Origin: Anaerolineales bacterium | Lineage (GTDB): Bacteria > Chloroflexota > Anaerolineae > Anaerolineales > UBA4823 | Reading direction: 5' to 3' | Length of the DNA stretch: 64,000 nucleotides | Assembly (NCBI GenBank): GCA_027494035.1 | Contig: JAOSJQ010000001.1 | Coordinates: 1,609,675-1,673,674 of the forward strand | Shown: one piece after another, positions 1-64,000 of the stretch | Layout: each line of letters starts with the position of its first letter | How positions within the stretch are numbered: position 1 is the stretch's first letter | Translations under genes and position numbers: made by a program | The notes under the pieces: generated by a model | Seen by the model: the letters and a program-made list of their open reading frames with translations, nothing else | Told to the model about the DNA's origin: nothing | Databases searched by the model: none

Positions 1-827
1 GTCCGATCCACGATTACATCGTAATCGCCAAAACTGCGCGGGGGGTTGGCTTCAGGCTTGCGTTCGACCTTCACCAACTCGAACAATTTGTGCGCGAGGG
101 CATTACCCAGGTCGCTTTCATGTTTGAAGACGATCAATTTACGGGTCGCCATTTTGCCGCGCGCTGCCGAGCGGTCATGTTCGAACATTTCTTCCAATGC
201 TTTCCAGAATAGTTCTAGGTCTTCCTCAGAAAAGCCTGTGCCTTTGGTGGGATCGTTGGCAAGTTTGGCGGAGACGTAACCTTCAACACGATAAAGGGCA
301 TAAGGAACGATATGCTTACGTCCCATAGTGCGCTCTTTATCCGCATCTTCGATCTTGGTCACGGTTTGGCGGGTGATGGTTACTTCTTGCTGGACGATGG
401 GGTCAATACTGCGCGAGAAGTTGAGTTGTACGGGCCCGCGTACTTGTCCGCAGTTGTCGCCGGTGCTCATCACCGCGCCGAAGGTGCGGATGTCGAAGAA
501 ATTAGCACACATCCATGCGCGGGCATCGTTTACTTGAGCAGCGGAAGCCTTATCTTTTGTTTTCAAGCCGATGGCTTCATAGGCTTCTACGTGGTTCTGA
601 TTAAGGGGCGTGCCTTCTTTGACATAGATGCGATAGCCTTTTGAATCGCCCTTGATCAATTCGGCGTAATTGCGGACTTTGCGCTTGATCGCCACATCGG
701 TCACGATACCATAGCCCGTTTCGGGATCGATACGCGGCATGTTGCCCGCGTCGGGATCGCCGTTGGGATTGCCGTTCTCCACATCGTAGAGCACCACAAA
801 TTCATAGCGGTTAGAAATAGCGGTCAT
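1..827 (-). CDS. cas7: Cas7 (Csd2), type I-C Cascade backbone subunit; C-terminus runs off the left edge
   Basis: Absent from the ORF track because it is open to the window edge. My minus-strand translation from the ATG (complement of 825-827) reads MTAISNRYEFVVLYDVENGNPNGDPDAGNMPRIDPETGYGIVTDVAIKRKVRNY..., a typical Csd2/Cas7 N-terminus. It lies directly downstream of cas8c. Confidence 0.85.
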   Translation of the reverse strand, partial: MTAISNRYEFVVLYDVENGNPNGDPDAGNMPRIDPETGYGIVTDVAIKRKVRNYAELIKGDSKGYRIYVKEGTPLNQNHVEAYEAIGLKTKDKASAAQVNDARAWMCANFFDIRTFGAVMSTGDNCGQVRGPVQLNFSRSIDPIVQQEVTITRQTVTKIEDADKERTMGRKHIVPYALYRVEGYVSAKLANDPTKGTGFSEEDLELFWKALEEMFEHDRSAARGKMATRKLIVFKHESDLGNALAHKLFELVKVERKPEANPPRSFGDYDVIVDR

Positions 828-846
828 GATTTAAGTCTCCTTTGGG

Positions 847-2736
847 TTAGTTGGTTTCGGTTGTTTCTTCTGAATTTTTATTTTTGACATAGAACGCCGC
901 GCGCTGGTGATAATAGCCAAGCACGAAGACGCCTTGTTCGTCTAATGTTAAACGCGCAGGGATGGGATTCTTTTCTACGTCAAGCAGATTCAAAATGTCC
1001 TGAATGCGGCGGTCGCTAACGTAGCCATATTCCGCTTTTGCAATGTGATGCTGCGAAAGCCGCAACAAAATTGGGAACACGGCGGCGGGCGAAGCGCAAG
1101 CCGACGTGAAATAGCGATCCTTGATGCTGGCGTTCACCTCCTTGCCGATGGCTTCCAATTGAGCCTTTTCAAGCACGGCAAACAGTCTCCCCAGCAAGTA
1201 GGCTGGAATAGTGGATTGCTCGTTAAGAGACATGACAAGTACCTCCTGAATTGGGTGTTGGGGTTGGTTTCGATATTTACGTTTGAGAAATGCCTTAATT
1301 ACAGAAGCCCGAATACGATTGACTTTTCTTATCTTTTTGTCTTCATCGTCCATATCCGCGCGAATACGGATCATTATGGCGTTGAATAAAGCGGCAGGAT
1401 ATGGAGAATTGGTAAGGATGGAACGAAAGACCGTCCCAGTGAGAAGCGGCGCAACTTTTTGTTCTCTTGACTTTTTTGATACAGTTTCGCGCAAAATCCA
1501 ACTTAACTTAATTGGCTTTTCGTCCTTCCCCAACTGTAAGTCGGAGTAATGTATTCCAATTCTTTGCACAAACTTTATGAATGGCTCTTTGTAAAAAAAG
1601 CGAATGGATGCGCGCCCGGGATTGGGCGCTTCAATGCCAAGAACATAAAAGTTTGCATTCCAATCTATTTCTTTGCTCAGTCCTTCCGCGTCTATTTTTT
1701 CGCCACGCCTTATTTTTTCTGCAATACTCCTTAATAGTTTTTCGCCCGCTTTATTTCTCGTGGGCGCATTTTCTGTCTGCTCGTTTACAGGTTCTTCAAA
1801 TTCTGCTTCCGTTAACCCAGCGAATAAAGAAGCGTATATCTGGTTGTCACTTTCAGCCCAATAAACAATCGTCGTATCATCAATAACAATTTTCTTGTTC
1901 TCGTTGGCGTCGGAGAGCAAATAGTTCAACGCCTTTGAGTAGGCTAACATTGCCTTTTTGCTAACGGGCGAGTTCAGCGCCTGCGCCTCCTTGCGATTAT
2001 AAGATTCGTAGGCAGGGGCATTAAAATTCACTAAAGCCACTCCACCATGATAGGGAGCGATTCCCTTAATTTTGATGTAGTGACGAGGGGCAATAGGCAC
2101 ATTCTCCTCGCCAGTTACAAGGCACTGACCGATATATTCATCGCTACTTGATTGATTATGAGCTTCCCATGCCTTACGAATTTTCTCGTTTTTATGGACA
2201 AACTCACCGTTTACTCTAAAAACGAACCTTGCCTTGCCAGCTTTCAGAATATCGCTTAAGTATTTAGCAATATACGGATCCTTTTTGCCATCAGCAGGAT
2301 CATACTTATCCAAAAAGGCTACTACAGCTTTTGCTTCAACACAGTCTGCTTTCGCAAGAATTTCTTTGTTGTACTCACGGAAGGCATTTAAACGCTGAGA
2401 ACTGTATTTTGGCTTTTCTTCATCTTCTGGCGAGATACCCAAGACATATGCGCTGTTATCGCAAAGAAAGTACGCGGGCGGATTTTTCCCAGAGCGTGCG
2501 GGTTGTTCTGGAACTATCATATTTAGCGGTTTATCCACCAGTTTTTTACCGCGTTGTACTTGCTGTGCAAGCGGGATGACGTTTTGCAAATCACCCTTTA
2601 CAGACAAATCCAGCGCATAACTGACTTCAACAACGCTGTAACCCGCTTGGGCGACATCGCTTTCTTCTTCATCTTCCTTGGTAGTAATTTCGTTCGACAA
2701 AATATCGTAATAACGCGCCAGCGCTTGCAGGATCAT
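847..2736 (-). CDS. cas8c: Cas8c (Csd1), type I-C large subunit
   Basis: ORF 847..2847. The likely true start is the internal Met ([14 protein letters not shown]...), which has a GGAGG SD and an ATGA overlap with the cas5 stop. Size and position between cas5 and cas7 fit Csd1. Confidence 0.8.
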
Positions 2737-3359
2737 CCTCGCACCTCCAGATTGGTCAAATCCAGCACGCCGTTTTTGAGAGAAGCGCGAAAGAACTGCC
2801 GCTTGATGTCTGCCGAATCGGAGAAATCCAGATCGTGCAACATCCAACCTAATTCCATATCGCCGAGCGGGCTGGACGGGATAGGTTCGCCGTCTTCGAT
2901 CAACTCCACCTTTGCGCCAAACTCGCGCGTTCCTAGACTCGGCGCGTGAAAATGCTGTCCCTTACGCAGGCGGCGCAGGATCATGTTGTAGTGCTTTTCT
3001 TTAGTGTCTTCTTCGCCCGCTTTATCAGTTAGATCGAAATGCGCTTCGATGACGTATTCCACATTTTTCAACACCAGCGCGGCGCGTTGCTGACGAATTT
3101 TCGTCGCTACCAGATAAGGTTTTCTTTCCGAAGCCTTTTCGCTCACCTCATTTCGCCGAATGTTAGTGAATTCAATCGGCTTCAAGACGTGGATTTTGTC
3201 GATTACCCAGCGGATAGCGGGCTTCCAATAGATCGCCTCGATGATGCCGCGCGCCGCCGATGGGGTGATAACGTCGTAACTGACGCGCTCCACCTTCATT
3301 TCAGGGCGGGTGAACAGGGCATAATCGCCGCTGACTCGGATTTTGATTCCGTATCCCAT
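2733..3359 (-). CDS. cas5: Cas5d (type I-C pre-crRNA endoribonuclease Cas5)
   Basis: N-terminus [49 protein letters not shown] is the Cas5d signature. An AGGAGG SD lies upstream. Confidence 0.88.
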
Positions 3360-3377
3360 AGAACGAACCTCCTTTTT

Positions 3378-6300
3378 TCAATCGAAGAAAACCGCGTCTC
3401 CGCCTGTGTCTGCAGGCAAGACGAGGCCGGTCTCCTGGTTATAAAACTCCAGGAGGCTATTTTCTATCAGAACCTGATATGTGTCATTAATTGTCTCGAT
3501 TACTCCTTTGCTCTGAAGTTTTTCAAATTCGTTTTCATAAATATTGACAGTGAACATCTGTAGTTGTCGGGCAAGGCTATATGGGTAGGGATGATATTTC
3601 GCCTGTTGAATCAGCTTTTTGGCTTCGTCGTTATAAGGAATAACAACGGCTATGGTATTCCTGTCAATTAACCTGAAATTCTCAGCCGCCGTCTTGAAGT
3701 CAAAGTCGAGTTCGCTCGTGCCTTTGTCGAAGTATGATAGTATTTTTCTCGCGTCGAAGGCCTCTTTGCTTTGCAGGTTATACAAGAAGTTGAAATAGTA
3801 TTCAATTGCTTCTTTCGAGTCGGTCTGCCCTGCAAAATCTCGCAAGGCACTCTCAGCCACCGCCGCGCCTTGCTTGATAAACGTAGGGGTCTTTTTGATG
3901 AAAGGCGTTTCAGGATCGAAGACGTACACGTCGCTGACTTCTCGCTTCATCTCGCGGTTCACGCGCCCCGCCGCCTGAATGATAGAATCCAAACCTGCCA
4001 GCGCGCGAAAGCCGACGGGAAAATCCACGTCAATGCCCGCTTCCATCACTTGAGTTGAGATCACGCGGCAAGTCTGATCCAGCTTTAGACGCTCTCGAAC
4101 TTCGGTCAAAACCTCCTTACGATGCATGGCGCACATCAACGTCGAAAGATGGAAACTTCCTTCCTCGTCCAACTGATCAAACAATCCTTTGGCGTGCTTG
4201 CGTGTGTTGACGATACACAGCGCCTGCGAATGCGCTTTTATCCTGTCTATCAGGTCTTCATCTGGCATCTTGCCAATATTCGTTACTTGTACGCGCTTAT
4301 AAAAATCGAACAGCGCCTGCGGATCAGGAGCAAGTTCAGTAAGAGTAACGTTGGGTAGACGCCGGTCCAGCGCGGGCTGGGTGGCTGTGCAAAAGACCGC
4401 GCTCGCTCCGTAGTTTGTTACCAATTCTTTGACAGCCAGCATACAGGGGTCTAAATATTCACGCGGCAACATTTGGGCTTCGTCAAAGATGATGACGCTC
4501 TTGGCTAGGTTGTGCAATTTACGGCAGCGAGACGATTTGTTGGCAAAGAGCGATTCGAAGAATTGCACATTGGTCGTGACGACGATTGGAATATCCCAAT
4601 TTTCAGAAGCCAACTTTAATTTGTCGAGCGCGTCTTTGGTTTGGTCATCGGCTGATTCCGAATCGGGCTTATCGCTCTTCTTCCAGTCAAAGTTGGAGTG
4701 ATGCTCCAACACGTTCTCGTCACCAAGATATTCTTTGAATACGGCGGCATTCTGTTCAATAATGCTTGTGAACGGAATGACGTAAATTACGTGCTTCAAT
4801 CCGTGCTTGACAGCATGGTTCAGCGCAAAGGCCATCGAAGCCAGAGTCTTTCCGCCGCCCGTGGGAATGGTCAGGGTGAAAAAAACCCTGTGGCGATTCC
4901 GCTTTTTCTTTACAGGCGTTGAGAGTCTCTGTCCGTTTCTTGTTGATGTCGCCTTGCGGGTTGTCGAACTTTTGCATGGCGAGATTGAACATCCCGCAAA
5001 GTTCTTCGATGCTGGCATATCCGCCGCGCGGCTTTTCGCTTTTATTCATGTAGGTTTCAGTTTCCTGAAAATCCGCATCTACCAGGGCAGAGAAAACCAT
5101 GCGCGTCAGGAAGGCAAACGAAAAGCCAGGATGTTTTTTGTCAGGCTTAATTCTCAAACGCGCAGGCAGGCTCAAATCAGCGGGACGGATTTCATTTTGG
5201 TACGCGCTGTAATCCTTCAAGGCTTTTTTCTCGACGCGCGATAAAAGCGTACCGTCACCGTCTACGTCGGCAGGGGAGCCATAATCTGGTAACCCCGTGT
5301 GATGACCCGCGATGCAGTATGCCAGCATGTCGGCAAGAAATTTCTGGTTTTGGTCTTTGTTGAATAATGCACGGATTTCCTTTGCTCCCGCTGTGGCGTG
5401 ATCTACCTTGCCTCCCGAACCATCCAATCGCCTTTGAAACTCTTTCGAGTATTTTCCAATATCGTGCAATAACGCGGCCATTTTCGCCAGTTCAGATATG
5501 CCTGCATCTGTACCAAAGGCTTCGGCTAAATTCGCCGTGTTATTCAAATGGTCTTTTAGCAATTGCCATCTGAATTTATCTTCTCCTTTGCGAGAGTGAG
5601 CGTAATAGAGCGTTTCTTCTATCTTTACCTCCCTCACCCCATACATCTCTACCAGCTTCCTTGCTTCCCGCTCGAGCGCCCTCCTCAGTCCTTCTGGCGC
5701 CAGCACCTCGCAATCCGCGCCCCAACCGCGCACCCAGGGGAGCATCTCCTGCCATTCAGCTACCTGGGCTTCCCATAACAACCCTCCATCGGGCTCTTCA
5801 GTCACTTTCTCGGTCTTATGCCAGACACTCTCGCGCAGTCGGCGGGCAGCAGGACCTGGTTTGAATCGCAGCCTCACGGTTTTCGGTTCGCTTTCGCTGC
5901 CCCAGATCCCCCAGGCATAACGGAGCAATTCTTCCTCATCGAAATCGAGCGGTAGATCGAAACGTGCAAGTTTTAATTCTGCTTTTTCAATCCGCTCGAT
6001 CTTGAAAGTTAAGGTCTTACCGAACTGTTCGCTGAAACCGATCAAATAAGCGCCATCCGTCCAGAGCGAGGGTTCAATAAGATATGGATGGACCAGGTGT
6101 TGGCGCGTTTCGCGGCTCTTCAAAGCTTTATATTGAACGTCCACTTTACGATGCTCTGCCCAGCCCCGCGTAATTGCTTCGAGCGCTTTCACCCGATTTG
6201 GATCTACATTTTGGGTTAGGATTTTGTCTGCTGCCTGGACTAAACGTTCTGTCATTGGCTGTTTCAAAGCCAGAGCAAGCTTTTCAAGTGCGCTGGCAAA

Positions 6301-6594
6301 GTGAGGTTGAGCGATGTGGGTCTGGCGGGAAGCGCGCCGCGTCGCCAGATAAAGCGCAAGCGTCTCATGCAGATTTACTTTAATATTGGGCATATAGCCT
6401 ATGCGATCCAAACGGTAGCGACCTGCACCCTCCTCGACAAAAGAGTGTTCTCGTTCCAACTCGGTACGATCGCGGTATACCGTGGTGCGGTCAACATCGA
6501 GACGGGCAGCCATTTCGATATCGGTGTAACCGCGCTGTAAGTAGAGCCAGATCATTTCCTGGAGTCGTTCTACCTTTGTGAATCCTTTCGCCAT
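3378..6594 (-). CDS. cas3: Cas3 (HD nuclease + SF2 helicase) with N-terminal HTH-WYL-WCX module; reading frame broken at an A7 run
   Basis: ORFs 4756..6594 and 3378..5018 join if one A is dropped from A7 at 4879-4885 (...KEKAESPQGFF|TLTIPTGGGKTLASMAF). HD motifs: LLHDIGK, GHHTGLPDY, LVDADF. Helicase motifs: GGGKT, IIFDEAQ, STQVMEAGIDVDF. The first ~330 aa read as wHTH + WYL + WCX. Confidence 0.8.
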
Positions 6595-6620
6595 TATTCT
6601 TCCTCCATTCCGATAATCCG

Positions 6621-6752
6621 GACAGGCGGTTTATTCCCCCGGGCAATTTTTCGTTCAAGAAGATTATATCTGTTTTTACATGCCAGACCTGCCAGCCGGG
6701 TTATTTCTGACAGGTCTGTAAGCTCGACAGGTCCCCTCAATGATCCTGTCAA
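6621..6752 (-). promoter_or_regulatory. Putative cas operon promoter/operator region with repeated GACAGG motifs
   Basis: Imperfect inverted repeat CAGACCTGCCAG (6684-6695) / CTGACAGGTCTG (6707-6718). Further GACAGG copies at 6621 and 6726, and CCTGTC at 6745. A minus-strand TATAAT lies at 6663-6668, about 70 nt upstream of the cas3 ATG. Confidence 0.35.
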
Positions 6753-7130
6753 CCAGCGATCCCTAATGAAATTAACACGTCAATGTTGCAGAATCTGCAA
6801 CATATCGGAAAACGTTTTTTTAATTGGAATAGACATAACTGACCGCACGACCTAAGACTCCAGCAAATTGCTCCTGTACCCCGCTTTGCTCCCCTACGCT
6901 CATCTCTAAAAATCCACCAGATTGCGTAGAACGTTTCCGCAATCATCGGATGACAAATCCCCCGCGCTGGGTTAGGCTTGGTCCTGAGCGTTCCGAGACC
7001 AAACTTAGGGCGCCAACGCCTCGTTCGGATCAGCGACTTGGATACCATTGTATAATGGGGGCGCTCGGCGTATGGGCAGCCTCACAAGTTATATCGACCA
7101 GCAGCGGCGGCTTGCCGCAAACGGAGAGGG

Positions 7131-7553
7131 ATGATGAAGATTACCGACGTGTTGCGCGTCGAGCACCAGCTTTTACACGTGATGGACGAGGCGATGGCTG
7201 AGTGGCTGGCAAAAGCCCCCGCAATCGCGGCAGTCGAGATGCGGGGGCGCACCAGCCTGCTTTACGCCGCTTTGGAAGATCACGCTCAACGCGAGGAGCA
7301 GTATTTGTTTGCGCATCTTCGTCCGCTTTCGGACCTGGCGCGCCACCTGGTCGATATGATGATCATCGTCCACGACGAGGTGCGCAGCTTGTTCGAAGAA
7401 GTCCAAACGGTGGAAAACCCGAAAGAGCAGATCTGGACGATTCTGGATCTCACGGAGACGCACTTCGTGAGGGAGAACGAGGAAGTGTTCCCCTTGGCTG
7501 AGGAATTGATGCCGGAGGAGCTTCTTTTAGAATTGGGAAAACAGGGCGGCTGA
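7131..7553 (+). CDS. Hemerythrin-like (HHE cation-binding) domain protein
   Basis: 140 aa, helical, with spaced His/Glu pairs (VEHQLLH, EEQYLFAHL, VHDEV, THFVRENEEVFP) as in hemerythrin-like metal-binding proteins. Confidence 0.65.
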   Translation: MMKITDVLRVEHQLLHVMDEAMAEWLAKAPAIAAVEMRGRTSLLYAALEDHAQREEQYLFAHLRPLSDLARHLVDMMIIVHDEVRSLFEEVQTVENPKEQIWTILDLTETHFVRENEEVFPLAEELMPEELLLELGKQGG

Positions 7554-7604
7554 ACCAAACCAGCCCCCTTCACTTATGAGGAGATCCGGAGGTACCTTAA
7601 ACAC

Positions 7605-8024
7605 ATGCCCCCTTTGACCCGTTGGTTTCTTAAAAGCTCGCTGTTGTTTTTTATCCTGAGTGTGCTGTTTGGATTGCTGCTGGCTGTACAAACGCCGTTG
7701 AAACTGCCCGCCAGCATCGTCGCCTTTAGCCCGGTTTATTTTCACCTGTTCATGGTCGGTTGGGTGGCGCAGTTGATTTTTGGCGTGGTATTTTGGATGT
7801 TCCCCAAGTATTCCAAGGAGAAACCGCGCGGCAGCGAATTGTTAGGCTGGATCGTGTTTGGGCTGCTCAACGTTGGTCTGGCGCTGCGCGTGATTGCCGA
7901 GCCAGCCCAGGCTTTGAACCCGGCTTTGGTGTGGAGCTGGCTGCTGGCGGTTTCGGCGGTGATGCAGTGGCTGGCGGGCATGATATTTGTCGCCAACACC
8001 TGGGGCAGGGTCAAGGAGCGTTGA
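7605..8024 (+). CDS. Small 4-TM membrane protein, paralogue A (function unknown)
   Basis: 139 aa hydrophobic ORF. Shares the motif H-x3-(F/M)-x-GW-x2-QL-x-G-x2-FW-x-P-x-(Y/F)-SK with the next gene. Confidence 0.6.
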   Translation: MPPLTRWFLKSSLLFFILSVLFGLLLAVQTPLKLPASIVAFSPVYFHLFMVGWVAQLIFGVVFWMFPKYSKEKPRGSELLGWIVFGLLNVGLALRVIAEPAQALNPALVWSWLLAVSAVMQWLAGMIFVANTWGRVKER

Positions 8025-8025
8025 G

Positions 8026-8436
8026 ATGCCGCGGCTGAGCATTTGGTTCATTCGGTCTGCCCTGACGTACCTGGTTTTGGGTTTCACCCTCGGAGCGTTG
8101 CTGCTTTTCAATAAGGGATTCCCGTTTTACCCATTCCTGTGGGGTTTACTGCCCTCGCACGTCGAGTTCGTTTTATTCGGCTGGACGGTGCAGCTGGTCA
8201 TGGGGATGGCGTTTTGGATTCTTCCCAGGTTCTCGAAGTCGCCCTTCCGCGGAAACGAAAAGCTGGCTTGGGGAACGTTCATTTTGATTAACGTCGGAAT
8301 CTGGCTGCATGTGCTGGGAACCATTGGATCGGGCAGCCAGTGGCTCGTCCTGACCGGCAGAGTTGCAGAAGCGCTGGGGATCGTGGTTTTTGCGGTCTAT
8401 TTATGGCCGCGGATCAAGGGGGTTGGCGCCCCCTGA
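8026..8436 (+). CDS. Small 4-TM membrane protein, paralogue B
   Basis: Starts at the internal Met MPRLSIWFIRSAL, 2 nt after the stop of paralogue A. Colinear similarity to 7605..8024 (MP.L..WF..S.L, GW..QL..G..FW..P..SK, NVG). Confidence 0.6.
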   Translation: MPRLSIWFIRSALTYLVLGFTLGALLLFNKGFPFYPFLWGLLPSHVEFVLFGWTVQLVMGMAFWILPRFSKSPFRGNEKLAWGTFILINVGIWLHVLGTIGSGSQWLVLTGRVAEALGIVVFAVYLWPRIKGVGAP

Positions 8437-8468
8437 CGGACGAGCGATGCCAGTTATTCCAGGCTGGG

Positions 8469-8831
8469 TCAAACCCTTGCCCGACCCGCCCAGAATTCGA
8501 TCCGGTGTCCTTCGGGATCGAACACGTAGAACACTTTAGCCCCCCAGACCTCTTTGATAACAGTTGGGCTCAACCCTGCGTCTTGTAAACAGGCGCGGGC
8601 AGCCGTGATCTCAGCCACTTGCAAGCCGATTGTGACCCCTTTTCCGTCCCCACTTTTGATGGATGTGCGCGATTCGTCTGCCACGCTCAGGCGGGAAGTA
8701 TTGGTCAAAATGAACTCGACGAACCATTCGGTATAGGCGTGTATCGGCAGCTTTAATCCGAAGCGATAAAAAGCCACCGTCTCTTCCCATTTTTTGCAGT
8801 ACAGAATTACGTTGGCTGTCTCGAAATGCAT
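8469..8831 (-). CDS. VOC / glyoxalase-family protein
   Basis: MHFETANVILYCKKWEETVAFY...VFYVFDPEGHRIEFW: the paired beta-alpha-beta-beta-beta pattern typical of the glyoxalase/bleomycin-resistance fold. Confidence 0.65.
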   Translation of the reverse strand: MHFETANVILYCKKWEETVAFYRFGLKLPIHAYTEWFVEFILTNTSRLSVADESRTSIKSGDGKGVTIGLQVAEITAARACLQDAGLSPTVIKEVWGAKVFYVFDPEGHRIEFWAGRARV

Positions 8832-8937
8832 GATGATATCCGCTCGTTTGATGATGGTAGGAATAATCCGAGAGGATACCATAGGTTGCAGCGAACCACC
8901 AATAAACCCCCAATTTCTCCTTGCGGATGACGTTTGA

Positions 8938-10060
8938 CTATTTGCTGCTGCTCATCCCCTTGCGCGCCGAGATCACGGTCACAACTAAGAACAAAATGAC
9001 CGCCACCTCGTTGAACAGCCCCCCAGCGACGGATCGACTGCGACAGCAGCAGGTCGCCGGCAATGCGCAGCGCTAGGGACAAGTGCAAAAGGCTCAAATG
9101 AACGTAAAAAACCGAGAGGTATTTTATCGGCACCCCCATCACGGCTGGAATGATCACCGGCGCGTGCCCAAAGATCATCGAAAACACAAATCCGATAAAG
9201 ATGGTGTGCAGCATCGCGTCGTAGATCGAACCCGCCGGATAACTGCCGCCAAAGATCATCCACAAGACGCCCCCCAGCGTCAGCCAGAGGTAACCGGGCA
9301 GCAGACAAGCCGCGATATAGCGGGTCAACCCTTGTTGACGGATCGTGTGCCGGGCAATATCGTAACGAAACAGCCATACCCCCAGAGCCGCCAGTCCAAA
9401 CCCGGCAATGCGGACACCCGCGTCAAAAGCCGCCAGGGAAACAAACAACCCGACCAGCACGATTCCGGTGATGACCAGGAAAAGTGTGCGAACAGTTTTC
9501 GTAAGAACCAGCACCCGCGTCAACTCGAGCCGCTCGCCCGCGATGGTCAATACCAGGAACGCAGCCCACCACGGCGCCACCCGAAACACCGGCAGCCCAG
9601 CCATCCAGAGCGCGTTCCCCACCAGCCACAGAAAAACGCCCAGACCCATCACAGCCGAGTGCGTGGCGGGCTGCAGGCGATAGATGATGATAAAAATGAT
9701 GAGGAACCCTAACGCAGCCAGTGTAATCAATAGATGCGGCACAAAAATGGGTACCGGGAAAAACAGCGCCACACCCCCCAACCCCGCCAACAGAGGCACC
9801 AGATAATAAATCCGTCGCCCATGTTGCAGTTGACTCAGCGCCACCGCCCGCTCCAGGCTGATCAAGGTCCCCAGGAAGCCGGCGACCATCAGCGGTCCGT
9901 GTTCGAGTAACACTTGGGTGGAGATGGATGGGATTTGCCAGCCAATGCGCAGCAAACCCGCCCACAGCCCAGCCACGAGCGCGCTGAGCGACAAAACCAT
10001 CAGCGGTATACGCAGCCGGCTGCGTTTCGCAAAAGGTGAGCCAGTAATATTGAACGCCAT
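8938..10060 (-). CDS. Polytopic membrane protein (about 10 TM; uncharacterised, found in NO-response contexts); frameshift at a C6 run
   Basis: ORF 8807..10060 has a non-membrane-like tail. Dropping one C from C6 at 9009-9014 gives ...RRWGLFNEVAVILFLVVTVISARKGMSSSK* ending at 8938 and removes the overlap with the glyoxalase gene. Conserved His: LEHGPLMVAGF, FGHAPVIIPAV. Confidence 0.55.
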
Positions 10061-10112
10061 TTTTAAGGCAACTCTCTTGAATTAAAATTCACTGCGTGCA
10101 GTTTCGTTCGCC

Positions 10113-10150
10113 CCGCCTGTCAGAGGTCAAGTTTCGCCTCTGACAGGCGG
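10113..10150. promoter_or_regulatory. Perfect 14-bp inverted repeat (hairpin) between two minus-strand genes
   Basis: CCGCCTGTCAGAGG (10113-10126) - 10 nt - CCTCTGACAGGCGG (10137-10150). No convincing U-tract on either strand. Confidence 0.4.
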
Positions 10151-10163
10151 AGAAATAGCCTGA

Positions 10164-10397
10164 TTATTGGCTGCGCCCGATGCGCACGCGCCAGGTTTCA
10201 GGACCTGATTCCAGGTATTCCCAGGAAAACTCGCCGGTCCGCTCAGCTTGAAATTGATAATAGAGCGGCTTGGGATCGTGGTCATTCACCAGGATAAACC
10301 CCTCCCCGTGCGGCAGGTTATCGAACCGTTCGAAGATCATGGGGTGTCGCTGCGCCGGGGGAATGCTGCGAATATCCAGTAACGAATCGTTGCTCAT
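10164..10397 (-). CDS. DUF2249-like small protein
   Basis: 77 aa. IPPAQRHPMIFERFDNLPHGEGFILVNDHDPKPLYYQF resembles the DUF2249 family that accompanies hemerythrin/NO genes. Confidence 0.6.
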   Translation of the reverse strand: MSNDSLLDIRSIPPAQRHPMIFERFDNLPHGEGFILVNDHDPKPLYYQFQAERTGEFSWEYLESGPETWRVRIGRSQ

Positions 10398-10414
10398 CTT
10401 AAATCTCCTTTTAC

Positions 10415-10681
10415 CTATATTGATTTGGCGGGCTCTTTGCGGATCAAATAATGATATTCACGCTTCCAGAAGTGCCCGATTTTCTCTGCGTTTAAGATCG
10501 TATTCCCGGAACGGGCTGCCCAGTCCGTAAGCTCCTTCTGCGAAGCTGCGTCAGTGCTGAGGACTGCCAGGGTTTCTCCGGGGGCAAGGGCTTCCATTTT
10601 ATCCAAAAGTTCGACAAAGCCGGCAGCGCAGTTGCTGCCGCGGTTATCCAGGGTTTGGGTAGCAGCCGATAAATCGTTCAT
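10415..10681 (-). CDS. TusA/SirA-like small protein (non-canonical Cys motif)
   Basis: 88 aa. LDNRGSNCAAGFVELLDKMEALAPGETLAVLSTD follows the TusA LDxRGxxCPxP...G..L.v..d pattern, but with CAAG instead of CPxP. Confidence 0.5.
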   Translation of the reverse strand: MNDLSAATQTLDNRGSNCAAGFVELLDKMEALAPGETLAVLSTDAASQKELTDWAARSGNTILNAEKIGHFWKREYHYLIRKEPAKSI

Positions 10682-10684
10682 AGG

Positions 10685-11662
10685 TCACGCATCTTTCTGG
10701 TAAAGATCGTCGATCTTGCACATGCCCGAAATGGGCGAGCAGGCGCGCCACATCGGGCAGGTGATAAAGACGACGATGAGGACGCCCACGAGGAGGATTT
10801 TGGTCAAGATCAACAAACCGAAAGTGGAGGTTGTCAGCGCGGTAAAGCTCAACCCGACATAGCGGTAAGCCTGGATGAGACCCGTGACAATCAACGTGGG
10901 CAGGATGATGCGCACTGCAACCCGAAAGCGTTCGAGCTGCTGGCTGGCGGCTAAAACCACCGGCAGCGAAACAATCGAACGCGCTGCTGGGACGGTGATA
11001 AAAATATTCCACACCGCGCCGCCAAACCACAAGCTAAAGGCAGCCAGGTGTATCCCGCGCACCAGCAGCGGCAAGGGCTGTCCACCTTGGGTCAGGAACA
11101 CGTCAAAAGTTGCTTGGACAAACGCATTGATTACCAACAGAGCCAGCAGCAACCGGGCGGTGAGGCGCTCGCTGAAAGGATCGTCCGGTTTGACGCGCCG
11201 GAAAATGTCAAAGCCAGCAGCCAACGCAATGGCTGCGAGTAAGATCGCCTCGAACCAGACCAACCCGCCCGCGATCCCCCAGCGCGCAAAACGGAGCAGG
11301 TCATAGCCGGCGGTCAGGATGAACACCGGTAAAGCAAATTGCATCAGTTTGCGGAAACGGGCAAACTCGCCCGTGGTAAAGCGCGCAAAAGCGGAGCGAT
11401 GTTCGGGGCGCTCTGCCGGTTCGGTGAACAGCGCCTTCCACATGGTTCCCCCAGCCAGAAAGGCGAAGCTGACCAGGTGCAGCCAGCGCGGGATAACCTG
11501 CAGCCAGGCGCCTGCGCCGTGAGTGGTCATTGTCAGCCAGACGCCGACAAAAGAAGCGATGCTGATAACGGTCAGCGCTACCTTGGGCAGTACGTATTTA
11601 TCCAGCAGGTGCGTCGAAGCCGTTACCGGAACGGAGGATTGGATCGTGTTTGTATTGTTCAT
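10685..11662 (-). CDS. Polytopic membrane protein, tentatively CopD-like
   Basis: True start is probably MNNTNTIQ, with an ATGA overlap with the mrp stop at 11659-11662. About 8 TM; HLVSFAFLAGG..W and HLAAFSLWFGGAVW repeats resemble CopD-type His-containing helices. The functional call is weak. Confidence 0.45.
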   Translation of the reverse strand: MNNTNTIQSSVPVTASTHLLDKYVLPKVALTVISIASFVGVWLTMTTHGAGAWLQVIPRWLHLVSFAFLAGGTMWKALFTEPAERPEHRSAFARFTTGEFARFRKLMQFALPVFILTAGYDLLRFARWGIAGGLVWFEAILLAAIALAAGFDIFRRVKPDDPFSERLTARLLLALLVINAFVQATFDVFLTQGGQPLPLLVRGIHLAAFSLWFGGAVWNIFITVPAARSIVSLPVVLAASQQLERFRVAVRIILPTLIVTGLIQAYRYVGLSFTALTTSTFGLLILTKILLVGVLIVVFITCPMWRACSPISGMCKIDDLYQKDA

Positions 11663-12722
11663 GATTCGATCTCCAGAACCGCCTGGGTTAAGCCCAGGCG
11701 ATCCACAACAGACTGGGCAAGGTCGTGGAACACTGCGCTTGAGGTTGTTTTCGGGTCGAGAACCGCGGGCAGCCCTCGATCCGAGTCCTCGCGGATCGCC
11801 GTCTCCAGGGGCAGCTCCGCCAGCAGCGGCAAACCGAATTCGTCTGCCAGCTTCTTGGCGCCGCCCTGACCGAAGATATGGTGCAGGTGGTCGCAATCGG
11901 GGCAGCGGAAATAGCTCATGTTCTCGACCAGTCCAAACACAGGTACGTTGACTTTCTGGAACATTGTCAAGCCTTTGCGGGCGTCATCCAGGGCAACTGG
12001 CTGCGGCGTGGAGACGATGATCGCTCCGCTGATGGGTATTCGCTGCGAGAGCGACAGTTGGGCGTCGCCGGTTCCCGGCGGCAGATCCACGATCAGGACA
12101 TCCAACTCCCCCAATCCACTTCTTGCAGGAACTCCCGAATGGCTTTGTCGATCATTGGTCCCCGCCAAATGACTGGGGCGTCTTTTCCGGCAAAACCCAA
12201 AGACATTACTTTGACGCCATGGGCTGTGGCAGGCGCCAGCCTGCCGTTAACCGCCGGCGGAAGCTTTTCAACCCCTAACATGCGCGGGATATTGGGCCCG
12301 TGGATATCGGCATCCAGCAAGCCCACCCGCAACCCGAATTGAGCCAGCATCACTGCCAGGTTGACCGCCACGGTGCTCTTCCCCACCCCGCCTTTGCCCG
12401 AAGCGATCGCCACAACGTGCTGGATCCCCGGGATCCTTTCGGGTTCCGGCGCGCCGGTAGTGACCTTGCGGGATGGGGCGGGTTTGCCGACTTGTAACTG
12501 CACTTCTTCCACACCGGGCACCGCGAGCGCAGCCCGGGTCACCTCGGCGGCGATCGCGCGCTGAGTATCTTCCGGCAGGTTTGCGATCACCAGACCGATT
12601 CTGGCGGTTGCGCCTTCCATTAGAACGCCGTGCACCAATCCAAACGAAACGATATCGCGCGAAAAGCCCGGATATTTCACTTCGCGCAGCGCACGGAAAA
12701 CGGCATCTTTGATCGTATCCAT
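11659..12722 (-). CDS. mrp: Mrp/ApbC/NBP35-family Fe-S cluster carrier ATPase with N-terminal DUF59; frameshift at a C5 run
   Basis: ORFs 12093..12722 and 11659..12168 join if one base is added to C5 at 12108-12112 (...FLQEVDWG|ELDVLIVDLPPGTGD). Walker A SGKGGVGKST; CPDC metal-ligand motif. Confidence 0.85.
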
Positions 12723-12740
12723 GACTTATCTTCCGATCCC

Positions 12741-13064
12741 TCACAAACCCAACTGGGCGCGCCCTTTGGGGGAAATCATCAGCGAGTTCCAGGGCGGATC
12801 CCAAACGAGCTCAACCGAGACGCCGGTGATGCCCGGAACCGAGCGCCACAACACCCGCTCGATTTCTTGCGCAAAACTGGCATGGAGCGGGCAGCCGGGT
12901 GTAGTGAGAGTCATTACAATTTTAAGGCGGCCTTCCTCCGTGATCTCTGTGCTGTAGATCAGACCCAGATCAACGATGTTGATCCCCAATTCGGGGTCGA
13001 TGACTTCCGACAACGCCGCGGTGATCAGCTCTTCTACAATGGGGGTGGATAACAGTTCGGTCAT
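12741..13064 (-). CDS. DUF59 / SufT-like Fe-S assembly protein
   Basis: MTELLSTPIVEELITAALSEVIDPELGINIVDLGLIY...TLTTPGCPL is the classic DUF59 (MIP18) signature. Confidence 0.75.
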   Translation of the reverse strand: MTELLSTPIVEELITAALSEVIDPELGINIVDLGLIYSTEITEEGRLKIVMTLTTPGCPLHASFAQEIERVLWRSVPGITGVSVELVWDPPWNSLMISPKGRAQLGL

Positions 13065-13285
13065 ATATCGCTCCCCAGCACAATCTGGTACGGCAAGGAG
13101 ATCGCCTCGACTGGACAGATTGACTCGCAGATCCCACAGTAGTTGCATGCCTCCGGGTCTGCGACGGCCGCAACGTTTGTGGTGAAGAGCTCCAGGACAT
13201 CTGTAGGGCAGGCGTCGACGCAATCGCCGCAACCCGTGCAGACTTCGTCATCGATTTGAGGGGTCCAGATTGTCATATCATTCAT
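13061..13285 (-). CDS. 2x[4Fe-4S] ferredoxin
   Basis: Two CxxCxxCxxxCP motifs (CTGCGDCVDACP, CNYCGICESICP). ATGA overlap with the DUF59 gene. Confidence 0.8.
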   Translation of the reverse strand: MNDMTIWTPQIDDEVCTGCGDCVDACPTDVLELFTTNVAAVADPEACNYCGICESICPVEAISLPYQIVLGSDI

Positions 13286-13377
13286 CGTTCACCAATTCCT
13301 TTTCTTAGCAAACTCATAGCCGTCTGCCAGCCACTTGTTTGCTGCTACCAGGATAACTGGTGAAAAAAACTTCTGCC

Positions 13378-13391
13378 TTGATATTAATCAA
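13378..13391. promoter_or_regulatory. Perfect FNR/Dnr-type box TTGATATTAATCAA
   Basis: Matches the TTGAT-N4-ATCAA consensus exactly. Lies just past the nirK stop, about 93 nt upstream of the ferredoxin ATG (13285, minus strand). Confidence 0.65.
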
Positions 13392-13398
13392 GTGCGCG

Positions 13399-14892
13399 TT
13401 ATGGGTTTGCCGGTCCCTTACGAAAGATGTCGGGTTGTTCCGGTCCTTCCACGACCAGATAGCCTACCAGACCGCGCTCCGTGCGGCTGAGTGCATGATC
13501 CACCAGAAGATAGGTCCCCGGAACATCCACGCGAAACTCGACCATGACCGCGCCGCCAGGCGGAACGGTTACGGTTTGTACATTAGTCAAAGGAGCGCTG
13601 GTGAGCGAGGCGAAGCTGTACACCCGATCGAAGATTTCACCGATGACGTGGAACGACGAGGTCTTGTTCGGACCGCCAACGCCGAAGAAAATGCGCACGA
13701 CCTCGCCCACTTTGGCGGTGAGGACGTTTTCGTCTTTCGTCAGACCTTTATCTGACCCGTTAAAGATGTAATATTCGGGCATCTCGTGGCTCATCTTATC
13801 GGCGCTGAAATCGAGCTGCCCCGTTGAGCCATAAGCCTGTTCGGTATACAGTTCGCCCTGCATAACGTAATATTCCTTATCAACCGGCGGCAAACCTTCT
13901 TCCGGCTCGACCAGGATCATGCCGTACATGCCGTTGCTGATGTGGTGCGGTACGCTGGGCGTGGCGCAATGATAGACATACAAGCCCACCGCTAACGGCT
14001 TGAAGGTGAAAACATTTTCTTCCCCGGGTTTGGTTTCGGTATAGACCATCCCTCCGCCAGGACCGTTGACTGCGTGCAGATCGATCGAATGCGAAAACAG
14101 GCTTTCAGCCGCGTTGGACAGTTTCAATTCGACGGTATCGCCCAGGCGGACGCGCAACATGGGGCCCGGCACGGTGCCGTTGAAGGTGAAGTAACCGTAA
14201 GTTGTGCCATCGGACAACTGACCGATCACTTCCTTGGCTTCCAGTTCGACCCTTACAATTTGCGGTTCGCGTTCGCCGATCTCCGCCGGGATATCCGCGG
14301 GATGATGGACAACGTTCTCGCCCTGGGCAACCTGAGCTGTCGTTCCAGAGGCTGCCTCCCCCACTTGCAGCGTCCCCCACATGCCTGCCTGGCGATGACC
14401 CGGGACCGCGCAGTAATAGACGTAGCTGCCCGCCTGATCGACCGTGAACTTCAGCGTTACTTGCGTTCCTTTTTCTGTCATTTGACCGGTGGTTTGGTTG
14501 AACTCATCAATCGTCAGGTCGTGCAGCATGCCATCGCCATTGATCACGGTGATTTCAACCGTGTCTCCGGGTTTGGCGGTCAGGGTGGGGTTGACAACCC
14601 CGTCAATGTCGCCGCCTTTACCGATGAAAGCCAACCCATACGTGTCGCTGCTGGTTACCAACGTGTAAGAGACATTCGCCTCGGTTTGGGCTATGGGTTC
14701 GGCTTGTTGGGCTTGCGGCTCCGATGGTTGAACTTGCGCCGCTGGTTGTTGGGCTATTGGCGCCGGTTGTTGGAGCGTTTTCTTTTCTTTTGTGGTGGGC
14801 GGTGGAGTGATCGTGCTGCTTTTTCCCGCACATGCACTGAGAACAAAGACGGCTGCCAGCAAAAGCCCGATCATGTTTCTAGTAGCTTTCAT
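13399..14892 (-). CDS. nirK: Copper-containing nitrite reductase NirK with N-terminal lipoprotein signal and extra cupredoxin domain
   Basis: Lipobox LSAC. N-terminal cupredoxin YVYYCAVPGHRQAGMWGTLQV. NirK core HSIDLHAVNGPGGG and YVYHCATPSVPHHISNGMYGMILVEP. Confidence 0.85.
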   Translation of the reverse strand: MKATRNMIGLLLAAVFVLSACAGKSSTITPPPTTKEKKTLQQPAPIAQQPAAQVQPSEPQAQQAEPIAQTEANVSYTLVTSSDTYGLAFIGKGGDIDGVVNPTLTAKPGDTVEITVINGDGMLHDLTIDEFNQTTGQMTEKGTQVTLKFTVDQAGSYVYYCAVPGHRQAGMWGTLQVGEAASGTTAQVAQGENVVHHPADIPAEIGEREPQIVRVELEAKEVIGQLSDGTTYGYFTFNGTVPGPMLRVRLGDTVELKLSNAAESLFSHSIDLHAVNGPGGGMVYTETKPGEENVFTFKPLAVGLYVYHCATPSVPHHISNGMYGMILVEPEEGLPPVDKEYYVMQGELYTEQAYGSTGQLDFSADKMSHEMPEYYIFNGSDKGLTKDENVLTAKVGEVVRIFFGVGGPNKTSSFHVIGEIFDRVYSFASLTSAPLTNVQTVTVPPGGAVMVEFRVDVPGTYLLVDHALSRTERGLVGYLVVEGPEQPDIFRKGPANP

Positions 14893-15064
14893 TACAGTCT
14901 TTCCCTTCTCATCCTAAGAATATCTAAAGTCTGATTTTCTGAGGCGCTTGTGTTGCACACTTGATCCTCAGCCGGTCGATTAAAGAATCAAACGCTGCCG
15001 AGGCGCGAACCAAACAAGCCCCAAAACAACGATGTAAGCTTAGGTAATTAATTCGGATGTGTAA

Positions 15065-15078
15065 TTGATTTTAATCAA
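15065..15078. promoter_or_regulatory. Perfect FNR/Dnr-type box TTGATTTTAATCAA
   Basis: Exact TTGAT-N4-ATCAA. Lies immediately after the stop of the Crp/Fnr gene and about 175 nt upstream of the nirK ATG (14892, minus strand). Confidence 0.65.
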
Positions 15079-15083
15079 GTTGG

Positions 15084-15761
15084 TTAAAGTTGCGCTTGTT
15101 GGCGGAGAACTTCCAGATCGGTGATGACGATGCGATGGCGGTTAAAACTGATGGCGCCGGCGATTTCCAGGGCGCGCAGCGAGCGGCTGATGGATTCGGG
15201 CGTCGTTGCCAGGTAGTTTGCAATGAGCGCCCGGGTGACGGCTGGATGAGCCAGGGCGGGGTCTTCGATTTGTTCCACCAAAAAGCGGGCGAGCCGGGCT
15301 GTGACCGTGCGCAAAGCCAAGTCTTCCACCTGAACCGTCAGTGCGCGCATGCGCCCCACCAGTCCCTGGATGACCGCCAGGCTCAGTTCGTGGTCTTCCT
15401 GAAGCGCGCGGTTGAATACCTCCCCCGAAATGACCCAGGCTTCTACGTCTGTAACAGCCATCGCGCTGGCGGCGTTGGGCGCATTATCCAGAGCAGCCAG
15501 TTCGTTGAAAGCCTCGCCAGGACCAACGAACCGCAGGATGTACTCCTGACCCTCGGGGGAGAGCTTATAAAGCTTGACGTGACCTTTTTCCAATCCCCAC
15601 AAACCCGCCGATCCTTCTCCCTCCAGGAAAATAATCTGTCCCGCAGAAAAAGAGCGGCAGATTGCCCCCTCAGCCAGGCGTTTCAAGTGGATTTCAGAAA
15701 TGTGAAAAAAACTGGGAATACGTTGCAATAATTTCAGCAAAGGAATGCTATCCTCACTCAT
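15084..15761 (-). CDS. Crp/Fnr-family transcription regulator (Dnr/NnrR-like by context)
   Basis: cNMP-binding-like beta-roll (GQIIFLEGEGSAGLWGLEKGHVKLYKLSPEGQE) plus C-terminal HTH (TRALIANYLATTPESISRSLRALE). No N-terminal Cys cluster seen. Confidence 0.8.
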   Translation of the reverse strand: MSEDSIPLLKLLQRIPSFFHISEIHLKRLAEGAICRSFSAGQIIFLEGEGSAGLWGLEKGHVKLYKLSPEGQEYILRFVGPGEAFNELAALDNAPNAASAMAVTDVEAWVISGEVFNRALQEDHELSLAVIQGLVGRMRALTVQVEDLALRTVTARLARFLVEQIEDPALAHPAVTRALIANYLATTPESISRSLRALEIAGAISFNRHRIVITDLEVLRQQAQL

Positions 15762-15981
15762 CCGCCTGGCGCCAGTTTGTTGTGGAAATCGTTGCTCTCG
15801 CCAATGATAACCGATAAACACCCGGGCTGGTCATGTAAATCCTTTGGCAGTAAGAAAATCCACCAAATTGCTTAAGGAATTTCCGCATTTATTGGATGAC
15901 AGATCCGGCGGGATAAGTTAAGCTTGACGTACTCAACAGGTGATGAGAAATAGAAGGCAAAGCTCTCATTTGGAGGCGACG

Positions 15982-16521
15982 ATGGTTCAAAGGATTTTGG
16001 TGCCGTTAGACGGTTCTAAGCGGGCAGAGTCAGCCCTGCCTTTGGCTTGTTCACTTGCGAGCAAAGACGACGCCCAAATGATCCTGCTCCACATTTTGGA
16101 GTACCCCTCCGAGGTGTATTCGGGTTTGGCGTATTCAGGATTCGCCCCCCGGCCTCTTGCAGACCCCGCAGTGAATGAAAAGACCCAGGAGAAGAAAGAA
16201 GCCATCTACAACAAGGTGAAAGGCTACCTGGAAGAGACGGCTGCGAGAATCGGCTCCAGCGCGCTAAGCGTATCGATTGAAATTCACGAAGGCCCGGTCG
16301 TTGAAACGATATTAAGTTCTATCGAGAAATTGGGGGTCAATCTGATTGTAATGTCGTCAACCGGCGAAGATCGCAGCCCGTGGATGTTAGGCGCCATCGC
16401 GGATCGCATCTTACGCGAAGCCTATGCGCCGGTGGTGCTGTTGAGAGAAGGTCCCGGCGGTTTGGGTCCGGATTGCCCCGCCCTCCAGGGAGAATCTTTG
16501 CCGAAACTTATCGAAAGCTAG
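15982..16521 (+). CDS. Universal stress protein (UspA family)
   Basis: MVQRILVPLDGSKRAESALPLA...NLIVMSSTGEDRSPWMLGAIADRILREAYAPVVLL. A GGAGG SD precedes the internal Met. Confidence 0.8.
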   Translation: MVQRILVPLDGSKRAESALPLACSLASKDDAQMILLHILEYPSEVYSGLAYSGFAPRPLADPAVNEKTQEKKEAIYNKVKGYLEETAARIGSSALSVSIEIHEGPVVETILSSIEKLGVNLIVMSSTGEDRSPWMLGAIADRILREAYAPVVLLREGPGGLGPDCPALQGESLPKLIES

Positions 16522-16522
16522 A

Positions 16523-17044
16523 ATGAATAGAGAGGATAATGGTATGGACAAGAGCAATGAGCAACGCATTAAGTATTCCGAACTGACGCCAGCCGGCATC
16601 GAGCCGCTGATCAAACTCGAGGCTTACATCAAGCACTCGGGGTTGGAGTCAGAGCTGGTAGAGCTGGTAAAATTGCGCGCCTCCCAGATCAACGGCTGCG
16701 CCTTTTGTATTGATATGCACACCAAGGATGCGCGCAGCCACGGAGAAAGCGAACAACGCCTGTATGGGATAAGCGCCTGGCACGAGTCGTCTTTCTACAC
16801 CGAGCGTGAGCGGGCAGCCCTCGCCTGGTGCGAAGCGGTCACAAAAGTCAGCGAGAGCCATGTGCCGCTGGAAGTCTACGAGCAAACCCGCCAGCAGTTC
16901 AGCGAAAAGGAGCTGGTGGACCTGACGCTGGCAGTGATCGCGATCAATTCCTGGAACCGCCTGGCGATCAGCTTCCGCACCCCGCCTGGCTCTTATCAAC
17001 CCGACCACCCGGTCGCGCAAAAAACGGTCCTGAGCAGGAATTGA
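16523..17044 (+). CDS. AhpD-like / carboxymuconolactone decarboxylase-family protein
   Basis: LRASQINGCAFCIDMH: the CxxC-containing AhpD/CMD motif. Confidence 0.75.
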   Translation: MNREDNGMDKSNEQRIKYSELTPAGIEPLIKLEAYIKHSGLESELVELVKLRASQINGCAFCIDMHTKDARSHGESEQRLYGISAWHESSFYTERERAALAWCEAVTKVSESHVPLEVYEQTRQQFSEKELVDLTLAVIAINSWNRLAISFRTPPGSYQPDHPVAQKTVLSRN

Positions 17045-17105
17045 TCTCAGGATGGCTTGAGTGAGCCTTTGCTGGATGTTTTTCTGAAAGCAGCGAGCGA
17101 ATCTG

Positions 17106-18038
17106 TTGGCGTCATACTCCTTTTCGCTCGAACCTACACCGCCTTTCCGGCTCGACCTGACCGCCTGGATTCTATGCCGCCGCCCCGATAACCTGGTTGA
17201 CCGCTGGGATGGACAGGTTTATCGGCGGGTGCTGGTTTTGAATGACAAGCCGGTTGAAATAGAGGTTACGCAGGTGAGCGCGCCGGATGCGCCGCGATTG
17301 AAGGTTATACTGAACGGCGCCGGCGCTGACCCTGGGTTGGAGCCGCTGGCTTCCGCCGCGCTGGAGCGTTTATTGGGCATTCGCATTGACTTGAGTGAGT
17401 TCTACCGGTTTGCGGAGAGCCGCGCCGACCTGAAGTATCTGGCTGACCGGTTTCAGGGTTCAAAACCGCCCCGCTTTCCGACTTACTTCGAAACTCTAGC
17501 CAATGCGATTGCCTGCCAGCAGCTTTCGCTCACTGTGGGAATTCGACTGCTCAACCGCCTGTCACAGGCGTATGGGCAGTCTCTCCGCACGGAGGCAGGC
17601 GTCTTTTACTCCTTTCCCCGCCCCGAGGACCTGGCAGGCGCGCAGGTTGAAGACCTGCGCCAGATCGGTTACAGCAACCAGAAGGGGCGCTATTTGATCG
17701 GTCTGGCACAGGCGATTGCGGATCGCCAGCTTAACCTGGATGAGATTGAAATACTGGAAGACAGCGCGGCAATTGAACAGTTGCGCAGCATCAAAGGGGT
17801 GGGGCGCTGGACGGCAGAATATTTCCTGCTGCGCGGCTTGGGGCGGACGCACATCTTCCCGGGGGACGATGTTGGCGCGCGCAATCACTTGCAGCGCTGG
17901 CTGGGCTTGCCCGACCGCTTGGACTACACGAGCGTTCACCAGACGCTCGCAGATTGGTCAGGGTACGGCGGGCTGGTCTATTTTCATTTGCTTTTGAAGA
18001 GCCTGGCAGAAACAGGAAACATACTGGAGTTTGAATAA
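17106..18038 (+). CDS. HhH-GPD DNA glycosylase (AlkA-like)
   Basis: IKGVGRWTAEYFLLRGLGRTHIFPGDDVG: helix-hairpin-helix plus Gly/Pro loop plus catalytic Asp. Confidence 0.75.
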   Translation: MASYSFSLEPTPPFRLDLTAWILCRRPDNLVDRWDGQVYRRVLVLNDKPVEIEVTQVSAPDAPRLKVILNGAGADPGLEPLASAALERLLGIRIDLSEFYRFAESRADLKYLADRFQGSKPPRFPTYFETLANAIACQQLSLTVGIRLLNRLSQAYGQSLRTEAGVFYSFPRPEDLAGAQVEDLRQIGYSNQKGRYLIGLAQAIADRQLNLDEIEILEDSAAIEQLRSIKGVGRWTAEYFLLRGLGRTHIFPGDDVGARNHLQRWLGLPDRLDYTSVHQTLADWSGYGGLVYFHLLLKSLAETGNILEFE

Positions 18039-18043
18039 GGGAG

Positions 18044-18394
18044 ATGTCTATGATAAACGTCAAGCGGGTCTATGAAGCTTATAGCGCCGATGACGGCGCG
18101 CGTTATCTGGTTGAGCGGTTATGGCCGCGGGGCATGAAAAAGGAAGACCTGATCATGAACGCCTGGGTTAAAGAGGTCGCTCCCAGTAACGAATTAAGAC
18201 GCTGGTTCAACCACGATCCGGCGAAGTGGGGCGAATTCCAACGCCGTTATCGGGCTGAACTGGACGCCAACCCCGAGGCCTGGAAGCCCTTGTTAGACGC
18301 TTCCAAAAAAGGCAAGGTGACCCTGTTGTACTCCGCGCGAGACACCGTGCATAACAACGCGCTTACGCTCAAGTCGTATCTGGAAGAGCATTAG
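18044..18394 (+). CDS. DUF488-family protein
   Basis: VKRVYEAYSADDGARYLVERLWPRGMKKEDL...WVKEVAPSNELRRWFNHDP...VTLLYSARD matches the DUF488 pattern. Confidence 0.7.
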   Translation: MSMINVKRVYEAYSADDGARYLVERLWPRGMKKEDLIMNAWVKEVAPSNELRRWFNHDPAKWGEFQRRYRAELDANPEAWKPLLDASKKGKVTLLYSARDTVHNNALTLKSYLEEH

Positions 18395-18438
18395 TCTGGC
18401 TGATGCGCCCCAGTATTTAACCAAGGCGGCGATATCGG

Positions 18439-19422
18439 GTGAAAAAGCGCGTTTTTTCTGGCATTCAACCGACGGGCAACCTTCATCTTGGGAACTATCT
18501 CGGCGCAATCCGGCGCTGGGTAGATGCACAATCCCAATACGACAACCTCTTTTGCATCGTCGACTTGCACGCGATTACCGTCCCTCAAGATCCACGGGCG
18601 CTGCGCGCCAAGAGCCGCGAAGTGGTGGCGCTGCTCTTTGCGGCTGGAATAGAACCTGACCAGTCTGCGGTGTTTATCCAATCGCACATTGGGGCGCATG
18701 CGGAACTGGCTTGGATTCTCAACTGCTACATCCCGATGGGCTGGATGCAGCGCATGACCCAATTCAAAGAGAAATCGCAGCGGCAGAAGGGGCAGGTCAG
18801 CGTTGGTCTTTTTGACTACCCGGCATTGATGGCTGCGGACATTCTGCTCTATGAAACCGACCTGGTGCCCGTGGGGGGAGATCAGAAGCAGCACGTGGAG
18901 TTGACGCGCGATGTCGCCCAGCACTTCAATTCAGTGTATGGGGACGTATTCAAATTACCCGAACCTCTCATGGGCGAGGTGGGAGCGCGCATCATGAGCC
19001 TGGACAACCCCACTAAGAAAATGAGCAAGAGCGAGACTGGCAAGGGTCATGCGCTAAACCTGCTGGATACGCCGGACGAAATTCGCGCCAAAATCATGAG
19101 CGCCACAACGGACTCGCTGCGCGAAATTCGGTTTGACCCGGACCGCCCCGCCGTCACCAACCTCCTGACCATTTATGAACTTTTCAGCGGGCTAAGCCGG
19201 ACGGCAATAGAGCAGCGGTTTGCTGGAAAAGGATATGCTGAACTTAAGCAGGAACTGGCAGATGTCGTAATCGAGCACCTGAAACCGCTGCAAGCGCGTT
19301 ATCGCGTGCTGGCGGACGATCCATCCCACCTCGATCACCTCTTGACAGAGGGAGCGTCCAGGGTGCAGCCGATTGCGGAAAAAACGGTGACCCGCGTGAA
19401 AGTAGCGATAGGACTGGGGTGA
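18439..19422 (+). CDS. trpS: Tryptophan--tRNA ligase
   Basis: FSGIQPTGNLHLGNYLG (HIGH-type) and KMSKS motifs; 327 aa. Confidence 0.93.
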   Translation: MKKRVFSGIQPTGNLHLGNYLGAIRRWVDAQSQYDNLFCIVDLHAITVPQDPRALRAKSREVVALLFAAGIEPDQSAVFIQSHIGAHAELAWILNCYIPMGWMQRMTQFKEKSQRQKGQVSVGLFDYPALMAADILLYETDLVPVGGDQKQHVELTRDVAQHFNSVYGDVFKLPEPLMGEVGARIMSLDNPTKKMSKSETGKGHALNLLDTPDEIRAKIMSATTDSLREIRFDPDRPAVTNLLTIYELFSGLSRTAIEQRFAGKGYAELKQELADVVIEHLKPLQARYRVLADDPSHLDHLLTEGASRVQPIAEKTVTRVKVAIGLG

Positions 19423-19439
19423 CCAGTCCTATCGAGCGC

Positions 19440-20861
19440 TTAATCGTTTGAATTCTCCAGCTTGATGTAGCGCGGCCGGATCATGTTCTCCGGAGATAGA
19501 ATATCATCAAGCTCGGCTTTGGATAGATACCCCTTTTCCAGGACGATCTCATAAACCGAACCGCCCGTCGCAAGAGCCTGGTTAGCGATTTCGGTTGATT
19601 TCTCGTAGCCGATATAAGGGTTGAGAACGGTAACCAATCCGATGCTGTTTTCTACCATGCGCCGGCAGGCTTCACGGTTGGCGGTGATGCCCGTGATGCA
19701 GCGCTCAGCCAGGGTGCGGCAAGCCCGCCCGAGCAAGTCGAGCGAAGTGAATAAGTTGTAAGCAATGACCGGTCCCATCACGTTTAACTCCAATTGACCG
19801 GCTTCAGCCGCTAGTGTGACGGTCAAGTCGTTGCCGATGACCTCAAAAGCCACCTGGTTGACCACCTCGGGAATGATCGGGTTGACCTTGCCCGGCATGA
19901 TGGATGAGCCGGGCGCCATGGGCGGCAGGTTGATCTCGTGCAGCCCGGCGCGCGGTCCCGAAGCCAGAAGGCGCAGATCGTTGCAAATTTTGGAGAGCTT
20001 GACTGCCACACGCTTGAGCACGCCCGAGAGCTGGACGTAAGCCCCAAAGTCTTGGGTCGCTTCAACCAGGTCGTGCGATTCGATCAGCGGTACGCCGCTG
20101 ATTGCTGCCAGCCGGGCAGTTGCCAGCGAAGCGTAATCGGGATGGGCATTTAGACCGGTGCCGATCGCCGTAGCGCCCAAATTGATTTCATGGATCAACG
20201 CCTGCGCCTCGCGCACGCGTACAATATCTTCGCCCACCATCACCGCCCACGCCCCAAACTCCTGTCCGAGGGTCATTGGCACCGCGTCCTGAAGCTGGGT
20301 ACGCCCCAATTTGATCACATCGGCAAACTCCGTGCTCTTGGCGCTGAACGCCTGGCGCAGCCCCTCCATCTCATGGATTAAACCGTCCATCATTTGGCTC
20401 AGTGTGAGGCGGAGCGCCGTAGGGTAAACGTCGTTGGTCGACTGCGACATGTTGACGTGGTTGAGCGGGTGCAAGATATCGTAGGCGCCTTTCTCATGCC
20501 CCAGCGATTCAAGCGCCAGGTTCGCAATCACCTCGTTGGCGTTCATGTTTGTCGAGGTGCCGGCGCCGCCCTGGATCACATCCACCACGAATTCTTCGTG
20601 ATAACGCCCGGCAACGATCAAATCGCACGCCTGCGCAATAGCCTGAGCCAGACGCGGCTCCAGCAAACCCAGCTCCGCGTTAGCCAGCGCCGCAGCTTTC
20701 TTGATGTACGCCAGCGATTTGATGAACTGAGGGTAGTGCGCAACAGGGATGCCGGTGAAGTTGAAGTTCTCCAATGCCCGTAGTGTCTGGATCCCATAGT
20801 AGCGCTCGGCGGGCACTTCGCGTTCGCCGAGCAGATCATGTTCGAGGCGTGTCTGGGTCAT
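19440..20861 (-). CDS. aspA: Aspartate ammonia-lyase (fumarate-lyase superfamily)
   Basis: N-terminus RLEHDLLGEREVPAERYYGIQTLRALENF and signature GSSIMPGKVNP. AspA versus class II fumarase is decided only by the N-terminal pattern. Confidence 0.8.
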   Translation of the reverse strand: MTQTRLEHDLLGEREVPAERYYGIQTLRALENFNFTGIPVAHYPQFIKSLAYIKKAAALANAELGLLEPRLAQAIAQACDLIVAGRYHEEFVVDVIQGGAGTSTNMNANEVIANLALESLGHEKGAYDILHPLNHVNMSQSTNDVYPTALRLTLSQMMDGLIHEMEGLRQAFSAKSTEFADVIKLGRTQLQDAVPMTLGQEFGAWAVMVGEDIVRVREAQALIHEINLGATAIGTGLNAHPDYASLATARLAAISGVPLIESHDLVEATQDFGAYVQLSGVLKRVAVKLSKICNDLRLLASGPRAGLHEINLPPMAPGSSIMPGKVNPIIPEVVNQVAFEVIGNDLTVTLAAEAGQLELNVMGPVIAYNLFTSLDLLGRACRTLAERCITGITANREACRRMVENSIGLVTVLNPYIGYEKSTEIANQALATGGSVYEIVLEKGYLSKAELDDILSPENMIRPRYIKLENSND

Positions 20862-21072
20862 ACATTTCTCCTGTTGTGAAAGATATTGTAATAACTCAAA
20901 AAATCACCGTACTGCGTAGAGCGAATCCGCGGTTCAGCGGCGGTTGGCTCTTAGCTGCCAGGTCAGCGTCCGTTGATCACGCATAGGGGGAAAGATGGCT
21001 GGCTCAGTTCTATCAGCAAAAGCGGGGCTTTCCAATCGCGCGAACTCCGCAGCTTTGCCGCTGGAATCGCGT

Positions 21073-21486
21073 TTAGCGATAATCGCCAGACGCTTCCGGT
21101 TGATAGACGACTTCCTTGACGCGGATCGAGCGTCTTCCGCCTGGGGTTTCCCATTCGAATACATCCCCAACTTTGTAACCGAGCATCGCGGTACCGATTG
21201 GAGCCAGAACGGATATTTTCCCTTGAGAAGGCTCCGCCTCTTCGGGGAACACCAGCGTATAGACCATCTCTTCGTCCGATGCTAGGTCGATCAAACGGGC
21301 GGTCGAGTATAACGTGATCACATCCGGGGGATTTCGTTTGGATCCACAACCCGAGCTTTGTCTAATTCGCCCGTCAGCATGTGCAAATAGGCGCTGCCGC
21401 GGTAGTCGGAATATCGGGCTTCCAAGAGAAGATCCCTCAACTTCTTTGCATCGTTTTTTGTGACATAGATCACAGGTTGGTCCATC
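21073..21486 (-). CDS. GreA/Rnk-like regulator (C-terminal GreA/B FKBP-like domain); frameshift at a G5 run
   Basis: Upstream reading MDQPVIYVTKNDAKKLRDLLLEARYSDYRGSAYLHMLTGELDKARVVDPNEIP joins ORF 21073..21321 (PDVITLYSTARLID...) if one base is added to G5 at 21326-21330. Confidence 0.65.
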   Translation of the reverse strand, partial: DGPTCDLCHKKRCKEVEGSSLGSPIFRLPRQRLFAHADGRIRQSSGCGSKRNPPDVITLYSTARLIDLASDEEMVYTLVFPEEAEPSQGKISVLAPIGTAMLGYKVGDVFEWETPGGRRSIRVKEVVYQPEASGDYR

Positions 21487-21548
21487 TTTAATCCTTGTAG
21501 GTTATCAATACAATACTATCTGCGTGTTCAGCCAACAAGAGTTCGTAC

Positions 21549-21590
21549 AAAAAACACTTCCGTGAAGGTCGGCGCTCACGGAAGTGTTTT
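21549..21590 (-). terminator. Strong hairpin flanked by A6 / T4 (intrinsic-terminator-like, better U-tract on the minus strand)
   Basis: ACACTTCCGTGA (21554-21565) - 10 nt loop - TCACGGAAGTGT (21576-21587). A6 at 21549-21554 gives U6 on the minus strand. Sits about 65 nt upstream of the rnk-like ATG with no gene to terminate. Confidence 0.55.
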
Positions 21591-21865
21591 GCAGTGCAAA
21601 GCTAAAACTACCCTTCACATGAGCAAGATGCGCCCCTCCGCTTTGGGCGTCATCCAGAATGTATTGGGCTGTTTAAGCGTCTGGTCATGCGTAGTAAGCG
21701 ATATAATCGAAAAAGGATGCCCACCAGATTTCATATAGGGTTGTTCGGAACCTCGTCCCAAAAAGCGCTCGAGAAGATCGAGCATACCAACACTAAGGCT
21801 GTAAACGGATTATACCAGTTTTCATACCTTGTACTTAAATCGCCGCATCGTCAAGAGGAACTGTC

Positions 21866-24023
21866 ATGGAGTATCGGTTTTCTGACGTAGTCTCGATCCC
21901 CAACCTTCAACAAATGCTGGTTTCTTTCTTTTCCGGCTGCGGGATAACGGCTGAAATAGTGGATTCAGGCGGTCAAGTCGTTGCGGCAGCGGGTCAGCAT
22001 CTTTTCGAGAAATTTCATCTTGGGGATCACCGGTCTGCCCAATTACGCTGGCAGAGCGGTGAAGAAGGCAATTTCCCAAATAACGGCGAAGGCGCAAGGC
22101 GCTGTGAACTCCTCGACGGGTTTTTCGTGTACGCCTGTGACATTCGCGTTGAAAACCAGAAAATCGCCACCCTCTATCTCGGTCCGGTTTTTCGCGCCGC
22201 GCCGAATGAAGATCGTTTGCGTCTGCTGGCGCGGGAACACGGAATTGACGAAGCGCCTTTTCTACAGGCAGCCCAAGAGGCGCCAGTCGTATCGGAAGCG
22301 CAAGCTGCGGGTTACATTGCACTGCTCGTTCAACTCGTCCAGCGCCTGGCAGAAAAGGGACTCAGCGAACTGCGATTGACGGCATCGATCGCAGACGCGC
22401 AGGCGCGCCAGGAAAAAACCCAACAGGTTTATCACGAGTTGGAAACCCGCGTCCGCGAGAGGACCGAAGAGTTGGAGCGAGTTAACCTGGCGTTACAAGA
22501 GAGCGAGCAGCGCTTCCGGGTTGCGCTGATCGACACACCGGTGGTCGTATTTCACCAGGATCCAGACCTCCGCTATTCTTGGATCTACAACCCTCAAAAT
22601 TATGCCCATCAGCCCATTATCGGTAAAACGGATGCGGATCTGTTTTCCGCGGAAGATGCCCTGCGTCTGGAGGCGTTAAAAAAACGCGTCATGACAACCG
22701 GGCTGTTGACCCGTGAGGAGGTAGCGATAACGGGGGACGCCGGGACATCGTTTTACGATATGACCCTTGACGCCCTATATGACGCAAATGGCGCCGTCGC
22801 AGGGCTGACGTGCGCCGCGACGGATATCACCGAGCGCAAGCATATCGAAGAAGAGATGCGCAAACGCTTGGCGGAGAGCGAGGGCATCCAGCGGATCGCC
22901 AAAGGCTTGTTACAGAAAATCGGCTTAGAGGAGGTGTTAGAGATCGTTTGTACCGAAGCGATGAACTTGCTCGGCGCAAAAGGCAGCGCAGTTTTGCTCC
23001 TAGACGAGGACGGGTGGCTGAAGCTCACCCATCGCGTCGGGTCGCCCGAATATAAATTAGACCACCTACACGTGACAGGGTCTTTTGCCGGTCAGGCAGT
23101 CCAGACGGGCAGCCATGTGTGGGTAAGCCGACAGATAGATGCCCCTGACGACGCTACAGATCAGTGGCGCGGTTATCCCTGGACGCCGGGTCTGCTTTCG
23201 ATGCTGTCGGTGCCTTTGAAAGTGGATCTGCAAACGATCGGGGTGTTGAATATCCTGGATAAACCGGGCGACCTCACCGAGGAAGACGTGCGGATTATCA
23301 ACCTGTTTGCCGACCAGGCCGCGATCATTATTGAGCATGTGCGCTTGCAGCGCCGGGCTGAGCAGTTTGCCGTATTGGAAGAGCGCCAGCGCCTGGCGCG
23401 CGAGCTGCATGATTCGGTGACACAGGCGCTTTACGGTGTGACCTTGTATGCAGATGCAGCCAGCCTGGCGTTCTCAAGGCAGCAATGGGAGGCGCTTGAG
23501 CGCAATTTGCAAGAGGCGCGCAACATGGCGCGCGAAGCGATGTACGACATGCGCTTATTGGTTTTCGAGCTGCGCCCATTGATGCTGGAAAAGGAAGGGG
23601 TTGCCGCAGTCCTGCGCGCCAGACTGACTGCAGTTGAAGCGCGGGCTGGGTTGAAAGCTGATCTTCTCGTCGAAGGTGAAAGGCGTTTGCCGATTGGCAT
23701 CGAAGAGCAAATCTATCGGATTGTCCAAGAGGGCTTGACTAATGTGATTAAGCACGCCAAAGCCAGCGTGGTTCAAATTCGTCTGGTATTCGACGAGGAA
23801 GTTGTCCATCTGGAAATTAAAGATGACGGGCTGGGTTTTGATCCAGAGAAGGATACCGACCAGAGTGGCGGGATGGGGCTGCAGGGTATCCAGGAAAGAG
23901 TTCAGCAAGTGGGCGGGCGCCTGGAGATCGAGAGCGCGGCTGCGAAAGGGACGCGTTTATCCGTGACGATCCCGACCCGCGCGCTGATTTCGAAAAAAAT
24001 CAACCGGGGATGCAGGGAGGTAG
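21866..24023 (+). CDS. Sensor histidine kinase (N-terminal sensor, PAS, GAF, HisKA_3, HATPase)
   Basis: ERQRLARELHDSVTQALY (HisKA_3 H-box) and GGMGLQGIQERV...GTRLSVTIP (ATPase). As sequenced it runs on into the response regulator. Dropping one A from A7 (23993-23999) gives a TAG at 24021-24023. Confidence 0.75.
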
Positions 24024-24028
24024 CCGAT

Positions 24029-24709
24029 ATGGGAAAAGGAGCGATCAAGCTTTTGGTGGTCGATGATCAAAGCATCGTCCGGAAAGGCATCTGCGCGCTG
24101 CTGGAACAGGTCGATGACATCGATGTGGTGGGAGAAGCCTCGAACGGCATAGAAGCGATTGCCCAGGCTAAAACGCTTCACCCTGATGTGATCTTAATGG
24201 ACCTGGTGATGCCCAAGATGGATGGCATCACCGCGATCCAGCAGATCCTGGCGCATCAGCCACGCATGCGCATCATGGCTCTAACGAGTTTTGTTGCCGA
24301 AGACAAAGTCCTCCCAGCCATCAAAGCCGGCGCGCTGGGTTATCTGCTCAAAGACTCCGAACCCGAAGAGCTCATTATGGCGATTCGCAAGGTGAGCCGC
24401 GGGGAACCGTCGTTGCACCCGACTGTGGCTAAAATGATGCTCGAAGAATTGAGCCAGCCGGTCAAGCAGCCGCTGACGCCCGATCCGTTGACCGAGCGCG
24501 AAGTGGATGTGGTGCGTTTGGTGGCGCAAGGGCTCAGCAACCGCCAGATCGCCGACCAGCTCGTCATTGGAGAAGCCACCGTTCGCACGCATGTGGGCAA
24601 TATCCTCAATAAGCTGCATCTGGCAAATCGCGTCCAAGCCACACTCTATGCGCTGCGCGAGGGGTTGACCTCACTGGACGACCAGAATCGTCCCGACAAC
24701 CAGGAATAG
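24029..24709 (+). CDS. NarL/LuxR-family response regulator
   Basis: MGKGAIKLLVVDDQSIVRKG..DVILMDLVMPKMDG (receiver) plus LTEREVDVVRLVAQGLSNRQIADQLVIGEATVRTHVGNILNKL (LuxR HTH). An AGGGAGG SD lies 8 nt upstream. Confidence 0.8.
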   Translation: MGKGAIKLLVVDDQSIVRKGICALLEQVDDIDVVGEASNGIEAIAQAKTLHPDVILMDLVMPKMDGITAIQQILAHQPRMRIMALTSFVAEDKVLPAIKAGALGYLLKDSEPEELIMAIRKVSRGEPSLHPTVAKMMLEELSQPVKQPLTPDPLTEREVDVVRLVAQGLSNRQIADQLVIGEATVRTHVGNILNKLHLANRVQATLYALREGLTSLDDQNRPDNQE

Positions 24710-24876
24710 CCATGTGAATTTAAGCTGAGATGATAGCGCGGATCAGAGGGGCGATTGTAAATATCCGCAAAAATACGGATGCGAAAATCCACATCCCTCG
24801 GATGACGAATGCTGCCGGGCGGGGTATTCTCTATACTGGAGATAAGAGCTGCACGTATCTGGTGTAAGGGATTGAA

Positions 24877-25266
24877 GTGAACGCGGGCAATACTAAGACC
24901 GTATTGATTTGTGATAATGAAGCCAGGGTGCGCCAGGCGCTCAAAGCCCTGCTGCTCGCCCGCGAAGTTCCTGGAGAGAAGAGCGCGTCGCCGGCAATTC
25001 AGGTAGTTGGAGAGGCGTGTCACGGCTCTGACGCCGTCCGGATGGTGGAGCTTCTCCAGCCGGAGGTGGTTCTCATGGACGCCAGTATGCCGGGGATTAG
25101 CGGGATTGAAGCAGCGCGGTTGATCAAACGCAAGTGGCCGAATGTGAGAATTGTGATGCTCACGATGTATCCTGACACACGCACGGAGGCAGCAGATGCA
25201 GGGGTGGACGCTTTCCTGCTCAAAGGGTGTCTGGCTGAGACGCTGTTCGACGCCATCTTGACCTGA
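24877..25266 (+). CDS. Stand-alone receiver (CheY-like) domain protein
   Basis: VLICDNEARVR...EVVLMDASMPGISGIEAARLIKRKWPNVRIVMLT..DAFLLKG. Confidence 0.7.
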   Translation: MNAGNTKTVLICDNEARVRQALKALLLAREVPGEKSASPAIQVVGEACHGSDAVRMVELLQPEVVLMDASMPGISGIEAARLIKRKWPNVRIVMLTMYPDTRTEAADAGVDAFLLKGCLAETLFDAILT

Positions 25267-25392
25267 ATCCCCGGGCAATGTCCACAAGAAGGAGAGCACG
25301 ATCACAGGGAAGAGACTGCAGTCGACGAAGTAGCTGCCATAAGGCAGTAAGCCCAAATCGGATCAGAAAGATCGAATCACAGAGATAAGGAT

Positions 25393-26592
25393 ATGGTCAT
25401 GAAACATTATAAATATTTGATTGTTGGCGGCGGGCTGACGGGCGACGCAGCCGTCCGCGGAATTCGCGAACTGGACTCGGAAGGTTCTATTGGCATGTTC
25501 AGCCGGGAGCTTGACCCGCCCTATATGCGACCTAACCTCTCCAAGGGATTGTGGAAAGGTCGCCCAGTCGAAAAGATCTGGCGCAACACCCAGAATATGA
25601 ACGTGGAATTGCACCTGGATAGCAAGATTGTCGAGCTCGACCCAGCCAGCAAAACCGTCCGTGGTGGACAGGGGAACGCGTACACATACGACAAATTGCT
25701 CCTGGCAACCGGGGGGGCGCCGATCCGGCTGCCTTTTGGGGGCAGCGATATCATTTATTATCGAAGTTTCCAGGATTACCTGCGTTTGCACAAATTGAGT
25801 GAAGAAAAAGAACGGTTTCTGGTGATCGGCGGCGGCTTCATCGGGTCCGAGATCGCCGCGGCGCTGACGATGGCGGGTAAGAAAGTCGTTATGGTCTTCC
25901 TCGAGGATGCTATCGGCGCGAATATTTTCCCCAGCGATTTATCCCATTTTCTGAACGACTTTTATCGCCAAAAGGGCGTGGAGGTGGCGCCCGGAGACGC
26001 CGTCGCCAGCCTTGAAAAAACGGGGGAAAGCTTCTCAGTGCGCACTCGAGAAGGGCGCTCCTATGAGGTGGACGGCGTGGTGGCTGGAATTGGGATCCGA
26101 CCGAACATTGAGCTTGCCCAGCAAGCCGGTTTGCAGCTAGACAATGGGATTGTTGTCGACGACCAGTTGCGAACCTCAGCTCCCGATGTTTATGCTGCCG
26201 GCGATGTGGCGAATTTCTTTCATTCCACGTTAGGGCGGCGCGTGCGCGTGGAGCATGAAGACAACGCCATCCAGATGGGCAAACTGGCGGGTCGCAATAT
26301 GGCTGGCGCGACCGATACGTATACCCATGTCCCAATGTTTTACTCCGACCTGTTCGAGCTTGGCTTTGAGGCGGTCGGAGAGTTGAGCAGCAAGCTGAAG
26401 ACGGTGGCGGACTGGCAGGAACCGTTCAAAGAGGGCGTTGTGTATTACCTGGATGGAAACCGGGTGCGCGGCGTTTTGTTGTGGAATGTTTGGGACACCG
26501 TGCCAGCCGCCCGCGCGCTGCTCGCCGAACCCGGTCCATTTGAACCGGCTGAGCTTAATCGCAGCTTATTGCAAGAAAGGAAAGAGGGATGA
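25393..26592 (+). CDS. FAD-dependent pyridine-nucleotide-disulfide oxidoreductase (ferredoxin-reductase/AIF-like)
   Basis: Two Rossmann GxGxxG motifs (YLIVGGGLTGDAA; FLVIGGGFIGSEIAAA) and AAGDVA. Confidence 0.8.
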   Translation: MVMKHYKYLIVGGGLTGDAAVRGIRELDSEGSIGMFSRELDPPYMRPNLSKGLWKGRPVEKIWRNTQNMNVELHLDSKIVELDPASKTVRGGQGNAYTYDKLLLATGGAPIRLPFGGSDIIYYRSFQDYLRLHKLSEEKERFLVIGGGFIGSEIAAALTMAGKKVVMVFLEDAIGANIFPSDLSHFLNDFYRQKGVEVAPGDAVASLEKTGESFSVRTREGRSYEVDGVVAGIGIRPNIELAQQAGLQLDNGIVVDDQLRTSAPDVYAAGDVANFFHSTLGRRVRVEHEDNAIQMGKLAGRNMAGATDTYTHVPMFYSDLFELGFEAVGELSSKLKTVADWQEPFKEGVVYYLDGNRVRGVLLWNVWDTVPAARALLAEPGPFEPAELNRSLLQERKEG

Positions 26593-26915
26593 AGTTCATA
26601 AATCTTTTAGAAGACTGGCAGTTCAACCCGAAGGGACCTCACGCCGAACCCTTGCACGTCGACCGGAACGGCAGGGCAATCCTGTTCTGCTTGAATCCGG
26701 GGCAGTCGATCCGTGAGCACAACGTGCCCAGCTCGCCCTTCTACATCGTCATCCTCAGCGGTCGAGGTGTATTCGCGGGCAGCGACGGCGAAGAAAAGAC
26801 GTTCGGTCCAAATACGCTGTTGGTGTTCGATCCCGCTGAACAGCATTTCATTCGCGCCCTGGACGAGCTGGTCTTTGTGGGCTTTTTGCATGGCGCGCCT
26901 GGCGCGCAGACATAA
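26589..26915 (+). CDS. Cupin-domain protein
   Basis: 108 aa. G.SIREHNVPSSPFYIVILSGRGVF...HFIRALDELVFVGFLH fits a single cupin barrel. ATGA-type overlap with the upstream gene. Confidence 0.6.
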   Translation: MKFINLLEDWQFNPKGPHAEPLHVDRNGRAILFCLNPGQSIREHNVPSSPFYIVILSGRGVFAGSDGEEKTFGPNTLLVFDPAEQHFIRALDELVFVGFLHGAPGAQT

Positions 26916-26992
26916 TCATGGATACTGTGCTGATCTTGCGCAGTTCCCGATAATCACACATCTTCCATATCTTGGATTGTAAGGAGAGAAAA

Positions 26993-27409
26993 ATGGCAGT
27001 TCGCGAATCATCCGCATTTTGGAAAGGCAATTTACCAGAAGGCGCAGGCAGCATGCGCCTGGGTTCTGGAGCATACGAGGGTTCTTACAGCTACGCCTCG
27101 CGGTTCGAAGAAGCTCCCGGAACCAATCCGGAAGAGCTGATCGGCGCGGCGCACGCAGGGTGTTTCTCGATGTATCTCGCGGCGATCCTGTCCAAAGCCG
27201 GTCACGTCCCGACGCGCATCGACACCACCGCCAAAGTGCACCTCGGGGAAGGTCCCAAGATTAAATTGATCGAGCTTTCCACCGTGGGTGACGTTCCCGG
27301 TATCGATGAGGAGACCTTCAAGCAGTTCGCCGAACAGGCGAAAACGGGCTGCCCCGTTTCACAAGCCCTATCGGCTGTCGAGATGAGTCTGACAGCCCGC
27401 CTCGCTTGA
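26993..27409 (+). CDS. osmC: OsmC-family peroxiredoxin
   Basis: TNPEELIGAAHAGCFSM...AKTGCPVSQAL: the two conserved OsmC Cys motifs. Confidence 0.85.
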   Translation: MAVRESSAFWKGNLPEGAGSMRLGSGAYEGSYSYASRFEEAPGTNPEELIGAAHAGCFSMYLAAILSKAGHVPTRIDTTAKVHLGEGPKIKLIELSTVGDVPGIDEETFKQFAEQAKTGCPVSQALSAVEMSLTARLA

Positions 27410-27423
27410 GATGAGCAAAGATA

Positions 27424-28107
27424 ATGACGGGCGAGAACATCCCTGAATTATGGGAGTGGGCTGAGTATTATTGACCCTGGTGTTACGTTGCAGCCGTGCG
27501 CTTGCACAAGGTTATGCCCGAATACCAGGGACGGGTCCGGCTGCGGGTGCGCGCCTTCCCCTTAGAGATCTACGGAGGAGGCCCGCCCGATCGAAACGAG
27601 CTGGAACTGGAAATCTGGCTGGCTGCCATACAGGAACCCGAAGCAGCCTTCAAACCGTTCAAAGAGGAGTGGCTCACCACCACCTTGCCAGCTTTTGAAG
27701 GCGCGTGGTGCGCCTTTCAGCAAGGCGAGGCGTTCGGTTATGAATTTGATCTGCGCATCCGCAGGGCTTTTTTCTACGAAAGCCGCAACATCGGACGCCC
27801 AGAGGTCATCTTAGAGCTTGCCCGCGAAGCGGACCTGGATCTGGATCGTTTCACCCGAATGTTCAACAGCGGTGAAGCGCGCAAAGCGGTCCTCGAGGAA
27901 GGGCGGCTGGGTAAAGAGGTTTATAAAGTCCGCGGCACCCCCACGGTGATGCTGGCGGACGGAAAGAAGCTGCGTCACCCACTGGCTTATCCAAACATGG
28001 AAAATGGAAAGATCGTGGCGGTGAGCAAGCTGCCCTGTTGCGGCGAAGGCTGCTACCAAGCCACGCGCGACCTGTTCGAACAAGCTTTACAACACACAAA
28101 GGAGTAA
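27424..28107 (+). CDS. DsbA/FrnE-like thioredoxin-fold oxidoreductase with in-frame TGA (candidate Sec) at the first redox position
   Basis: ATG 27424 is in frame with track ORF 27496..28107 across a single TGA (27472-27474): MTGENIPELWEWAEYY-TGA-PWCYVAAVRLHKV... This aligns with the family motif (W)SD(F/Y)xCPWCY. The track ORF alone lacks the active site. Confidence 0.6.
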
Positions 28108-28111
28108 CACG

Positions 28112-28564
28112 ATGGAATTCAAAGTCCCCCATGCGCTGAAAGTCGAACACGATCAGTTGCATCACGATCTCACTCTAGCCATTGAATCCGGAGGGCAGAC
28201 CGGAACCGCAGCCCAAGTAGTGGCTGACGCCCTCCATGCGCACTTCGATGGCGAAGAAAAATACGCCCTCCAACCCCTGGGTCTGCTGCCCGCCATCGCG
28301 GAGGGTAAAATTACCCCCGAAATGGCGCAAGTGCTCGAGTTGACCGACACGCTGAAGGCAGAAATGCCCCGCATGTTGGAAGAACACCAGGTCATCGTGG
28401 ATGCGTTGAAGCAACTGATCGCTGCCGCCAAGCAGGAAGGGAAGCTGCAGCACGCCGATTTCGCCGAAAAGCTGATGCTGCACGCTCAAAGTGAAGAAGA
28501 GGTCGCCTATCCTGCAGCGCTCGTGATGGGAGAGTATCTGAAGCTAAAACTCGGTCGGGCTTGA
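28112..28564 (+). CDS. Hemerythrin-like/HHE-type helical metal-binding protein (tentative)
   Basis: 150 aa with spaced His/Glu (LKVEHDQLHHDL, LHAHFDGEEKY, LEEHQVI, LHAQSEEEVAYP). Confidence 0.5.
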   Translation: MEFKVPHALKVEHDQLHHDLTLAIESGGQTGTAAQVVADALHAHFDGEEKYALQPLGLLPAIAEGKITPEMAQVLELTDTLKAEMPRMLEEHQVIVDALKQLIAAAKQEGKLQHADFAEKLMLHAQSEEEVAYPAALVMGEYLKLKLGRA

Positions 28565-28735
28565 ACGCCTGACCGGGCAAATAAATTAGCGCATTAATCA
28601 ATGCCTCAGGGGGATTCATTGCGCTGTTACGGCGGTTAGGCTATATAATTTGGGTATGCTGGGCGCTTGCGCCGCTGAGAAGCGAAGCTTATCGGCGCGC
28701 GAATTGGTTCAACTGTAAGAAAACCCGAGGGAAAA

Positions 28736-31066
28736 ATGAGCAACAGCATACCCACAACGGAAGATAAGGCTGGCGACCAGGAGCTTTCTCTGTGGTGGAG
28801 AAATGGCGTCATCCTGGTCATGATCTTTGGTTTCTCCGTCTTGATCTGGCTCTCCATCCGGGCGTACCGTGACGGTCCGCCCATCCCGGAGCGGGTGGTC
28901 GACGCGGCTGGCGCTACTGTTTTCACCGGCGCCGACGTGATGGACGGGCAGCACGTTTTCCTGCGCTACGGGCTGATGGAGAACGGCACGGTCTGGGGGC
29001 ACGGCGCGTACCTGGGTCCCGATTTCACCGCGGAGTATTTGCACACGCTGGCGCTCGACGCCCAAGAAGCCGCGGCGCAGCAAGGCTACCAGCGTAGTTG
29101 GAACAACCTGACCTCCACCGAGCAAGCAAAGGTGAGCGCCCAGGTGCAGCAAGCGCTCAAAGAAAACCGCTATGACCCCGCGACGCACGTCCTGACGTTC
29201 ACCGCGGCAGAGGCGGCTTCGTTTCAGAGCCAAATCCAGAAGTGGAGCGATTACTTTGCCGCCCCAACCAGCAGCGCCGGTCTGCCGCCCAAGTTCATCA
29301 GCGACCCAGAAGAACTGCGCCAGTTGACCGCCTTCTTCGCCTGGAGCGCCTGGGCTGCGAATGCCAACCGGCCCGGTCTGCCTTACTCCTACACCAACAA
29401 CTTTCCCTACGATCCCGCGGCTGGCAACACCCCGCCAACCGCCGCGCTGGTTTGGAGCGCCTTGAGCTTGATTGGCTTGCTCGGCGGCACGGCGGTGGTG
29501 CTGTTTGCCTTTGGCAGGTTCGACTATCTGGGCTGGCACGGAAAACATGAGCATGTCCACCCGCAAATGTTGCCCGGCGTCACCACCGACAGCCAGAAAG
29601 CCATGGTCAAATTCTTCGTGCTGGTCGCCCTGCTCTTTTTGATGCAGGTGTTCGTGGGCGCCGCGGTCGCCCACTACCGCGCCGACCCGGGCGCGTTTTA
29701 CGGCATCGATCTATCGCGCCTCCTGCCCAGCAACATCGTTCGCACCTGGCACTTGCAGCTCATGGTGTTCTGGATCGCCACCGCGTTCATCGCCGGGGCG
29801 CTGTTTCTGGCGCCGGCGCTGGCGGGCAAGGAGCCTGAGGGGCAGGTGAAGTGGATCAACCTGCTGTTTGGCGCCCTGATCGTCGTCACCGGCGGCAGCC
29901 TGCTCGGTGAAATCCTGGGCATCAACCAGCTCCTCGGTCAGCTCTGGTTCTGGCTGGGACATCAGGGTTGGGAGTATCTCGACCTGGGGCGCCTGTGGCA
30001 GGTGCTGCTGGTCATCGGGCTGCTAATCTGGCTTGTCCTGTTGAGCCGCAACATCGCGGCTGCCCGGCGCAACCCCGAACACCGCGAAATCGCCTCGCTC
30101 TTTTTGTACGCCGCCATCAGCATCCCCCTGTTCTACCTGCCCGCCATGTTTTTCGGCCGCGGCAGCACTTTCACCGTGGTGGATACCTGGCGCTTCTGGA
30201 TCATCCACCTGTGGGTCGAGGGCTTCTTCGAACTGTTCGCCACGGTGATGGTAGCGCTTATTTTCTACCTGCTGGGGATCGTGACGCGCCAGACGGCAGC
30301 CCGCGTCGTCTACCTGGACGCCATCCTTTACCTGGGAGGCGGCATCATCGGCACCGGTCATCACTGGTACTGGACCGGGCAGGCGAACATCTCGCTGGGG
30401 CTGAGCGCGGTCTTCTCGGCGTTGGAAGTCATCCCGCTCACCCTGCTGACGCTGGATGCCTGGGATTTTATCAAGCTGACGCGCGAAAAATGCGATATCT
30501 GTGGACAGTCAGTTTCCATCCCGCACAAATGGACCTTCTACTTCCTGATGGCGGTCGGTTTTTGGAACTTCGTCGGCGCGGGGGTGTTTGGCTTTCTGAT
30601 CAACCTGCCCATCGTAAGCTACTATGAGGTGGGCACCGTCCTCACGCCGAACCACGGGCACACCGCCATGATGGGCGTTTTCGGGATGCTGGCGATCGCG
30701 CTGCTGGTTTTCGTCCTGCGGCAGGCGTCGTCCGAGGCGCAATGGGCGCGCACCGAAAAGTTCGTGCGGGTTTCCTTCTGGGGGCTGAACGCCGGGCTGG
30801 CGCTGATGGTGCTCACCAACCTGTTCCCGGGCGGGGTGCTGCAACTCATCGACGCCGTGAAGAACGGCTACTGGCACGCCCGCAGCGCAGCCTTCCTGGG
30901 GGTCGGGATGATGAAATGGATCGAATGGGCGCGTTTGCCGGCAGACCTGATTTTCATCTTCTTGGGCGTCGTGCCCATCGCGATCGCCGCCGGACTGACG
31001 TACCTGAACATGCGGAAATCGAAAGGGGATGCGACGTATGGCTTGCAGCCGACCCCGAACGCGTAG
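28736..31066 (+). CDS. norZ: Quinol-dependent nitric oxide reductase (qNOR, NorZ/NorB-long)
   Basis: 776 aa. N-terminal TM plus periplasmic extension (GHGAYLGPDFTAEYLH), then a heme-copper oxidase core with IGTGHHWYWTG and NHGHTAMMGVFG. Confidence 0.9.
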   Translation: MSNSIPTTEDKAGDQELSLWWRNGVILVMIFGFSVLIWLSIRAYRDGPPIPERVVDAAGATVFTGADVMDGQHVFLRYGLMENGTVWGHGAYLGPDFTAEYLHTLALDAQEAAAQQGYQRSWNNLTSTEQAKVSAQVQQALKENRYDPATHVLTFTAAEAASFQSQIQKWSDYFAAPTSSAGLPPKFISDPEELRQLTAFFAWSAWAANANRPGLPYSYTNNFPYDPAAGNTPPTAALVWSALSLIGLLGGTAVVLFAFGRFDYLGWHGKHEHVHPQMLPGVTTDSQKAMVKFFVLVALLFLMQVFVGAAVAHYRADPGAFYGIDLSRLLPSNIVRTWHLQLMVFWIATAFIAGALFLAPALAGKEPEGQVKWINLLFGALIVVTGGSLLGEILGINQLLGQLWFWLGHQGWEYLDLGRLWQVLLVIGLLIWLVLLSRNIAAARRNPEHREIASLFLYAAISIPLFYLPAMFFGRGSTFTVVDTWRFWIIHLWVEGFFELFATVMVALIFYLLGIVTRQTAARVVYLDAILYLGGGIIGTGHHWYWTGQANISLGLSAVFSALEVIPLTLLTLDAWDFIKLTREKCDICGQSVSIPHKWTFYFLMAVGFWNFVGAGVFGFLINLPIVSYYEVGTVLTPNHGHTAMMGVFGMLAIALLVFVLRQASSEAQWARTEKFVRVSFWGLNAGLALMVLTNLFPGGVLQLIDAVKNGYWHARSAAFLGVGMMKWIEWARLPADLIFIFLGVVPIAIAAGLTYLNMRKSKGDATYGLQPTPNA

Positions 31067-31118
31067 ACCGCGGTGTGATCGGTGGATGGGGTGGTTCGTC
31101 CCGAGGAGGCGTTAAAAG

Positions 31119-31190
31119 TGGGCCCGGCAGGATTCGAACCTGCGACCAAGCGGTTATGAGCCGCGCGCTCTGCCGCTGAGCTACGGCCCC
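31119..31190 (-). tRNA. tRNA-Met (anticodon CAT; could be tRNA-Ile2 if lysidinylated)
   Basis: Hand-folded: GGGGCCG-TA-GCTC..GAGC-anticodon arm CGCGG/CTCATAA/CCGCT-T arm GCAGG TTCGAAT CCTGC-CGGGCCC-A. One G:G acceptor mismatch; no encoded CCA. Confidence 0.8.
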
Positions 31191-31237
31191 CGGCGATGTG
31201 CGGCGCCCTCCTGGTGGAAAGCCGAAAGGCGCATCAG

Positions 31238-31309
31238 AGCGGGCGACCGGATTCGAACCGGCGAATGTCAGCTTGGAAGGCTGATGCCTTACCACTTGGC
31301 GACGCCCGC
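31238..31309 (-). tRNA. tRNA-Gly (anticodon TCC)
   Basis: Hand-folded: acceptor GCGGGCG/CGCCCGC, anticodon arm TCAGC-CTTCCAA-GCTGA, T arm GCCGG TTCGAAT CCGGT. Confidence 0.8.
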
Positions 31310-31450
31310 ATCCCCTTGCCCTAAGGCACGAGGAATTTTACCATCATTTCCGGCAGATCATAACGATATATAGCGCTCCAACCTCGGGCGCCGGGAACGA
31401 AAGCCGATGCGGACGCGGCTGCGCCGCGAAATCCAATTATAATAATCAAT

Positions 31451-32773
31451 ATGAAACGACTTCTCAAATGGGCGCTTTGTCTGATCGTCCTCGGGCTGGG
31501 GCTGGCGGCGCTGCAGCCCGCGGCTGCGCAGGGAGAGGGGCGGCTGGTGATCGTGCTGAAGGCGGACGACCCGGTTGCGCCGTCGATGGCGGCTTATCTG
31601 GAGCGCGGCTTGAAGCGCGCCGAGGCGCTAGACGCCGAACTGGTGATCCTGGAGCTTAACACGCCCGGGGGCTCGGTGACCACGATGAACCGGATCGTGC
31701 AGGCGATCCGCGCCAGCCGCGTGCCGGTGGTGGTGTACGTGAGCCCGCGCGGCGCCATGGCGGGCAGCGCCGGGACGCTGATCGTGCTCGCCGGGCACGC
31801 CGCGGCGATGGCGCCCGAAACGACCATCGGGGCAGCCAGCCCGGTCGGCGGGCAGGGCGAAGACCTGGGCGAGACCATGCAAGCCAAAGAGAAAAATATC
31901 CTCAAGGCGACCGTGCGGGCGCTGGCAAAAGACCGCGGCGAACGCGCGGTCCATCTGGCTGAACAGACGATCGAATCGGCGGAAGCTGCCTCAGCCGACG
32001 AAGCGCTGCAAGCCGGGATGATCGACTACATCGCGGCGGACGTGAACGACCTGCTGCGCCAACTCGACCAGCAAACCGTCAAAGTGCACGGCGAAACGCG
32101 CGTGCTCGTGACTGACGGGGCGCGCCTGGCGACGGTCGAACAGACCTTCATCGAAAAACTGCTGGCGGTGCTGACCAACCCTGCCATCGTTTTCCTGCTG
32201 CTCACGGTTGGGGTGCAGGCGATCCTGATCGAGATCTCCAGCCCGGGGGGTTGGGTGGCGGGCACGATCGGGGTTGTGTGCCTGGCGCTGGCGGCTTACG
32301 GGCTGGGCGTGCTGCCGGTCAACTGGTTTGGGGTGGTCTTCCTGGCGCTGGCGTTTGTGTTGTTCATCCTGGAGATCAAGTCACCGGTGCATGGGGCGCT
32401 CACGGCGACGGGCGTGATTGCGCTGATCGTCGGGGCGCTGGTGATGTTTAACTCGCCCAACGTGCCAGCCTTTGTGCGCGTGCCGCTGCCGCTGATCGTT
32501 GGCACGTCGCTGGCAACCGGAGCGCTCTTCTTTGGGGTGATGATCTTTGCCGTGCGGGCGCAGCGCGCGCCCGTGCGCATGGGCGCCAGCAGCCTGATCG
32601 GACGGGTCGGGATCGCGCGCGGCAAGATCAACCCCTACGGGCGGGTGCAATTGGGCGGCGAGTTGTGGACTGCCGAACTGGCGGAGGGCGAAGAGCCGCT
32701 GCAAGGGGGCGAAAAAGTGCAGGTGGTGCAGGTGGAAGGGCTCCGGCTGCGGATCAAGCGCGCCGGCAAATAG
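31451..32773 (+). CDS. NfeD-like membrane-bound ClpP-class serine protease
   Basis: Signal peptide, ClpP-like domain (LELNTPGGSV...RGAMAGSAGTLI), 4 TM, and a C-terminal NfeD OB-fold (VQLGGELWTAELAEGE...VQVVQVEGLRLRI). Confidence 0.8.
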   Translation: MKRLLKWALCLIVLGLGLAALQPAAAQGEGRLVIVLKADDPVAPSMAAYLERGLKRAEALDAELVILELNTPGGSVTTMNRIVQAIRASRVPVVVYVSPRGAMAGSAGTLIVLAGHAAAMAPETTIGAASPVGGQGEDLGETMQAKEKNILKATVRALAKDRGERAVHLAEQTIESAEAASADEALQAGMIDYIAADVNDLLRQLDQQTVKVHGETRVLVTDGARLATVEQTFIEKLLAVLTNPAIVFLLLTVGVQAILIEISSPGGWVAGTIGVVCLALAAYGLGVLPVNWFGVVFLALAFVLFILEIKSPVHGALTATGVIALIVGALVMFNSPNVPAFVRVPLPLIVGTSLATGALFFGVMIFAVRAQRAPVRMGASSLIGRVGIARGKINPYGRVQLGGELWTAELAEGEEPLQGGEKVQVVQVEGLRLRIKRAGK

Positions 32774-32794
32774 GCGCGTACGCGGCAAAACGGG

Positions 32795-33604
32795 ATGCGC
32801 ACAACCGCCTACCGCTACCCAAGCGAACATCTCATCCTGGCGATCACCATACTGCTGGTGCTGGCGGTGATCGCGCTGACGGCGACCGCCACCGTGTGCG
32901 CCAGCGTGATATTTGTTCTGGCATTTGTGGCGCTGGCGTACCAGATGGGGCTGGCGCACCACCGGCAACTCGTCCGCAGCGCGCGCCGCGTGGAGGCGCA
33001 AGGGATGCCCGAACTGGCAGAACTGGCGCGCGCCGGGGTGGAGCGGCTGCAACCCGGGGCAGTGGAAGTGTACCTGCTGCCCAGCCGCGAACTGAACGCC
33101 TATACGTTTGGGCTGAGCGAACCGAAAGTGGTGGTACTCTACACCGCGCTGTTCAAGGTGATGGACGCGGACGAGATGCTGTTCATCATCGGACACGAAC
33201 TGGGGCATGCGGCGCTGGGGCACACCTGGCTCAACTCGCTGGTTGGCGGGCTGGCGGGGGTGCCAAGCCCGTTCTCAGCCGCGGCGCTGCTGACGCTGGC
33301 TTTTCTGTGGTGGAACCGCGCCTGCGAATACTCCGCCGACCGGGCGGGACTGCTGGCGTGCGGCAAGCCGGACAAAGCGGTCTCGGCGCTGGTCAAATTG
33401 GGGGCTGGGCTGCAGGCGCTCGACCGCAACGCGCTGGAGGCGGCTTACCGCAGGATCGACGCGGAAGACGACCAGCTCCTGAGCGGGCTCAATGAAGCGC
33501 TTGGCTCTCACCCAATGCTGATCCGGCGGATCGAAAAACTGCGCGCGTACGCGGCGTCGGCTCAATACCAGCGGCTGAAAGCCCAACTTGAACGCCGGCG
33601 CTGA
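32795..33604 (+). CDS. M48-family Zn metallopeptidase (HtpX-like)
   Basis: N-terminal TM helices and HELGHAALGH (HExxH). Confidence 0.8.
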   Translation: MRTTAYRYPSEHLILAITILLVLAVIALTATATVCASVIFVLAFVALAYQMGLAHHRQLVRSARRVEAQGMPELAELARAGVERLQPGAVEVYLLPSRELNAYTFGLSEPKVVVLYTALFKVMDADEMLFIIGHELGHAALGHTWLNSLVGGLAGVPSPFSAAALLTLAFLWWNRACEYSADRAGLLACGKPDKAVSALVKLGAGLQALDRNALEAAYRRIDAEDDQLLSGLNEALGSHPMLIRRIEKLRAYAASAQYQRLKAQLERRR

Positions 33605-33759
33605 CTGTCCAGGACGCGCAAGCAGACCGGACGAGCGGGTGAGCGCAGCGCGAATCACGTCATTCGTCGTATTGTCACGCAGAAATAATGAATTAAAATA
33701 CCGGATGAGGTCAGTCCATTATTCAACGACCACAACAACCAGAGAAAAGGAGAATTAAC

Positions 33760-33960
33760 ATGTACGTACGCACAGATATGAAATCTGGTGCTGCTTGCTA
33801 CACCGTCCAATCTGGGGACAACCTGAGCAGCATCTCGCAGAAATTCTTCGGCGACATGGGTGCAAACAATGTCAACCGGATCTATTTCTCTAACCTGAAC
33901 ACGATCGGCCCGAACCCGAACCTGATCTTCCCCGGGCAGAAACTGTACATCCCGAGTTAA
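33760..33960 (+). CDS. Small LysM-domain protein; member 1 of the VRTDxKSG small-ORF cluster
   Basis: AAGGAG SD. MYVRTDMKSGAACYTVQSGDNLSSISQKFFG...IFPGQKLYIP is a LysM fold directly after the shared N-terminal box. Confidence 0.7.
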   Translation: MYVRTDMKSGAACYTVQSGDNLSSISQKFFGDMGANNVNRIYFSNLNTIGPNPNLIFPGQKLYIPS

Positions 33961-34019
33961 TCTCTGGGAATCGGGACGGGTTTCATGCAACCAGAACCCT
34001 CTCGAAGGAGAATAGATCA

Positions 34020-34262
34020 ATGCGAAACGAACAATATGTTCCTCAATTGACCGTTCGCTCGGACGTGAAGAGCGGACAGGGCGGCGGGTTTGTAAATGGG
34101 GTGTGGTACCCGGACATGAGCGGCGTATGCGGCGGCGCAACCACTCCTCCGACAACCCCTCCTACGACTCCTCCAACCACCCCTCCAACCACTCCTCCCA
34201 TAAGCGGAGGCGGATGGGTGGGCGGCGTCTGGTATGCAGACCGAAGCGGTATTTGCGGTTAG
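34020..34262 (+). CDS. Small Gly/Trp-rich protein, cluster member 2 (two GGGxVxGVWYxDxSGxCG modules joined by (TTPP)5)
   Basis: AAGGAG SD. MRNEQYVPQLTVRSDVKSGQ-GGGFVNGVWYPDMSGVCGG-ATTPPTTPPTTPPTTPPTTPPIS-GGGWVGGVWYADRSGICG*. Confidence 0.6.
   Translation: MRNEQYVPQLTVRSDVKSGQGGGFVNGVWYPDMSGVCGGATTPPTTPPTTPPTTPPTTPPISGGGWVGGVWYADRSGICG
34140..34199 (+). repeat. Five tandem 12-nt units encoding (TTPP)5
   Basis: acc act cct ccg / aca acc cct cct / acg act cct cca / acc acc cct cca / acc act cct ccc. Confidence 0.9.
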
Positions 34263-34294
34263 CCAATCCTGGCTGACAGAAGGAGCACAAACGG

Positions 34295-34475
34295 ATGATA
34301 ACCAATTCCCCGGATCGATTCTGAGGTAACCAAGCCGCAGCGTGTCTCCCAACTGAAGGTGCGTTGCGATGTGCGCGCTGGGGAAGATCTGACAACTTGT
34401 CAGTGGAACCTAAACAAGTGGCGCGAGCGCTACTTCCAAGCTTTCAACGAAGCCAAGCGGCGCGGGTGCATCTGA
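34295..34475 (+). CDS. Small Cys-pair helical protein, cluster member 3 (needs a 1-nt correction in a C4 run)
   Basis: AGGAG SD 9 nt before the ATG. Dropping one C at 34308-34311 gives MITNSRIDSEVTKPQRVSQLKVRCDVRAGEDLTTCQWNLNKWRERYFQAFNEAKRRGCI*. An uncorrected alternative is a GTG start giving a 38-aa product. Confidence 0.4.
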
Positions 34476-34488
34476 GAGGAAGGGTGAA

Positions 34489-34706
34489 ATGAAAACACGA
34501 ACCAATCTTCGCGCCGGCGACGCGTTGCAGACCTGCAAACAGCAAAAAGAGAGCTGGAAGAGCAAAGCTGAAAATATGCAGCGGATTCTGGCAAATTGCC
34601 GACCGATCGTCAACCCACCCCGGACCCCACCCCCAACCCGCCTTCTGCAGGCGGCGGCTGGGTGGGCGGCGTCTGGTATGCAGACCGAAGCGGAATTTGC
34701 GGCTAG
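34489..34706 (+). CDS. Small protein, cluster member 4 (Cys-pair helix + P/T linker + GGGWVGGVWYADRSGICG module; needs a 1-nt correction in a C run)
   Basis: GAGGAAGG SD. Adding one C at 34614-34621 gives MKTRTNLRAGDALQTCKQQKESWKSKAENMQRILANCRPIVNPTPDPTPNPPSAGGGWVGGVWYADRSGICG*. Confidence 0.5.
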
Positions 34707-34753
34707 ACCGTTTGATCTGACGCAAACTGTCGCGAACCAATAAGGAGTACAAC

Positions 34754-34930
34754 ATGAAAGTTGAAACCGGCATCAAATCTGGTGCGTTTGCGCAGGACGC
34801 AGCTCAGGTAGTTGGAGATGTCGCCGGTCAGGTGGCAGATTTCATCACGAACGCCAACCAGCAGGCGGCGGACCTGAGCAATACCGTGATCAACAAGTCA
34901 ACCGCGGTCTGGAACGCACTGGTAAGCTAA
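34754..34930 (+). CDS. Small protein, cluster member 5 (58 aa, below the ORF-track cutoff)
   Basis: AAGGAG SD. MKVETGIKSGAFAQDAAQVVGDVAGQVADFITNANQQAADLSNTVINKSTAVWNALVS*. Confidence 0.5.
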   Translation: MKVETGIKSGAFAQDAAQVVGDVAGQVADFITNANQQAADLSNTVINKSTAVWNALVS

Positions 34931-35108
34931 CCAGGACCAGCCAATTCGGGTCCTGTTTCACTCTCAACCAAAACGGAGCGCGCCTTGTGGGGGCGCCCCG
35001 TTTTAGTTTAACCCCGGCTGGGTGAGCAGGGAGTTGAGGCGGGCGATGATTCAAGGTACAATCAGCCCTGTTAGCGGTAAATACCCACTGGATTGTGAGG
35101 AAAAATCT

Positions 35109-36060
35109 ATGTCATTTACACCGACGCGCGATCGTGTCAGGTCAGATGAAATTGATACCACACCCAAGCGGCGCCCTGAATGGATCAAAGTCCGCGCCCC
35201 GTCTGGAGAGACCTACGAATGGCTGCAGGGGCTGATGCGCAGCAAAGCCCTGCACACGGTGTGCGAGGAAGCCCTGTGCCCGAACATGGGCGAGTGCTGG
35301 GGCTCCGGGACGGCGACATTTTTAATGTTGGGCGACATCTGCACGCGCACCTGCGGCTTCTGCGATATCAAACGCGGCCACCCGGCGGCGCTGGATTGGA
35401 TGGAACCGGAACGCGTCGCTCAGGCGGTGCGGGCGATGAAATTGAAGCACGCGGTGATCACCAGTGTCAACCGCGACGACCGGGCGGACGGGGGCGCGCC
35501 GATCTTTGCGATGGTGATCCAGCGCATCCGTGAGATTCATCCAGGGTGCTCGATCGAGGTGCTGATCCCCGATTTCAAAGGCAGCCTGGAGGCGCTGAAA
35601 ATCGTGATGGATGCCCGACCCGAAATCTTGAACCACAATGTAGAGACGGTACCGCGCCTGTTCAAGCGCGTCCAGCCGCAGGACCGCTACGAGTGGGCAG
35701 CCGCCACGCTCAGCCATGCCAAGAAACTCGACCCCGAAGTGCTGACCAAGTCCGGGGATTATGCTGGGGCTGGGCGAGACTCTGAATGAAGTGCGCCAGG
35801 TGATGCGTGATCAACGCGAGTGGGGTGTGGACATCCTGACGCTGGGGCAATACCTGCAGCCGAGCAAGCGTCATTTGCCAATCGAACGCTACTATACCCC
35901 GCAGGAATTTGCCGAGCTCAAGGAATTTGGGCTTTCGATCGGCTTCCGCTGGGTGGAAAGCGGGCCGCTGGTGCGCTCGTCTTACCACGCCGCGGAACAG
36001 GTGCGCGCCCTGAGCACAGTGCATCGTCAGCTTTACGGCTCGCAGCCAGCGGGCGCCTGA
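35109..36060 (+). CDS. lipA: Lipoyl synthase; frameshift at a G4 run
   Basis: [13 protein letters not shown] and radical-SAM CTRTCGFCD. ORFs 35022..35789 and 35761..36060 join if one G is dropped at 35754-35757 (...LTKSG|[12 protein letters not shown]...). Confidence 0.9.
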
Positions 36061-36076
36061 AGCGCGGGAGGCAGAC

Positions 36077-37090
36077 TTGAAAAACTGGTCGATCACAGCC
36101 GCTAGGCTGGGGTTGATTGGGCTGTTGTTGAGCGCCTGCGGAGGGGGGCGCAGCGCCGACCAAAGCGACACCCCTGCGCCGGAGGCAATCTTCACTTCCG
36201 CCGCACAGACCGCCGAAGCCCGGCGGATGGAGCGGTTTTCGCAAACAGCTACCCTGGCGCCCGAGGCGCTGATCGAGACTTCGGCGTTTGAAGCGCCCAC
36301 TCAAACGCCGCCGTCGATCCAGGTCAGCCCGAGCGCCGCGTTCACCGCGACTGCGCCGGCGGCTGCACAACCCGCCAGCGGGGGCGACCGGGGCGAATTC
36401 ATGGCGGACGTCACCGTCCCGGACGAGACGGTTTTCGAGCCAAACCTGCCGTTCCAAAAAACCTGGCGGATCAAGAACAGCGGTCAAACCACCTGGACGA
36501 CCGAATACATGCTGGTTTTCATCGACGGGGACCTGATGGGCGCCGAACCTGCGATCCCGCTGCCCGAGGTGGTGGAGCCGGGAGAAAATACTGAGATCAC
36601 GGTTGAGATGGTTTCGCCGCCCAACCCGGGCAAGTATCGCGGTTACTGGAAAATGCGCAACGCGGCGGGTCAGGTGTTTGGCTTTGGGTCGAATGCGGAT
36701 GAGGCGATCTGGGCGGATATTATCGTGGAAGGCGAGCCCGCCGCGGCGAGCATAACGCGCGCTCCCGCCGCCACCAGGGCGATTACGACGATCAGCCTGG
36801 ACGTCGACGAAGCTCAGGTGAGCGGGATCTGTCCGCACAGCTTCCGGTTTGTCGCCCGGATCAACTTGAACCAGCCCGCCACGCTGGTCTATGCCCTCGA
36901 GGTGGGTTCGAAATCCGGGGCGGACATTCGCGCGCCGCTGCCGGCAAAGCAAAACCTGGGCGCGGGAGAGCACTCGATCGTATACGAGTTGAGCGTACCG
37001 GGGGACGTGACTGCCTGGGCGCGCCTGCACGTCAGCCAACCCGAAGAAGCGTTTTCGAACCAGGTGGATTTCTCTTTGATCTGTACCTGA
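36077..37090 (+). CDS. Lipoprotein with NBR1-like Ig domain(s)
   Basis: Lipobox LLSACGG. VPDETVFEPNLPFQKTWRIKNSGQTTW...GENTEITVEMVSPPNPGKYRGYWKMRNAAGQVFG matches the Nbr1-FW/Ig-like pattern. Confidence 0.55.
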   Translation: MKNWSITAARLGLIGLLLSACGGGRSADQSDTPAPEAIFTSAAQTAEARRMERFSQTATLAPEALIETSAFEAPTQTPPSIQVSPSAAFTATAPAAAQPASGGDRGEFMADVTVPDETVFEPNLPFQKTWRIKNSGQTTWTTEYMLVFIDGDLMGAEPAIPLPEVVEPGENTEITVEMVSPPNPGKYRGYWKMRNAAGQVFGFGSNADEAIWADIIVEGEPAAASITRAPAATRAITTISLDVDEAQVSGICPHSFRFVARINLNQPATLVYALEVGSKSGADIRAPLPAKQNLGAGEHSIVYELSVPGDVTAWARLHVSQPEEAFSNQVDFSLICT

Positions 37091-37117
37091 TGTCCGCTCA
37101 GCCAGCTCTTCACACAA

Positions 37118-38293
37118 TTGATGATGAAAGATTCGCGCCAACTCCGCCGGGCGATTGAAATCGAGGCGCGCCGGCTTGGGTTCGAACTGTTCGGGGTGAC
37201 CACCGCGGAACCGCCGGCGCATTTTGGTGTATTCCAGCGTTGGGTCGCGCAGGGTTTGCACGGGCAGATGGGCTACCTGGCAAGCGAGCGTTCGTTTGAA
37301 CGCCGCAGCGACCCGCGGCGCATCCTGCCCGAGTGCCGTTCGATCCTGGCGCTCGGAATACGCTACCCGGCGCCGCTGTCAGGACGAACTCCGCCGCCTA
37401 ACGCGGCGTCGAGTGGTCGAGTATCTGCGTATGCCTGGGGCGACGACTATCACGACGTGTTGGCTGAACGGCTGGCAGCCCTGGCGGATTTTATCGAACG
37501 GCAGGTCGGGGAGCCCGTGCCAAACCGCTGGTACACTGATAGCGGTCCGCTGCTGGAGCGCGAGCTGGCGCAGCGAGCAGGACTGGGCTGGATCGGCAAA
37601 AATAGCTGTCTCATCAACCCGGCGCACGGTTCATATTTTTTACTGGCGGAGATGCTGCTTGGGCTGGAACTGGAGCCAGATCGGGTGTTAATCACCGACT
37701 ACTGCGGAACCTGCACGCGCTGCCTGGAAGCCTGTCCGACTGCGTGTATCCTGCCCGACCGCACGATCGACGCCCGGCGCTGCATCTCGTATCTGACCAT
37801 CGAACTCAAGGGCGCGGTGGAGGCTGAACTGCGCCCGCAGTTGGGCGAATGGGTGTTCGGCTGTGATATCTGCCAGCAGGTGTGCCCGTGGAACGTGCGT
37901 TTTGCCCGTCCGCAGGGCGACCCGGCGTTTGACCCGCGGCCCGGCGTACCCGAACCCGAACTGCAGCAGGAACTGGCGCTGCAGCCCGAAGCCTTTAGCC
38001 GCAAATTCAAACGCAACCCGGTCAAGCGGGCGCGCCGGGCTGGTTATCTCCGGAACGTGGCGCTGGCGCTGGGGAACCAACCCGACCCTCGATCCGTCCC
38101 AGTCCTGAAAAGTGCGCTGCTCAGCGAGCCAGAGCCGCTCGTGCGGCAGCACGCCGCCTGGGCGCTCGGAAGGATCGCTGACGCGGAGGCGCGCGCTGCC
38201 CTCAAGGAAGCGCGGTCGAACGAGGCAGATCCAGCGGTATTGGACGAGATCCGCGCCGCGCTGGGACGGTCTGGGGCAGCGCCCGAAGCTTAA
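37118..38293 (+). CDS. queG: Epoxyqueuosine reductase
   Basis: GYLASERSFERRSDPR, ferredoxin motifs CGTCTRCLEACPT and CDICQQVCPWN, and a C-terminal HEAT-like repeat. Confidence 0.85.
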   Translation: MMMKDSRQLRRAIEIEARRLGFELFGVTTAEPPAHFGVFQRWVAQGLHGQMGYLASERSFERRSDPRRILPECRSILALGIRYPAPLSGRTPPPNAASSGRVSAYAWGDDYHDVLAERLAALADFIERQVGEPVPNRWYTDSGPLLERELAQRAGLGWIGKNSCLINPAHGSYFLLAEMLLGLELEPDRVLITDYCGTCTRCLEACPTACILPDRTIDARRCISYLTIELKGAVEAELRPQLGEWVFGCDICQQVCPWNVRFARPQGDPAFDPRPGVPEPELQQELALQPEAFSRKFKRNPVKRARRAGYLRNVALALGNQPDPRSVPVLKSALLSEPEPLVRQHAAWALGRIADAEARAALKEARSNEADPAVLDEIRAALGRSGAAPEA

Positions 38294-38328
38294 ATTCTTC
38301 ACATCTGGCGATGTTATAATCCTCGAAC

Positions 38329-39641
38329 ATGCGCAAGCGGAGCATTTTTATCGTTATCGGCAGCCTGGGATTGCTGAGCATGGTTTGCCTGGCAGGAGCG
38401 GCTGCAACGCAGATTCCACAAGTCAACGAGCGCCTGGTTTGGCGGCTTGAAAGTCTGGCAGCCGCGGCGCGCCGGAGGATCAACCCACCCCAACAGGTGG
38501 TCTTTGTGCCGGTGGAGGTTTCAACCCCTGACGCAACGGTTGAGTCTGCGCCGCCCCGGCAGTCACAACGATCGTTCAACTGACTGATACGCCCAACCCC
38601 GCGCCGCCGCAAGAAACAGCCACACCTTCGCCCACACCCACGCCGTCGGCAACGCCCCTGCCCGAGCGCGTCGTCCTGGAGGGGGTTGTGCATGAATATC
38701 AGCAGTTCAACAACTGCGGACCGGCGAACCTGGCGATGACGCTTTCCTTCTGGGGCTGGCGCGGCGATCAGCGCGATACGCGCAGCTTTCTGCGCCCCAA
38801 CCTCAAGGTGGATGATAAAAACGTCAACCCTTCCGAAATGGTGGAATTTGTCGAAAGATTTGCGGGAATGCGGGCTTTTGTGCGCTACGGCGGAGACCTG
38901 GATCTGCTGCGGCGTCTGGTCGCAGCCGGGTTTCCGGTGCTGATCGAGGCGGGGCATCATCCTCCTGACGATTGGTGGATGGGACATTACCTGGTTGTGA
39001 GCGGTTATGACGACCAACAGCAGAAGCTCATCGTGCAGGACTCGCTCGTGAGCCCCGACCTATCGATGGGCTACGCTGATCTGGCTGAGGGATGGTGGCG
39101 CGATTTTAATTATGTGCTGATCGTAATCGCTCCACCGGAGCGCAACGCGGAAGCGCTGGAACTGATGGGACCGTTCGCCGATCCGCAGCAGAGCTTTCAG
39201 ATCGCGGCGCTGAAAGCCAGCCAGGAGATCCCCGAACTGACCGGGCGCGCCCAGTTTTTCGCCTGGTTCAATCTGAGCTCCAGCCGGGTCGGCTTGGGTG
39301 ACTACAGCGGGGCGGCGCAGGCTTACGACCAGGCGTTCGCGGTCTATCCAACCCTTCCGGAGGCGATGCGCCCCTATCGGTTGATGTGGTATGTAGCCGG
39401 ACCCTATGAAGCCTATTATTACACCGGCAGATACGAAGACGTGGTTCAACTGGCAAACACGACCTTTGCCTGGGTGGGGCAGCCAGTGTTGGAAGAAAGC
39501 TATTACTGGCGCGGGATGGCAAACCTGGCGCTGGGGAAACAAAGCCTGGCGATTGCCGATTTTCGCAAAGCAGTTGGACTGAACCCGAACTATGCGCCCC
39601 CGCGCGACGAATTGTTGCGACTCGGCGAGGCGCTGCCCTGA
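38329..39641 (+). CDS. Membrane-anchored C39-like (papain-fold) peptidase + TPR-like domain, paralogue 1; frameshift at a C4 run
   Basis: ORFs 38329..38583 and 38688..39641 join if one C is added at 38554-38557 (...VESAPP|PAVTTIVQLTDTPNP...). Catalytic-type motifs QQFNNCGPANLAM and WMGHYLVVSGYD. Confidence 0.7.
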
Positions 39642-39654
39642 TTGAAATATTGAA

Positions 39655-40992
39655 ATGATGAAATCACACGCGCGCAGACGTTTACTCTCGATTTTCCTGA
39701 TCCTGCCAGCCTGTCTGTTGCTGGTTGGGCTGTACTTCCTGCCGCCGATCCATTCCCGGCTGGCTTGGAGGATGGAGGAGGCGTCGCTCAGGATCGGCTA
39801 TCTGCTCAACCCGCCGGCGCACGCGGTCTTTGTGCCGACCGAGCGCGGGCTGGCGCCGCCGCAGGTGACGGTGATCTCGCAGAGCAGCCCGACCAGCCCA
39901 GCCAACTCACCCAGCTCACCCAGCCCCGCGCCGACTCAGGTCGGTCCGACCGAGACGCCGGCTCCGACGCCCAGCCCGACCCTCACCCCGGCGCCGCTGC
40001 CCGAGAAGGTCGCTCTGAGCGGGGTGGTTTACCAGAACCAGCACGGGCGTTACAATTATTGCGCCCCAGCCAACCTGGCGATGGCGCTTTCCTTCTGGGG
40101 TTGGAAGGGCGACCAGGACGTAGTGGGACCGCAGATCAAGCCGGACCCTAAAGACAAGAATGTGATGCCCTACGAAATGGTGGATTATATCGAGAGCCAG
40201 ACCGGTCTGCAGGCGGCGCTGCGGGTTGGCGGCGACCTGGATCTGCTGCGGCGCTTTGTCGCAGCCGGTTTCCCGGTGCTGATCGAGAAAGGCACTTACC
40301 TGCGCGATCTGACCGGAGTGGTAAGCTGGATGGGACATTACCAGGTGGTGACGGGGTATGATCAGCCGGGCGGTTTTTTCATCACCCAGGATTCGTTCGT
40401 CGGCGCCGATTTTCAGATAAGCGAAGCAGACCTCCTCAAGGGGTGGCGGGCGTTCAATTATGCCTATATCATTGTTTATCCGCCGGAGAAAGAAACGCAG
40501 GTGATGGAACTGCTCGGTTCGAATGCGGACGAGACGCAGAACTATCAGAACGCCGCGCTGATGGCTTCGAATGAGATCTACGGCTTGGCTGGGAGCGACC
40601 AGTATTTCGCCTGGTTCAACCGCGGCTCCAGCCTGGCGGCGCTGCAAGATTACGGCGGCGCGGCTGAAGCTTTCGACGAATCGTTCAAAGTCTATCAGAG
40701 CCTAGCAGAGAACGACCGCCCCTGGCGGATGTTGTGGTATCAGACCGATCCCTATTTCGCCTATTACGGCGTGGGGCGCTACTACGACCTGCTCTACCTG
40801 GCGGATGGAACGTTGAACGCTATGCAGGGAGACCCGAACCTGGAGGAAAGCTATTACTGGCGCGGCATGGCAAAATCCGCGCTGGGAGATCCGGCTGGAG
40901 CGATAGAAGATTTCCGCGCCAGTCTGCGCTATCATGCTGGCTTTCAGCCCGCGCTGTACCAGCTCAAACTGCTTGGGGTAGAAAACCCCTGA
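39655..40992 (+). CDS. Membrane-anchored C39-like peptidase + TPR-like domain, paralogue 2
   Basis: TM anchor, P/S/T-rich linker, YNYCAPANLAM, WMGHYQVVTGYD, and a C-terminal EESYYWRGMA...A..DF TPR-like tail. Confidence 0.75.
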   Translation: MMKSHARRRLLSIFLILPACLLLVGLYFLPPIHSRLAWRMEEASLRIGYLLNPPAHAVFVPTERGLAPPQVTVISQSSPTSPANSPSSPSPAPTQVGPTETPAPTPSPTLTPAPLPEKVALSGVVYQNQHGRYNYCAPANLAMALSFWGWKGDQDVVGPQIKPDPKDKNVMPYEMVDYIESQTGLQAALRVGGDLDLLRRFVAAGFPVLIEKGTYLRDLTGVVSWMGHYQVVTGYDQPGGFFITQDSFVGADFQISEADLLKGWRAFNYAYIIVYPPEKETQVMELLGSNADETQNYQNAALMASNEIYGLAGSDQYFAWFNRGSSLAALQDYGGAAEAFDESFKVYQSLAENDRPWRMLWYQTDPYFAYYGVGRYYDLLYLADGTLNAMQGDPNLEESYYWRGMAKSALGDPAGAIEDFRASLRYHAGFQPALYQLKLLGVENP

Positions 40993-41002
40993 GTCAAAAA
41001 AC

Positions 41003-42289
41003 ATGCGTAGATCTGTCCAAACGTTGCTGACGATCTTAATCGTGCTGGCTATCTGGGCGGGGATCCTGTGGATGCTCTCTTCGCCCAGTCCAAACTGGCG
41101 TCTGTCCGCGCTGACGGGTCGCATCAAATACGCCTTGAACCCGCCGGAGCAGGCGGTCTTCGTCCCGGCCTCGCAAGCCACGGAGGTCGCGCCTGCCGTG
41201 ACTAGAGCCGCGCTTAGTCCAACCGCCACCATCCGCCTGGCTACCCCCACTCTCGAACCGACCGTTCCAGCGGCGACCGCCACCACGACGCTGACCCCGA
41301 CGCCCATGCCAGCCCGAGCCAGCCTGAGCGGGGTGACGCACATGTATCAAATGTGGAACAACTGCGGTCCGGCAAACCTGGCGATGGCGCTCAGTTTCTG
41401 GGGCTGGCAGGGAGACCAACGAACGACGGCAGCCTTCCTGAAGCCCAATGAGCGCGACAGAAACGTTATGCCCTATGAAATGGAAACTTTCGTCGAACAA
41501 GAAGCCGGGCTGGAGGCGTTTACCCGCACCGGCGGCGACTTGACGATGATCAAAGCGTTCGTTTCAGCCGGTTATCCGGTCATCGTGGAAAAAGGCTTCG
41601 AAGGCGTAGGGTTCGATGGGTGGATGGGTCACTATCAGGTGGTGACGGGCTACGACGATGCAACGAATCGTTTCACGGTCCAGGATTCGTACAAAGGTCC
41701 AGACTACCCGGTCAAATACGAGGACTTCCTACGTGACTGGCGGGCATTCGACTACACTTATCTGGTCATCTACCCGCCGGAGCGGCATCAGCAAATCTTG
41801 GATATCCTGGGGCTGCATGCCTATGACAATTTCAATAATCGCTTTGCGCTGCTGAAAACTGAGGAAGAGCTGCCAAACCTCTCTGGCAGGGATCGCTTTT
41901 TTGCGCTGTTCAACCAGGGCACCGACCTGGTGGCTTCCCAGGAATATTCCCAGGCGGCTGCGGCTTACGACGCGGCGTTTGCGGCTTACGCCGAACTCCC
42001 TGAAAACGCCCGACCGTGGAGGATGCTCTGGTATCAGACCGGGCCGTATTTTGCGTACTATTTCACTGGACGTTACATAGATGTGATCACTCTAGCCACC
42101 CAGACGCTCGAAGCATCCAGCGAGCAAGTGCTGGAAGAGAGCTTTTACTGGAGGGCGCGCGCCCTCCTGGCAAGCGGCGACGAAGCTTCCGCTATCGAGG
42201 ACCTGCAAGCCTGCCTGGAAGCGCATCCAGGCTTCGAGCCGTGCGAGGAGGAGCTGTTTAAGCTGGGGATCGAACCGGTTCCCAATTAG
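41003..42289 (+). CDS. Membrane-anchored C39-like peptidase + TPR-like domain, paralogue 3
   Basis: Same architecture: MWNNCGPANLAM, WMGHYQVVTGYD, EESFYWRARA. Confidence 0.75.
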   Translation: MRRSVQTLLTILIVLAIWAGILWMLSSPSPNWRLSALTGRIKYALNPPEQAVFVPASQATEVAPAVTRAALSPTATIRLATPTLEPTVPAATATTTLTPTPMPARASLSGVTHMYQMWNNCGPANLAMALSFWGWQGDQRTTAAFLKPNERDRNVMPYEMETFVEQEAGLEAFTRTGGDLTMIKAFVSAGYPVIVEKGFEGVGFDGWMGHYQVVTGYDDATNRFTVQDSYKGPDYPVKYEDFLRDWRAFDYTYLVIYPPERHQQILDILGLHAYDNFNNRFALLKTEEELPNLSGRDRFFALFNQGTDLVASQEYSQAAAAYDAAFAAYAELPENARPWRMLWYQTGPYFAYYFTGRYIDVITLATQTLEASSEQVLEESFYWRARALLASGDEASAIEDLQACLEAHPGFEPCEEELFKLGIEPVPN

Positions 42290-42332
42290 AGCAGCCGTGG
42301 ATAACGGTCAAGTAGAACGCCGGAGCGCGAGA

Positions 42333-43604
42333 ATGCTAAAAATCCTACATTTTTCCGATGCACATATCGACATGGCGAACTACGGTCGGCACGACCCGCA
42401 GTCTGGGCTGCCGCTGCGGGTGATAGATTTTCTGAAATCGCTGGATGAGATCGTGGACGCGGCGATCACCGAACAGGTCGATCTGGTGATCTTCGCCGGG
42501 GATGCCTACAAAGACCGCACGCCGCCGCCGACCTTCCAGCGCGAATGGGGGCGGCGCATGATGCGGCTGGCGCGTGCCAATATCCCGACGCTGCTGCTGG
42601 TCGGCAACCACGACCTCTCGCCGGCGTTGGGGCGCGCCCATGCCCTGGAAAGCTTCGACACGCTGGAAGTGCCCTACGTGCGCGTGCTCGATAAGCCGAT
42701 CTTGCTGCACCCAGCAGACCTGTACGACCTGCCGCTGCAAGTGATCGCCCTGCCGTGGGTGTCGCGCTCCGGCATCATTGCGGCGCTCGGCGAAGACAGC
42801 GCCGACCCCGGACGAGCCTACGAAAAACTGACCGAACGGCTGATCGAGCTGGTAGAGATGTGGCTGGAAAAACAAGTCGACCCGGCGCTGCCAGTGATCC
42901 TGACCGCCCACTGTTCGGTGCAGGGCGCCACTTATGGCGGGGAACGCTCGGTGATGCTGGGCAACGACCTGGTGCTGCCCGGTTCGCTAGTCAAAGATCC
43001 GCGGCTGGATTACGTGGCGCTGGGGCACATCCACAAGCCGCAAGACCTCAACCCCGGCAAACACCCTCCCGTGATCTATTCGGGTTCGATCGAACGGGTG
43101 GATTTCGGCGAAGCGCAGGACAAGAAATTTTACATCATCGCTGAGGTGGAACGCGGCAACACCCGCGTGGAGTGGCGGCAACTGAAAGGTCTGCGCCCCT
43201 TTTTCGACCGGCAGGTGAAGCTCGAAAACCTCGCGGGCGTTACCGACCAACTTCGGCGGGCGCTGCCCGCGCCCGAGCAGATGTTTGGAGCGATTGTGCG
43301 GCTTGTGATAGAATATTCGCGCGATTGGGAAGCTTCGATCGACGAAGCAGCCCTGCGCGAATACTGTGCGGAGGCTTTTGAGTTTCACCTGGTCAAACGA
43401 CCCCAGATGGAAACGCGCATCCGGCTGCCGGGCGACCAGGCGATTGGCAGTCTGAGCGCGCTGGAATTGCTCGACCTGTATTGGCGGGCTAATCATCTGG
43501 CGGCGCATGAGCGGGAGGAACTGAGCGACCTAGCCAGCCAGGTGATTGGCGAAGCCCGCGGCGATCCACCCGACCCGAAGTCAGCGGAAAACGAAAAACG
43601 ATAA
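42333..43604 (+). CDS. sbcD: SbcD/Mre11-family metallophosphoesterase nuclease
   Basis: MLKILHFSDAHID...LVIFAGDAYKD...LLVGNHD...ALGHIH. No sbcC partner is adjacent. Confidence 0.7.
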   Translation: MLKILHFSDAHIDMANYGRHDPQSGLPLRVIDFLKSLDEIVDAAITEQVDLVIFAGDAYKDRTPPPTFQREWGRRMMRLARANIPTLLLVGNHDLSPALGRAHALESFDTLEVPYVRVLDKPILLHPADLYDLPLQVIALPWVSRSGIIAALGEDSADPGRAYEKLTERLIELVEMWLEKQVDPALPVILTAHCSVQGATYGGERSVMLGNDLVLPGSLVKDPRLDYVALGHIHKPQDLNPGKHPPVIYSGSIERVDFGEAQDKKFYIIAEVERGNTRVEWRQLKGLRPFFDRQVKLENLAGVTDQLRRALPAPEQMFGAIVRLVIEYSRDWEASIDEAALREYCAEAFEFHLVKRPQMETRIRLPGDQAIGSLSALELLDLYWRANHLAAHEREELSDLASQVIGEARGDPPDPKSAENEKR

Positions 43605-43619
43605 GCTAAGGAGGCGCAA

Positions 43620-44289
43620 ATGTTCGTTCGTTCATATATGACAGCTGACCCGATTTGCATCTCACCGGATGACAATTTCCATCAGGCTATGCATGCGCTG
43701 CGCAAGCATAAGATCCGCCACCTGCCTGTGCTCGAGCGGGGACCGTCTGGTTGGTATTGTCGTGGAAAGCGACCTGCTTTCCAACCAGCCCTCGCCCGCC
43801 ACCACGTTGAGCCTGTTTGAAATTTATTCGCTGCTGGAATCCTTGCGGGTCCGCCAGATCATGAGCCGCCCGGTGTATACGGTCGAGGGCGACTGTCCGC
43901 TCGAGGGAGCGGCGTGCATCATGGTGAACCAAAAAATTTCATGCCTGCCCGTGATGGATGGTGAAAAACTGATTGGGATCATCACCGAAACGGACATTTT
44001 CCGCGCATTTGTGGAGATATTGGGCGGCGATGAAGAAGGAATGCGCTTTACGCTGCGCGTACCCGACCGGGTGGGCGAACTGGCGCTGATCGCCAACCGC
44101 ATCGCCGAGGCGGGCGGGAACATCCTGGCGATTACGACCTCCAAAGTGCACGAGGACGGCTACGGCAAGGTAATGATCAAAGAAACCGGTTCGAATAAGG
44201 AAGCGCTGCTGCAACTGGAGCAAGGCACCGGGGTGGAAATCCTGGACGTTCGCCCTACGAGCCGGTACGAGCCGCGCCTGTTCGGCTAG
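43620..44289 (+). CDS. CBS-pair + ACT-like domain protein; frameshift at a G4 run
   Basis: ORFs 43620..43820 and 43669..44289 join if one G is dropped at 43738-43741 (...KIRHLPVLER|DRLVGIVVESDLL...). Confidence 0.7.
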
Positions 44290-44294
44290 TTCTC

Positions 44295-46434
44295 ATGATC
44301 CATTTTTCGGCGCAGGCACGCCGCCGGGCTTATTTGCTGGCATTGCTGGTCGTCAGCGGGCTGCTGGCGCTGATCACTGTGCTTACCCCTCTTTATAGAA
44401 GCTCGCTCACGCCTGTGCCGCGCGAGGGTGAGATTGCCGCGCGCGATTTCCGCGCCCCGCGGACAATCACCTTTATCAGCGAGGTGATGACCAATCAGCG
44501 CAAAGAGGCGGCGGAGCGCAGCATCTCCCCGATCTACACCTCGCCAGACACGCGCGTGGCGCGCCGCCAGCTCGAGCAGCTCCGCGCTGCGCTGGCTTAC
44601 ATTTCCAGCGTGCGTTCCGACCCGTTCGCCTCGCTAGATCAGAAGATGGGCGATCTGGCAGCCCTGGATGACATCAGCCTGAAGAGCGAGACAGCCGAGG
44701 CGATTCTGAGAATGGCGGACGCCTACTGGCAGGAAGTTCAGCAGGAAGCGATTGTAGTATTGGAACGGGTGATGAGCAGCGCCATTCGCCCGGAGACCCT
44801 GGACAATGCGCGCAGCCAGGTCCCCGCGCTGGTAACCTTATCGCTCACCGAGGAGCAAGCCGCAGTCGTCGCTGAGTTGGCAGCCGCTTTTGTGGCGCCA
44901 AACAGCGAATATTCCGAAAGCCTGACCCAGGCTGCGCGTGAACAAGCCAGCCAGGCGGTTGAACCCGTCTCGCGCTCATTTGTGGCGGGTCAGACGATTG
45001 CCCTGCAGGGCGAGGTGCTGGGGGCGGATGATATCGAAGCGTTGCAGCAACTCGGCTTGAGCGAGTCCCGAACGTGATCTGGAAGACGTCATCAGCGCGG
45101 TCGGTCTGACGCTGCTGCTCTTGTTCTTCATGGTAATCTATCTGCGGCGCAAACCAGCGTTTCTTTCGATGGAAGTGCGCAGCTTCGCCGTGCTGGCAGC
45201 CTTGATGCTGGTCTTTCTTGTCGCCGGGCGGTCGATTCTGCCGTTCAACGGACCGGCAGGGTATGCATTCCCCCTGGCGTCGTGCAGCCTGGCGATCGCG
45301 GCGCTGTTCGGGACAGAACTGGGACTGATTACCTCAATCCCGCTGGCGATTCTGGTGGCTTTTGGGCTGCCAAATGCGCAAGAAATGACCTTCTTCTTCC
45401 TGATCGGCAGCTTGTTTGGCGTGCTCGCGCTGGGGCGCGCTCGGCGGGTGATCCGTTTCTTGTGGGCTGGGGCGGCGATCGCGGTTGCCGGAACGATCGT
45501 GGTGATCGTTTACCAGTTGCCGCTGCCAACCGTGAGCGTGCAAAACCTGGCGGTGTTTAGTATGGCAGCTTTTTTCAACGGCTTGGTCTCAGCTACCATC
45601 GCGATTCTGCTGCACCTGCTGCTGGCGCCCATGCTGGGGCAAGTCACCCCAATTCAACTGATCGATCTGACCCGCCCGGATCACCCCCTGCTGGGGTTGC
45701 TGCTGCGGGAGGCGCCCGGCACTTACCAGCACAGCTTACAGGTGGCGAACCTGGCTGAACAAGCCGCCGAGCGTATCGGGGTTGATCCGCTGTCGATTCG
45801 AGCCGGGGCGCTTTATCACGATATTGGGAAAACCGTCAACCCGGCTTTCTTTATCGAGAACCAGCCGCCCGGGTTCGAGAACCCGCATAACAGCCTCGAA
45901 CCGGAGGAAAGCGCACGGATCATCATCGCGCACGTTACAGACGGAATTGCGCTGGGGCGCAAATACCGGCTGCCGCGCCGCATCCTCAATTTTGTGACCG
46001 AACATCATGGCACTACCCTGACGCGCTACCAGTACTACAACGCCCTCAAAGCCGCGGGCGATGACGAAAGCCGGGTGGATAAGACGCAGTTCCGTTACCC
46101 CGGTCCACGCCCACAGAGCCGTGAAACGGCGCTGCTCATGCTGGCAGATGCCTGTGAGGCGCGCGTCCGGGCTGATGGTCCGGTCGACGAAGAAAAACTG
46201 CATGAGATCATTAAAGATGTAATTGCCAGCCGGGTCGCCAGCGGTCAACTGGATGACACCCTTATCTCGCTGCGAGACCTGGATGAGATCGCCAACTCAT
46301 TCACGGTGACCCTGCGCGGGATCTATCATCCGCGCATCCATTACCCCAACCAGGAGCTTCCTGCCTCGCACGATGCAATTACCATCCCGCTGGCGCACAA
46401 AAGCGACGCGCCCGCCGACCTAAATCTGCACTGA
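44295..46434 (+). CDS. PgpH-like 7TM receptor with HD (HDc) phosphohydrolase domain; frameshift at a C3 run
   Basis: An N-terminal extracellular-domain ORF (44295..45077) and a 7TM+HD ORF (45121..46434; HSLQVANLAE, LYHDIGK, TEHHGT) join if one C is dropped at 45067-45069 (...LGLSES|ERDLEDVISAVGL...). Confidence 0.72.
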
Positions 46435-46456
46435 AGCTCAAGGAAGGCGCTCTTTT

Positions 46457-46933
46457 ATGATCCATTATCAAGTTGCCGAAGAGCTCCTCGAGAATGTTGA
46501 TCCCGCCTGGCAAGAGGCGCTGCCTCAGGCTGCCGAAGCCGTGCTGGCGGATGTCCACGAAGCGGCGCAAGCCGAAGCGACGCTGGTGTTGACGGATGAC
46601 GAGGAACTGCGCACGCTCGATCTCAATTATTTGGGGATCGATGCCCCTACCGACGTGCTGGCTTTCCCCAGCGGGGAAAAGGACCCCGAAACGGGGAACC
46701 TGTACCTGGGGGATGTGATTATCTCGCTCGAACGCGCCGCGGCGCAAGCGCAGGCGGGGGGTCATCCATTGAAAGCTGAGCTGCAATTGCTGGTCGTGCA
46801 CGGAATGCTGCACTTGTGCGGTTTTGATCACGCCGATCCGCCGGGCAAGCAGCAGATGTGGGAAAAACAGCGGCACATTTTACGCCGTCTGGGCTGTCCG
46901 ATCGAGGGACCGGCGCTCGAGGCTGAAAACTAA
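46457..46933 (+). CDS. ybeY: rRNA maturation endoribonuclease YbeY
   Basis: HGMLHLCGFDH zinc motif. Confidence 0.85.
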   Translation: MIHYQVAEELLENVDPAWQEALPQAAEAVLADVHEAAQAEATLVLTDDEELRTLDLNYLGIDAPTDVLAFPSGEKDPETGNLYLGDVIISLERAAAQAQAGGHPLKAELQLLVVHGMLHLCGFDHADPPGKQQMWEKQRHILRRLGCPIEGPALEAEN

Positions 46934-46953
46934 GGCTTGCCTGAGAGGCTGCG

Positions 46954-47349
46954 ATGATCTCATTTCTCAAGGCGCGCGCCCGGTCGTTCCGCTTTGCGTT
47001 CGCAGGCTGGTGGTTTGTCATCCGGACGCAGCGCAACGCCTGGATCCACCTGACGGTGAGCGTGCTGGTTTTCGCCCTGGGGATCTGGCTGCGGCTGCAG
47101 ACGCGCGACTGGGCGTTGATCATCCTTGCCATCGCCCTGGTGTGGACGTCCGAATTTATCAACACTGCGCTTGAAGTGGTGGTGGATCTGGCAAGTCCGC
47201 AGCAACACCGGCTCGCCCAGGTGGGCAAGGATGTCGGGGCGGCGGCGGTGCTCATCGCCGCGGTCAGTTCGGCGCTGATCGGACTGTTGATTTTGGGTCC
47301 CCCGCTGTGGAAGCGGCTTGGAACAATCCTGATGGAACTCTCGAGATGA
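46954..47349 (+). CDS. dgkA: Diacylglycerol/undecaprenol kinase (DgkA family)
   Basis: 131 aa, 3 TM. NAWIHL...TSEFINTALEVVVD matches DAGK_prokar motifs. The phoH/ybeY/dgkA-type neighbourhood fits. Confidence 0.78.
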   Translation: MISFLKARARSFRFAFAGWWFVIRTQRNAWIHLTVSVLVFALGIWLRLQTRDWALIILAIALVWTSEFINTALEVVVDLASPQQHRLAQVGKDVGAAAVLIAAVSSALIGLLILGPPLWKRLGTILMELSR

Positions 47350-47350
47350 G

Positions 47351-48202
47351 GTGAACATGGCAGATTTAGCGTTTTCATTCGGCACAGTCGGCTCGCCGCT
47401 CTCCACACCCAAAAAACCGGGTGGAAGCGTGGGGGCGATTTTGCGCCTGCGCGAGCTCGGGCTGGACGCTTTGGAGCTTGGCTGGGTGCGGGCGGTTCGG
47501 GTAAGCGGGAGCACCTGCGAGGTGATTCGCGCAACTGCCATGCAGAACGAGGTGCGGATCAGCGTGCACGCGCCATACTTCATCAATCTGAACGCTGACG
47601 ATGATGAGTGGCCAAAATCGCGCCAGCGGTTGATGGATGCCGCCCATTTTGGCAATTTGGCGGGTGCCAGCGACATCATCTTTCATCCCGGATCTTATTT
47701 TGGGCGCCCACCCGAGCAGGTACTGCCACTGGCGATCGAGCGCCTGAGAGGCTGCGTGCGGGAACTGCGTCAGGCTGATAATCCGGTCACGCTGCGCCCC
47801 GAAACGATGGGCAAGTCCGCCATGATCGGTTCGGTGCAGGATTTGCTCAGGATGAGCCAGGAGATCGAGGGGGTCGAGCCGTGCCTGGACTTCGCCCACC
47901 TGCACGCCCGACCTGGAGACGGTTCGATGAACAGCTACGCTGAATGGGTCGGCGTGCTCGAAGAATACCGCGCGGCGCTTGGCGAAGCGGCGCTGCGCCG
48001 GCTGCACATTCACCTTTCGGGGATCGAATACGGGCCCAAGGGGGAAAAAGAGCACCTGCGCGTGGAGGAGGCGGATCTGGACTTCAACGCGCTGTTTCGG
48101 GCGCTCAAAGCGTTTGGCTGCCAGGGTCGCATCCTGTGCGAGAGTCCGATCATGGAAGACGACGCGCTGGTGCTGAAGCGCATATGGGAAGAAGTGAGCT
48201 AA
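47351..48202 (+). CDS. TIM-barrel AP-endonuclease-2 / xylose-isomerase-like fold protein (Nfo-like)
   Basis: ISVHAPYFINL, IIFHPGSY, LRPETMG, HIHLSGIEY: the metal-ligand pattern of the endonuclease IV-like family. Confidence 0.6.
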   Translation: MNMADLAFSFGTVGSPLSTPKKPGGSVGAILRLRELGLDALELGWVRAVRVSGSTCEVIRATAMQNEVRISVHAPYFINLNADDDEWPKSRQRLMDAAHFGNLAGASDIIFHPGSYFGRPPEQVLPLAIERLRGCVRELRQADNPVTLRPETMGKSAMIGSVQDLLRMSQEIEGVEPCLDFAHLHARPGDGSMNSYAEWVGVLEEYRAALGEAALRRLHIHLSGIEYGPKGEKEHLRVEEADLDFNALFRALKAFGCQGRILCESPIMEDDALVLKRIWEEVS

Positions 48203-48240
48203 AAGGACAGCGTTTGCCCGGCGGCGTACGCCTCAGCCAG

Positions 48241-48927
48241 TTACTTGCGCACCTGGACAAAGTCAATGATGATGAGGTTCTGGTCGCAGTTGTCGTAAGT
48301 ATCAAAAAAGACTTTGTCGGAAAGCGGACCGCCAGCCTGGCTGATCAACTGAACCCAGAGCTGGCCACGCGAAGGCACCGGGCGGTCAGCCAGTTGAAAT
48401 TCGTAACCCGAGCGACCGTAGTTCAGCGCCAAGCCTGTTAAGCTGAACACATCCTCTGCAACGCTGATGCCCGGGGCGCGGCCGCCCAGGCGGACGATCA
48501 GCCCGATCACCGGGGCGTTGCTCAGATCCACCACCTGACCGCCGACGCCCATCCACTCACAACCTAACTCTGGATGATAGATGTTCGGGATGGCTTTGGG
48601 GTTGCCCTGGCGCACGACAAATGGATAGCCCTCGGGCGGCGGCGTGGGGGTTTCGGTGGGCGTCGCGGTCAGCGTGACCGGGGTGGGGGTGGGTGGCAGC
48701 GTCGAACTGGGCTGGATGGTTTCGGTCAGCGTCGGTTCTAACGTGTTGGTCGGCGTCCAGGACGCGGGCAGGGTGAAGATCACGTTGGTCGGCGTCTCGG
48801 TGGGGAGAGCCGCCAGTGCGGGAAGCGTGGGTGGGGGAAAGGGATTGAGCGGCGAATCTGGATTGATGAAAATGGCTAGAAAGACGCCCGCCACGCAAAC
48901 CACGCACAGCAGCGTCAATATGGTCAA
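48241..48927 (-). CDS. Membrane-anchored protein with long P/T-rich linker and C-terminal globular domain (unknown function)
   Basis: N-terminal TM (MTILTLLCVVCVAGVFLAIF), about 80 aa of PT-rich sequence, then a 120-aa domain. Confidence 0.5.
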   Translation of the reverse strand: MTILTLLCVVCVAGVFLAIFINPDSPLNPFPPPTLPALAALPTETPTNVIFTLPASWTPTNTLEPTLTETIQPSSTLPPTPTPVTLTATPTETPTPPPEGYPFVVRQGNPKAIPNIYHPELGCEWMGVGGQVVDLSNAPVIGLIVRLGGRAPGISVAEDVFSLTGLALNYGRSGYEFQLADRPVPSRGQLWVQLISQAGGPLSDKVFFDTYDNCDQNLIIIDFVQVRK

Positions 48928-49055
48928 ACAGCCGAAAACGATTGTAGAGAGGTTACGCCGGGGGGTTCAGTATCATAAGAATAGGCATTCATAATATCCT
49001 GTACCAATCTTGAGCAGGAACGCCAGCCGTTTTTGTACGGGCGATGCGCCGCTGC

Positions 49056-49985
49056 TCATGGCAAAAGAACCTCGATCTCAGCCGTCTGACGGTTCTGCGC
49101 CAGCCAATCCGCGACAGCTTTAGCCTGCAGTGCAAGCAGCGCGTCTGGCGCGAGAGCCCGGGCTGAATCGCGCTCGAGGAGCTGCAAAATGTGGAAGCCA
49201 GCCGGCGTCTCGATAATTGGGCTGTACGCCTCGAGGTCAAGATTGAATGCGGCTTCCTCGATTTGCGGGTGGGGCAGGTAGCCGCGCGGAAACCATCCCA
49301 GGTCGCCGCCCGTGACCGGGTCGTACTGCAAAGCCAGGTTGCGGAATGAGTTGCCCGATTCAAGCAGCCGGTAGACTTCGTTTGCCTGGTCCGCCTCATA
49401 AAGAAGGATCTGGCGGACATGGACCTGTTCGGCGGTTGTGGGCACCTGTGCAGCAATCCGATCACGCATCCAGGCAGCCTGGATGGAACGGCGCAAAGCC
49501 AAACGGAAGGTCTGATCATCATATTTGAAGCCGATGTACCAATCTTGCAACGCCTGTTCGCTTCCAAGCTGTTCAACCATGCGCGCGATGGTGTCTTCGA
49601 TAAGCGCATCATCGGCTGTAAAGCCCTGCTTGACCGCCGCCTCAGCGAGCAGAGCCTGGTCGATCAGGTCTTGCAGCACTGTTTCTGCGTCTTGCGGTGC
49701 AAGTTCCGTACCCCTGGCAGCCTGAGCCATCGCCAACTCGGCTTCGTACTCTGCCAGGCTGATCGGGTACCTGGCAGCGCGCGCCGCCAGAGGCGGGCTG
49801 GTCGGGGCGGGGGTTGGGCTGACCTCCAGCGAGGGCGTCGTGACCGATTGGGTCGGGGTGGAGCCTGGCAGGGGTGGCGTCAGGGTTGCTGCAGCGGGGC
49901 GATCTGGACGGCAGCCTGCCACGACCATTGCTAGCAGCCCGCCAGATAGGATGACGGCGATGGTAAATTGAGTACGTTTAGACAT
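49056..49985 (-). CDS. Parvulin-type peptidyl-prolyl isomerase (PrsA/SurA-like lipoprotein)
   Basis: Likely start MSKRTQFTIAVILSGGLLAMVVAGC (lipobox). PpiC domain VHVRQILL...GGDLGWFPRGYL...GFHILQL. Confidence 0.72.
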   Translation of the reverse strand: MSKRTQFTIAVILSGGLLAMVVAGCRPDRPAAATLTPPLPGSTPTQSVTTPSLEVSPTPAPTSPPLAARAARYPISLAEYEAELAMAQAARGTELAPQDAETVLQDLIDQALLAEAAVKQGFTADDALIEDTIARMVEQLGSEQALQDWYIGFKYDDQTFRLALRRSIQAAWMRDRIAAQVPTTAEQVHVRQILLYEADQANEVYRLLESGNSFRNLALQYDPVTGGDLGWFPRGYLPHPQIEEAAFNLDLEAYSPIIETPAGFHILQLLERDSARALAPDALLALQAKAVADWLAQNRQTAEIEVLLP

Positions 49986-50149
49986 GTGAAAAGCACCTGT
50001 CTTCAAGACCGGGATTATAAGGTGAAAGGGGGAATCGTGCAATGAGGCATAGGTTCGACGCGCTTCTTTATGGCTTGACACCTGTTCCGGCTCAGGTATA
50101 ATCCCAACATTCGAAATTTGCAAAGTTTGCGTGGAGACAAGTAACCCGT

Positions 50150-50401
50150 CCGGTCTTCCAGAGAGCCGCCGGCAGTGCGAGGCGGCAGGTCAGCGAGGCG
50201 AAGTCCACTCCACCAGCCCGTTTTGGGCTAAGCGCGCCCGCAGGGATCCGCCGGATCGTAAGGGCGCCGGGTTCGCCCGTTAGCGCGAGCGCGAGGCTGT
50301 CCAGGCGGCGAGTCCCTTTCAACCGCCGTGCTGGAGCGGCAAATGCAGGTGGCACCACGAGCGCCCCCTCGTCCTGCGGGAACCGGGGCGATTTCTTTTT
50401 T
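50150..50401 (+). promoter_or_regulatory. T-box leader (tRNA-sensing riboswitch) of serS
   Basis: T-box sequence AAATGCAGGTGGCACCACG (50341-50359). Terminator GCGCCCC (50361-67)/GGGGCG (50385-90) followed by ATTTCTTTTTT. Stem I elements AGAGAG and AGUGCGAG near 50160-50185. Candidate specifier GAAG-UCC-A near 50203. Confidence 0.6.
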
Positions 50402-50414
50402 ATGGAGGCGCTGA

Positions 50415-51689
50415 ATGATCGACATCAATATTATCCGCGAGCAGCCCGAATTGGTCCGCAAATCGCTGGCGGACCGCCAGATGGACAGCGGATCGGTGGA
50501 CGAGATCCTGCGGTTGGATGAACAGCGGCGGGAACTGATCCAGAAGGTGGAAGCGCTCAAAGCCGAGCGCAACGCGGCCTCTAAGGAGATCGGGCGGCTG
50601 AAAGACTCCGGCGAGCGCCAGGCGAAGATCGAAGCGATGAAGGCGGTCGGCGACCAGATTGGGGCGCTGGACGAAAGCCTGCGGCAGGTGGAGCAGGCGC
50701 TGGAAGCGGTGCAGGCGACGATCCCCAACCTGCCGGACGCTCGTGTGCCTTATGGGGCGGATGATTCTGAAAACCTGGTCATCCGCCAACAGGGGCAGAT
50801 CCCGCAGTTCGATTTCGAACCCAAGCCACACTGGGAGTTGGGGACCGAGTTGGGGATCATCGACTTCGAGCGCGGCGTCAAGATCACCGGATCGCGCTTC
50901 TATGTGCTGAGCGGAGCGGGCGCGCGCTTGCAGCGGTCGCTGATCGCCTTCATGCTCGACCTGCACAGCCGCCAGGGTTACACCGAAAAATATCCGCCTT
51001 TTATGGTGAGAGAAAAGACCCTGTTCGGGGCGGGGCAGCTTCCGAAGTTCGCTGACAATCTGTACCGCGATTACGAAGAGGATCTATGGATGGTTCCGAC
51101 CGCCGAAGTGCCGCTGACCGGACTGCACATGGACGAGATCCTGGAGGAGAGCCACCTGCCGCGGCTCTACACGGCGTACACGCCCTGCTTCCGCCGCGAG
51201 AAGATGAGCGCCGGACGGGACGTGCGCGGGATCAAACGCGGTCACCAGTTCGACAAAGTGGAAATGTACATCTACTGCAAGCCGGACGAATCGGAGGCGA
51301 TGCTGGGAAAAATGACCGCCGACGCCGAGGAGACCTGCCGGCTGCTGGGGTTCACGTACCGGGTCAAGCAGCTTTGTACGGGGGATTTGGGGTTCGGCTC
51401 GGCGATCACTTACGATATCGAGGTATGGGCGGCAGGCTGTCAGGAATGGCTGGAGGTCTCGTCGGTTTCGAACGTGACGGATTTCCAGGCGCGGCGGGCG
51501 AACATCAAGTACCGCCCGGCGGACGGCGGGCGGGTGCGCTTCCCACACACGCTCAACGGTTCGGGGCTGGGGATGCCGCGCACGCTGATCGCGGTGCTGG
51601 AGAACAACCAGCGGGCGGACGGCTCGGTGGCGGTGCCGCCGGCGCTGAGCCCCTGGATGGGCGGGATCGAGGTGATCCGCCCGGAATAG
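50415..51689 (+). CDS. serS: Serine--tRNA ligase
   Basis: N-terminal coiled-coil arm. Class II motifs [25 protein letters not shown] and [19 protein letters not shown]. Confidence 0.93.
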
Positions 51690-51728
51690 CGCTTCCGGCG
51701 GATAAGCGATGATCCAGGAAGCGGAGCG

Positions 51729-52223
51729 ATGGACCTGTCAACTGCGGCGATCCTGTGGGTGACGCTGTTCTTCATGCTGTTGGGGCTGCTGACGCTGGTG
51801 ATCCCGGTCTTGCCCGGGCTGGTGATCATGTGGCTGGCAGCGCTCGCATATGGGATTGTCCACGGGTTCGGTTCGCTCGGGATCATCCTGATGGTGATTA
51901 TCACGATCCTGGCGGTTGCCGGCTCGCTGGTGGACAACCTGTTTATGGGGGTGGGGGCGCGCAGCGGCGGAGCTTCGTGGAGCACAATCTTGGTGGCGCT
52001 GCTGGCTGGGCTGGTTGGAACGGTTGCATTTCCCCCGTTCGGAGGGTTTATCGCCGCGCCGTTAGCGGTGCTGCTGATCGAATATTTTCGGCTGCGCGAT
52101 CTGGGCAAAGCCTGGGCGGCGCTGCGCGGCTTAGCAACCGGTTTTGGGGCGGCGATTGTGGTGCGCTTTCTAATCGGGCTGATGATCCTGAGCCTGTGGG
52201 CTTTTTGGGTCTGGCGGGGCTGA
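51729..52223 (+). CDS. DUF456-like small membrane protein
   Basis: 164 aa, 4-5 TM, Gly-rich helices. The family call is tentative. Confidence 0.5.
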   Translation: MDLSTAAILWVTLFFMLLGLLTLVIPVLPGLVIMWLAALAYGIVHGFGSLGIILMVIITILAVAGSLVDNLFMGVGARSGGASWSTILVALLAGLVGTVAFPPFGGFIAAPLAVLLIEYFRLRDLGKAWAALRGLATGFGAAIVVRFLIGLMILSLWAFWVWRG

Positions 52224-52314
52224 GCTGTTAAGAGGGCTGTTCCGACCCTAAGCTGTTCCAGGCTTTCATCAAGTTAACGTTCAGGCAGAATGGATTCTCC
52301 CCCAAAGGCGGCGG

Positions 52315-52530
52315 CTATTTGGGCGGCGGGATGGGCAGGTCCTCTTTGCGGACGGCTACCCATTTGTCGCCCTCATCGATCAGCATGACCGGGATTTCGT
52401 CGCGGATGGGGTACTTGCGGTCGCAGTCCTGGCAGATCAGCCAGGTCTCTTTATAAAACTCGAGCAAGCCGTCTTTTTCGCGCACACAGGCGGGGCAACG
52501 CAGAATTTCTAGCAGATCTTGGCTGACCAT
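52315..52530 (-). CDS. Trm112/YcaR-family zinc-ribbon protein
   Basis: LLEILRCPAC....LICQDCDRKYPIRDEIPVMLIDE. Confidence 0.75.
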   Translation of the reverse strand: MVSQDLLEILRCPACVREKDGLLEFYKETWLICQDCDRKYPIRDEIPVMLIDEGDKWVAVRKEDLPIPPPK

Positions 52531-52591
52531 GGTCTCTCCTGAAATTGTAAGTGAGCTTTCGGGGCTGATTATAACCCAGCGCCGCGCAGGT

Positions 52592-54507
52592 CTAAGGGTT
52601 GAGCTTGATCGGCGGGGGCTGGTTCTTCTTCATAAGTTTGTTGAGGTTCGTGCCCGGACCGTACTGATAGACCGCTGCCCAGGGCAGGTAGTGGGTAACG
52701 AACGAATCGGTGAAGAGCGCCACACCGTTCAGATAGACGGTGCGCAGGACGGTGACGTCGGCGCCCTCCGCCTCCCAATCCACCTGCCTGACCTCGCCCT
52801 TAGCCAGGTCGGGGTTCTCCTCATAGACCGGGTCGGGCGCTTCGACCACGTTCTGCGGTCCGCTGGTCTCCCACTCCACCTTGCGCCCGTCGCTCGTAGA
52901 GTAGAACTTCCAGGTGAGGGCGCGCGAATTGGGGTAGAAGTAAGTTTCCATGAGCAGCCAGTGCGGCGAATCGTTGGTGAACTTGAAATCGACCATAGGG
53001 ACAAAGACGGTGGCGTCCAGCCCCGCCAGGTCGGGGTCGTAGCCGCTGGCGGTCTGCTCGTAGTAGCCGACGCGGTAGGCATGCGGGTAGCGCTCGACGA
53101 TCGGCAAACCCGCCATGAAAACGGTGCGAAAGAGGGTGGTGCTGACCTGACACACGCCGCCGCCCACGCCCTTGATGGTGCGCCCGCCGAAGATGATCCA
53201 GGCTTCGGCGTAGCCGGTGTCCAGGCTGACGTTGCCCATCGCGTCCGCCATCGAGAAGGTCGCCCCCGGTGGGACGAGCAAGCCGTGGAAGTTAGCAGCT
53301 GCGGTTTCGATGTTGTGCAGGCGCTCGCTGTCGGAGCCGCGGAAATAGGAAGTGTACGAGACGATGTTCTCGGTGATGCCAAGCTGCTCGCCGGTGGCGG
53401 TGTCGCCCACGGCGGGCTGGAGGGTGGTCAGCGTCAGCGGGACGGTGTGCTCCCCGTTCAGAACCTTTTCCTGGATGGAGCGCACGCTGGTCTCAACCTC
53501 GAGCGTGCGCCCGATCACCGCCGGCTGGATCAATTCGAGCTGGCGGGTGTCGTCGTTGAAGATGAAGCGCGCGTTCGCCGGGTACCGGTCGATGTCGCCC
53601 GCCAGGGCAGTGAGGTAGGTGGTGAGGGCTTCCGCGCCAAGGCTCACCTGGATCTGCGCCGAGCCGGCGCCCGAAACCCGCTCGACCACGAGCATCTCCG
53701 CCAGTTGCGAGGGCGGGATTTTATAGGGACCCGGGTCGCCGCCTTTGGCATCCGGCAGGGTCAGCGTGAGCGGCTCGCTCAGGATGCGGCGGGCAGCTTC
53801 CGCCTCGCGCTGGCGTCCATGATTTCGGGCGGGGTCTCTTCGATCACCAGCGGGATGACGCCGTCGGAGAGGGTGCGCACCTGGCGGGTGAGCGCCTCGA
53901 GCGAAGCTGGGACGTCCAACGTGCGCCCAATCGCGCCTGGCACGGCGACGACCTCGACGCCTTCGAGCTTCAGGGAGGCTTCGCGGGTGGGCTGGTTGAT
54001 CTGGTCGGCGATGTGGATCAAATAGTCGAGGGCGTACTGTTCTTTGTAAGTCAGTTCGGGGGACAGGTCGACGCCCTTGCGCCAGGCATCGAGCCGGGAG
54101 CCGAAGCGCTCGAACGGGTCTCCGAGGCGACCCAGGTAGTACGCAGACCGGGCGTTCTGCTCGAAGTCGAGCGCGAGACCCAGCTCAGCCGGGCTGGCGA
54201 CCCAAATGTTCTGCCCGTCCTCGAAGACGATCTTGCCGGTTTGGGGGAAGAGCAGGGTGCGGGCGAGCCGGTCTTGCGCCTGGGCGGGGGTGAGACCCGA
54301 GAGGTCCACCCCGCCGAGCGAGACGCCGGGGAAGACTTTGCCGGCGTGCGCCGCGCCGTACGCGGTGAGCCCCGCCAGCAGCAGGATGAAGAACAACGCC
54401 AGACCGCCCAGCAGGGCAGCCAAAGCCTGTAAGGGGTTTAGTGTGGCGGGGGGCGGCGGGGGCGAGGCGGGCGTCCGCTCGCGCCGGACCATGACGGTTG
54501 AACTCAT
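52592..54507 (-). CDS. VanW-family protein with N-terminal TM anchor; frameshift
   Basis: ORFs 53779..54507 and 52592..53695 join with a 1-nt correction near 53805-53815 (...PPEIMDA|QREAEAARRILSEPLTLTLPDAKGGDPGPYKIPPSQLAEMLVVERV...). VanW core GGGVCQVSTTLFRTVFMAGLPIVER. Confidence 0.75.
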
Positions 54508-54704
54508 AAGCGATAAGCGTGCCGGCGGGGGTAAGCGTCCCAGTCCGGCGCATGGGGGATATTTTACCAGAGAATGGAGCGGGAGGCGGAAGGACGAGCC
54601 GGGTGCAGGGTGTGGAGGCTTAACCTTGCAAAATTGAGTGTGAAATAGCTTGAGACTGGCGTATAATTTTTTTGAGATTAGTGCACAGCTTTTTGGATGA
54701 GGGA

Positions 54705-54833
54705 ATGGTGACTTGCCCCCATTGCGGTGAAAGCTACTTTACGGCGGATACGTTGCATGAAATTGAGCGAATCAAACTTCACCGGCAAAGTTTTGCAGAG
54801 AAACGTGAAGTAGCAATCGCGGAATTTGTATAA
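54705..54833 (+). CDS. YgiT/MqsA-type zinc-ribbon mini-protein (42 aa)
   Basis: My translation: MVTCPHCGESYFTADTLHEIERIKLHRQSFAEKREVAIAEFV*. This CPxCG ... pattern is seen in antitoxin-type zinc fingers. Below the ORF-track cutoff. Confidence 0.4.
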   Translation: MVTCPHCGESYFTADTLHEIERIKLHRQSFAEKREVAIAEFV

Positions 54834-54947
54834 TTCAAAAAAGGCAAGCTAACACCCGGCGTGTAGATAGGGGCGTCACCTAATATCGGCTCCATGGGGC
54901 GCCCGCTCCGGCGAGCTATGCTGTTCGGCGATTGACGAGGTTAAACC

Positions 54948-55331
54948 ATGTGGTTTGAAAACTTGACCGGTTTTTCTGAAAAAAGCCCTCAACAGGTTCG
55001 GACGAATCTATCCCTCGACGGCAATGTATTGAAATCTCTTGTAAACGGAAACGAGTTCGTTTGCGGAGAATTGGAAACTCCGTCGTTATCTGAACTGCGA
55101 GAACGCGTCGAGGCAAGCGGCTATGAGGCTGGGAGAATCTTGGTGCGCGAGGTGGTGGCTAACGTCCAGCAGCTCCACACGGAAGTATCGAACGCCGGCT
55201 CACTTTTCCAGGTCGCCTCTCAGTTCAATTTGCTCGAAATGGTGTCTCCAGATGTCACGCCTGCCCGCATGCCGCTAACGCAAGCTGTTACGGTATTTAT
55301 CAATAGGAGTCACCAAAGATGCAACCAATAG
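54948..55331 (+). pseudogene. N-terminal fragment of a conserved hypothetical gene, apparently truncated at the next gene's start
   Basis: WFENLTGF...LFQVASQFNLLEM looks like a conserved family N-terminus that I cannot name. The last ~25 aa degenerate and the ORF ends inside the SD/ATG of 55319. Confidence 0.35.
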
Positions 55332-56245
55332 CACCAAACAAAATTCGATTTATTAAGCTCGGTGAAGGAGGCAGGTGGGAGCAGTCGTGCATCCAAGAAA
55401 ATATAATTCGGCTTGGTTACGAAAGTCCGTATCATCAAGATTCTTTGTCTGGAAATTGGGATGAGGTTAGGAAGTTCTGGTTAGCCCTTCGTGAAGGGAA
55501 TGAAGGCGCAGCCACACGCGATGTCAATCAAATCCGTGATTTTTACGAGCTTAGCGAAAGCGATGTCTGGATCACGTTTTATAAGAGAAAACTATATTGG
55601 TGTCACGCTGCTAGAGAAGTCATAGAGCTTGATGATAGGAGTCGCATTCGGAATGTCATCGGCAGTTGGTCGGCAACGGATGTGCGTGGTCAACCTTTGG
55701 GGATTGAAAACATCGATGGACGAGTAACAAAGGTCCAAGGGTTTCGTGGGACAATTTGTTCCATTGAGTTACCAGATTATCTTATAAGAAAAATTAACGG
55801 TCAAACGATAGATGAAGTTGAAAAGGCAAAATCCTCCCTCGTTAAATTGAGGACGCACGTTGAGGACTTAATAAAAGGGCTATGGTGGCACGACTTCGAA
55901 TTGCTGATCGACTTAGTCTTTTCTAAAGCCGGGTGGCAACGATTTTCCGTCTTAGGAAAAACCGAGAAAGATATCGACCTTGGTGTTTACTCCCCGGCAA
56001 CGCAAAAACGGGCATTTGTACAAATCAAATCAAAAACGACCCGTGCCGAGCTTGAAGCGTCCATTTGCAAATTTCTCGAATACGAACAATTTGATGAAAT
56101 GTACTTTGTCTATCATACTTGTTATTCAGATTTATCGGACATAGAAGTACATGATCCCAATATCCATCTTTGGGGGCTAGCACGGGTATCGGTGCTTGTC
56201 GTTAATTCCGGCTTAGTAGAATGGCTGATTAACAAAAGATCATAA
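55319..56245 (+). CDS. Mrr-cat-like PD-(D/E)xK nuclease with uncharacterised ~170-aa N-terminal domain
   Basis: C-terminal WHDFELLIDLVFSKAGWQRFSVLGKTEKDIDLGVYSPATQKRAFVQIKSK follows the Mrr_cat pattern FE.L...G.....D.GIDL....VQ.K. AGGAG SD. AT-richer than the flanks. Confidence 0.55.
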   Translation: MQPIAPNKIRFIKLGEGGRWEQSCIQENIIRLGYESPYHQDSLSGNWDEVRKFWLALREGNEGAATRDVNQIRDFYELSESDVWITFYKRKLYWCHAAREVIELDDRSRIRNVIGSWSATDVRGQPLGIENIDGRVTKVQGFRGTICSIELPDYLIRKINGQTIDEVEKAKSSLVKLRTHVEDLIKGLWWHDFELLIDLVFSKAGWQRFSVLGKTEKDIDLGVYSPATQKRAFVQIKSKTTRAELEASICKFLEYEQFDEMYFVYHTCYSDLSDIEVHDPNIHLWGLARVSVLVVNSGLVEWLINKRS

Positions 56246-56457
56246 CCGTTCGTTCCAACGGATGCTAAAAAGCGCAGTTTTTTTGGTGTCACTGAACCCA
56301 ATTGTTAGTCCTCTTCCTTGTGAAATAAAAACCGCTTTAATTGTAAGGCGTATTCGTAAACAGAAAAAAGGGAGAACGAGAATCTGAGAACAGGGGAAAA
56401 AGGATGGTTTTCCATGTAATTGACAGTCTTTGTATTGCGATTCGAATGAGTAGATAA

Positions 56458-56910
56458 ATGGGAGGATATATGCAATCCGGTAATCGTAAAGAACTTTACA
56501 CCGAAAGAGTTTTAGCAGGGAAACGGATGTATTATTTTGACGTGAAAGTATCGAAGGACGGAACAAAGTATTTGGTTATCAGCGAGACAGAACAAGGTAA
56601 AACCGAACATCATCGAATAATGGTTTTTGAAGAATCGATCGAATTATTTATAGAGGCATTACAGAACGCCGTTAGTCACATTATAAAAAAGCCTGCGAAG
56701 TCAGAAAGAGCGTATCGTGTCGAGACTATTCGCCAGGAATTTTCAAACGCTTATGCAAAATGGACTACATCCGATGATGAATTGCTAAAGGAAAAATATG
56801 GTCAAGGTGTTAAAATCCCTGAACTTGCTAAACTGTTCAATAGAAAAGAAGGAGCAATCAAGTCAAGGTTAACAAAACTTGGGTTGCTTATCTCCAATAA
56901 CGATGGCTAG
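56458..56910 (+). CDS. PUR-alpha-like (DUF3276) nucleic-acid-binding protein with C-terminal HTH-like tail
   Basis: ELYTERVLAGKRMYYFDVKVSKDGTKYLVISETEQ...HHRIMVFEESIELFIEAL parallels the DUF3276 consensus (AGKRTYFFDVK...YLTITES...HKIFLYKEDFEKF). Confidence 0.55.
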   Translation: MGGYMQSGNRKELYTERVLAGKRMYYFDVKVSKDGTKYLVISETEQGKTEHHRIMVFEESIELFIEALQNAVSHIIKKPAKSERAYRVETIRQEFSNAYAKWTTSDDELLKEKYGQGVKIPELAKLFNRKEGAIKSRLTKLGLLISNNDG

Positions 56911-57032
56911 CACAAGATGCAGCGGACGGTGGGGATTCTGCGTGTTATCAAACATTTTCCTGTTAAAAACACCGCTCCCGCAGAGACTGATGCTTCTGCG
57001 GGAGCAGTTGGCAAGGGCAGCTGGCGAATGAG

Positions 57033-57314
57033 TTAGTTGTTCGAAAAATCCCAGGTGGCTTTGTCGCTCATCGACTGCAGTACGACGCGCCCGCCATGTT
57101 TGGCGGTGAATTTGTCGCCCGGGTACAGGATGTGATCGTCGGAATCGTTCTGTTGTGTGATCCACAAAATGCCGCTGGTGCAGACCACCCCATCGCCGCT
57201 GCGAATATGGGATAAGCTCTTCAAGATCCCTTTCTGTAGGAATTTCCTCTCCGCTGTGCGGGTTTCACGGTTCTGGGTCACCGCTGGGTTGATTTTTGTA
57301 ACCTGTGTGGTCAT
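57033..57314 (-). CDS. DUF2917-like small protein
   Basis: VVCTSGILWITQQNDSDDHILYPGDKF resembles the G.lWlT..gd..D..L..G motif. Divergent from a MocR regulator. Confidence 0.5.
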   Translation of the reverse strand: MTTQVTKINPAVTQNRETRTAERKFLQKGILKSLSHIRSGDGVVCTSGILWITQQNDSDDHILYPGDKFTAKHGGRVVLQSMSDKATWDFSNN

Positions 57315-57536
57315 CTCTGCCTCCTTCGTCCTGTCTGTCTTCCGCTTCGGTTTACGGGCGTTCGCCCGGTTGGTTTGATTGGTGTTATTTCTGACTATAT
57401 TTTAGCTAATTCTGATAAATAATACAGATATAGTGCTTTACACTTGTTACCATAACAGTTAGAATAAAGCACAACTGTTATGCTCGGAAAGCGGTGATTC
57501 TGTATCACTCGCCCGATAATCGAATCGGAACTCGAA

Positions 57537-59003
57537 ATGCCATCTACAACCCCCAGCGCTGAATACCTGTATGAAACGGTTGCCAACGATATAAGGACGC
57601 TGATCACCTCGGGCACCTATCGCCCTGGCGACCGGCTGCCATCGGTGCGCCAGCTCAGCCGCCAGAAGCGCATCAGCGTGAGCACTGCGCTGCAGGCGTA
57701 TATGCTGCTCGAAAGCCGCGGGCTGGTCGAGGCGCGTCCGCAGTCGGGCTACTATGTCCGCCAGCGGACGTTCACTCCGCCGCCCGAACCGGAAATCTCA
57801 TCGCCCGCCAGCGATCCCACCCAGGTGAGCCTGGAAGAACTGGCATTTATGACGCTGCGTGATACCGAAAACCCCAACCTGGTGAAGCTGGGCATCGCCC
57901 TGCCCGACCCCGACCTGCTGCCGACAAAAAAGCTGCTGCGGATCATCGCCGGGTTGAAGGGCGGCAAAGAGCTCCAGGCGAACGCCTATGTCTTCCCGCC
58001 TGGGTATGAGCCGCTGCGGGTGCAGATCGCCCAGCGCGCCCACCTGGCGGGGATCAGCCTGGCGCCCGGCGATCTGGTGATCACCTCCGGCTGTCTGGAT
58101 GCGGTCGACCTCTGTTTGCGGGCGGTCTGTCAGAAGGGTGATATTGTGGCGATCGATTCGCCAACCCATTTTGGGTTGCTGCAATGCCTGGAGGGACTGG
58201 GGCTGAAGGCGCTGGAGATCCCCACCCATCCGCGCGAAGGGATCAGCCTTTCGGCGCTGCGGTTTGCGCTGGATCATAACCCGGTGCGGGCGGTTGTGCT
58301 GGTGTCGAACTTCAACAACCCGTTGGGCTGTCTGATGAGCGACGATAACAAGCGCGAACTGGTGAAAATGCTCGCCGCCCGCGAGATCCCGCTGATCGAG
58401 GACGATGTCTTTGGCGAAATGTCGTTCTCCGATCAACGACCGACCGCCTGCAAAGCGTTTGACGAGAAGGAGCTGGTGCTTTGGTGTTCATCTTTCTCAA
58501 AGGATATTGCGCCCGGGTTTCGGGTGGGATGGTGTGCGCCCGGGCGCTATCAGACCAAGGTGGAGTGGTTGAAGTTCGTGTCCAGCGAAGGCACCGCGGC
58601 GATTACCCAGGTAGCGCTGGCGGAGCTGCTCGCCACAAGTGGGATGGATTATCATCTGCGGCGGCTGCGCCGGTTGTACGCCTTCAACTTAGAGCAGGTC
58701 TCGCTGCAGGTGATGCGCAGCTTTCCGGAGGGAACGCGCCTGACGCGCCCGACAGGCGGGTTTCTGCTGTGGGTACAGCTCCCCGAGGGGTGCGATTCGC
58801 TGCAGCTCTATAAACGGGCGCTGGTGGAAGGCATCACGCTGGCGCCAGGGTACCTATTCTCTGCCACGCCGCGATATGCCGGGTTTATCCGGCTGTGCAC
58901 CGCCACCTGGAACCACGCGGTCGAGCAGGCGATCACCCGGCTGGGGGCGCTGGTGGTCGAAGGTCAGGCGGCTCAGCCCGCCGGGAGGCGCAGGGCAGAA
59001 TAG
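57537..59003 (+). CDS. MocR/GabR-type GntR regulator with PLP-dependent aminotransferase-fold domain
   Basis: wHTH (GDRLPSVRQLSRQKRISVSTALQAYMLLESRGLVEARPQSGYYV) plus an AAT-like domain with SSFSKDIAPGFRVGW (PLP Lys). Confidence 0.85.
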   Translation: MPSTTPSAEYLYETVANDIRTLITSGTYRPGDRLPSVRQLSRQKRISVSTALQAYMLLESRGLVEARPQSGYYVRQRTFTPPPEPEISSPASDPTQVSLEELAFMTLRDTENPNLVKLGIALPDPDLLPTKKLLRIIAGLKGGKELQANAYVFPPGYEPLRVQIAQRAHLAGISLAPGDLVITSGCLDAVDLCLRAVCQKGDIVAIDSPTHFGLLQCLEGLGLKALEIPTHPREGISLSALRFALDHNPVRAVVLVSNFNNPLGCLMSDDNKRELVKMLAAREIPLIEDDVFGEMSFSDQRPTACKAFDEKELVLWCSSFSKDIAPGFRVGWCAPGRYQTKVEWLKFVSSEGTAAITQVALAELLATSGMDYHLRRLRRLYAFNLEQVSLQVMRSFPEGTRLTRPTGGFLLWVQLPEGCDSLQLYKRALVEGITLAPGYLFSATPRYAGFIRLCTATWNHAVEQAITRLGALVVEGQAAQPAGRRRAE

Positions 59004-59066
59004 GACAGGGAACGGTGACGGCAAACCAACCCGAACGCAGGGCGGGGGTCGTCCATTTCAGCCGAG

Positions 59067-59687
59067 ATGATGGTTTTTGATCGTTTTGCGGACGAATACG
59101 ACCGCTGGTTTGACGAGAACGAGCGGGTCTACCAGGCGGAGATCAGCGCCTTACGCCGGATGATCCCGCCCGTGGAGAGGGCGATCGAGGTGGGCGTCGG
59201 GACGGGGAGGTTTGCGCTGCCGTTGGGGGTCAGGCTGGGGGTGGAGCCCAGCCGCGCGATGGCAAAGGTCGCACAGCGGCGCGGGCTGCAAGTTTGCCAG
59301 TCGCTGGGCGAAGAGCTGCCGTTTGCGGCGGGGATGTTTGAGTGTGTGCTGCTAGTAACGGTGATCTGTTTTGTCGCCGATCCGCTGAGGCTGCTTCGGG
59401 AAGCCCGGCGGGTATTGACGCCCGGCGGGGTGCTGGTCAACGGGTTTATCGACCGGGACAGCGCGCTGGGGCGGGTTTACGAGGCGCACAAGGCGGAGAA
59501 TAAATTTTACCAGGAGGCGCGCTTTTATTCGTCCGAGCAGGTGGCGGCAATCATGCGGCAGGCAGGTTTTAACCAACTGGAGGCGGCGCAGACAATCCTG
59601 GGTTTGCCCAGCGAGGGACGTGATTTTGATATGGTGAAGACAGGGTTCGGGGAGGGGGCGTTTGTGGCGCTGCGCGGGCGGCGGTAG
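59067..59687 (+). CDS. Class I SAM-dependent methyltransferase
   Basis: AIEVGVGTGRFALPL (motif I) and a Methyltransf_11-like layout. Confidence 0.75.
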   Translation: MMVFDRFADEYDRWFDENERVYQAEISALRRMIPPVERAIEVGVGTGRFALPLGVRLGVEPSRAMAKVAQRRGLQVCQSLGEELPFAAGMFECVLLVTVICFVADPLRLLREARRVLTPGGVLVNGFIDRDSALGRVYEAHKAENKFYQEARFYSSEQVAAIMRQAGFNQLEAAQTILGLPSEGRDFDMVKTGFGEGAFVALRGRR

Positions 59688-59707
59688 CGTCGATCAAGAA
59701 CTTTGAT

Positions 59708-59872
59708 ATGCCGTTCTGGTCGATGGTGGGTTTTCTGATCAAGTGGACGTTTGCCTCGATCCCGGCGATGATTATCGTGACGCTGCTGATTTTGACGGTG
59801 GTGATGCTCGCGGGGTTGGTGCTTGGAGGACTGAGCGGCGTGTTTGCCGCGCTGATGGGGTTGGGGAGGTAA
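59708..59872 (+). CDS. Possible 54-aa two-TM membrane peptide
   Basis: My translation: MPFWSMVGFLIKWTFASIPAMIIVTLLILTVVMLAGLVLGGLSGVFAALMGLGR*. Followed by an AAAAACCC...GGGTTTTT hairpin. Confidence 0.3.
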   Translation: MPFWSMVGFLIKWTFASIPAMIIVTLLILTVVMLAGLVLGGLSGVFAALMGLGR

Positions 59873-59938
59873 AAACCCGCGAATGCTTTTTAGCAGGAGG
59901 GTTTTTCAAAAACGTCCGAATAGGCGTTATACTCAGTA

Positions 59939-60916
59939 GTGGGCAAAGCGATTATGTTCAATCAAGACCAAGAGATCTCCGACAAATTTCACCCGACAGA
60001 ATCGATCGTTGTCTATCCGGGCGACTGTCTTGATCTGTTGCAATCGATCCCCGATGAAACATTGCAGTTGGTTGTCACCTCCCCGCCTTACAACATTGGT
60101 AAGGAATATGAAAAAAAGCTCAATCTTGAGAGTTACATCCAACAGCAGGCTGAAGTAATCACAGAATGTGTGCGCGCTCTATCGCCCGCGGGCAGCATCT
60201 GCTGGCAGGTCGGGAATTACGTCGATAAGGGGGCGATTATTCCCTTAGATACAGTCCTGTATCCGGTCCTCTCCAATCTCGGGCTTAAAATGCGCAACCG
60301 AATTATTTGGCATTTCGAACATGGACTGCACTGCAGCAAGCGATTCTCGGGTCGTTACGAAACGATCATCTGGTTTACCAAGACTGAAGATTATATTTTC
60401 AATCTCGATCCGGTGCGCGTCCCGCAGAAATATCCAGGGAAGAAACATTTTAAGGGTCCAAAAGCGGGTCAGTATTCATCAAATCCGCTGGGTAAAAACC
60501 CGGGTGATTTATGGGTGATCCCAAATGTCAAAAGCAATCATGTTGAAAAAACCGAGCACCCGTGTCAATTTCCAGTCGAACTGATTGAGAGACTGGTGCT
60601 CTCAATGACGAATGAAGGCGATTGGGTTTTTGACCCATTTCTTGGAACAGGCACGACGATCATCGCCGCGCTCCGTCATGGGCGGCGCGGCGCGGGAGCG
60701 GAGATCCTCCCAAAATATATCGAACTCGCCCATCAAAGAATACAGCAAGAACTGGCAGGCACATTGCGCACCCGTCCGATGGGCAAACCCGTATACGACC
60801 CCTTTGAAGCGGGCAACAGCCTAACCGTTGCACCCTGGTATCAACAAGAAAACGAACAGATGACCTTACTCGAAGATCGTTCACCGTACGAGAGCGACGC
60901 CCATGAAGATCACTGA
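59939..60916 (+). CDS. Beta-class N4-cytosine/N6-adenine DNA methyltransferase (SPPY type)
   Basis: Catalytic LVVTSPPYN precedes the SAM motif FDPFLGTGTT (beta-class order). AT-richer than the flanks. A 14-nt overlap with the downstream endonuclease remnant. Confidence 0.85.
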   Translation: MGKAIMFNQDQEISDKFHPTESIVVYPGDCLDLLQSIPDETLQLVVTSPPYNIGKEYEKKLNLESYIQQQAEVITECVRALSPAGSICWQVGNYVDKGAIIPLDTVLYPVLSNLGLKMRNRIIWHFEHGLHCSKRFSGRYETIIWFTKTEDYIFNLDPVRVPQKYPGKKHFKGPKAGQYSSNPLGKNPGDLWVIPNVKSNHVEKTEHPCQFPVELIERLVLSMTNEGDWVFDPFLGTGTTIIAALRHGRRGAGAEILPKYIELAHQRIQQELAGTLRTRPMGKPVYDPFEAGNSLTVAPWYQQENEQMTLLEDRSPYESDAHEDH

Positions 60917-61220
60917 GACGTATTCTCACCTCAATGGGCTTGAATTTCTGCTCGTTCATAAGCCGTCTCTCTGGGAAGAAATTCGAATTGTGATCGAGAC
61001 AGTAGATGCAGACCTTTGCCGAACAAAGGTCTCCAAAGAAAAGACCATGATGGGTAAGTTGTTGTTTAGTCCGGTCGAACTCAATTCGACCTTCAACAAA
61101 TTATTCAGAAGCCGGTCGTGGACCGAGAGCCGAGTGAGCTATTGGGTAACAAAGAATGAGAAGCTGATACGGAAAACCTTGATGTTATCAGCCGACGAAC
61201 AGAAGAGGAAGATCAAATGA
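60903..61220 (+). pseudogene. BglII/BstYI-like type II restriction endonuclease, N-terminal ~100 aa only
   Basis: PSLWEEIRIVIE...VSKEKTMMGKLLFSPVELNSTFNKLFRSRSW parallels the BglII N-terminus as I recall it (PQLWKEIEETLL...ASKVGSLIFDPVGTNQYIKDELVPKHW). The catalytic D...E-x-Q region is missing. Composition switches to host-like GC right after 61220. Confidence 0.45.
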
Positions 61221-61483
61221 AGTCGCTCCAGAGCCAGATGAGCTCTGGGGTCCCTTATTACGAGGGGGAGGTCTATAACGTGGTGCGGCAGGGGCGCGGC
61301 GTTCCGGCGGTTCCGCTAGTGCTGGTTGGGATTGACACATAGTGATGGGGTCCATCTCTTCAATTGGTCATTAGGTGTATACTAGAACTGCGCCTTTGGA
61401 TCAGTTCTCTTTGGAAACAGGATGGCAGCCATCCCGTTTGATGGGTATTCCCTTTTGGGCTTTCTCGGTTTGGGATTTAGTGG

Positions 61484-62755
61484 ATGAACATTGCGGATGT
61501 CCAGTGGCCCTATCGCATCATCTTTGAACGCCTGATTTTGGCGCTGGCGCTAGGGTTGTTTATCGGCTTTGAGCGCCAGCGGCGGGAAAAAGAAGCCGGG
61601 GTGCGCACGTTCAGCTTTGCGGCGATCCTGGGTGCCATTGGCGGGCTGCTGGGGGAGGCATATGCGATCGCCAGCATCGCGCTGATCGGGCTGATCATTG
61701 TGATCATGAACATCGAACTGCTGCGGACGAACCGCGAGGCGGTGCTGACCACTTCTACCGCGCTGGCGACGACGGTTTTTATCGGCGTGCTGTGCGGGCT
61801 GGGGCACACCTTTACACCGGTGGCAATCGGGGTGGTGACCGCGGCGCTGCTGGCGTGGAAGGAACCGCTGGCGAATTTCAGCATCAAGTTGACCGAAGCG
61901 GAGATCCGCTCGGCGATCCTACTGGGGATCCTGGCGTTTGTGATCTACCCGATCCTGCCAAAGGGGACGGTTGACCCGTGGAGGACGATCGATCTGCAAG
62001 CCGCCTGGATCAGCGTGATCTTGATCGCCGGGATCGGGTTTATCAACTACATCCTGCTCAAAGCCTATGGCGACCGCGGGATCGAGTTGTCCGGTTTTTT
62101 GGGCGGGTTTGTCAACAGCGACGTGGCGGCGCGCGAACTGGCGCAGCGCTCGCACGAGATGCATGGGCAATTGTCTGATTCAGCCTATCGCGGCATTCTG
62201 CTGACCAACGCCGGGATGATCATTCGTAATGCGGTGCTGTTGGCGATCTTCAATTTGCCGGCGCTGTTTATCGCGCTGCCGGGTTTTGGTTTGATGCTGG
62301 CGGCGACGGCGGCGGTGGCTTTTATGGGTCAGAAGCCTGCCGCCAAACCTGAAAATCTACCTGAGAACCCAATCACGGCGATGAACTCGCCCTTTTCGCT
62401 GAGATATGTGCTGGTCTTCGGGATGGTGATGCTGATCGTGCAGGTGGCAGGTGTGATCGCCGAACGGTTAGCTGGGTCGGCAGGGATGTATATGACCAGT
62501 TTTGTCGGCAGCCTGTTTTCGAGCGCCAGCACGGTGGTGGCGGTGGCGACGCTTGCCAGCCGCGGGAATATCACCAGCCAGGTGGCGGCGGTGTGCGCGC
62601 TGATCGCGGCGATCACCAGCGATGTGGGTACGATCCCGTACGTGGTCGGGCTGGTGGACCAGCGGCAGTTTTCCAAGATGGTTGCGGCGCTGCTGGTAGT
62701 CGCCTTTGCGGGGGTGTTGGGCGGCGGTCTGGCGTTGTGGTATCTCGCCAGATGA
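61484..62755 (+). CDS. MgtC/SapB-family membrane protein with DUF4010-like C-terminal extension
   Basis: [38 protein letters not shown] is the MgtC N-terminal motif. About 10 TM in total. Confidence 0.72.
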
Positions 62756-62962
62756 ACGCGGGCTCCTTTACAGCCCGGTTACGCCGGCGCGCCTGAGCAC
62801 GGCTGGCTTTAGTCAGCAGGGAATCGTACCTGCCTTCGTGGACTCCTTCGTTATCTGCGCGCGAACGCCCCTGCCGGAATAAAGTTATCTGAAAACCGTC
62901 TCAAACAGCATTTCCTTGCCAGGTGAGAGGCTGCGCGCGTTGTGTGGGTACCCCGAAAATTT

Positions 62963-64000
62963 CTATCGCCTGATCAACGGCATGTAAATGGTGTGGCGCA
63001 GCAACCGTCCGTAGATGTCGGCGCTGGCGCCGCCGTCGATGTCGTGCTCCCAGGCTACCAGGTAACTGATAGAGCCGCCGTTCACAGCCGGGTATTCACG
63101 ATCTGCGTTTTGATGTGGACCGCAGATCAGGAATTCATCATCGAACGACTCCGACGGGGATGCCAGGCGTCCCCAAACGCCAAATTCCCCGGTGGTATAT
63201 TCGTCCTGCCAGACCACCAGGTAACGCCCCCCAGGTCCGCAAGTCATATCGGCGTTGAACTGATCGCTGGTCGTATCCACGATTTGATAGACGTTTCCCA
63301 GCGCCGCCGTACCGCTGAGATAGCGGGCATAGATGGCATAATCGCCTTTGCTCTGATCGGACTGCCAGGCGACCAGAAATTGGTCCGCCTGGGCGCAGGC
63401 GGCTACGGCTGGCTTCTCTTCAATTGCTGACCAGCCGGCGATGGAGAACTCCCCTGTGACGGACGGCGTTCCACCGGTCAATGGTGTGCCTTCACCTGAG
63501 AGGCGGATGCCGTAGATGTCCACCGCGCTGCCCGTCTTGACGACATCCCAAACGACCAGGTATTCGTTGCGGCTCGGGTTGTAAGCCACGTCCGGGTAGT
63601 CGCGGTTTTCCGTCCCGCTCGAAACCACAAAGGGGCTATAAGGGAAGCCGCTGCCATCCGCCCACACCCGCCGGGCGCTGATATAGCTGGCTACACTCGT
63701 CTGAAAGTTCACCCATACCACCAGGAATTCTTGTTGGGTAGATGCAAAAACTGTCACCGGGTGCCCCTGGTTGCTGGAGAAATTGCAGATCGAGAAATCG
63801 AGCAGGCTGGCAGAAGGACCGCTCCAGGGGATGAAACGCCCATGGACATCCCAGTTGCTGGCATCGCCATTTAAATCATAAACGAACACCACCAGATAAC
63901 GGTCGTGGGTTGGGTCATAGGCGACTGACGGGTTCATCTGGTTGTTAGCATTGCTCGACACGGTGAACGAAATCAACTGCCGTCCATCGCTGGCGATACG
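62963..64000 (-). CDS. Repeat (probable beta-propeller) protein, N-terminus off the right edge
   Basis: Six ~50-aa units ending in YLVVW-type strands (RYLVVFVYD, EFLVVWVNF, EYLVVWDVV, QFLVAWQSD, RYLVVWQDE, SYLVAWEHD), each followed by DIYG/W..GR. The frame stays open to position 64000. Confidence 0.5.
   Translation of the reverse strand, partial: RIASDGRQLISFTVSSNANNQMNPSVAYDPTHDRYLVVFVYDLNGDASNWDVHGRFIPWSGPSASLLDFSICNFSSNQGHPVTVFASTQQEFLVVWVNFQTSVASYISARRVWADGSGFPYSPFVVSSGTENRDYPDVAYNPSRNEYLVVWDVVKTGSAVDIYGIRLSGEGTPLTGGTPSVTGEFSIAGWSAIEEKPAVAACAQADQFLVAWQSDQSKGDYAIYARYLSGTAALGNVYQIVDTTSDQFNADMTCGPGGRYLVVWQDEYTTGEFGVWGRLASPSESFDDEFLICGPHQNADREYPAVNGGSISYLVAWEHDIDGGASADIYGRLLRHTIYMPLIRR

What the first reader, a model, noticed from the sequence alone, without database searches (positions are those of the whole stretch)
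3378..6594. Complete HTH-WYL-WCX transcription-factor module read in-frame with Cas3 of a type I-C system
The first ~330 aa of ORF 4756..6594 read as a whole PafBC/CapW/BrxR-type regulator. It has a wHTH (YTDIEMAARLDVDRTTVYRDRTELE), a WYL barrel (VHPYLIEPSLWTDGAYLIGFSEQFGKTLTFKIERIEKAE) and a WCX domain (WGIWGS..VRLRF..LPWVRGWGADCEVLAPEGLR). The frame then runs without a stop into the Cas3 HD domain (LYYAHS.., LLHDIGK, GHHTGLPDY). WYL regulators beside CRISPR/defence loci are established; I am not aware of a characterised full regulator fused to the effector nuclease-helicase. Such a fusion would put ligand sensing or operator binding on Cas3 itself. Caveat seen in the sequence: the junction codons are atg tat ggg gtg agg gag gta. 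If the C4 run at 5637-5640 is really C3, the regulator ends ...EMYG-TGA, followed by a GGGAGG SD. That is the same over-call type seen in lipA and the CBS gene. The result would be a tightly coupled but separate WYL gene, although cas3 would then lack a canonical start codon.
Basis: partly seen in the sequence, partly recalled or inferred. Interest (0 to 1): 0.65.

Follow-up and report, generated by a model that had tools for sequence, protein, structure and literature searches.

The report
Real WYL regulator–Cas3 fusion protein
The CRISPR nuclease-helicase Cas3 of this type I-C system really does carry a complete DNA-binding, signal-sensing regulator at its front end; this fusion is widespread in Chloroflexota, was noted once in 2014 and has never been studied.

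Summary
Window 3378..6594 (-) encodes one 1071-aa protein. It has a wHTH, a three-helix bundle, a WYL and a WCX domain (residues 1-318), a roughly 10-residue flexible linker, and then a complete type I-C Cas3 with intact catalytic motifs. An independent 99.5%-identical metagenome contig has the same G4 run at the junction. All 114 full-length homologues (54-75% identity) read through in frame. The only defect is one extra T in a T7 run (4879-4885). This is almost certainly an assembly error, because two neighbouring genes are broken the same way. The regulator module is closest to the ssDNA-activated activators DriD and PafBC, not to CapW or BrxR. In Chloroflexota the same module is fused to I-C and I-E Cas3 and sits as a separate, translationally coupled gene before I-G Cas3. 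It recombines freely relative to the Cas3 body. A conserved palindrome, TGTTGCA-N5-TGCAACA, lies exactly 9 nt upstream of a TAnnnT -10 hexamer (window 6784-6802). The likely function is ligand-controlled autoregulation of the cas operon, but which protein binds the palindrome is not settled. WYL-Cas3 fusions were mentioned in one sentence in 2014 and remain uncharacterised.

The parts
3378..6594 (-). The whole fused gene: wHTH-3HB-WYL-WCX regulator module plus type I-C Cas3. It gives 1071 aa once one spurious T is removed.
   Evidence: P0001 (1071 aa) from a 99.5%-identical contig is 100% identical to the repaired N-terminal 624 residues used as query, and 100% identical to window residues 1-572 by tblastn.
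6409..6576 (-). Winged helix-turn-helix (residues 7-62). The recognition helix is VDRTTVYRDR; R36 is invariant and R43 is at least 90% conserved.
   Evidence: AF2 models, Foldseek full-length match to DriD, alignment invariants.
6217..6372 (-). Three-helix-bundle linker (residues 75-126), as in DriD.
   Evidence: Helices 75-91, 97-110 and 113/115-126 in both models. DriD domain map from PMC13004042.
5962..6186 (-). WYL beta-barrel (residues 137-211).
   Evidence: PF13280 above its cutoff. Y183 is at least 90% conserved; E174, P175 and R201 are invariant.
5641..5883 (-). WCX domain (residues 238-318).
   Evidence: PF25583, 61.7 bits. The motif WGIW...WxRGWG is invariant.
5605..5640 (-). Linker (residues 319-330), including the G4 run at 5637-5640. 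Its sequence varies, its length is short (about 7-25 aa in the family), and model confidence is low.
   Evidence: alignment of 114 homologues; pLDDT below 50 at residues 321-326; no difference from the independent contig.
5035..5604 (-). Cas3 HD nuclease domain (residues 331-520). The metal-ligand residues H377, D378, H399, H431, H432, D506 and D508 are invariant.
   Evidence: Solved I-C Cas3 chains 8zns_A and 8g9u_P begin at this point.
4879..4885 (-). T7 run (A7 on the + strand) that breaks the frame just before the Walker A motif. The run is T6 in the independent contig.
3378..4878 (-). Cas3 SF2 helicase and C-terminal domain (Walker A GGGKT, DEAQ, TATQP, QAAGRxNR).
6784..6802 (.). Perfect palindrome TGTTGCAGAaTCTGCAACA, the conserved candidate operator. 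It is the only match in the 64 kb.
6769..6774 (-). TAATTT, a -10-like TAnnnT hexamer exactly 9 nt downstream of the palindrome.
   Evidence: In 49 of 61 loci TAnnnT sits at +9, and no other offset has more than 3.
6684..6718 (-). 12-nt inverted repeat (CAGACCTGTCAG-N11-CTGGCAGGTCTG) in the presumed leader. It lies next to a second GACAGG/CCTGTC hairpin and a TATAAT at 6663-6668. Its function is unknown.
   Evidence: (RNA fold z = -2.9); no Rfam match.
2733..3359 (-). cas5c.
   Evidence: TIGR01876, 180 bits.
847..2736 (-). cas8c (csd1). The likely start is the ATG at 2736, which overlaps the cas5c stop.
   Evidence: TIGR01863, 372 bits.
1..827 (-). cas7 (csd2), cut by the window edge. Coordinates are approximate.
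   Evidence: Collinearity with L001 (Cas_Cas7 at 15722-16588).

Best explanation
One gene encodes one polypeptide. A complete DriD/PafBC-type transcription factor (wHTH, three-helix bundle, WYL, WCX) is tethered by a short flexible linker to a catalytically intact type I-C Cas3. Shown here: the fusion is genuine, is under purifying selection in both halves, and belongs to a large, almost exclusively Chloroflexota family. In that family the same regulator 'head' is fused to I-C and I-E Cas3 and sits as a separate, translationally coupled gene directly before I-G Cas3. Inferred: the head dimerises through WYL/WCX and binds the conserved palindrome TGTTGCA-N5-TGCAACA. This palindrome occupies the -35/spacer position of the operon promoter, always 9 nt from the -10 hexamer. 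The head responds to a nucleic-acid ligand, most likely ssDNA by homology with DriD, PafBC and CapW, by switching cas operon transcription on. Because the sensor is attached to the enzyme that makes ssDNA, Cas3's own products, phage replication or DNA damage could feed back on cas expression. Regulator dosage is also locked to Cas3 dosage. The frameshift in the window copy is an assembly artefact.
For: Fusion is real: more than 120 clusters, 100% coverage, 1056-1091 aa, all with WYL+WCX+HD+DEAD; independent contig, same G4, intact ORF; 114 of 114 in frame. Both halves are conserved and catalytic residues are invariant. Module identity: (DriD E = 3.5e-16 over 335 columns; PafBC about 1e-13; CapW and BrxR about 1e-7). 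Flexible tether and independent folding. Portability: I-C, I-E and I-G contexts; Cas3 types intermixed in the N-module tree, and the I-C and I-E copies of one MAG are sisters; N versus C identity correlation r = 0.28; pairs at 37% N / 89% C and at 88% N / 57% C. Operator: (palindrome or half-site in most loci; TAnnnT at exactly +9 in 49/61 and 46/52); of 120 exact metagenome matches, 57 precede a WYL gene; the 36 with neither regulator gene mostly lie in coding DNA and lack the -10. The window and at least 8 other lineages keep the palindrome although they lack the small wHTH gene present elsewhere. Literature: DriD sites sit at a fixed distance from the -10 in promoters without a -35, and ssDNA is the ligand (PMC13004042, PMC9186387). 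CapW and BrxR also sense ssDNA (PMC11662680). Artefact status of T7: (three genes within 14 kb are broken at homopolymers only in the window).
Against: No experiment exists for any member. The protein that binds the palindrome is not identified. 69 of 81 related loci also encode a roughly 68-aa wHTH protein between the palindrome and the WYL gene. Loci with a divergent WYL-module HTH (P0106 type) keep the same palindrome. One lineage has the palindrome plus the small wHTH and no WYL gene. Only some DriD ssDNA-contact residues are conserved: Y155, Y183, F197, K198 and R201 match, while the equivalents of R204 and R178 do not. The activator-versus-repressor direction rests only on the closer fold match to DriD and PafBC. 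The free recombination of head and body argues that no co-adapted allosteric interface exists, so 'in cis' sensing of Cas3 products is speculative.
Confidence: 0.6

Rival explanations
1. The fusion is an artefact. A homopolymer over-call (C4 instead of C3 at 5637-5640) joins a separate WYL regulator gene to cas3.
For: The window does contain homopolymer indel errors. With G3 the regulator would end at TGA, overlapping a GTG.
Against: The independent contig has the same G4. All 114 homologues at 54-75% identity, from many assemblies and sources, are in frame with no stop. Among loci complete enough to judge, every HD-first Cas3 in the 80 genome loci is joined to the module; the two interrupted copies, L008 and L026, look like frameshifts.
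Confidence: 0.02
2. The N-terminal module does not act mainly as a transcription factor. Instead it acts on Cas3 itself: as an accessory ssDNA-binding or loading module (as the WYL domain does in Thermotoga PIF1), as a dimerisation device, or as a ligand-gated autoinhibitor of the nuclease.
For: The WYL domain of TePif1 is an accessory ssDNA-binding module (bioRxiv 10.1101/163188). The fusion is universal for HD-first Cas3 in this clade, which suggests more than co-expression. WYL/WCX regulators are dimers, so the fusion should dimerise Cas3.
Against: The wHTH, including its recognition helix, is as conserved as the rest of the module. A conserved operator sits in the promoter. The same module works as a separate protein in I-G loci. 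Head and body recombine freely and the linker is short, variable and low-confidence, so no fixed interface is conserved. This role could coexist with regulation.
Confidence: 0.2
3. The palindrome is the operator of the small 68-aa wHTH protein or of another factor. The fused HTH binds elsewhere, or only non-specifically.
For: The small wHTH is present in 69 of 81 loci, directly downstream of the distal palindrome. The palindrome is unchanged in loci whose WYL-module HTH is divergent. One lineage has the palindrome and the small wHTH without a WYL gene.
Against: The window and at least 8 other lineages keep the palindrome and its -10 spacing without the small gene. Two strongly divergent small-wHTH types (s13 and s21) share the same outer half-sites, and R36 of the WYL-module recognition helix is invariant. 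A second site directly upstream of the WYL gene has the same +9 geometry.
Confidence: 0.25
4. The cas3 copy in this organism is a true pseudogene: the T7 frameshift is real and the I-C system is dead in this strain.
For: The window and the JGI contig are different strains (65 SNPs; cas8c only 56% identical). Homopolymer slippage is a common way to inactivate a gene.
Against: Two other conserved genes within 14 kb are also frame-broken only in the window, only at G-runs, and are otherwise 99-100% identical at the protein level. Apart from the one extra T, the gene is 100% identical to P0001 up to the break and 93.9% identical after it, and no in-frame stop interrupts the alignment.
Confidence: 0.12

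Closest known systems
WYL-Cas3 fusions as noted by Makarova, Anantharaman, Grishin, Koonin and Aravind 2014 (Front Genet 5:102, PMC4012209)
   Same: The same architecture: a WYL domain fused to a Cas3 made of an HD domain plus an SF2 helicase in type I systems.
   Different: That paper gives one sentence, with no subtype, taxon, operator or full module description in the text I could read. Here the fused part is a full wHTH-3HB-WYL-WCX factor, on I-C and I-E Cas3, with a conserved promoter palindrome.
DriD (Caulobacter crescentus), PDB 8tp8, 9pfv and 7tzv
   Same: Best sequence match (E about 1e-6) and best fold match (E = 3.5e-16, full length). Same domain order and size (319 versus 327 aa), including the three-helix bundle. 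It binds a roughly 21-bp pseudo-palindrome at a fixed distance from the -10 in promoters lacking a -35, and ssDNA is its ligand.
   Different: 21-23% identity. DriD is a free-standing homodimer that controls DNA-damage genes and is not fused to an enzyme. Its operator sequence differs (ATACGAC-N7-GTCGTAT).
PafBC (actinobacteria), PDB 6sj9, 9fnd and 7p5x
   Same: A WYL activator that binds just upstream of the -10 and replaces -35 recognition. It is activated by ssDNA.
   Different: It has a tandem or heterodimeric architecture, regulates a DNA-damage regulon, and gives a weaker match (about 1e-12 to 1e-13).
CapW and BrxR (defence-island wHTH-WYL-WCX repressors)
   Same: They are encoded at the head of immune operons, bind roughly 20-bp palindromes in their own promoters, and are released by ssDNA.
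   Different: They have a two-helix linker and a domain-swapped dimer. The fold match is much weaker (about 1e-7; 11-16% identity). They are never fused to the effector.
Characterised type I-C Cas3 (PDB 8g9u_P, 8zns_A)
   Same: The Cas3 body aligns from residue 4 of the query region (E about 1e-110). The operon is the same: cas3-cas5c-cas8c-cas7.
   Different: The solved proteins start at the YAHS motif and lack the 320-residue N-terminal module.
Thermotoga elfii PIF1 helicase with a C-terminal WYL domain
   Same: A helicase covalently joined to a WYL domain that binds ssDNA.
   Different: It has the WYL barrel only, at the C-terminus, with no HTH or WCX and no regulatory role proposed.

Membership tests
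wHTH-WYL-WCX transcription factors (DriD/PafBC branch) | N-terminal winged HTH | tested here: met
   Pfam gives only sub-threshold hits (HTH_23, E = 0.0014). The AF2 model shows H-H-H-beta-beta at residues 7-62, and the Foldseek alignment to DriD covers the full length.
wHTH-WYL-WCX transcription factors (DriD/PafBC branch) | WYL beta-barrel | tested here: met
   PF13280, 33.9 bits against a cutoff of 21.8.
wHTH-WYL-WCX transcription factors (DriD/PafBC branch) | WCX C-terminal extension (dimer domain) | tested here: met
   PF25583, 61.7 bits against a cutoff of 23.9.
wHTH-WYL-WCX transcription factors (DriD/PafBC branch) | Three-helix-bundle linker (activator branch) rather than a two-helix linker (CapW/BrxR) | tested here: met
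   Three helices at residues 75-126 in both models. DriD and PafBC rank above CapW and BrxR by 6-9 orders of magnitude in E-value.
wHTH-WYL-WCX transcription factors (DriD/PafBC branch) | Binds a palindromic site in the promoter it controls | tested here: inconclusive
   A conserved palindrome at fixed +9 spacing to the -10 was found. A second wHTH protein in most relatives could be the binder instead.
wHTH-WYL-WCX transcription factors (DriD/PafBC branch) | ssDNA (or nucleotide) ligand bound by the WYL domain | tested here: inconclusive
   Equivalents of DriD Y168, Y192, W206, R207 and R210 are conserved (Y155, Y183, F197, K198, R201). Equivalents of R204 and R178 are not. Binding itself cannot be tested with these tools.
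wHTH-WYL-WCX transcription factors (DriD/PafBC branch) | Homodimer | not testable with these tools
   Only monomer models could be made.
Type I-C Cas3 | N-terminal HD nuclease with metal-ligand residues | tested here: met
   TIGR01596, 117 bits. H377, D378, H399, H431, H432, D506 and D508 are invariant in 88 sequences.
Type I-C Cas3 | SF2 helicase core with Walker A and DExx motifs | tested here: met
   TIGR01587, 131.6 bits. GGGKT, DEAQ, TATQP and QAAGRxNR are invariant.
Type I-C Cas3 | Operon with cas5c, cas8c and cas7 | tested here: met
   TIGR01876 and TIGR01863. cas7, cas4 and cas1 follow in the collinear contig.
Type I-C Cas3 | Uninterrupted reading frame in this window | tested here: not met
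   One extra T at 4879-4885. The frame is intact in the 99.5%-identical contig, and two neighbouring genes show the same kind of break, so this is judged an assembly error.
WYL-Cas3 fusion proteins (Makarova 2014) | WYL and Cas3 HD plus helicase in one polypeptide | tested here: met

The most novel reading that the evidence does not exclude
Cas3 here would be a 'trigger enzyme': the effector nuclease-helicase is itself the ssDNA-sensing transcription factor of its own operon. Interference, which generates ssDNA, would then feed back directly on cas expression, including the adaptation genes. This sensor head would also be a portable cassette, carrying its own palindrome-plus-minus-10 promoter, that Chloroflexota repeatedly swap between I-C, I-E and I-G effector modules.
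Probability: 0.35. Interest if true: 0.7.

Novelty: new member of a known kind. Interest (0 to 1): 0.55.

Why it matters
How type I CRISPR-Cas systems decide when to express a dangerous processive nuclease is poorly understood outside a few model organisms. Here a whole bacterial phylum has attached a full ligand-sensing transcription factor to that nuclease, in two subtypes. It has also kept a precisely phased operator in the promoter. If the head regulates the operon in response to ssDNA, it would be a minimal, self-contained feedback circuit linking interference to expression. It would also be a natural example of a DNA-binding and ssDNA-sensing domain fused to Cas3, which is relevant to engineering I-C Cas3 deletion tools. 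The palindrome, the promoter geometry and the isolated N-module are directly testable in vitro.

Tried and rejected
1. Junction artefact (C4 versus C3): rejected by the independent contig and 114 in-frame homologues.

2. Internal start or programmed frameshift at G GGG TGA / GGGAGG: many homologues have a Met about 9 residues before YYAHS, but the window has Arg there. The motif is not conserved and no properly spaced SD exists (by inspection). Not pursued further.

3. Direct comparison with the JGI contig worked instead.

4. Rfam on the 5' region: no match.

5. tblastn for the small wHTH gene in the window: absent.

6. Literature searches for 'WYL-Cas3', 'fused to Cas3', and WYL+Cas3+Chloroflex*: nothing beyond the 2014 sentence. 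The 2025 CRISPR classification paper does not mention it. The 2014 supplement (truncated copy) gave no listing of the fused proteins.

7. Covariation between HTH type and palindrome variant, to identify the binder: inconclusive.

8. Metagenome scan for the exact palindrome: it separated true promoter sites (57 of 75 with the -10) from chance or coding matches (5 of 36), but it did not separate the WYL gene from the small wHTH, because the two nearly always co-occur.

9. No CRISPR array lies in the window.
Full report
OBSERVATION

On the minus strand, ORF 4756..6594 (612 aa) and ORF 3378..5018 (546 aa) overlap in different frames.
- Pfam and NCBIfam place four features in the first ORF: a weak HTH (residues 9-41), WYL (137-206, above threshold), WCX (238-314, above threshold), and the Cas3 HD domain (346-512, TIGR01596, 117 bits).
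- The second ORF holds the Cas3 helicase core (TIGR01587) and the Cas3 C-terminal domain.
- cas5c (2733..3359) and cas8c (847..2736) follow. cas7 runs off the window edge.
- The two cas3 ORFs are separated by a single extra base in a T7 run (A7 at 4879-4885 on the + strand). With T6 the sequence reads ...QGFFTLTIPTGGGKT, which is Walker A, and the gene is exactly 1071 codons.

IS THE FUSION REAL?

A search with the repaired N-terminal 624 residues returned more than 120 protein clusters. They have 54-100% identity, 100% query coverage and lengths of 1056-1091 aa. Each carries WYL, WCX, HD, DEAD and Cas3_C domains. Where named, they come from Anaerolineales or Chloroflexota MAGs and are labelled simply 'Cas3'.

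The top hit, P0001, is 100% identical to the 624-residue repaired query and is 1071 aa long.
- Its source contig (JGI Ga0130016_10001502) is 99.5% identical to window 2696..16591.
- A base-by-base comparison shows T6 where the window has T7.
- It shows no difference at the junction run G4 (5637-5640).

In a MAFFT alignment of 114 full-length homologues, every sequence is in frame through the junction. The linker is variable in sequence and is mostly 8-10 residues long, with a family range of about 7-25.

The T7 frameshift is very probably an assembly error. Two other genes within the same 14 kb are intact in the JGI contig: an Mrp/ParA-like gene and a 374-aa gene. In the window both are broken at G-runs while remaining 99-100% identical at the protein level.

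WHAT THE N-TERMINAL MODULE IS

- By sequence, the nearest solved structures are DriD (E about 1e-6) and PafBC.
- An AF2 model of residues 1-319 (pLDDT 78.8) shows a wHTH, three helices (75-126), a WYL barrel and a WCX domain.
- Foldseek against the PDB ranks DriD first (E = 3.5e-16, aligned over the full length). PafBC follows at about 1e-13. CapW and BrxR come in at only about 1e-7.
- The module is thus a complete transcription factor of the DriD/PafBC (activator) branch, with nearly the same size and layout as DriD (PMC13004042).
- A full-length model (pLDDT 81.8) folds both halves confidently and leaves residues 321-326 below pLDDT 50. This indicates a flexible tether.
- Solved I-C Cas3 proteins (8zns_A, 8g9u_P; E about 1e-110) start where the linker ends, so the 320 residues are an add-on.
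- In an 88-sequence alignment both halves are strongly conserved. [quoted passage not shown]

DISTRIBUTION AND EVOLUTION

A scan of one genome per species found 439 contigs encoding a relative of the module. Among the 80 best retrieved, nearly all are Chloroflexota: Anaerolineae, Caldilineae, Ardenticatenaceae, Promineifilaceae and Chloroflexus.

Classes among the 80 best loci (10 of the 80 are cut by a contig end):
- About 30 are fused to I-C Cas3 (1058-1157 aa; cas5c and cas8c downstream).
- 17 are fused to a different Cas3 with a Cas3_C domain (1168-1248 aa). In the locus examined (L010) cse1, cse2, cas7e, cas5e and cas6e follow, so this class is I-E.
- 20 are separate 320-378-aa genes. Most of these end within a few nucleotides of, or overlap, a helicase-first, HD-last Cas3g-like gene (I-G-like). 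Four have no cas genes downstream.
- L065 is a WYL-HD protein of 524 aa followed by a separate helicase.
- Two interrupted copies (L008, L026) look like frameshifts.

So the head is fused whenever Cas3 begins with its HD domain, and it is adjacent when Cas3 begins with its helicase.

An exhaustive HMMER search of 1.84 billion representatives gave 6212 hits, 273 of them below 1e-30. The top 150 mix roughly 1050-1290-aa fused forms with roughly 320-350-aa free forms.

In an NJ tree of the heads, the I-C, I-E and free classes are intermixed. The I-C and I-E copies of a single MAG are sisters.

Within the I-C-fused family, head and body identities are almost uncorrelated (r = 0.28). Some pairs are 37% identical in the head and 89% in the body; others are 88% in the head and 57% in the body. 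The window's own head is 83% identical to P0003, while the Cas3 bodies are 58% identical. The junction is therefore a recombination boundary between two self-contained modules.

A CONSERVED CIS-ELEMENT

K-mer enrichment in the 300 bp upstream of the heads picked out TGTTGCAGAATTCTGCAACA-like words: 49 of 80 loci against 7-8 of 72 controls.

Distal site:
- Most loci have a near-perfect palindrome, TGTTGCA-(g)TAC(y)-TGCAACA.
- The outer six bases of each arm are essentially invariant.
- In 49 of 61 non-redundant loci a TAnnnT hexamer lies exactly 9 nt downstream. No other offset scores above 3.
- The palindrome thus sits where a -35 and spacer would be. This is the geometry reported for DriD and PafBC promoters, and it is equally compatible with a repressor.

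Second site:
- A site with a conserved left half (AAAATGTTGCAGAATTC) and a TGn-extended -10 at the same +9 spacing lies directly upstream of the head in 52 of 83 loci.

In the window:
- There is one site, the perfect palindrome at 6784-6802. It is the only match in 64 kb, with 0.02 expected by chance.
- TAATTT follows 9 nt later, at 6769-6774.

Metagenome test:
- A scan for the exact 19-mer returned 120 matches: 55 precede a small wHTH gene plus a WYL gene, 2 precede a WYL gene alone, and 2 precede a small wHTH gene alone.
- 36 have neither gene. These lie mostly inside unrelated coding sequence, and only 5 have the -10, against 57 of 75 for the rest. They look like chance matches.

COMPLICATION

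In 69 of 81 loci a roughly 68-aa wHTH protein (weak MarR-like) is encoded between the distal palindrome and the head. The window and its sister contig lack it.

Evidence that the fused head binds the palindrome:
- At least 9 lineages, including the window, keep the palindrome and its spacing without the small gene.
- Two very different small-wHTH types share the same outer half-sites.
- The head's recognition helix is conserved.

Evidence that the small protein binds it:
- Loci whose head has a divergent HTH keep the same palindrome.
- One lineage has the palindrome plus the small wHTH without a head.

I cannot resolve this with sequence data. Both proteins may use the site.

MECHANISM

Established by the analyses here:
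- The product is a single polypeptide.
- Both modules are under selection.
- The tether is flexible.
- The head is modular and portable.
- A phased operator lies in the promoter.

Inferred from homology with DriD, PafBC and CapW:
- The head dimerises.
- It binds the palindrome.
- It switches transcription in response to ssDNA.

Several DriD ssDNA-contact positions are conserved (Y155, Y183, F197, K198, R201) and others are not. The ligand assignment is therefore probable, not certain.

The attractive idea that Cas3's own ssDNA products are sensed in cis is speculation. The free recombination of head and body argues against a co-adapted interface, though not against simple proximity effects. 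An accessory role of the head in ssDNA loading or in Cas3 dimerisation, as with the WYL domain of PIF1, may coexist with regulation.

COMPARISON WITH WHAT IS KNOWN, AND NOVELTY

Makarova et al. [quoted passage not shown] The PIF1-WYL preprint repeats this. I found no characterisation, no subtype or taxon description and no operator in the searchable literature, including the 2025 classification update.

The window gene is therefore a member of a noted but unstudied kind. The following appear to be additions from this analysis:
- The full DriD-like module.
- Its restriction to Chloroflexota.
- Its pairing with three Cas3 architectures.
- The head-body mosaicism.
- The phased palindrome.

VERDICT

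The artefact caveat moves from the junction to the T7 run. Interest is moderate (0.55). The result is not categorically new, but it describes a widespread, testable and unusual coupling of a ligand-sensing transcription factor to the CRISPR effector nuclease.

Noticed in passing
Related loci, e.g. L021:1464-1670, L078, L013; absent from the window: A conserved roughly 68-aa wHTH ORF (MARKxxDERLExIYxxVxxHPGxKPGFIARLLGLNRSEVTRxLP...; a second type reads MFGxKQ...ISQxELARxLGVxRSTVxKDL) lies between the distal palindrome and the WYL gene in 69 of 81 loci. Its function is unknown. It may be a co-regulator or the true palindrome binder.
   Followed up: partly
Related loci, the roughly 45-65 nt between the distal palindrome and the small ORF (alignment): The leader contains an inverted repeat that pairs CCTCC with the GGAGG Shine-Dalgarno of the small ORF (for example tgCCTCCCGTAcAGTGG...CCACaaTACGGAGGca). 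Changes that look compensatory occur between loci (L008, L013). It looks like an SD-sequestering hairpin. This was not tested with a covariance model.
   Followed up: no
window 847-2800 versus L001 13780-15702: Cas8c is only 56% identical between two strains whose DNA upstream (cas5c, cas3 and 10 kb beyond) is 99.5% identical. cas7 is about 90% identical. There is a sharp recombination breakpoint at the cas5c/cas8c boundary, consistent with swapping or diversifying selection of the PAM-reading large subunit.
   Followed up: partly
window about 12108-12114 and about 9020-9025: An Mrp/ParA-like Fe-S assembly gene and a 374-aa gene are frame-shifted at G-runs in the window but intact in the 99.5%-identical JGI contig. 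This is systematic homopolymer error in this assembly. Any other 'fusion' or 'split' in this window that hinges on a homopolymer should be distrusted.
   Followed up: yes
L073 and L077 (contigs CAYXXF010000004.1 and CAYXXF010000003.1, same MAG): One Anaerolineales genome carries both an I-C and an I-E system, each with a WYL-Cas3 fusion, and the two heads are each other's closest relatives. This suggests intragenomic duplication or exchange of the head between subtypes.
   Followed up: partly
L065:10001-11575: A 524-aa protein with the WYL module plus the HD domain only, followed by a separate DExH helicase ORF. It is either a WYL-Cas3'' fusion with a split Cas3' or another frameshifted assembly.
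   Followed up: no
window 6684-6752 (-): Two adjacent hairpin-forming inverted repeats built on GACCTGTC/GACAGGTC lie in the presumed 165-nt leader of the fused gene (RNA fold z = -2.9). They are followed by a perfect TATAAT at 6663-6668. They were not looked for in relatives and their role is unknown; possibilities include a second promoter or operator, an attenuator, or a relic.
   Followed up: partly
L001:17300-23216 (beyond the window's left edge): In the sister contig, cas1 is followed directly by RAMP-domain genes (a type III-like module) and no cas2 gene was called between them.
   Followed up: no
window 34138-34198: A short 12/24-nt tandem repeat (CAACCACTCCTC, about 5 copies), probably a coding low-complexity stretch. 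It was not examined.
   Followed up: no

Follow-up and report, generated by a model that had tools for sequence, protein, structure and literature searches.

An in-frame TGA at position 27472 of the window, by which we mean the whole 64-kb stretch of DNA analyzed here, is very probably a real selenocysteine (Sec) codon, in the gene of a DsbA/FrnE-like redox enzyme of the cytoplasm. With a probability of about 0.88, we read the gene as encoding a 227-residue cytoplasmic DsbA/FrnE-like thiol-disulfide oxidoreductase, the nucleophile of which would be selenocysteine (U17-P-W-C20), with the UGA decoded via a hairpin at 27487-27507. That the product is a selenoprotein at all appears highly likely; this claim draws strong support from the pairing of Sec with Cys, from purifying selection upstream of the TGA, from the conserved hairpin, and from evidence for Sec machinery in the lineage. 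The gene has the following features.

27424..28107, + strand: predicted DsbA/FrnE-like selenoprotein coding sequence, 227 residues including Sec17, stop codon TAA at 28105-28107 (from the translation and the DSBA span)
27472..27474, + strand: UGA, the predicted Sec17 codon and first position of the U-P-W-C motif at 27472-27483 (from Sec/Cys pairing)
28036..28053, + strand: C-terminal C205-C206-G-E-G-C210, a CX4C motif conserved across the family

The enzyme is truncated in public records

The reading frame is continuous on both sides of a single TGA. From the ATG at 27424-27426, 16 sense codons (MTGENIPELWEWAEYY) lead to the TGA at 27472-27474, after which the frame resumes with PWCYVAAVRL and runs to the TAA at 28105-28107. 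The GTG at 27496, where the open reading frame track starts, shares this frame, and both sequence and translation agree with the earlier note that one TGA separates it from the ATG. When U is replaced by C, the protein matches the Pfam domain DSBA (PF01323) over residues 11-181, with an E value of 1.5e-16 and 61.2 bits against a cutoff of 25.6. Thus, the domain extends across the TGA. Furthermore, the protein aligns end to end with full-length Cys homologs of 223-252 aa that carry CPWC.

Gene-caller products for the window gene are 197-203 aa long, begin after the UGA, and lack the active site. One of them is the database protein P0002 (197 aa, “hypothetical protein”), which is 100% identical to the part of the gene downstream of the TGA. 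The organism of the window is Anaerolineae bacterium UTCFX2, a metagenome-assembled genome (MAG) from anammox granules (PMC5460018). It had been noticed that the version on the open reading frame track has no active site; its start at GTG 27496, downstream of UPWC, and the 197-aa fragment P0002 bear this out. Among the 120 best database proteins, about 21 are likewise fragments of 197-213 aa that start after the TGA and miss the active site. The public records of this gene and of many orthologs are therefore wrong, and gene callers systematically shorten them. Correct annotation would add a widespread selenoprotein to the Anaerolineae, a group often encountered in wastewater, anammox, and soil communities, and would imply a selenium requirement in these Anaerolineae.

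Sec and Cys alternate at the same codon

Related loci carry either TGA or a Cys codon at the homologous position. The comparison drew on 147 related loci, of which 67 came from GTDB species-representative genomes and 80 from metagenomes; the motif is present in 140 of these, mostly from Chloroflexota. The homologous codon is TGA in 95 loci and TGC or TGT in 45. When only the species representatives with the motif are counted (n = 60, GTDB, mostly Chloroflexota), 39 have TGA and 21 have Cys. The alignment with Cys-containing homologs that the earlier note had proposed as a check thus yields Sec/Cys pairing at one codon. Together with the DSBA match across the site, it upholds the claim that the TGA occupies the first Cys position of CPWC in a DsbA/FrnE-like protein.

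Sec is the majority state in this mainly Chloroflexota clade, and above all in Anaerolineae, among the sequences compared. The Sec set comprises 77 distinct protein sequences with a divergence of up to ~40%. We found at least 14 Sec/Cys switches on an NJ tree built from 77 Sec and 36 Cys proteins, 113 distinct sequences in all, and the parsimony state at its midpoint root is Sec. Sec is probably also the ancestral state. The nearest relatives of the window gene, loci L159 and L160, are both Sec forms. The TGA is thus not confined to this strain among relatives with TGC or TGT, the pattern that the earlier note had associated with a simple nonsense mutation.

The codons upstream of the TGA evolve as coding sequence. 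The stretch IPELWEWAEYY that precedes the TGA is conserved among Sec loci. For the 11 codons upstream of the TGA, entropies at the three codon positions are 0.445, 0.162, and 1.031 across 64 distinct Sec sequences. This is a coding signature, which indicates that the upstream stretch is translated in frame with the downstream part. The flank after the UGA is under coding selection as well.

A conserved hairpin follows the UGA

Two folds near the UGA were compared, one that is shared by the family and one that extends in this strain only. Columns are numbered from the U of UGA (column 1), so that column 16 is position 27487.

27487..27507, + strand: conserved SECIS-like hairpin, columns 16-36 (from pairing across 73 Sec sequences, RNAalifold, and Sec-versus-Cys constraint)
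27475..27530, + strand: extended helix of this strain only, in which CCCUGGU (27475-27481) pairs with ACCAGGG (27524-27530) and encloses a GUGC/GCAC stem; an alternative fold

The first of these is the conserved SECIS-like element, as judged by sequence comparison, and Cys-form relatives have a weaker version of it. It is made up of the pairs G16:C36, U18:A35, G19:C34, C20:G33, A21:U31 (R21:Y31 in the family), G22:C30, and C23:G29, with bulges at U17 and U32 and an apical loop of C24-G25-U26-G27-C28 (27495-27499). In columns 16-36, 84.9% of cells are paired over 73 distinct Sec sequences, versus 16-63% in slid controls. RNAalifold independently picks the upper stem (21-23:29-31). A divergent UPWS clade has a hairpin centered on the same G25-U26, with a different lower stem (GUGG/CCAC).

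Constraint on the hairpin differs between Sec and Cys forms, in statistics that take no account of phylogeny. Third-codon entropy at columns 21, 24, and 30 is 0.73, 0.62, and 0.44 in the Sec set versus 1.31, 1.48, and 1.18 in the Cys set, while flanking third positions have equal freedom in both. A hairpin energy of -5 kcal/mol or lower is reached by 60 of 78 Sec sequences versus 17 of 35 Cys sequences. By a Mann-Whitney test that ignores phylogeny, the Sec set has the lower hairpin energies (p = 3e-5). Covariation is modest, with double changes at 21:31 and 16:36 only; the room for variation is limited because the peptide is strongly conserved. In this strain, the hairpin is short, with seven pairs, two bulges, and an energy of -5.6 kcal/mol. 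Its synonymous-recoding z is ~0, a value that is conservative and uninformative, since the codon weights come from the same segments. A search of 27380-27620 against Rfam, with E values up to 10, gave no match.

The element resembles the SECIS of E. coli fdhF, the sequence of which was read from the genome. The two lie at the same distance from the UGA, share GUUGCAG at positions 16-22 and the bulged U17, and have GU in the apical loop (G23U24 in fdhF, G25U26 here). G23, U24, and U17 of the fdhF SECIS are what we take to be its SelB determinants. In contrast to fdhF, the upper stem here is longer by three base pairs and includes another bulged U (U32), and the loop has 5 nt. We infer that SelB binds the 27487-27507 hairpin. 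With a ribosome at the UGA (27472-27474), the predicted hairpin, 12 nt downstream, would recruit SelB-GTP and Sec-tRNA(Sec), and Sec would be inserted in place of termination.

The second fold corresponds to the SECIS that had been suggested from this sequence by itself. The stem GUGC/GCAC (27496-27499 and 27504-27507, loop GCUU) can indeed form in this strain, where it is about as stable locally (-5.1 kcal/mol) as the 27487-27507 hairpin and far more stable when extended (MFE -27.7 kcal/mol, z = -2.3 versus synonymous recoding). The outer strand CCCUGGU was correctly placed at 27475-27481, but its partner ACCAGGG lies at 27524-27530 and not, through a coordinate slip, at 27513-27519. Neither helix is conserved across the 73 Sec sequences. 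The inner helix is 70.5% paired over the family alignment, and its pairs 23:40 and 24:39 mostly fail; in the outer helix, columns 6:57 pair in 10 and columns 8:55 in 28 of the 73 family sequences. We therefore reject the GUGC/GCAC hairpin with its outer helix as the conserved SECIS.

There is evidence for selenocysteine machinery in the lineage

A tRNA-Sec is present beside an ortholog of the gene. In the Anaerolineae MAG Bin_34 (locus L036), ARAGORN and Rfam both detect a tRNA-Sec at L036:851-943 (RF01852, 70.9 bits against a threshold of 47), 9.1 kb upstream of a TGA ortholog. The open reading frames that adjoin it are not sel genes. Within the window itself, ARAGORN found no tRNA-Sec, and Rfam at gathering thresholds returned two ordinary tRNAs only, tRNA-Met and tRNA-Gly. 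No selA, selB, or selD was found by tblastn with E. coli SelA, SelB, and SelD (E 1e-5) in the 64-kb window and 1.4 Mb of related loci. Over most of these related loci, ARAGORN likewise gave no tRNA-Sec. Of the Sec machinery that the earlier note had listed for a search, the window and related loci yielded the tRNA-Sec of L036 and none of the three sel genes.

Published genome annotation also points to Sec synthesis in this lineage. The pathway PWY0-901 (bacterial selenocysteine biosynthesis) has 3 of 3 reactions for both UTCFX2 and UTCFX1 in Supplementary Data 3 of PMC5460018, a table that is an automated prediction and covers neither selB nor selC. UTCFX1 (locus L072) carries the TGA form of the gene too.

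Other readings of the TGA are improbable

Four other explanations of the TGA were weighed against Sec insertion. In the best of these, the UGA mostly terminates translation and a downstream start yields a DsbA-like domain without an active site, for example a YjbH-like adaptor, with the Sec protein as a minor product. Bacterial Sec insertion is usually described as inefficient, DsbA-like adaptors of the YjbH type rank with the nearest folds, and in-frame starts are present at GTG 27496 and ATG 27514. Nevertheless, the hairpin and the 16 codons ahead of the TGA are under selection, which shows that the read-through product matters, and the starts chosen by gene callers vary among homologs. We consider such a dual output very unlikely.

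Read-through without Sec, by near-cognate insertion of Trp or Cys or under a reassigned code, is less probable again. It would be compatible with the present data insofar as selenium incorporation is itself deduced from sequence. However, genes of this organism end in TGA more often than in any other stop (21 of 48 called genes), and so does the OsmC gene just upstream, at 27407-27409, 14 nt ahead of the selenoprotein ATG; thus, the codon is not reassigned. Furthermore, the site is that of the catalytic Cys of CxxC and alternates only with Cys codons, and the lineage has a tRNA-Sec and an annotated Sec pathway.

An equally poor prospect is a nonsense mutation or pseudogene, in which the TGA terminates and a product without CxxC is made from GTG 27496 or ATG 27514. 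Gene callers do annotate the gene in this way (P0002, 197 aa), and Sec machinery was not found in the window. The comparative data effectively refute this reading: TGA stands at the same codon in 95 loci, in 77 distinct proteins with differences of up to ~40%; over the 11 codons before it, the amino acids are conserved and third positions vary; Cys-form homologs are full length; and the closest relatives carry TGA too.

An error of sequencing or assembly (TGC or TGT to TGA) has a negligible probability, since, although this assembly does contain errors, to judge by 7 indels over 20.6 kb relative to another assembly of the same organism, the 684-nt gene, TGA included, is identical across six assemblies from different samples and pipelines (JGI, NCBI, ENA, Logan), and the change would be a substitution and not, as already pointed out in the earlier note, a homopolymer-type indel. 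On this evidence, the TGA is neither a sequencing error nor a nonsense mutation, and selenocysteine is the reading that we carry forward.

The predicted enzyme has a DsbA-like fold

The fold was examined through a Cys homolog, P0001, which is 83% identical to the window protein. Its AF2 model (pLDDT 91.9, pTM 0.90) has a strand at residues 8-13, C17, a helix at 18-34, and a helical insert at about 57-165. In this model, residue 17 stands at the N-terminus of helix 1 (18-34), which is the standard CxxC position. The top PDB folds are all DsbA-like, the nearest being the cytoplasmic proteins 2in3, YjbH, FrnE, DsbM, kappa-class GST, and HCCA isomerase, all with weak similarity in sequence. By Foldseek, 2in3 ranks first (E 2.7e-8, TM 0.70-0.78) and DsbM has an E value of ~5e-7. 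The best sequence match to a solved structure is also 2in3 (E 2.3e-6), with FrnE at 3e-4. No NCBIfam model matches the protein.

The protein is presumably cytoplasmic, since its polar N-terminus (MTGENIPE) leads into strand 1. The open reading frame starts seven residues before that strand, and inspection reveals no hydrophobic N-terminus. We rejected a periplasmic DsbA oxidase of the DsbA/DsbB type on the basis of this N-terminus and because there is no DsbB-type gene among the Pfam-annotated neighbors.

One functional parallel is FrnE of Deinococcus radiodurans (PDB 5cnw and others), the WSDIACPWCYIG of which aligns with WAEYY[U]PWCYVA here. Both proteins have a DsbA fold, a motif of the CPWC type in the same setting (W..CPWCY), no signal peptide, and a second CX4C near the C-terminus. 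[quoted passage not shown] In the window protein, C205 and C210 are invariant in one family alignment and invariant or nearly so in another, and the motif is retained in the UPWS and CPWS variants. However, identity to FrnE is only ~17% (phmmer E 3e-4), and FrnE has Cys rather than Sec. The CX4C motif here (residues 205-210) also sits where the last helix begins, modeled at 208-228, whereas that of FrnE is in a flexible tail. Two further proteins among the nearest structures are 2in3, a putative protein disulfide isomerase of Nitrosomonas europaea, and DsbM, a cytosolic disulfide reductase of Pseudomonas aeruginosa. Both are Cys proteins with an identity of 18-21%, and 2in3 is without an assigned function.

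The gene belongs to a previously predicted selenoprotein family

DsbA-like proteins with UxxC (COG2761, PF01323) were described as a new selenoprotein family, with nine sequences, in a 2005 study of the Sargasso Sea (PMC1088965), and the earlier note was correct in recalling that such proteins had been predicted in metagenomic surveys. Members from Anaeromyxobacter, Desulfovibrio, and Desulfotomaculum followed; in 2016, a survey arrived at 45 genes from 41 organisms, and in a review of 2026 the family is listed as “DsbA-like protein form 1” (PMC1794560, PMC5029168, PMC13188914). We came across no report of the biochemical characterization of UxxC DsbA-like selenoproteins, although no dedicated literature search was made.

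The window gene is a member of this family; this is a correct identification and not a new category. It shares with the published proteins the same Pfam domain, Sec as the first residue of UxxC, Cys in homologs, and, directly 3′ of the UGA, a small hairpin that has a G in its loop, a likeness drawn from the published descriptions. Unlike the published family, the sequences here form a mainly Chloroflexota clade with a Sec majority. What is new is this mainly Chloroflexota clade, with Sec as the prevailing and probably also the ancestral state, together with the systematic truncation by gene callers and a different conserved SECIS.

The gene lies among redox and stress genes

Redox-related genes surround the selenoprotein gene on the same strand.

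25393..26592, + strand: FAD/NAD(P)H pyridine-nucleotide-disulfide oxidoreductase (Pfam Pyr_redox_2 and AIF_C), proposed electron donor
26589..26915, + strand: Cupin_2 protein of 108 aa, in the same gene string
26972..27409, + strand: OsmC-family peroxiredoxin directly upstream, candidate substrate or partner (TIGR03562, 166.5 bits)
28112..28564, + strand: hemerythrin-like protein of 150 aa directly downstream (PF01814, E 4.8e-5, 24.3 bits against a cutoff of 25.3)
28736..31066, + strand: quinol-type nitric oxide reductase, qNOR (NorB_cytochrome_c-like 203 bits, COX1 177 bits)

The description of the neighbors as redox-stress genes (OsmC, hemerythrin-like, qNOR) fits these matches, with the hemerythrin-like protein just under its cutoff. 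The most persistent neighbor across the family is the flavoprotein, which lies on the same strand and at most 2.5 kb upstream in 41 of the 81 loci with enough flank. A Cupin_2 gene is found within 6 kb in 43 of these 81 loci, and adjacency to OsmC is seen in the closest relatives only (7 of 58 Sec loci). With its many natural Sec/Cys pairs, its UxxS variants, and a flavoprotein in tight linkage, the family lends itself to a study of what a DsbA-fold enzyme gains from Sec.

Analogy with FrnE and DsbM, together with the gene order, points to a possible role of the enzyme as disulfide (selenenylsulfide) reductase. Sec-DsbA could be recharged by the NAD(P)H flavoprotein next to it, possibly via the CX4C motif, and the relay might serve defense against peroxide or NO/nitrosative stress, with OsmC as a candidate client. 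This specific relay, proposed from gene order and analogy, is tentative and, in our estimate, rather unlikely to be right in its particulars. More speculative, and more doubtful still, is an undescribed Chloroflexota stress system with Sec-DsbA as its hub. Electrons would pass from NAD(P)H through the AIF/ferredoxin-reductase-type flavoprotein to Sec-DsbA (CX4C), and on to OsmC or to S-nitrosated or oxidized clients. A PocR-PAS-GAF two-component system would exert control, qNOR and hemerythrin would be co-located, and Sec would be the ancestral state, repeatedly replaced by Cys.

A scan of the window for a second selenoprotein, by way of TGA-interrupted open reading frames with redox motifs, gave a best candidate at 37088 that was rejected, since it consists of two neighboring genes that share a frame. 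The genes of this organism and of its close relatives are arranged in the order PocR-PAS-GAF histidine kinase, GerE-type response regulator, Pyr_redox_2/AIF_C flavoprotein, Cupin_2, OsmC, and Sec-DsbA. Hemerythrin genes also occur near the orthologs in L159 and L160; here, the hemerythrin-like gene is followed by qNOR. The assemblies of this organism have a second response regulator, with a receiver domain only, beside the GerE-type one.

Annotation of the Sec forms

Sec forms of the DsbA-like family are systematically truncated in public annotation. The 120 best database homologues include approximately 21 gene calls of only 197-213 aa that start just 3' of the TGA, their first residues being VAAVRL, VRLHK or MPEYQ. 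These truncated calls comprise P0002 (the 197-aa call for the window gene), P0076, P0086 and a subset of P0091-P0120.

The TGA of the DsbA-like gene is untouched by any difference between the window and another assembly of the same organism (L001). The two assemblies are separated by 7 indels and 2 substitutions across 20.6 kb, and therefore one of them has frameshift-type errors. The histidine kinase and response regulator form a single 947-aa ORF in the window (21866-24709), whereas they are separate genes in L001 (4354-7196).

Probable Sec decoding

The window's SECIS-like hairpin resembles the SECIS of E. coli fdhF (L161): in both, GUUGCAG occupies positions 16-22, counted from the U of the UGA (window 27487-27493). 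Because the position of this motif is identical, the window strain's element might be recognisable by E. coli SelB.

Genes that bear on tRNA-Sec are one in the Anaerolineae MAG Bin_34 (L036) and one in the window:

L036:851-943, (+), tRNA-Sec gene, anticodon TCA (Rfam RF01852, 70.9 bits)
Window 50415-51689, (+), seryl-tRNA synthetase (SerRS) gene

In L036 the TGA-form DsbA-like gene is located 9.1 kb downstream of the tRNA-Sec gene, and none of the ORFs adjoining the tRNA-Sec gene is a sel gene. Bacterial SerRS charges tRNA-Sec as well, but its role is not confined to Sec synthesis.

Active-site variants

Some family members carry Ser in place of the second motif Cys, giving U-P-W-S (L058, L141-L153) or C-P-W-S (L030, L038, L133), while one member (L131) has U-L-L-C. 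Since every Ser variant inspected retains the C-terminal CX4C motif, CX4C could supply the resolving thiol in these proteins.

Other genes in the window

A nitrogen-oxide- and metal-related cluster lies upstream (window ~11900-17050). It also encodes a ferredoxin, Mrp/ParA-type FeS-assembly proteins, CopD, TusA, DUF2249, a CRP-family regulator and Usp, together with:

13399-14892, multicopper (NirK-like) protein
16523-17044, CMD/AhpD-like gene

Sec forms are known in the CMD family; no in-frame TGA candidate was seen at this cluster.

Further features of the window are:

~38300-42289, (+), three tandem paralogous Peptidase_C39_2 genes (437, 445 and 428 aa)
59939-61220, (+), restriction-modification pair (N6_N4 methyltransferase and BglII-type endonuclease)

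The first two Peptidase_C39_2 paralogues show faint TPR matches. On the longer contig, the restriction-modification pair is followed by an MgtC gene and then by an IS66-family transposase.
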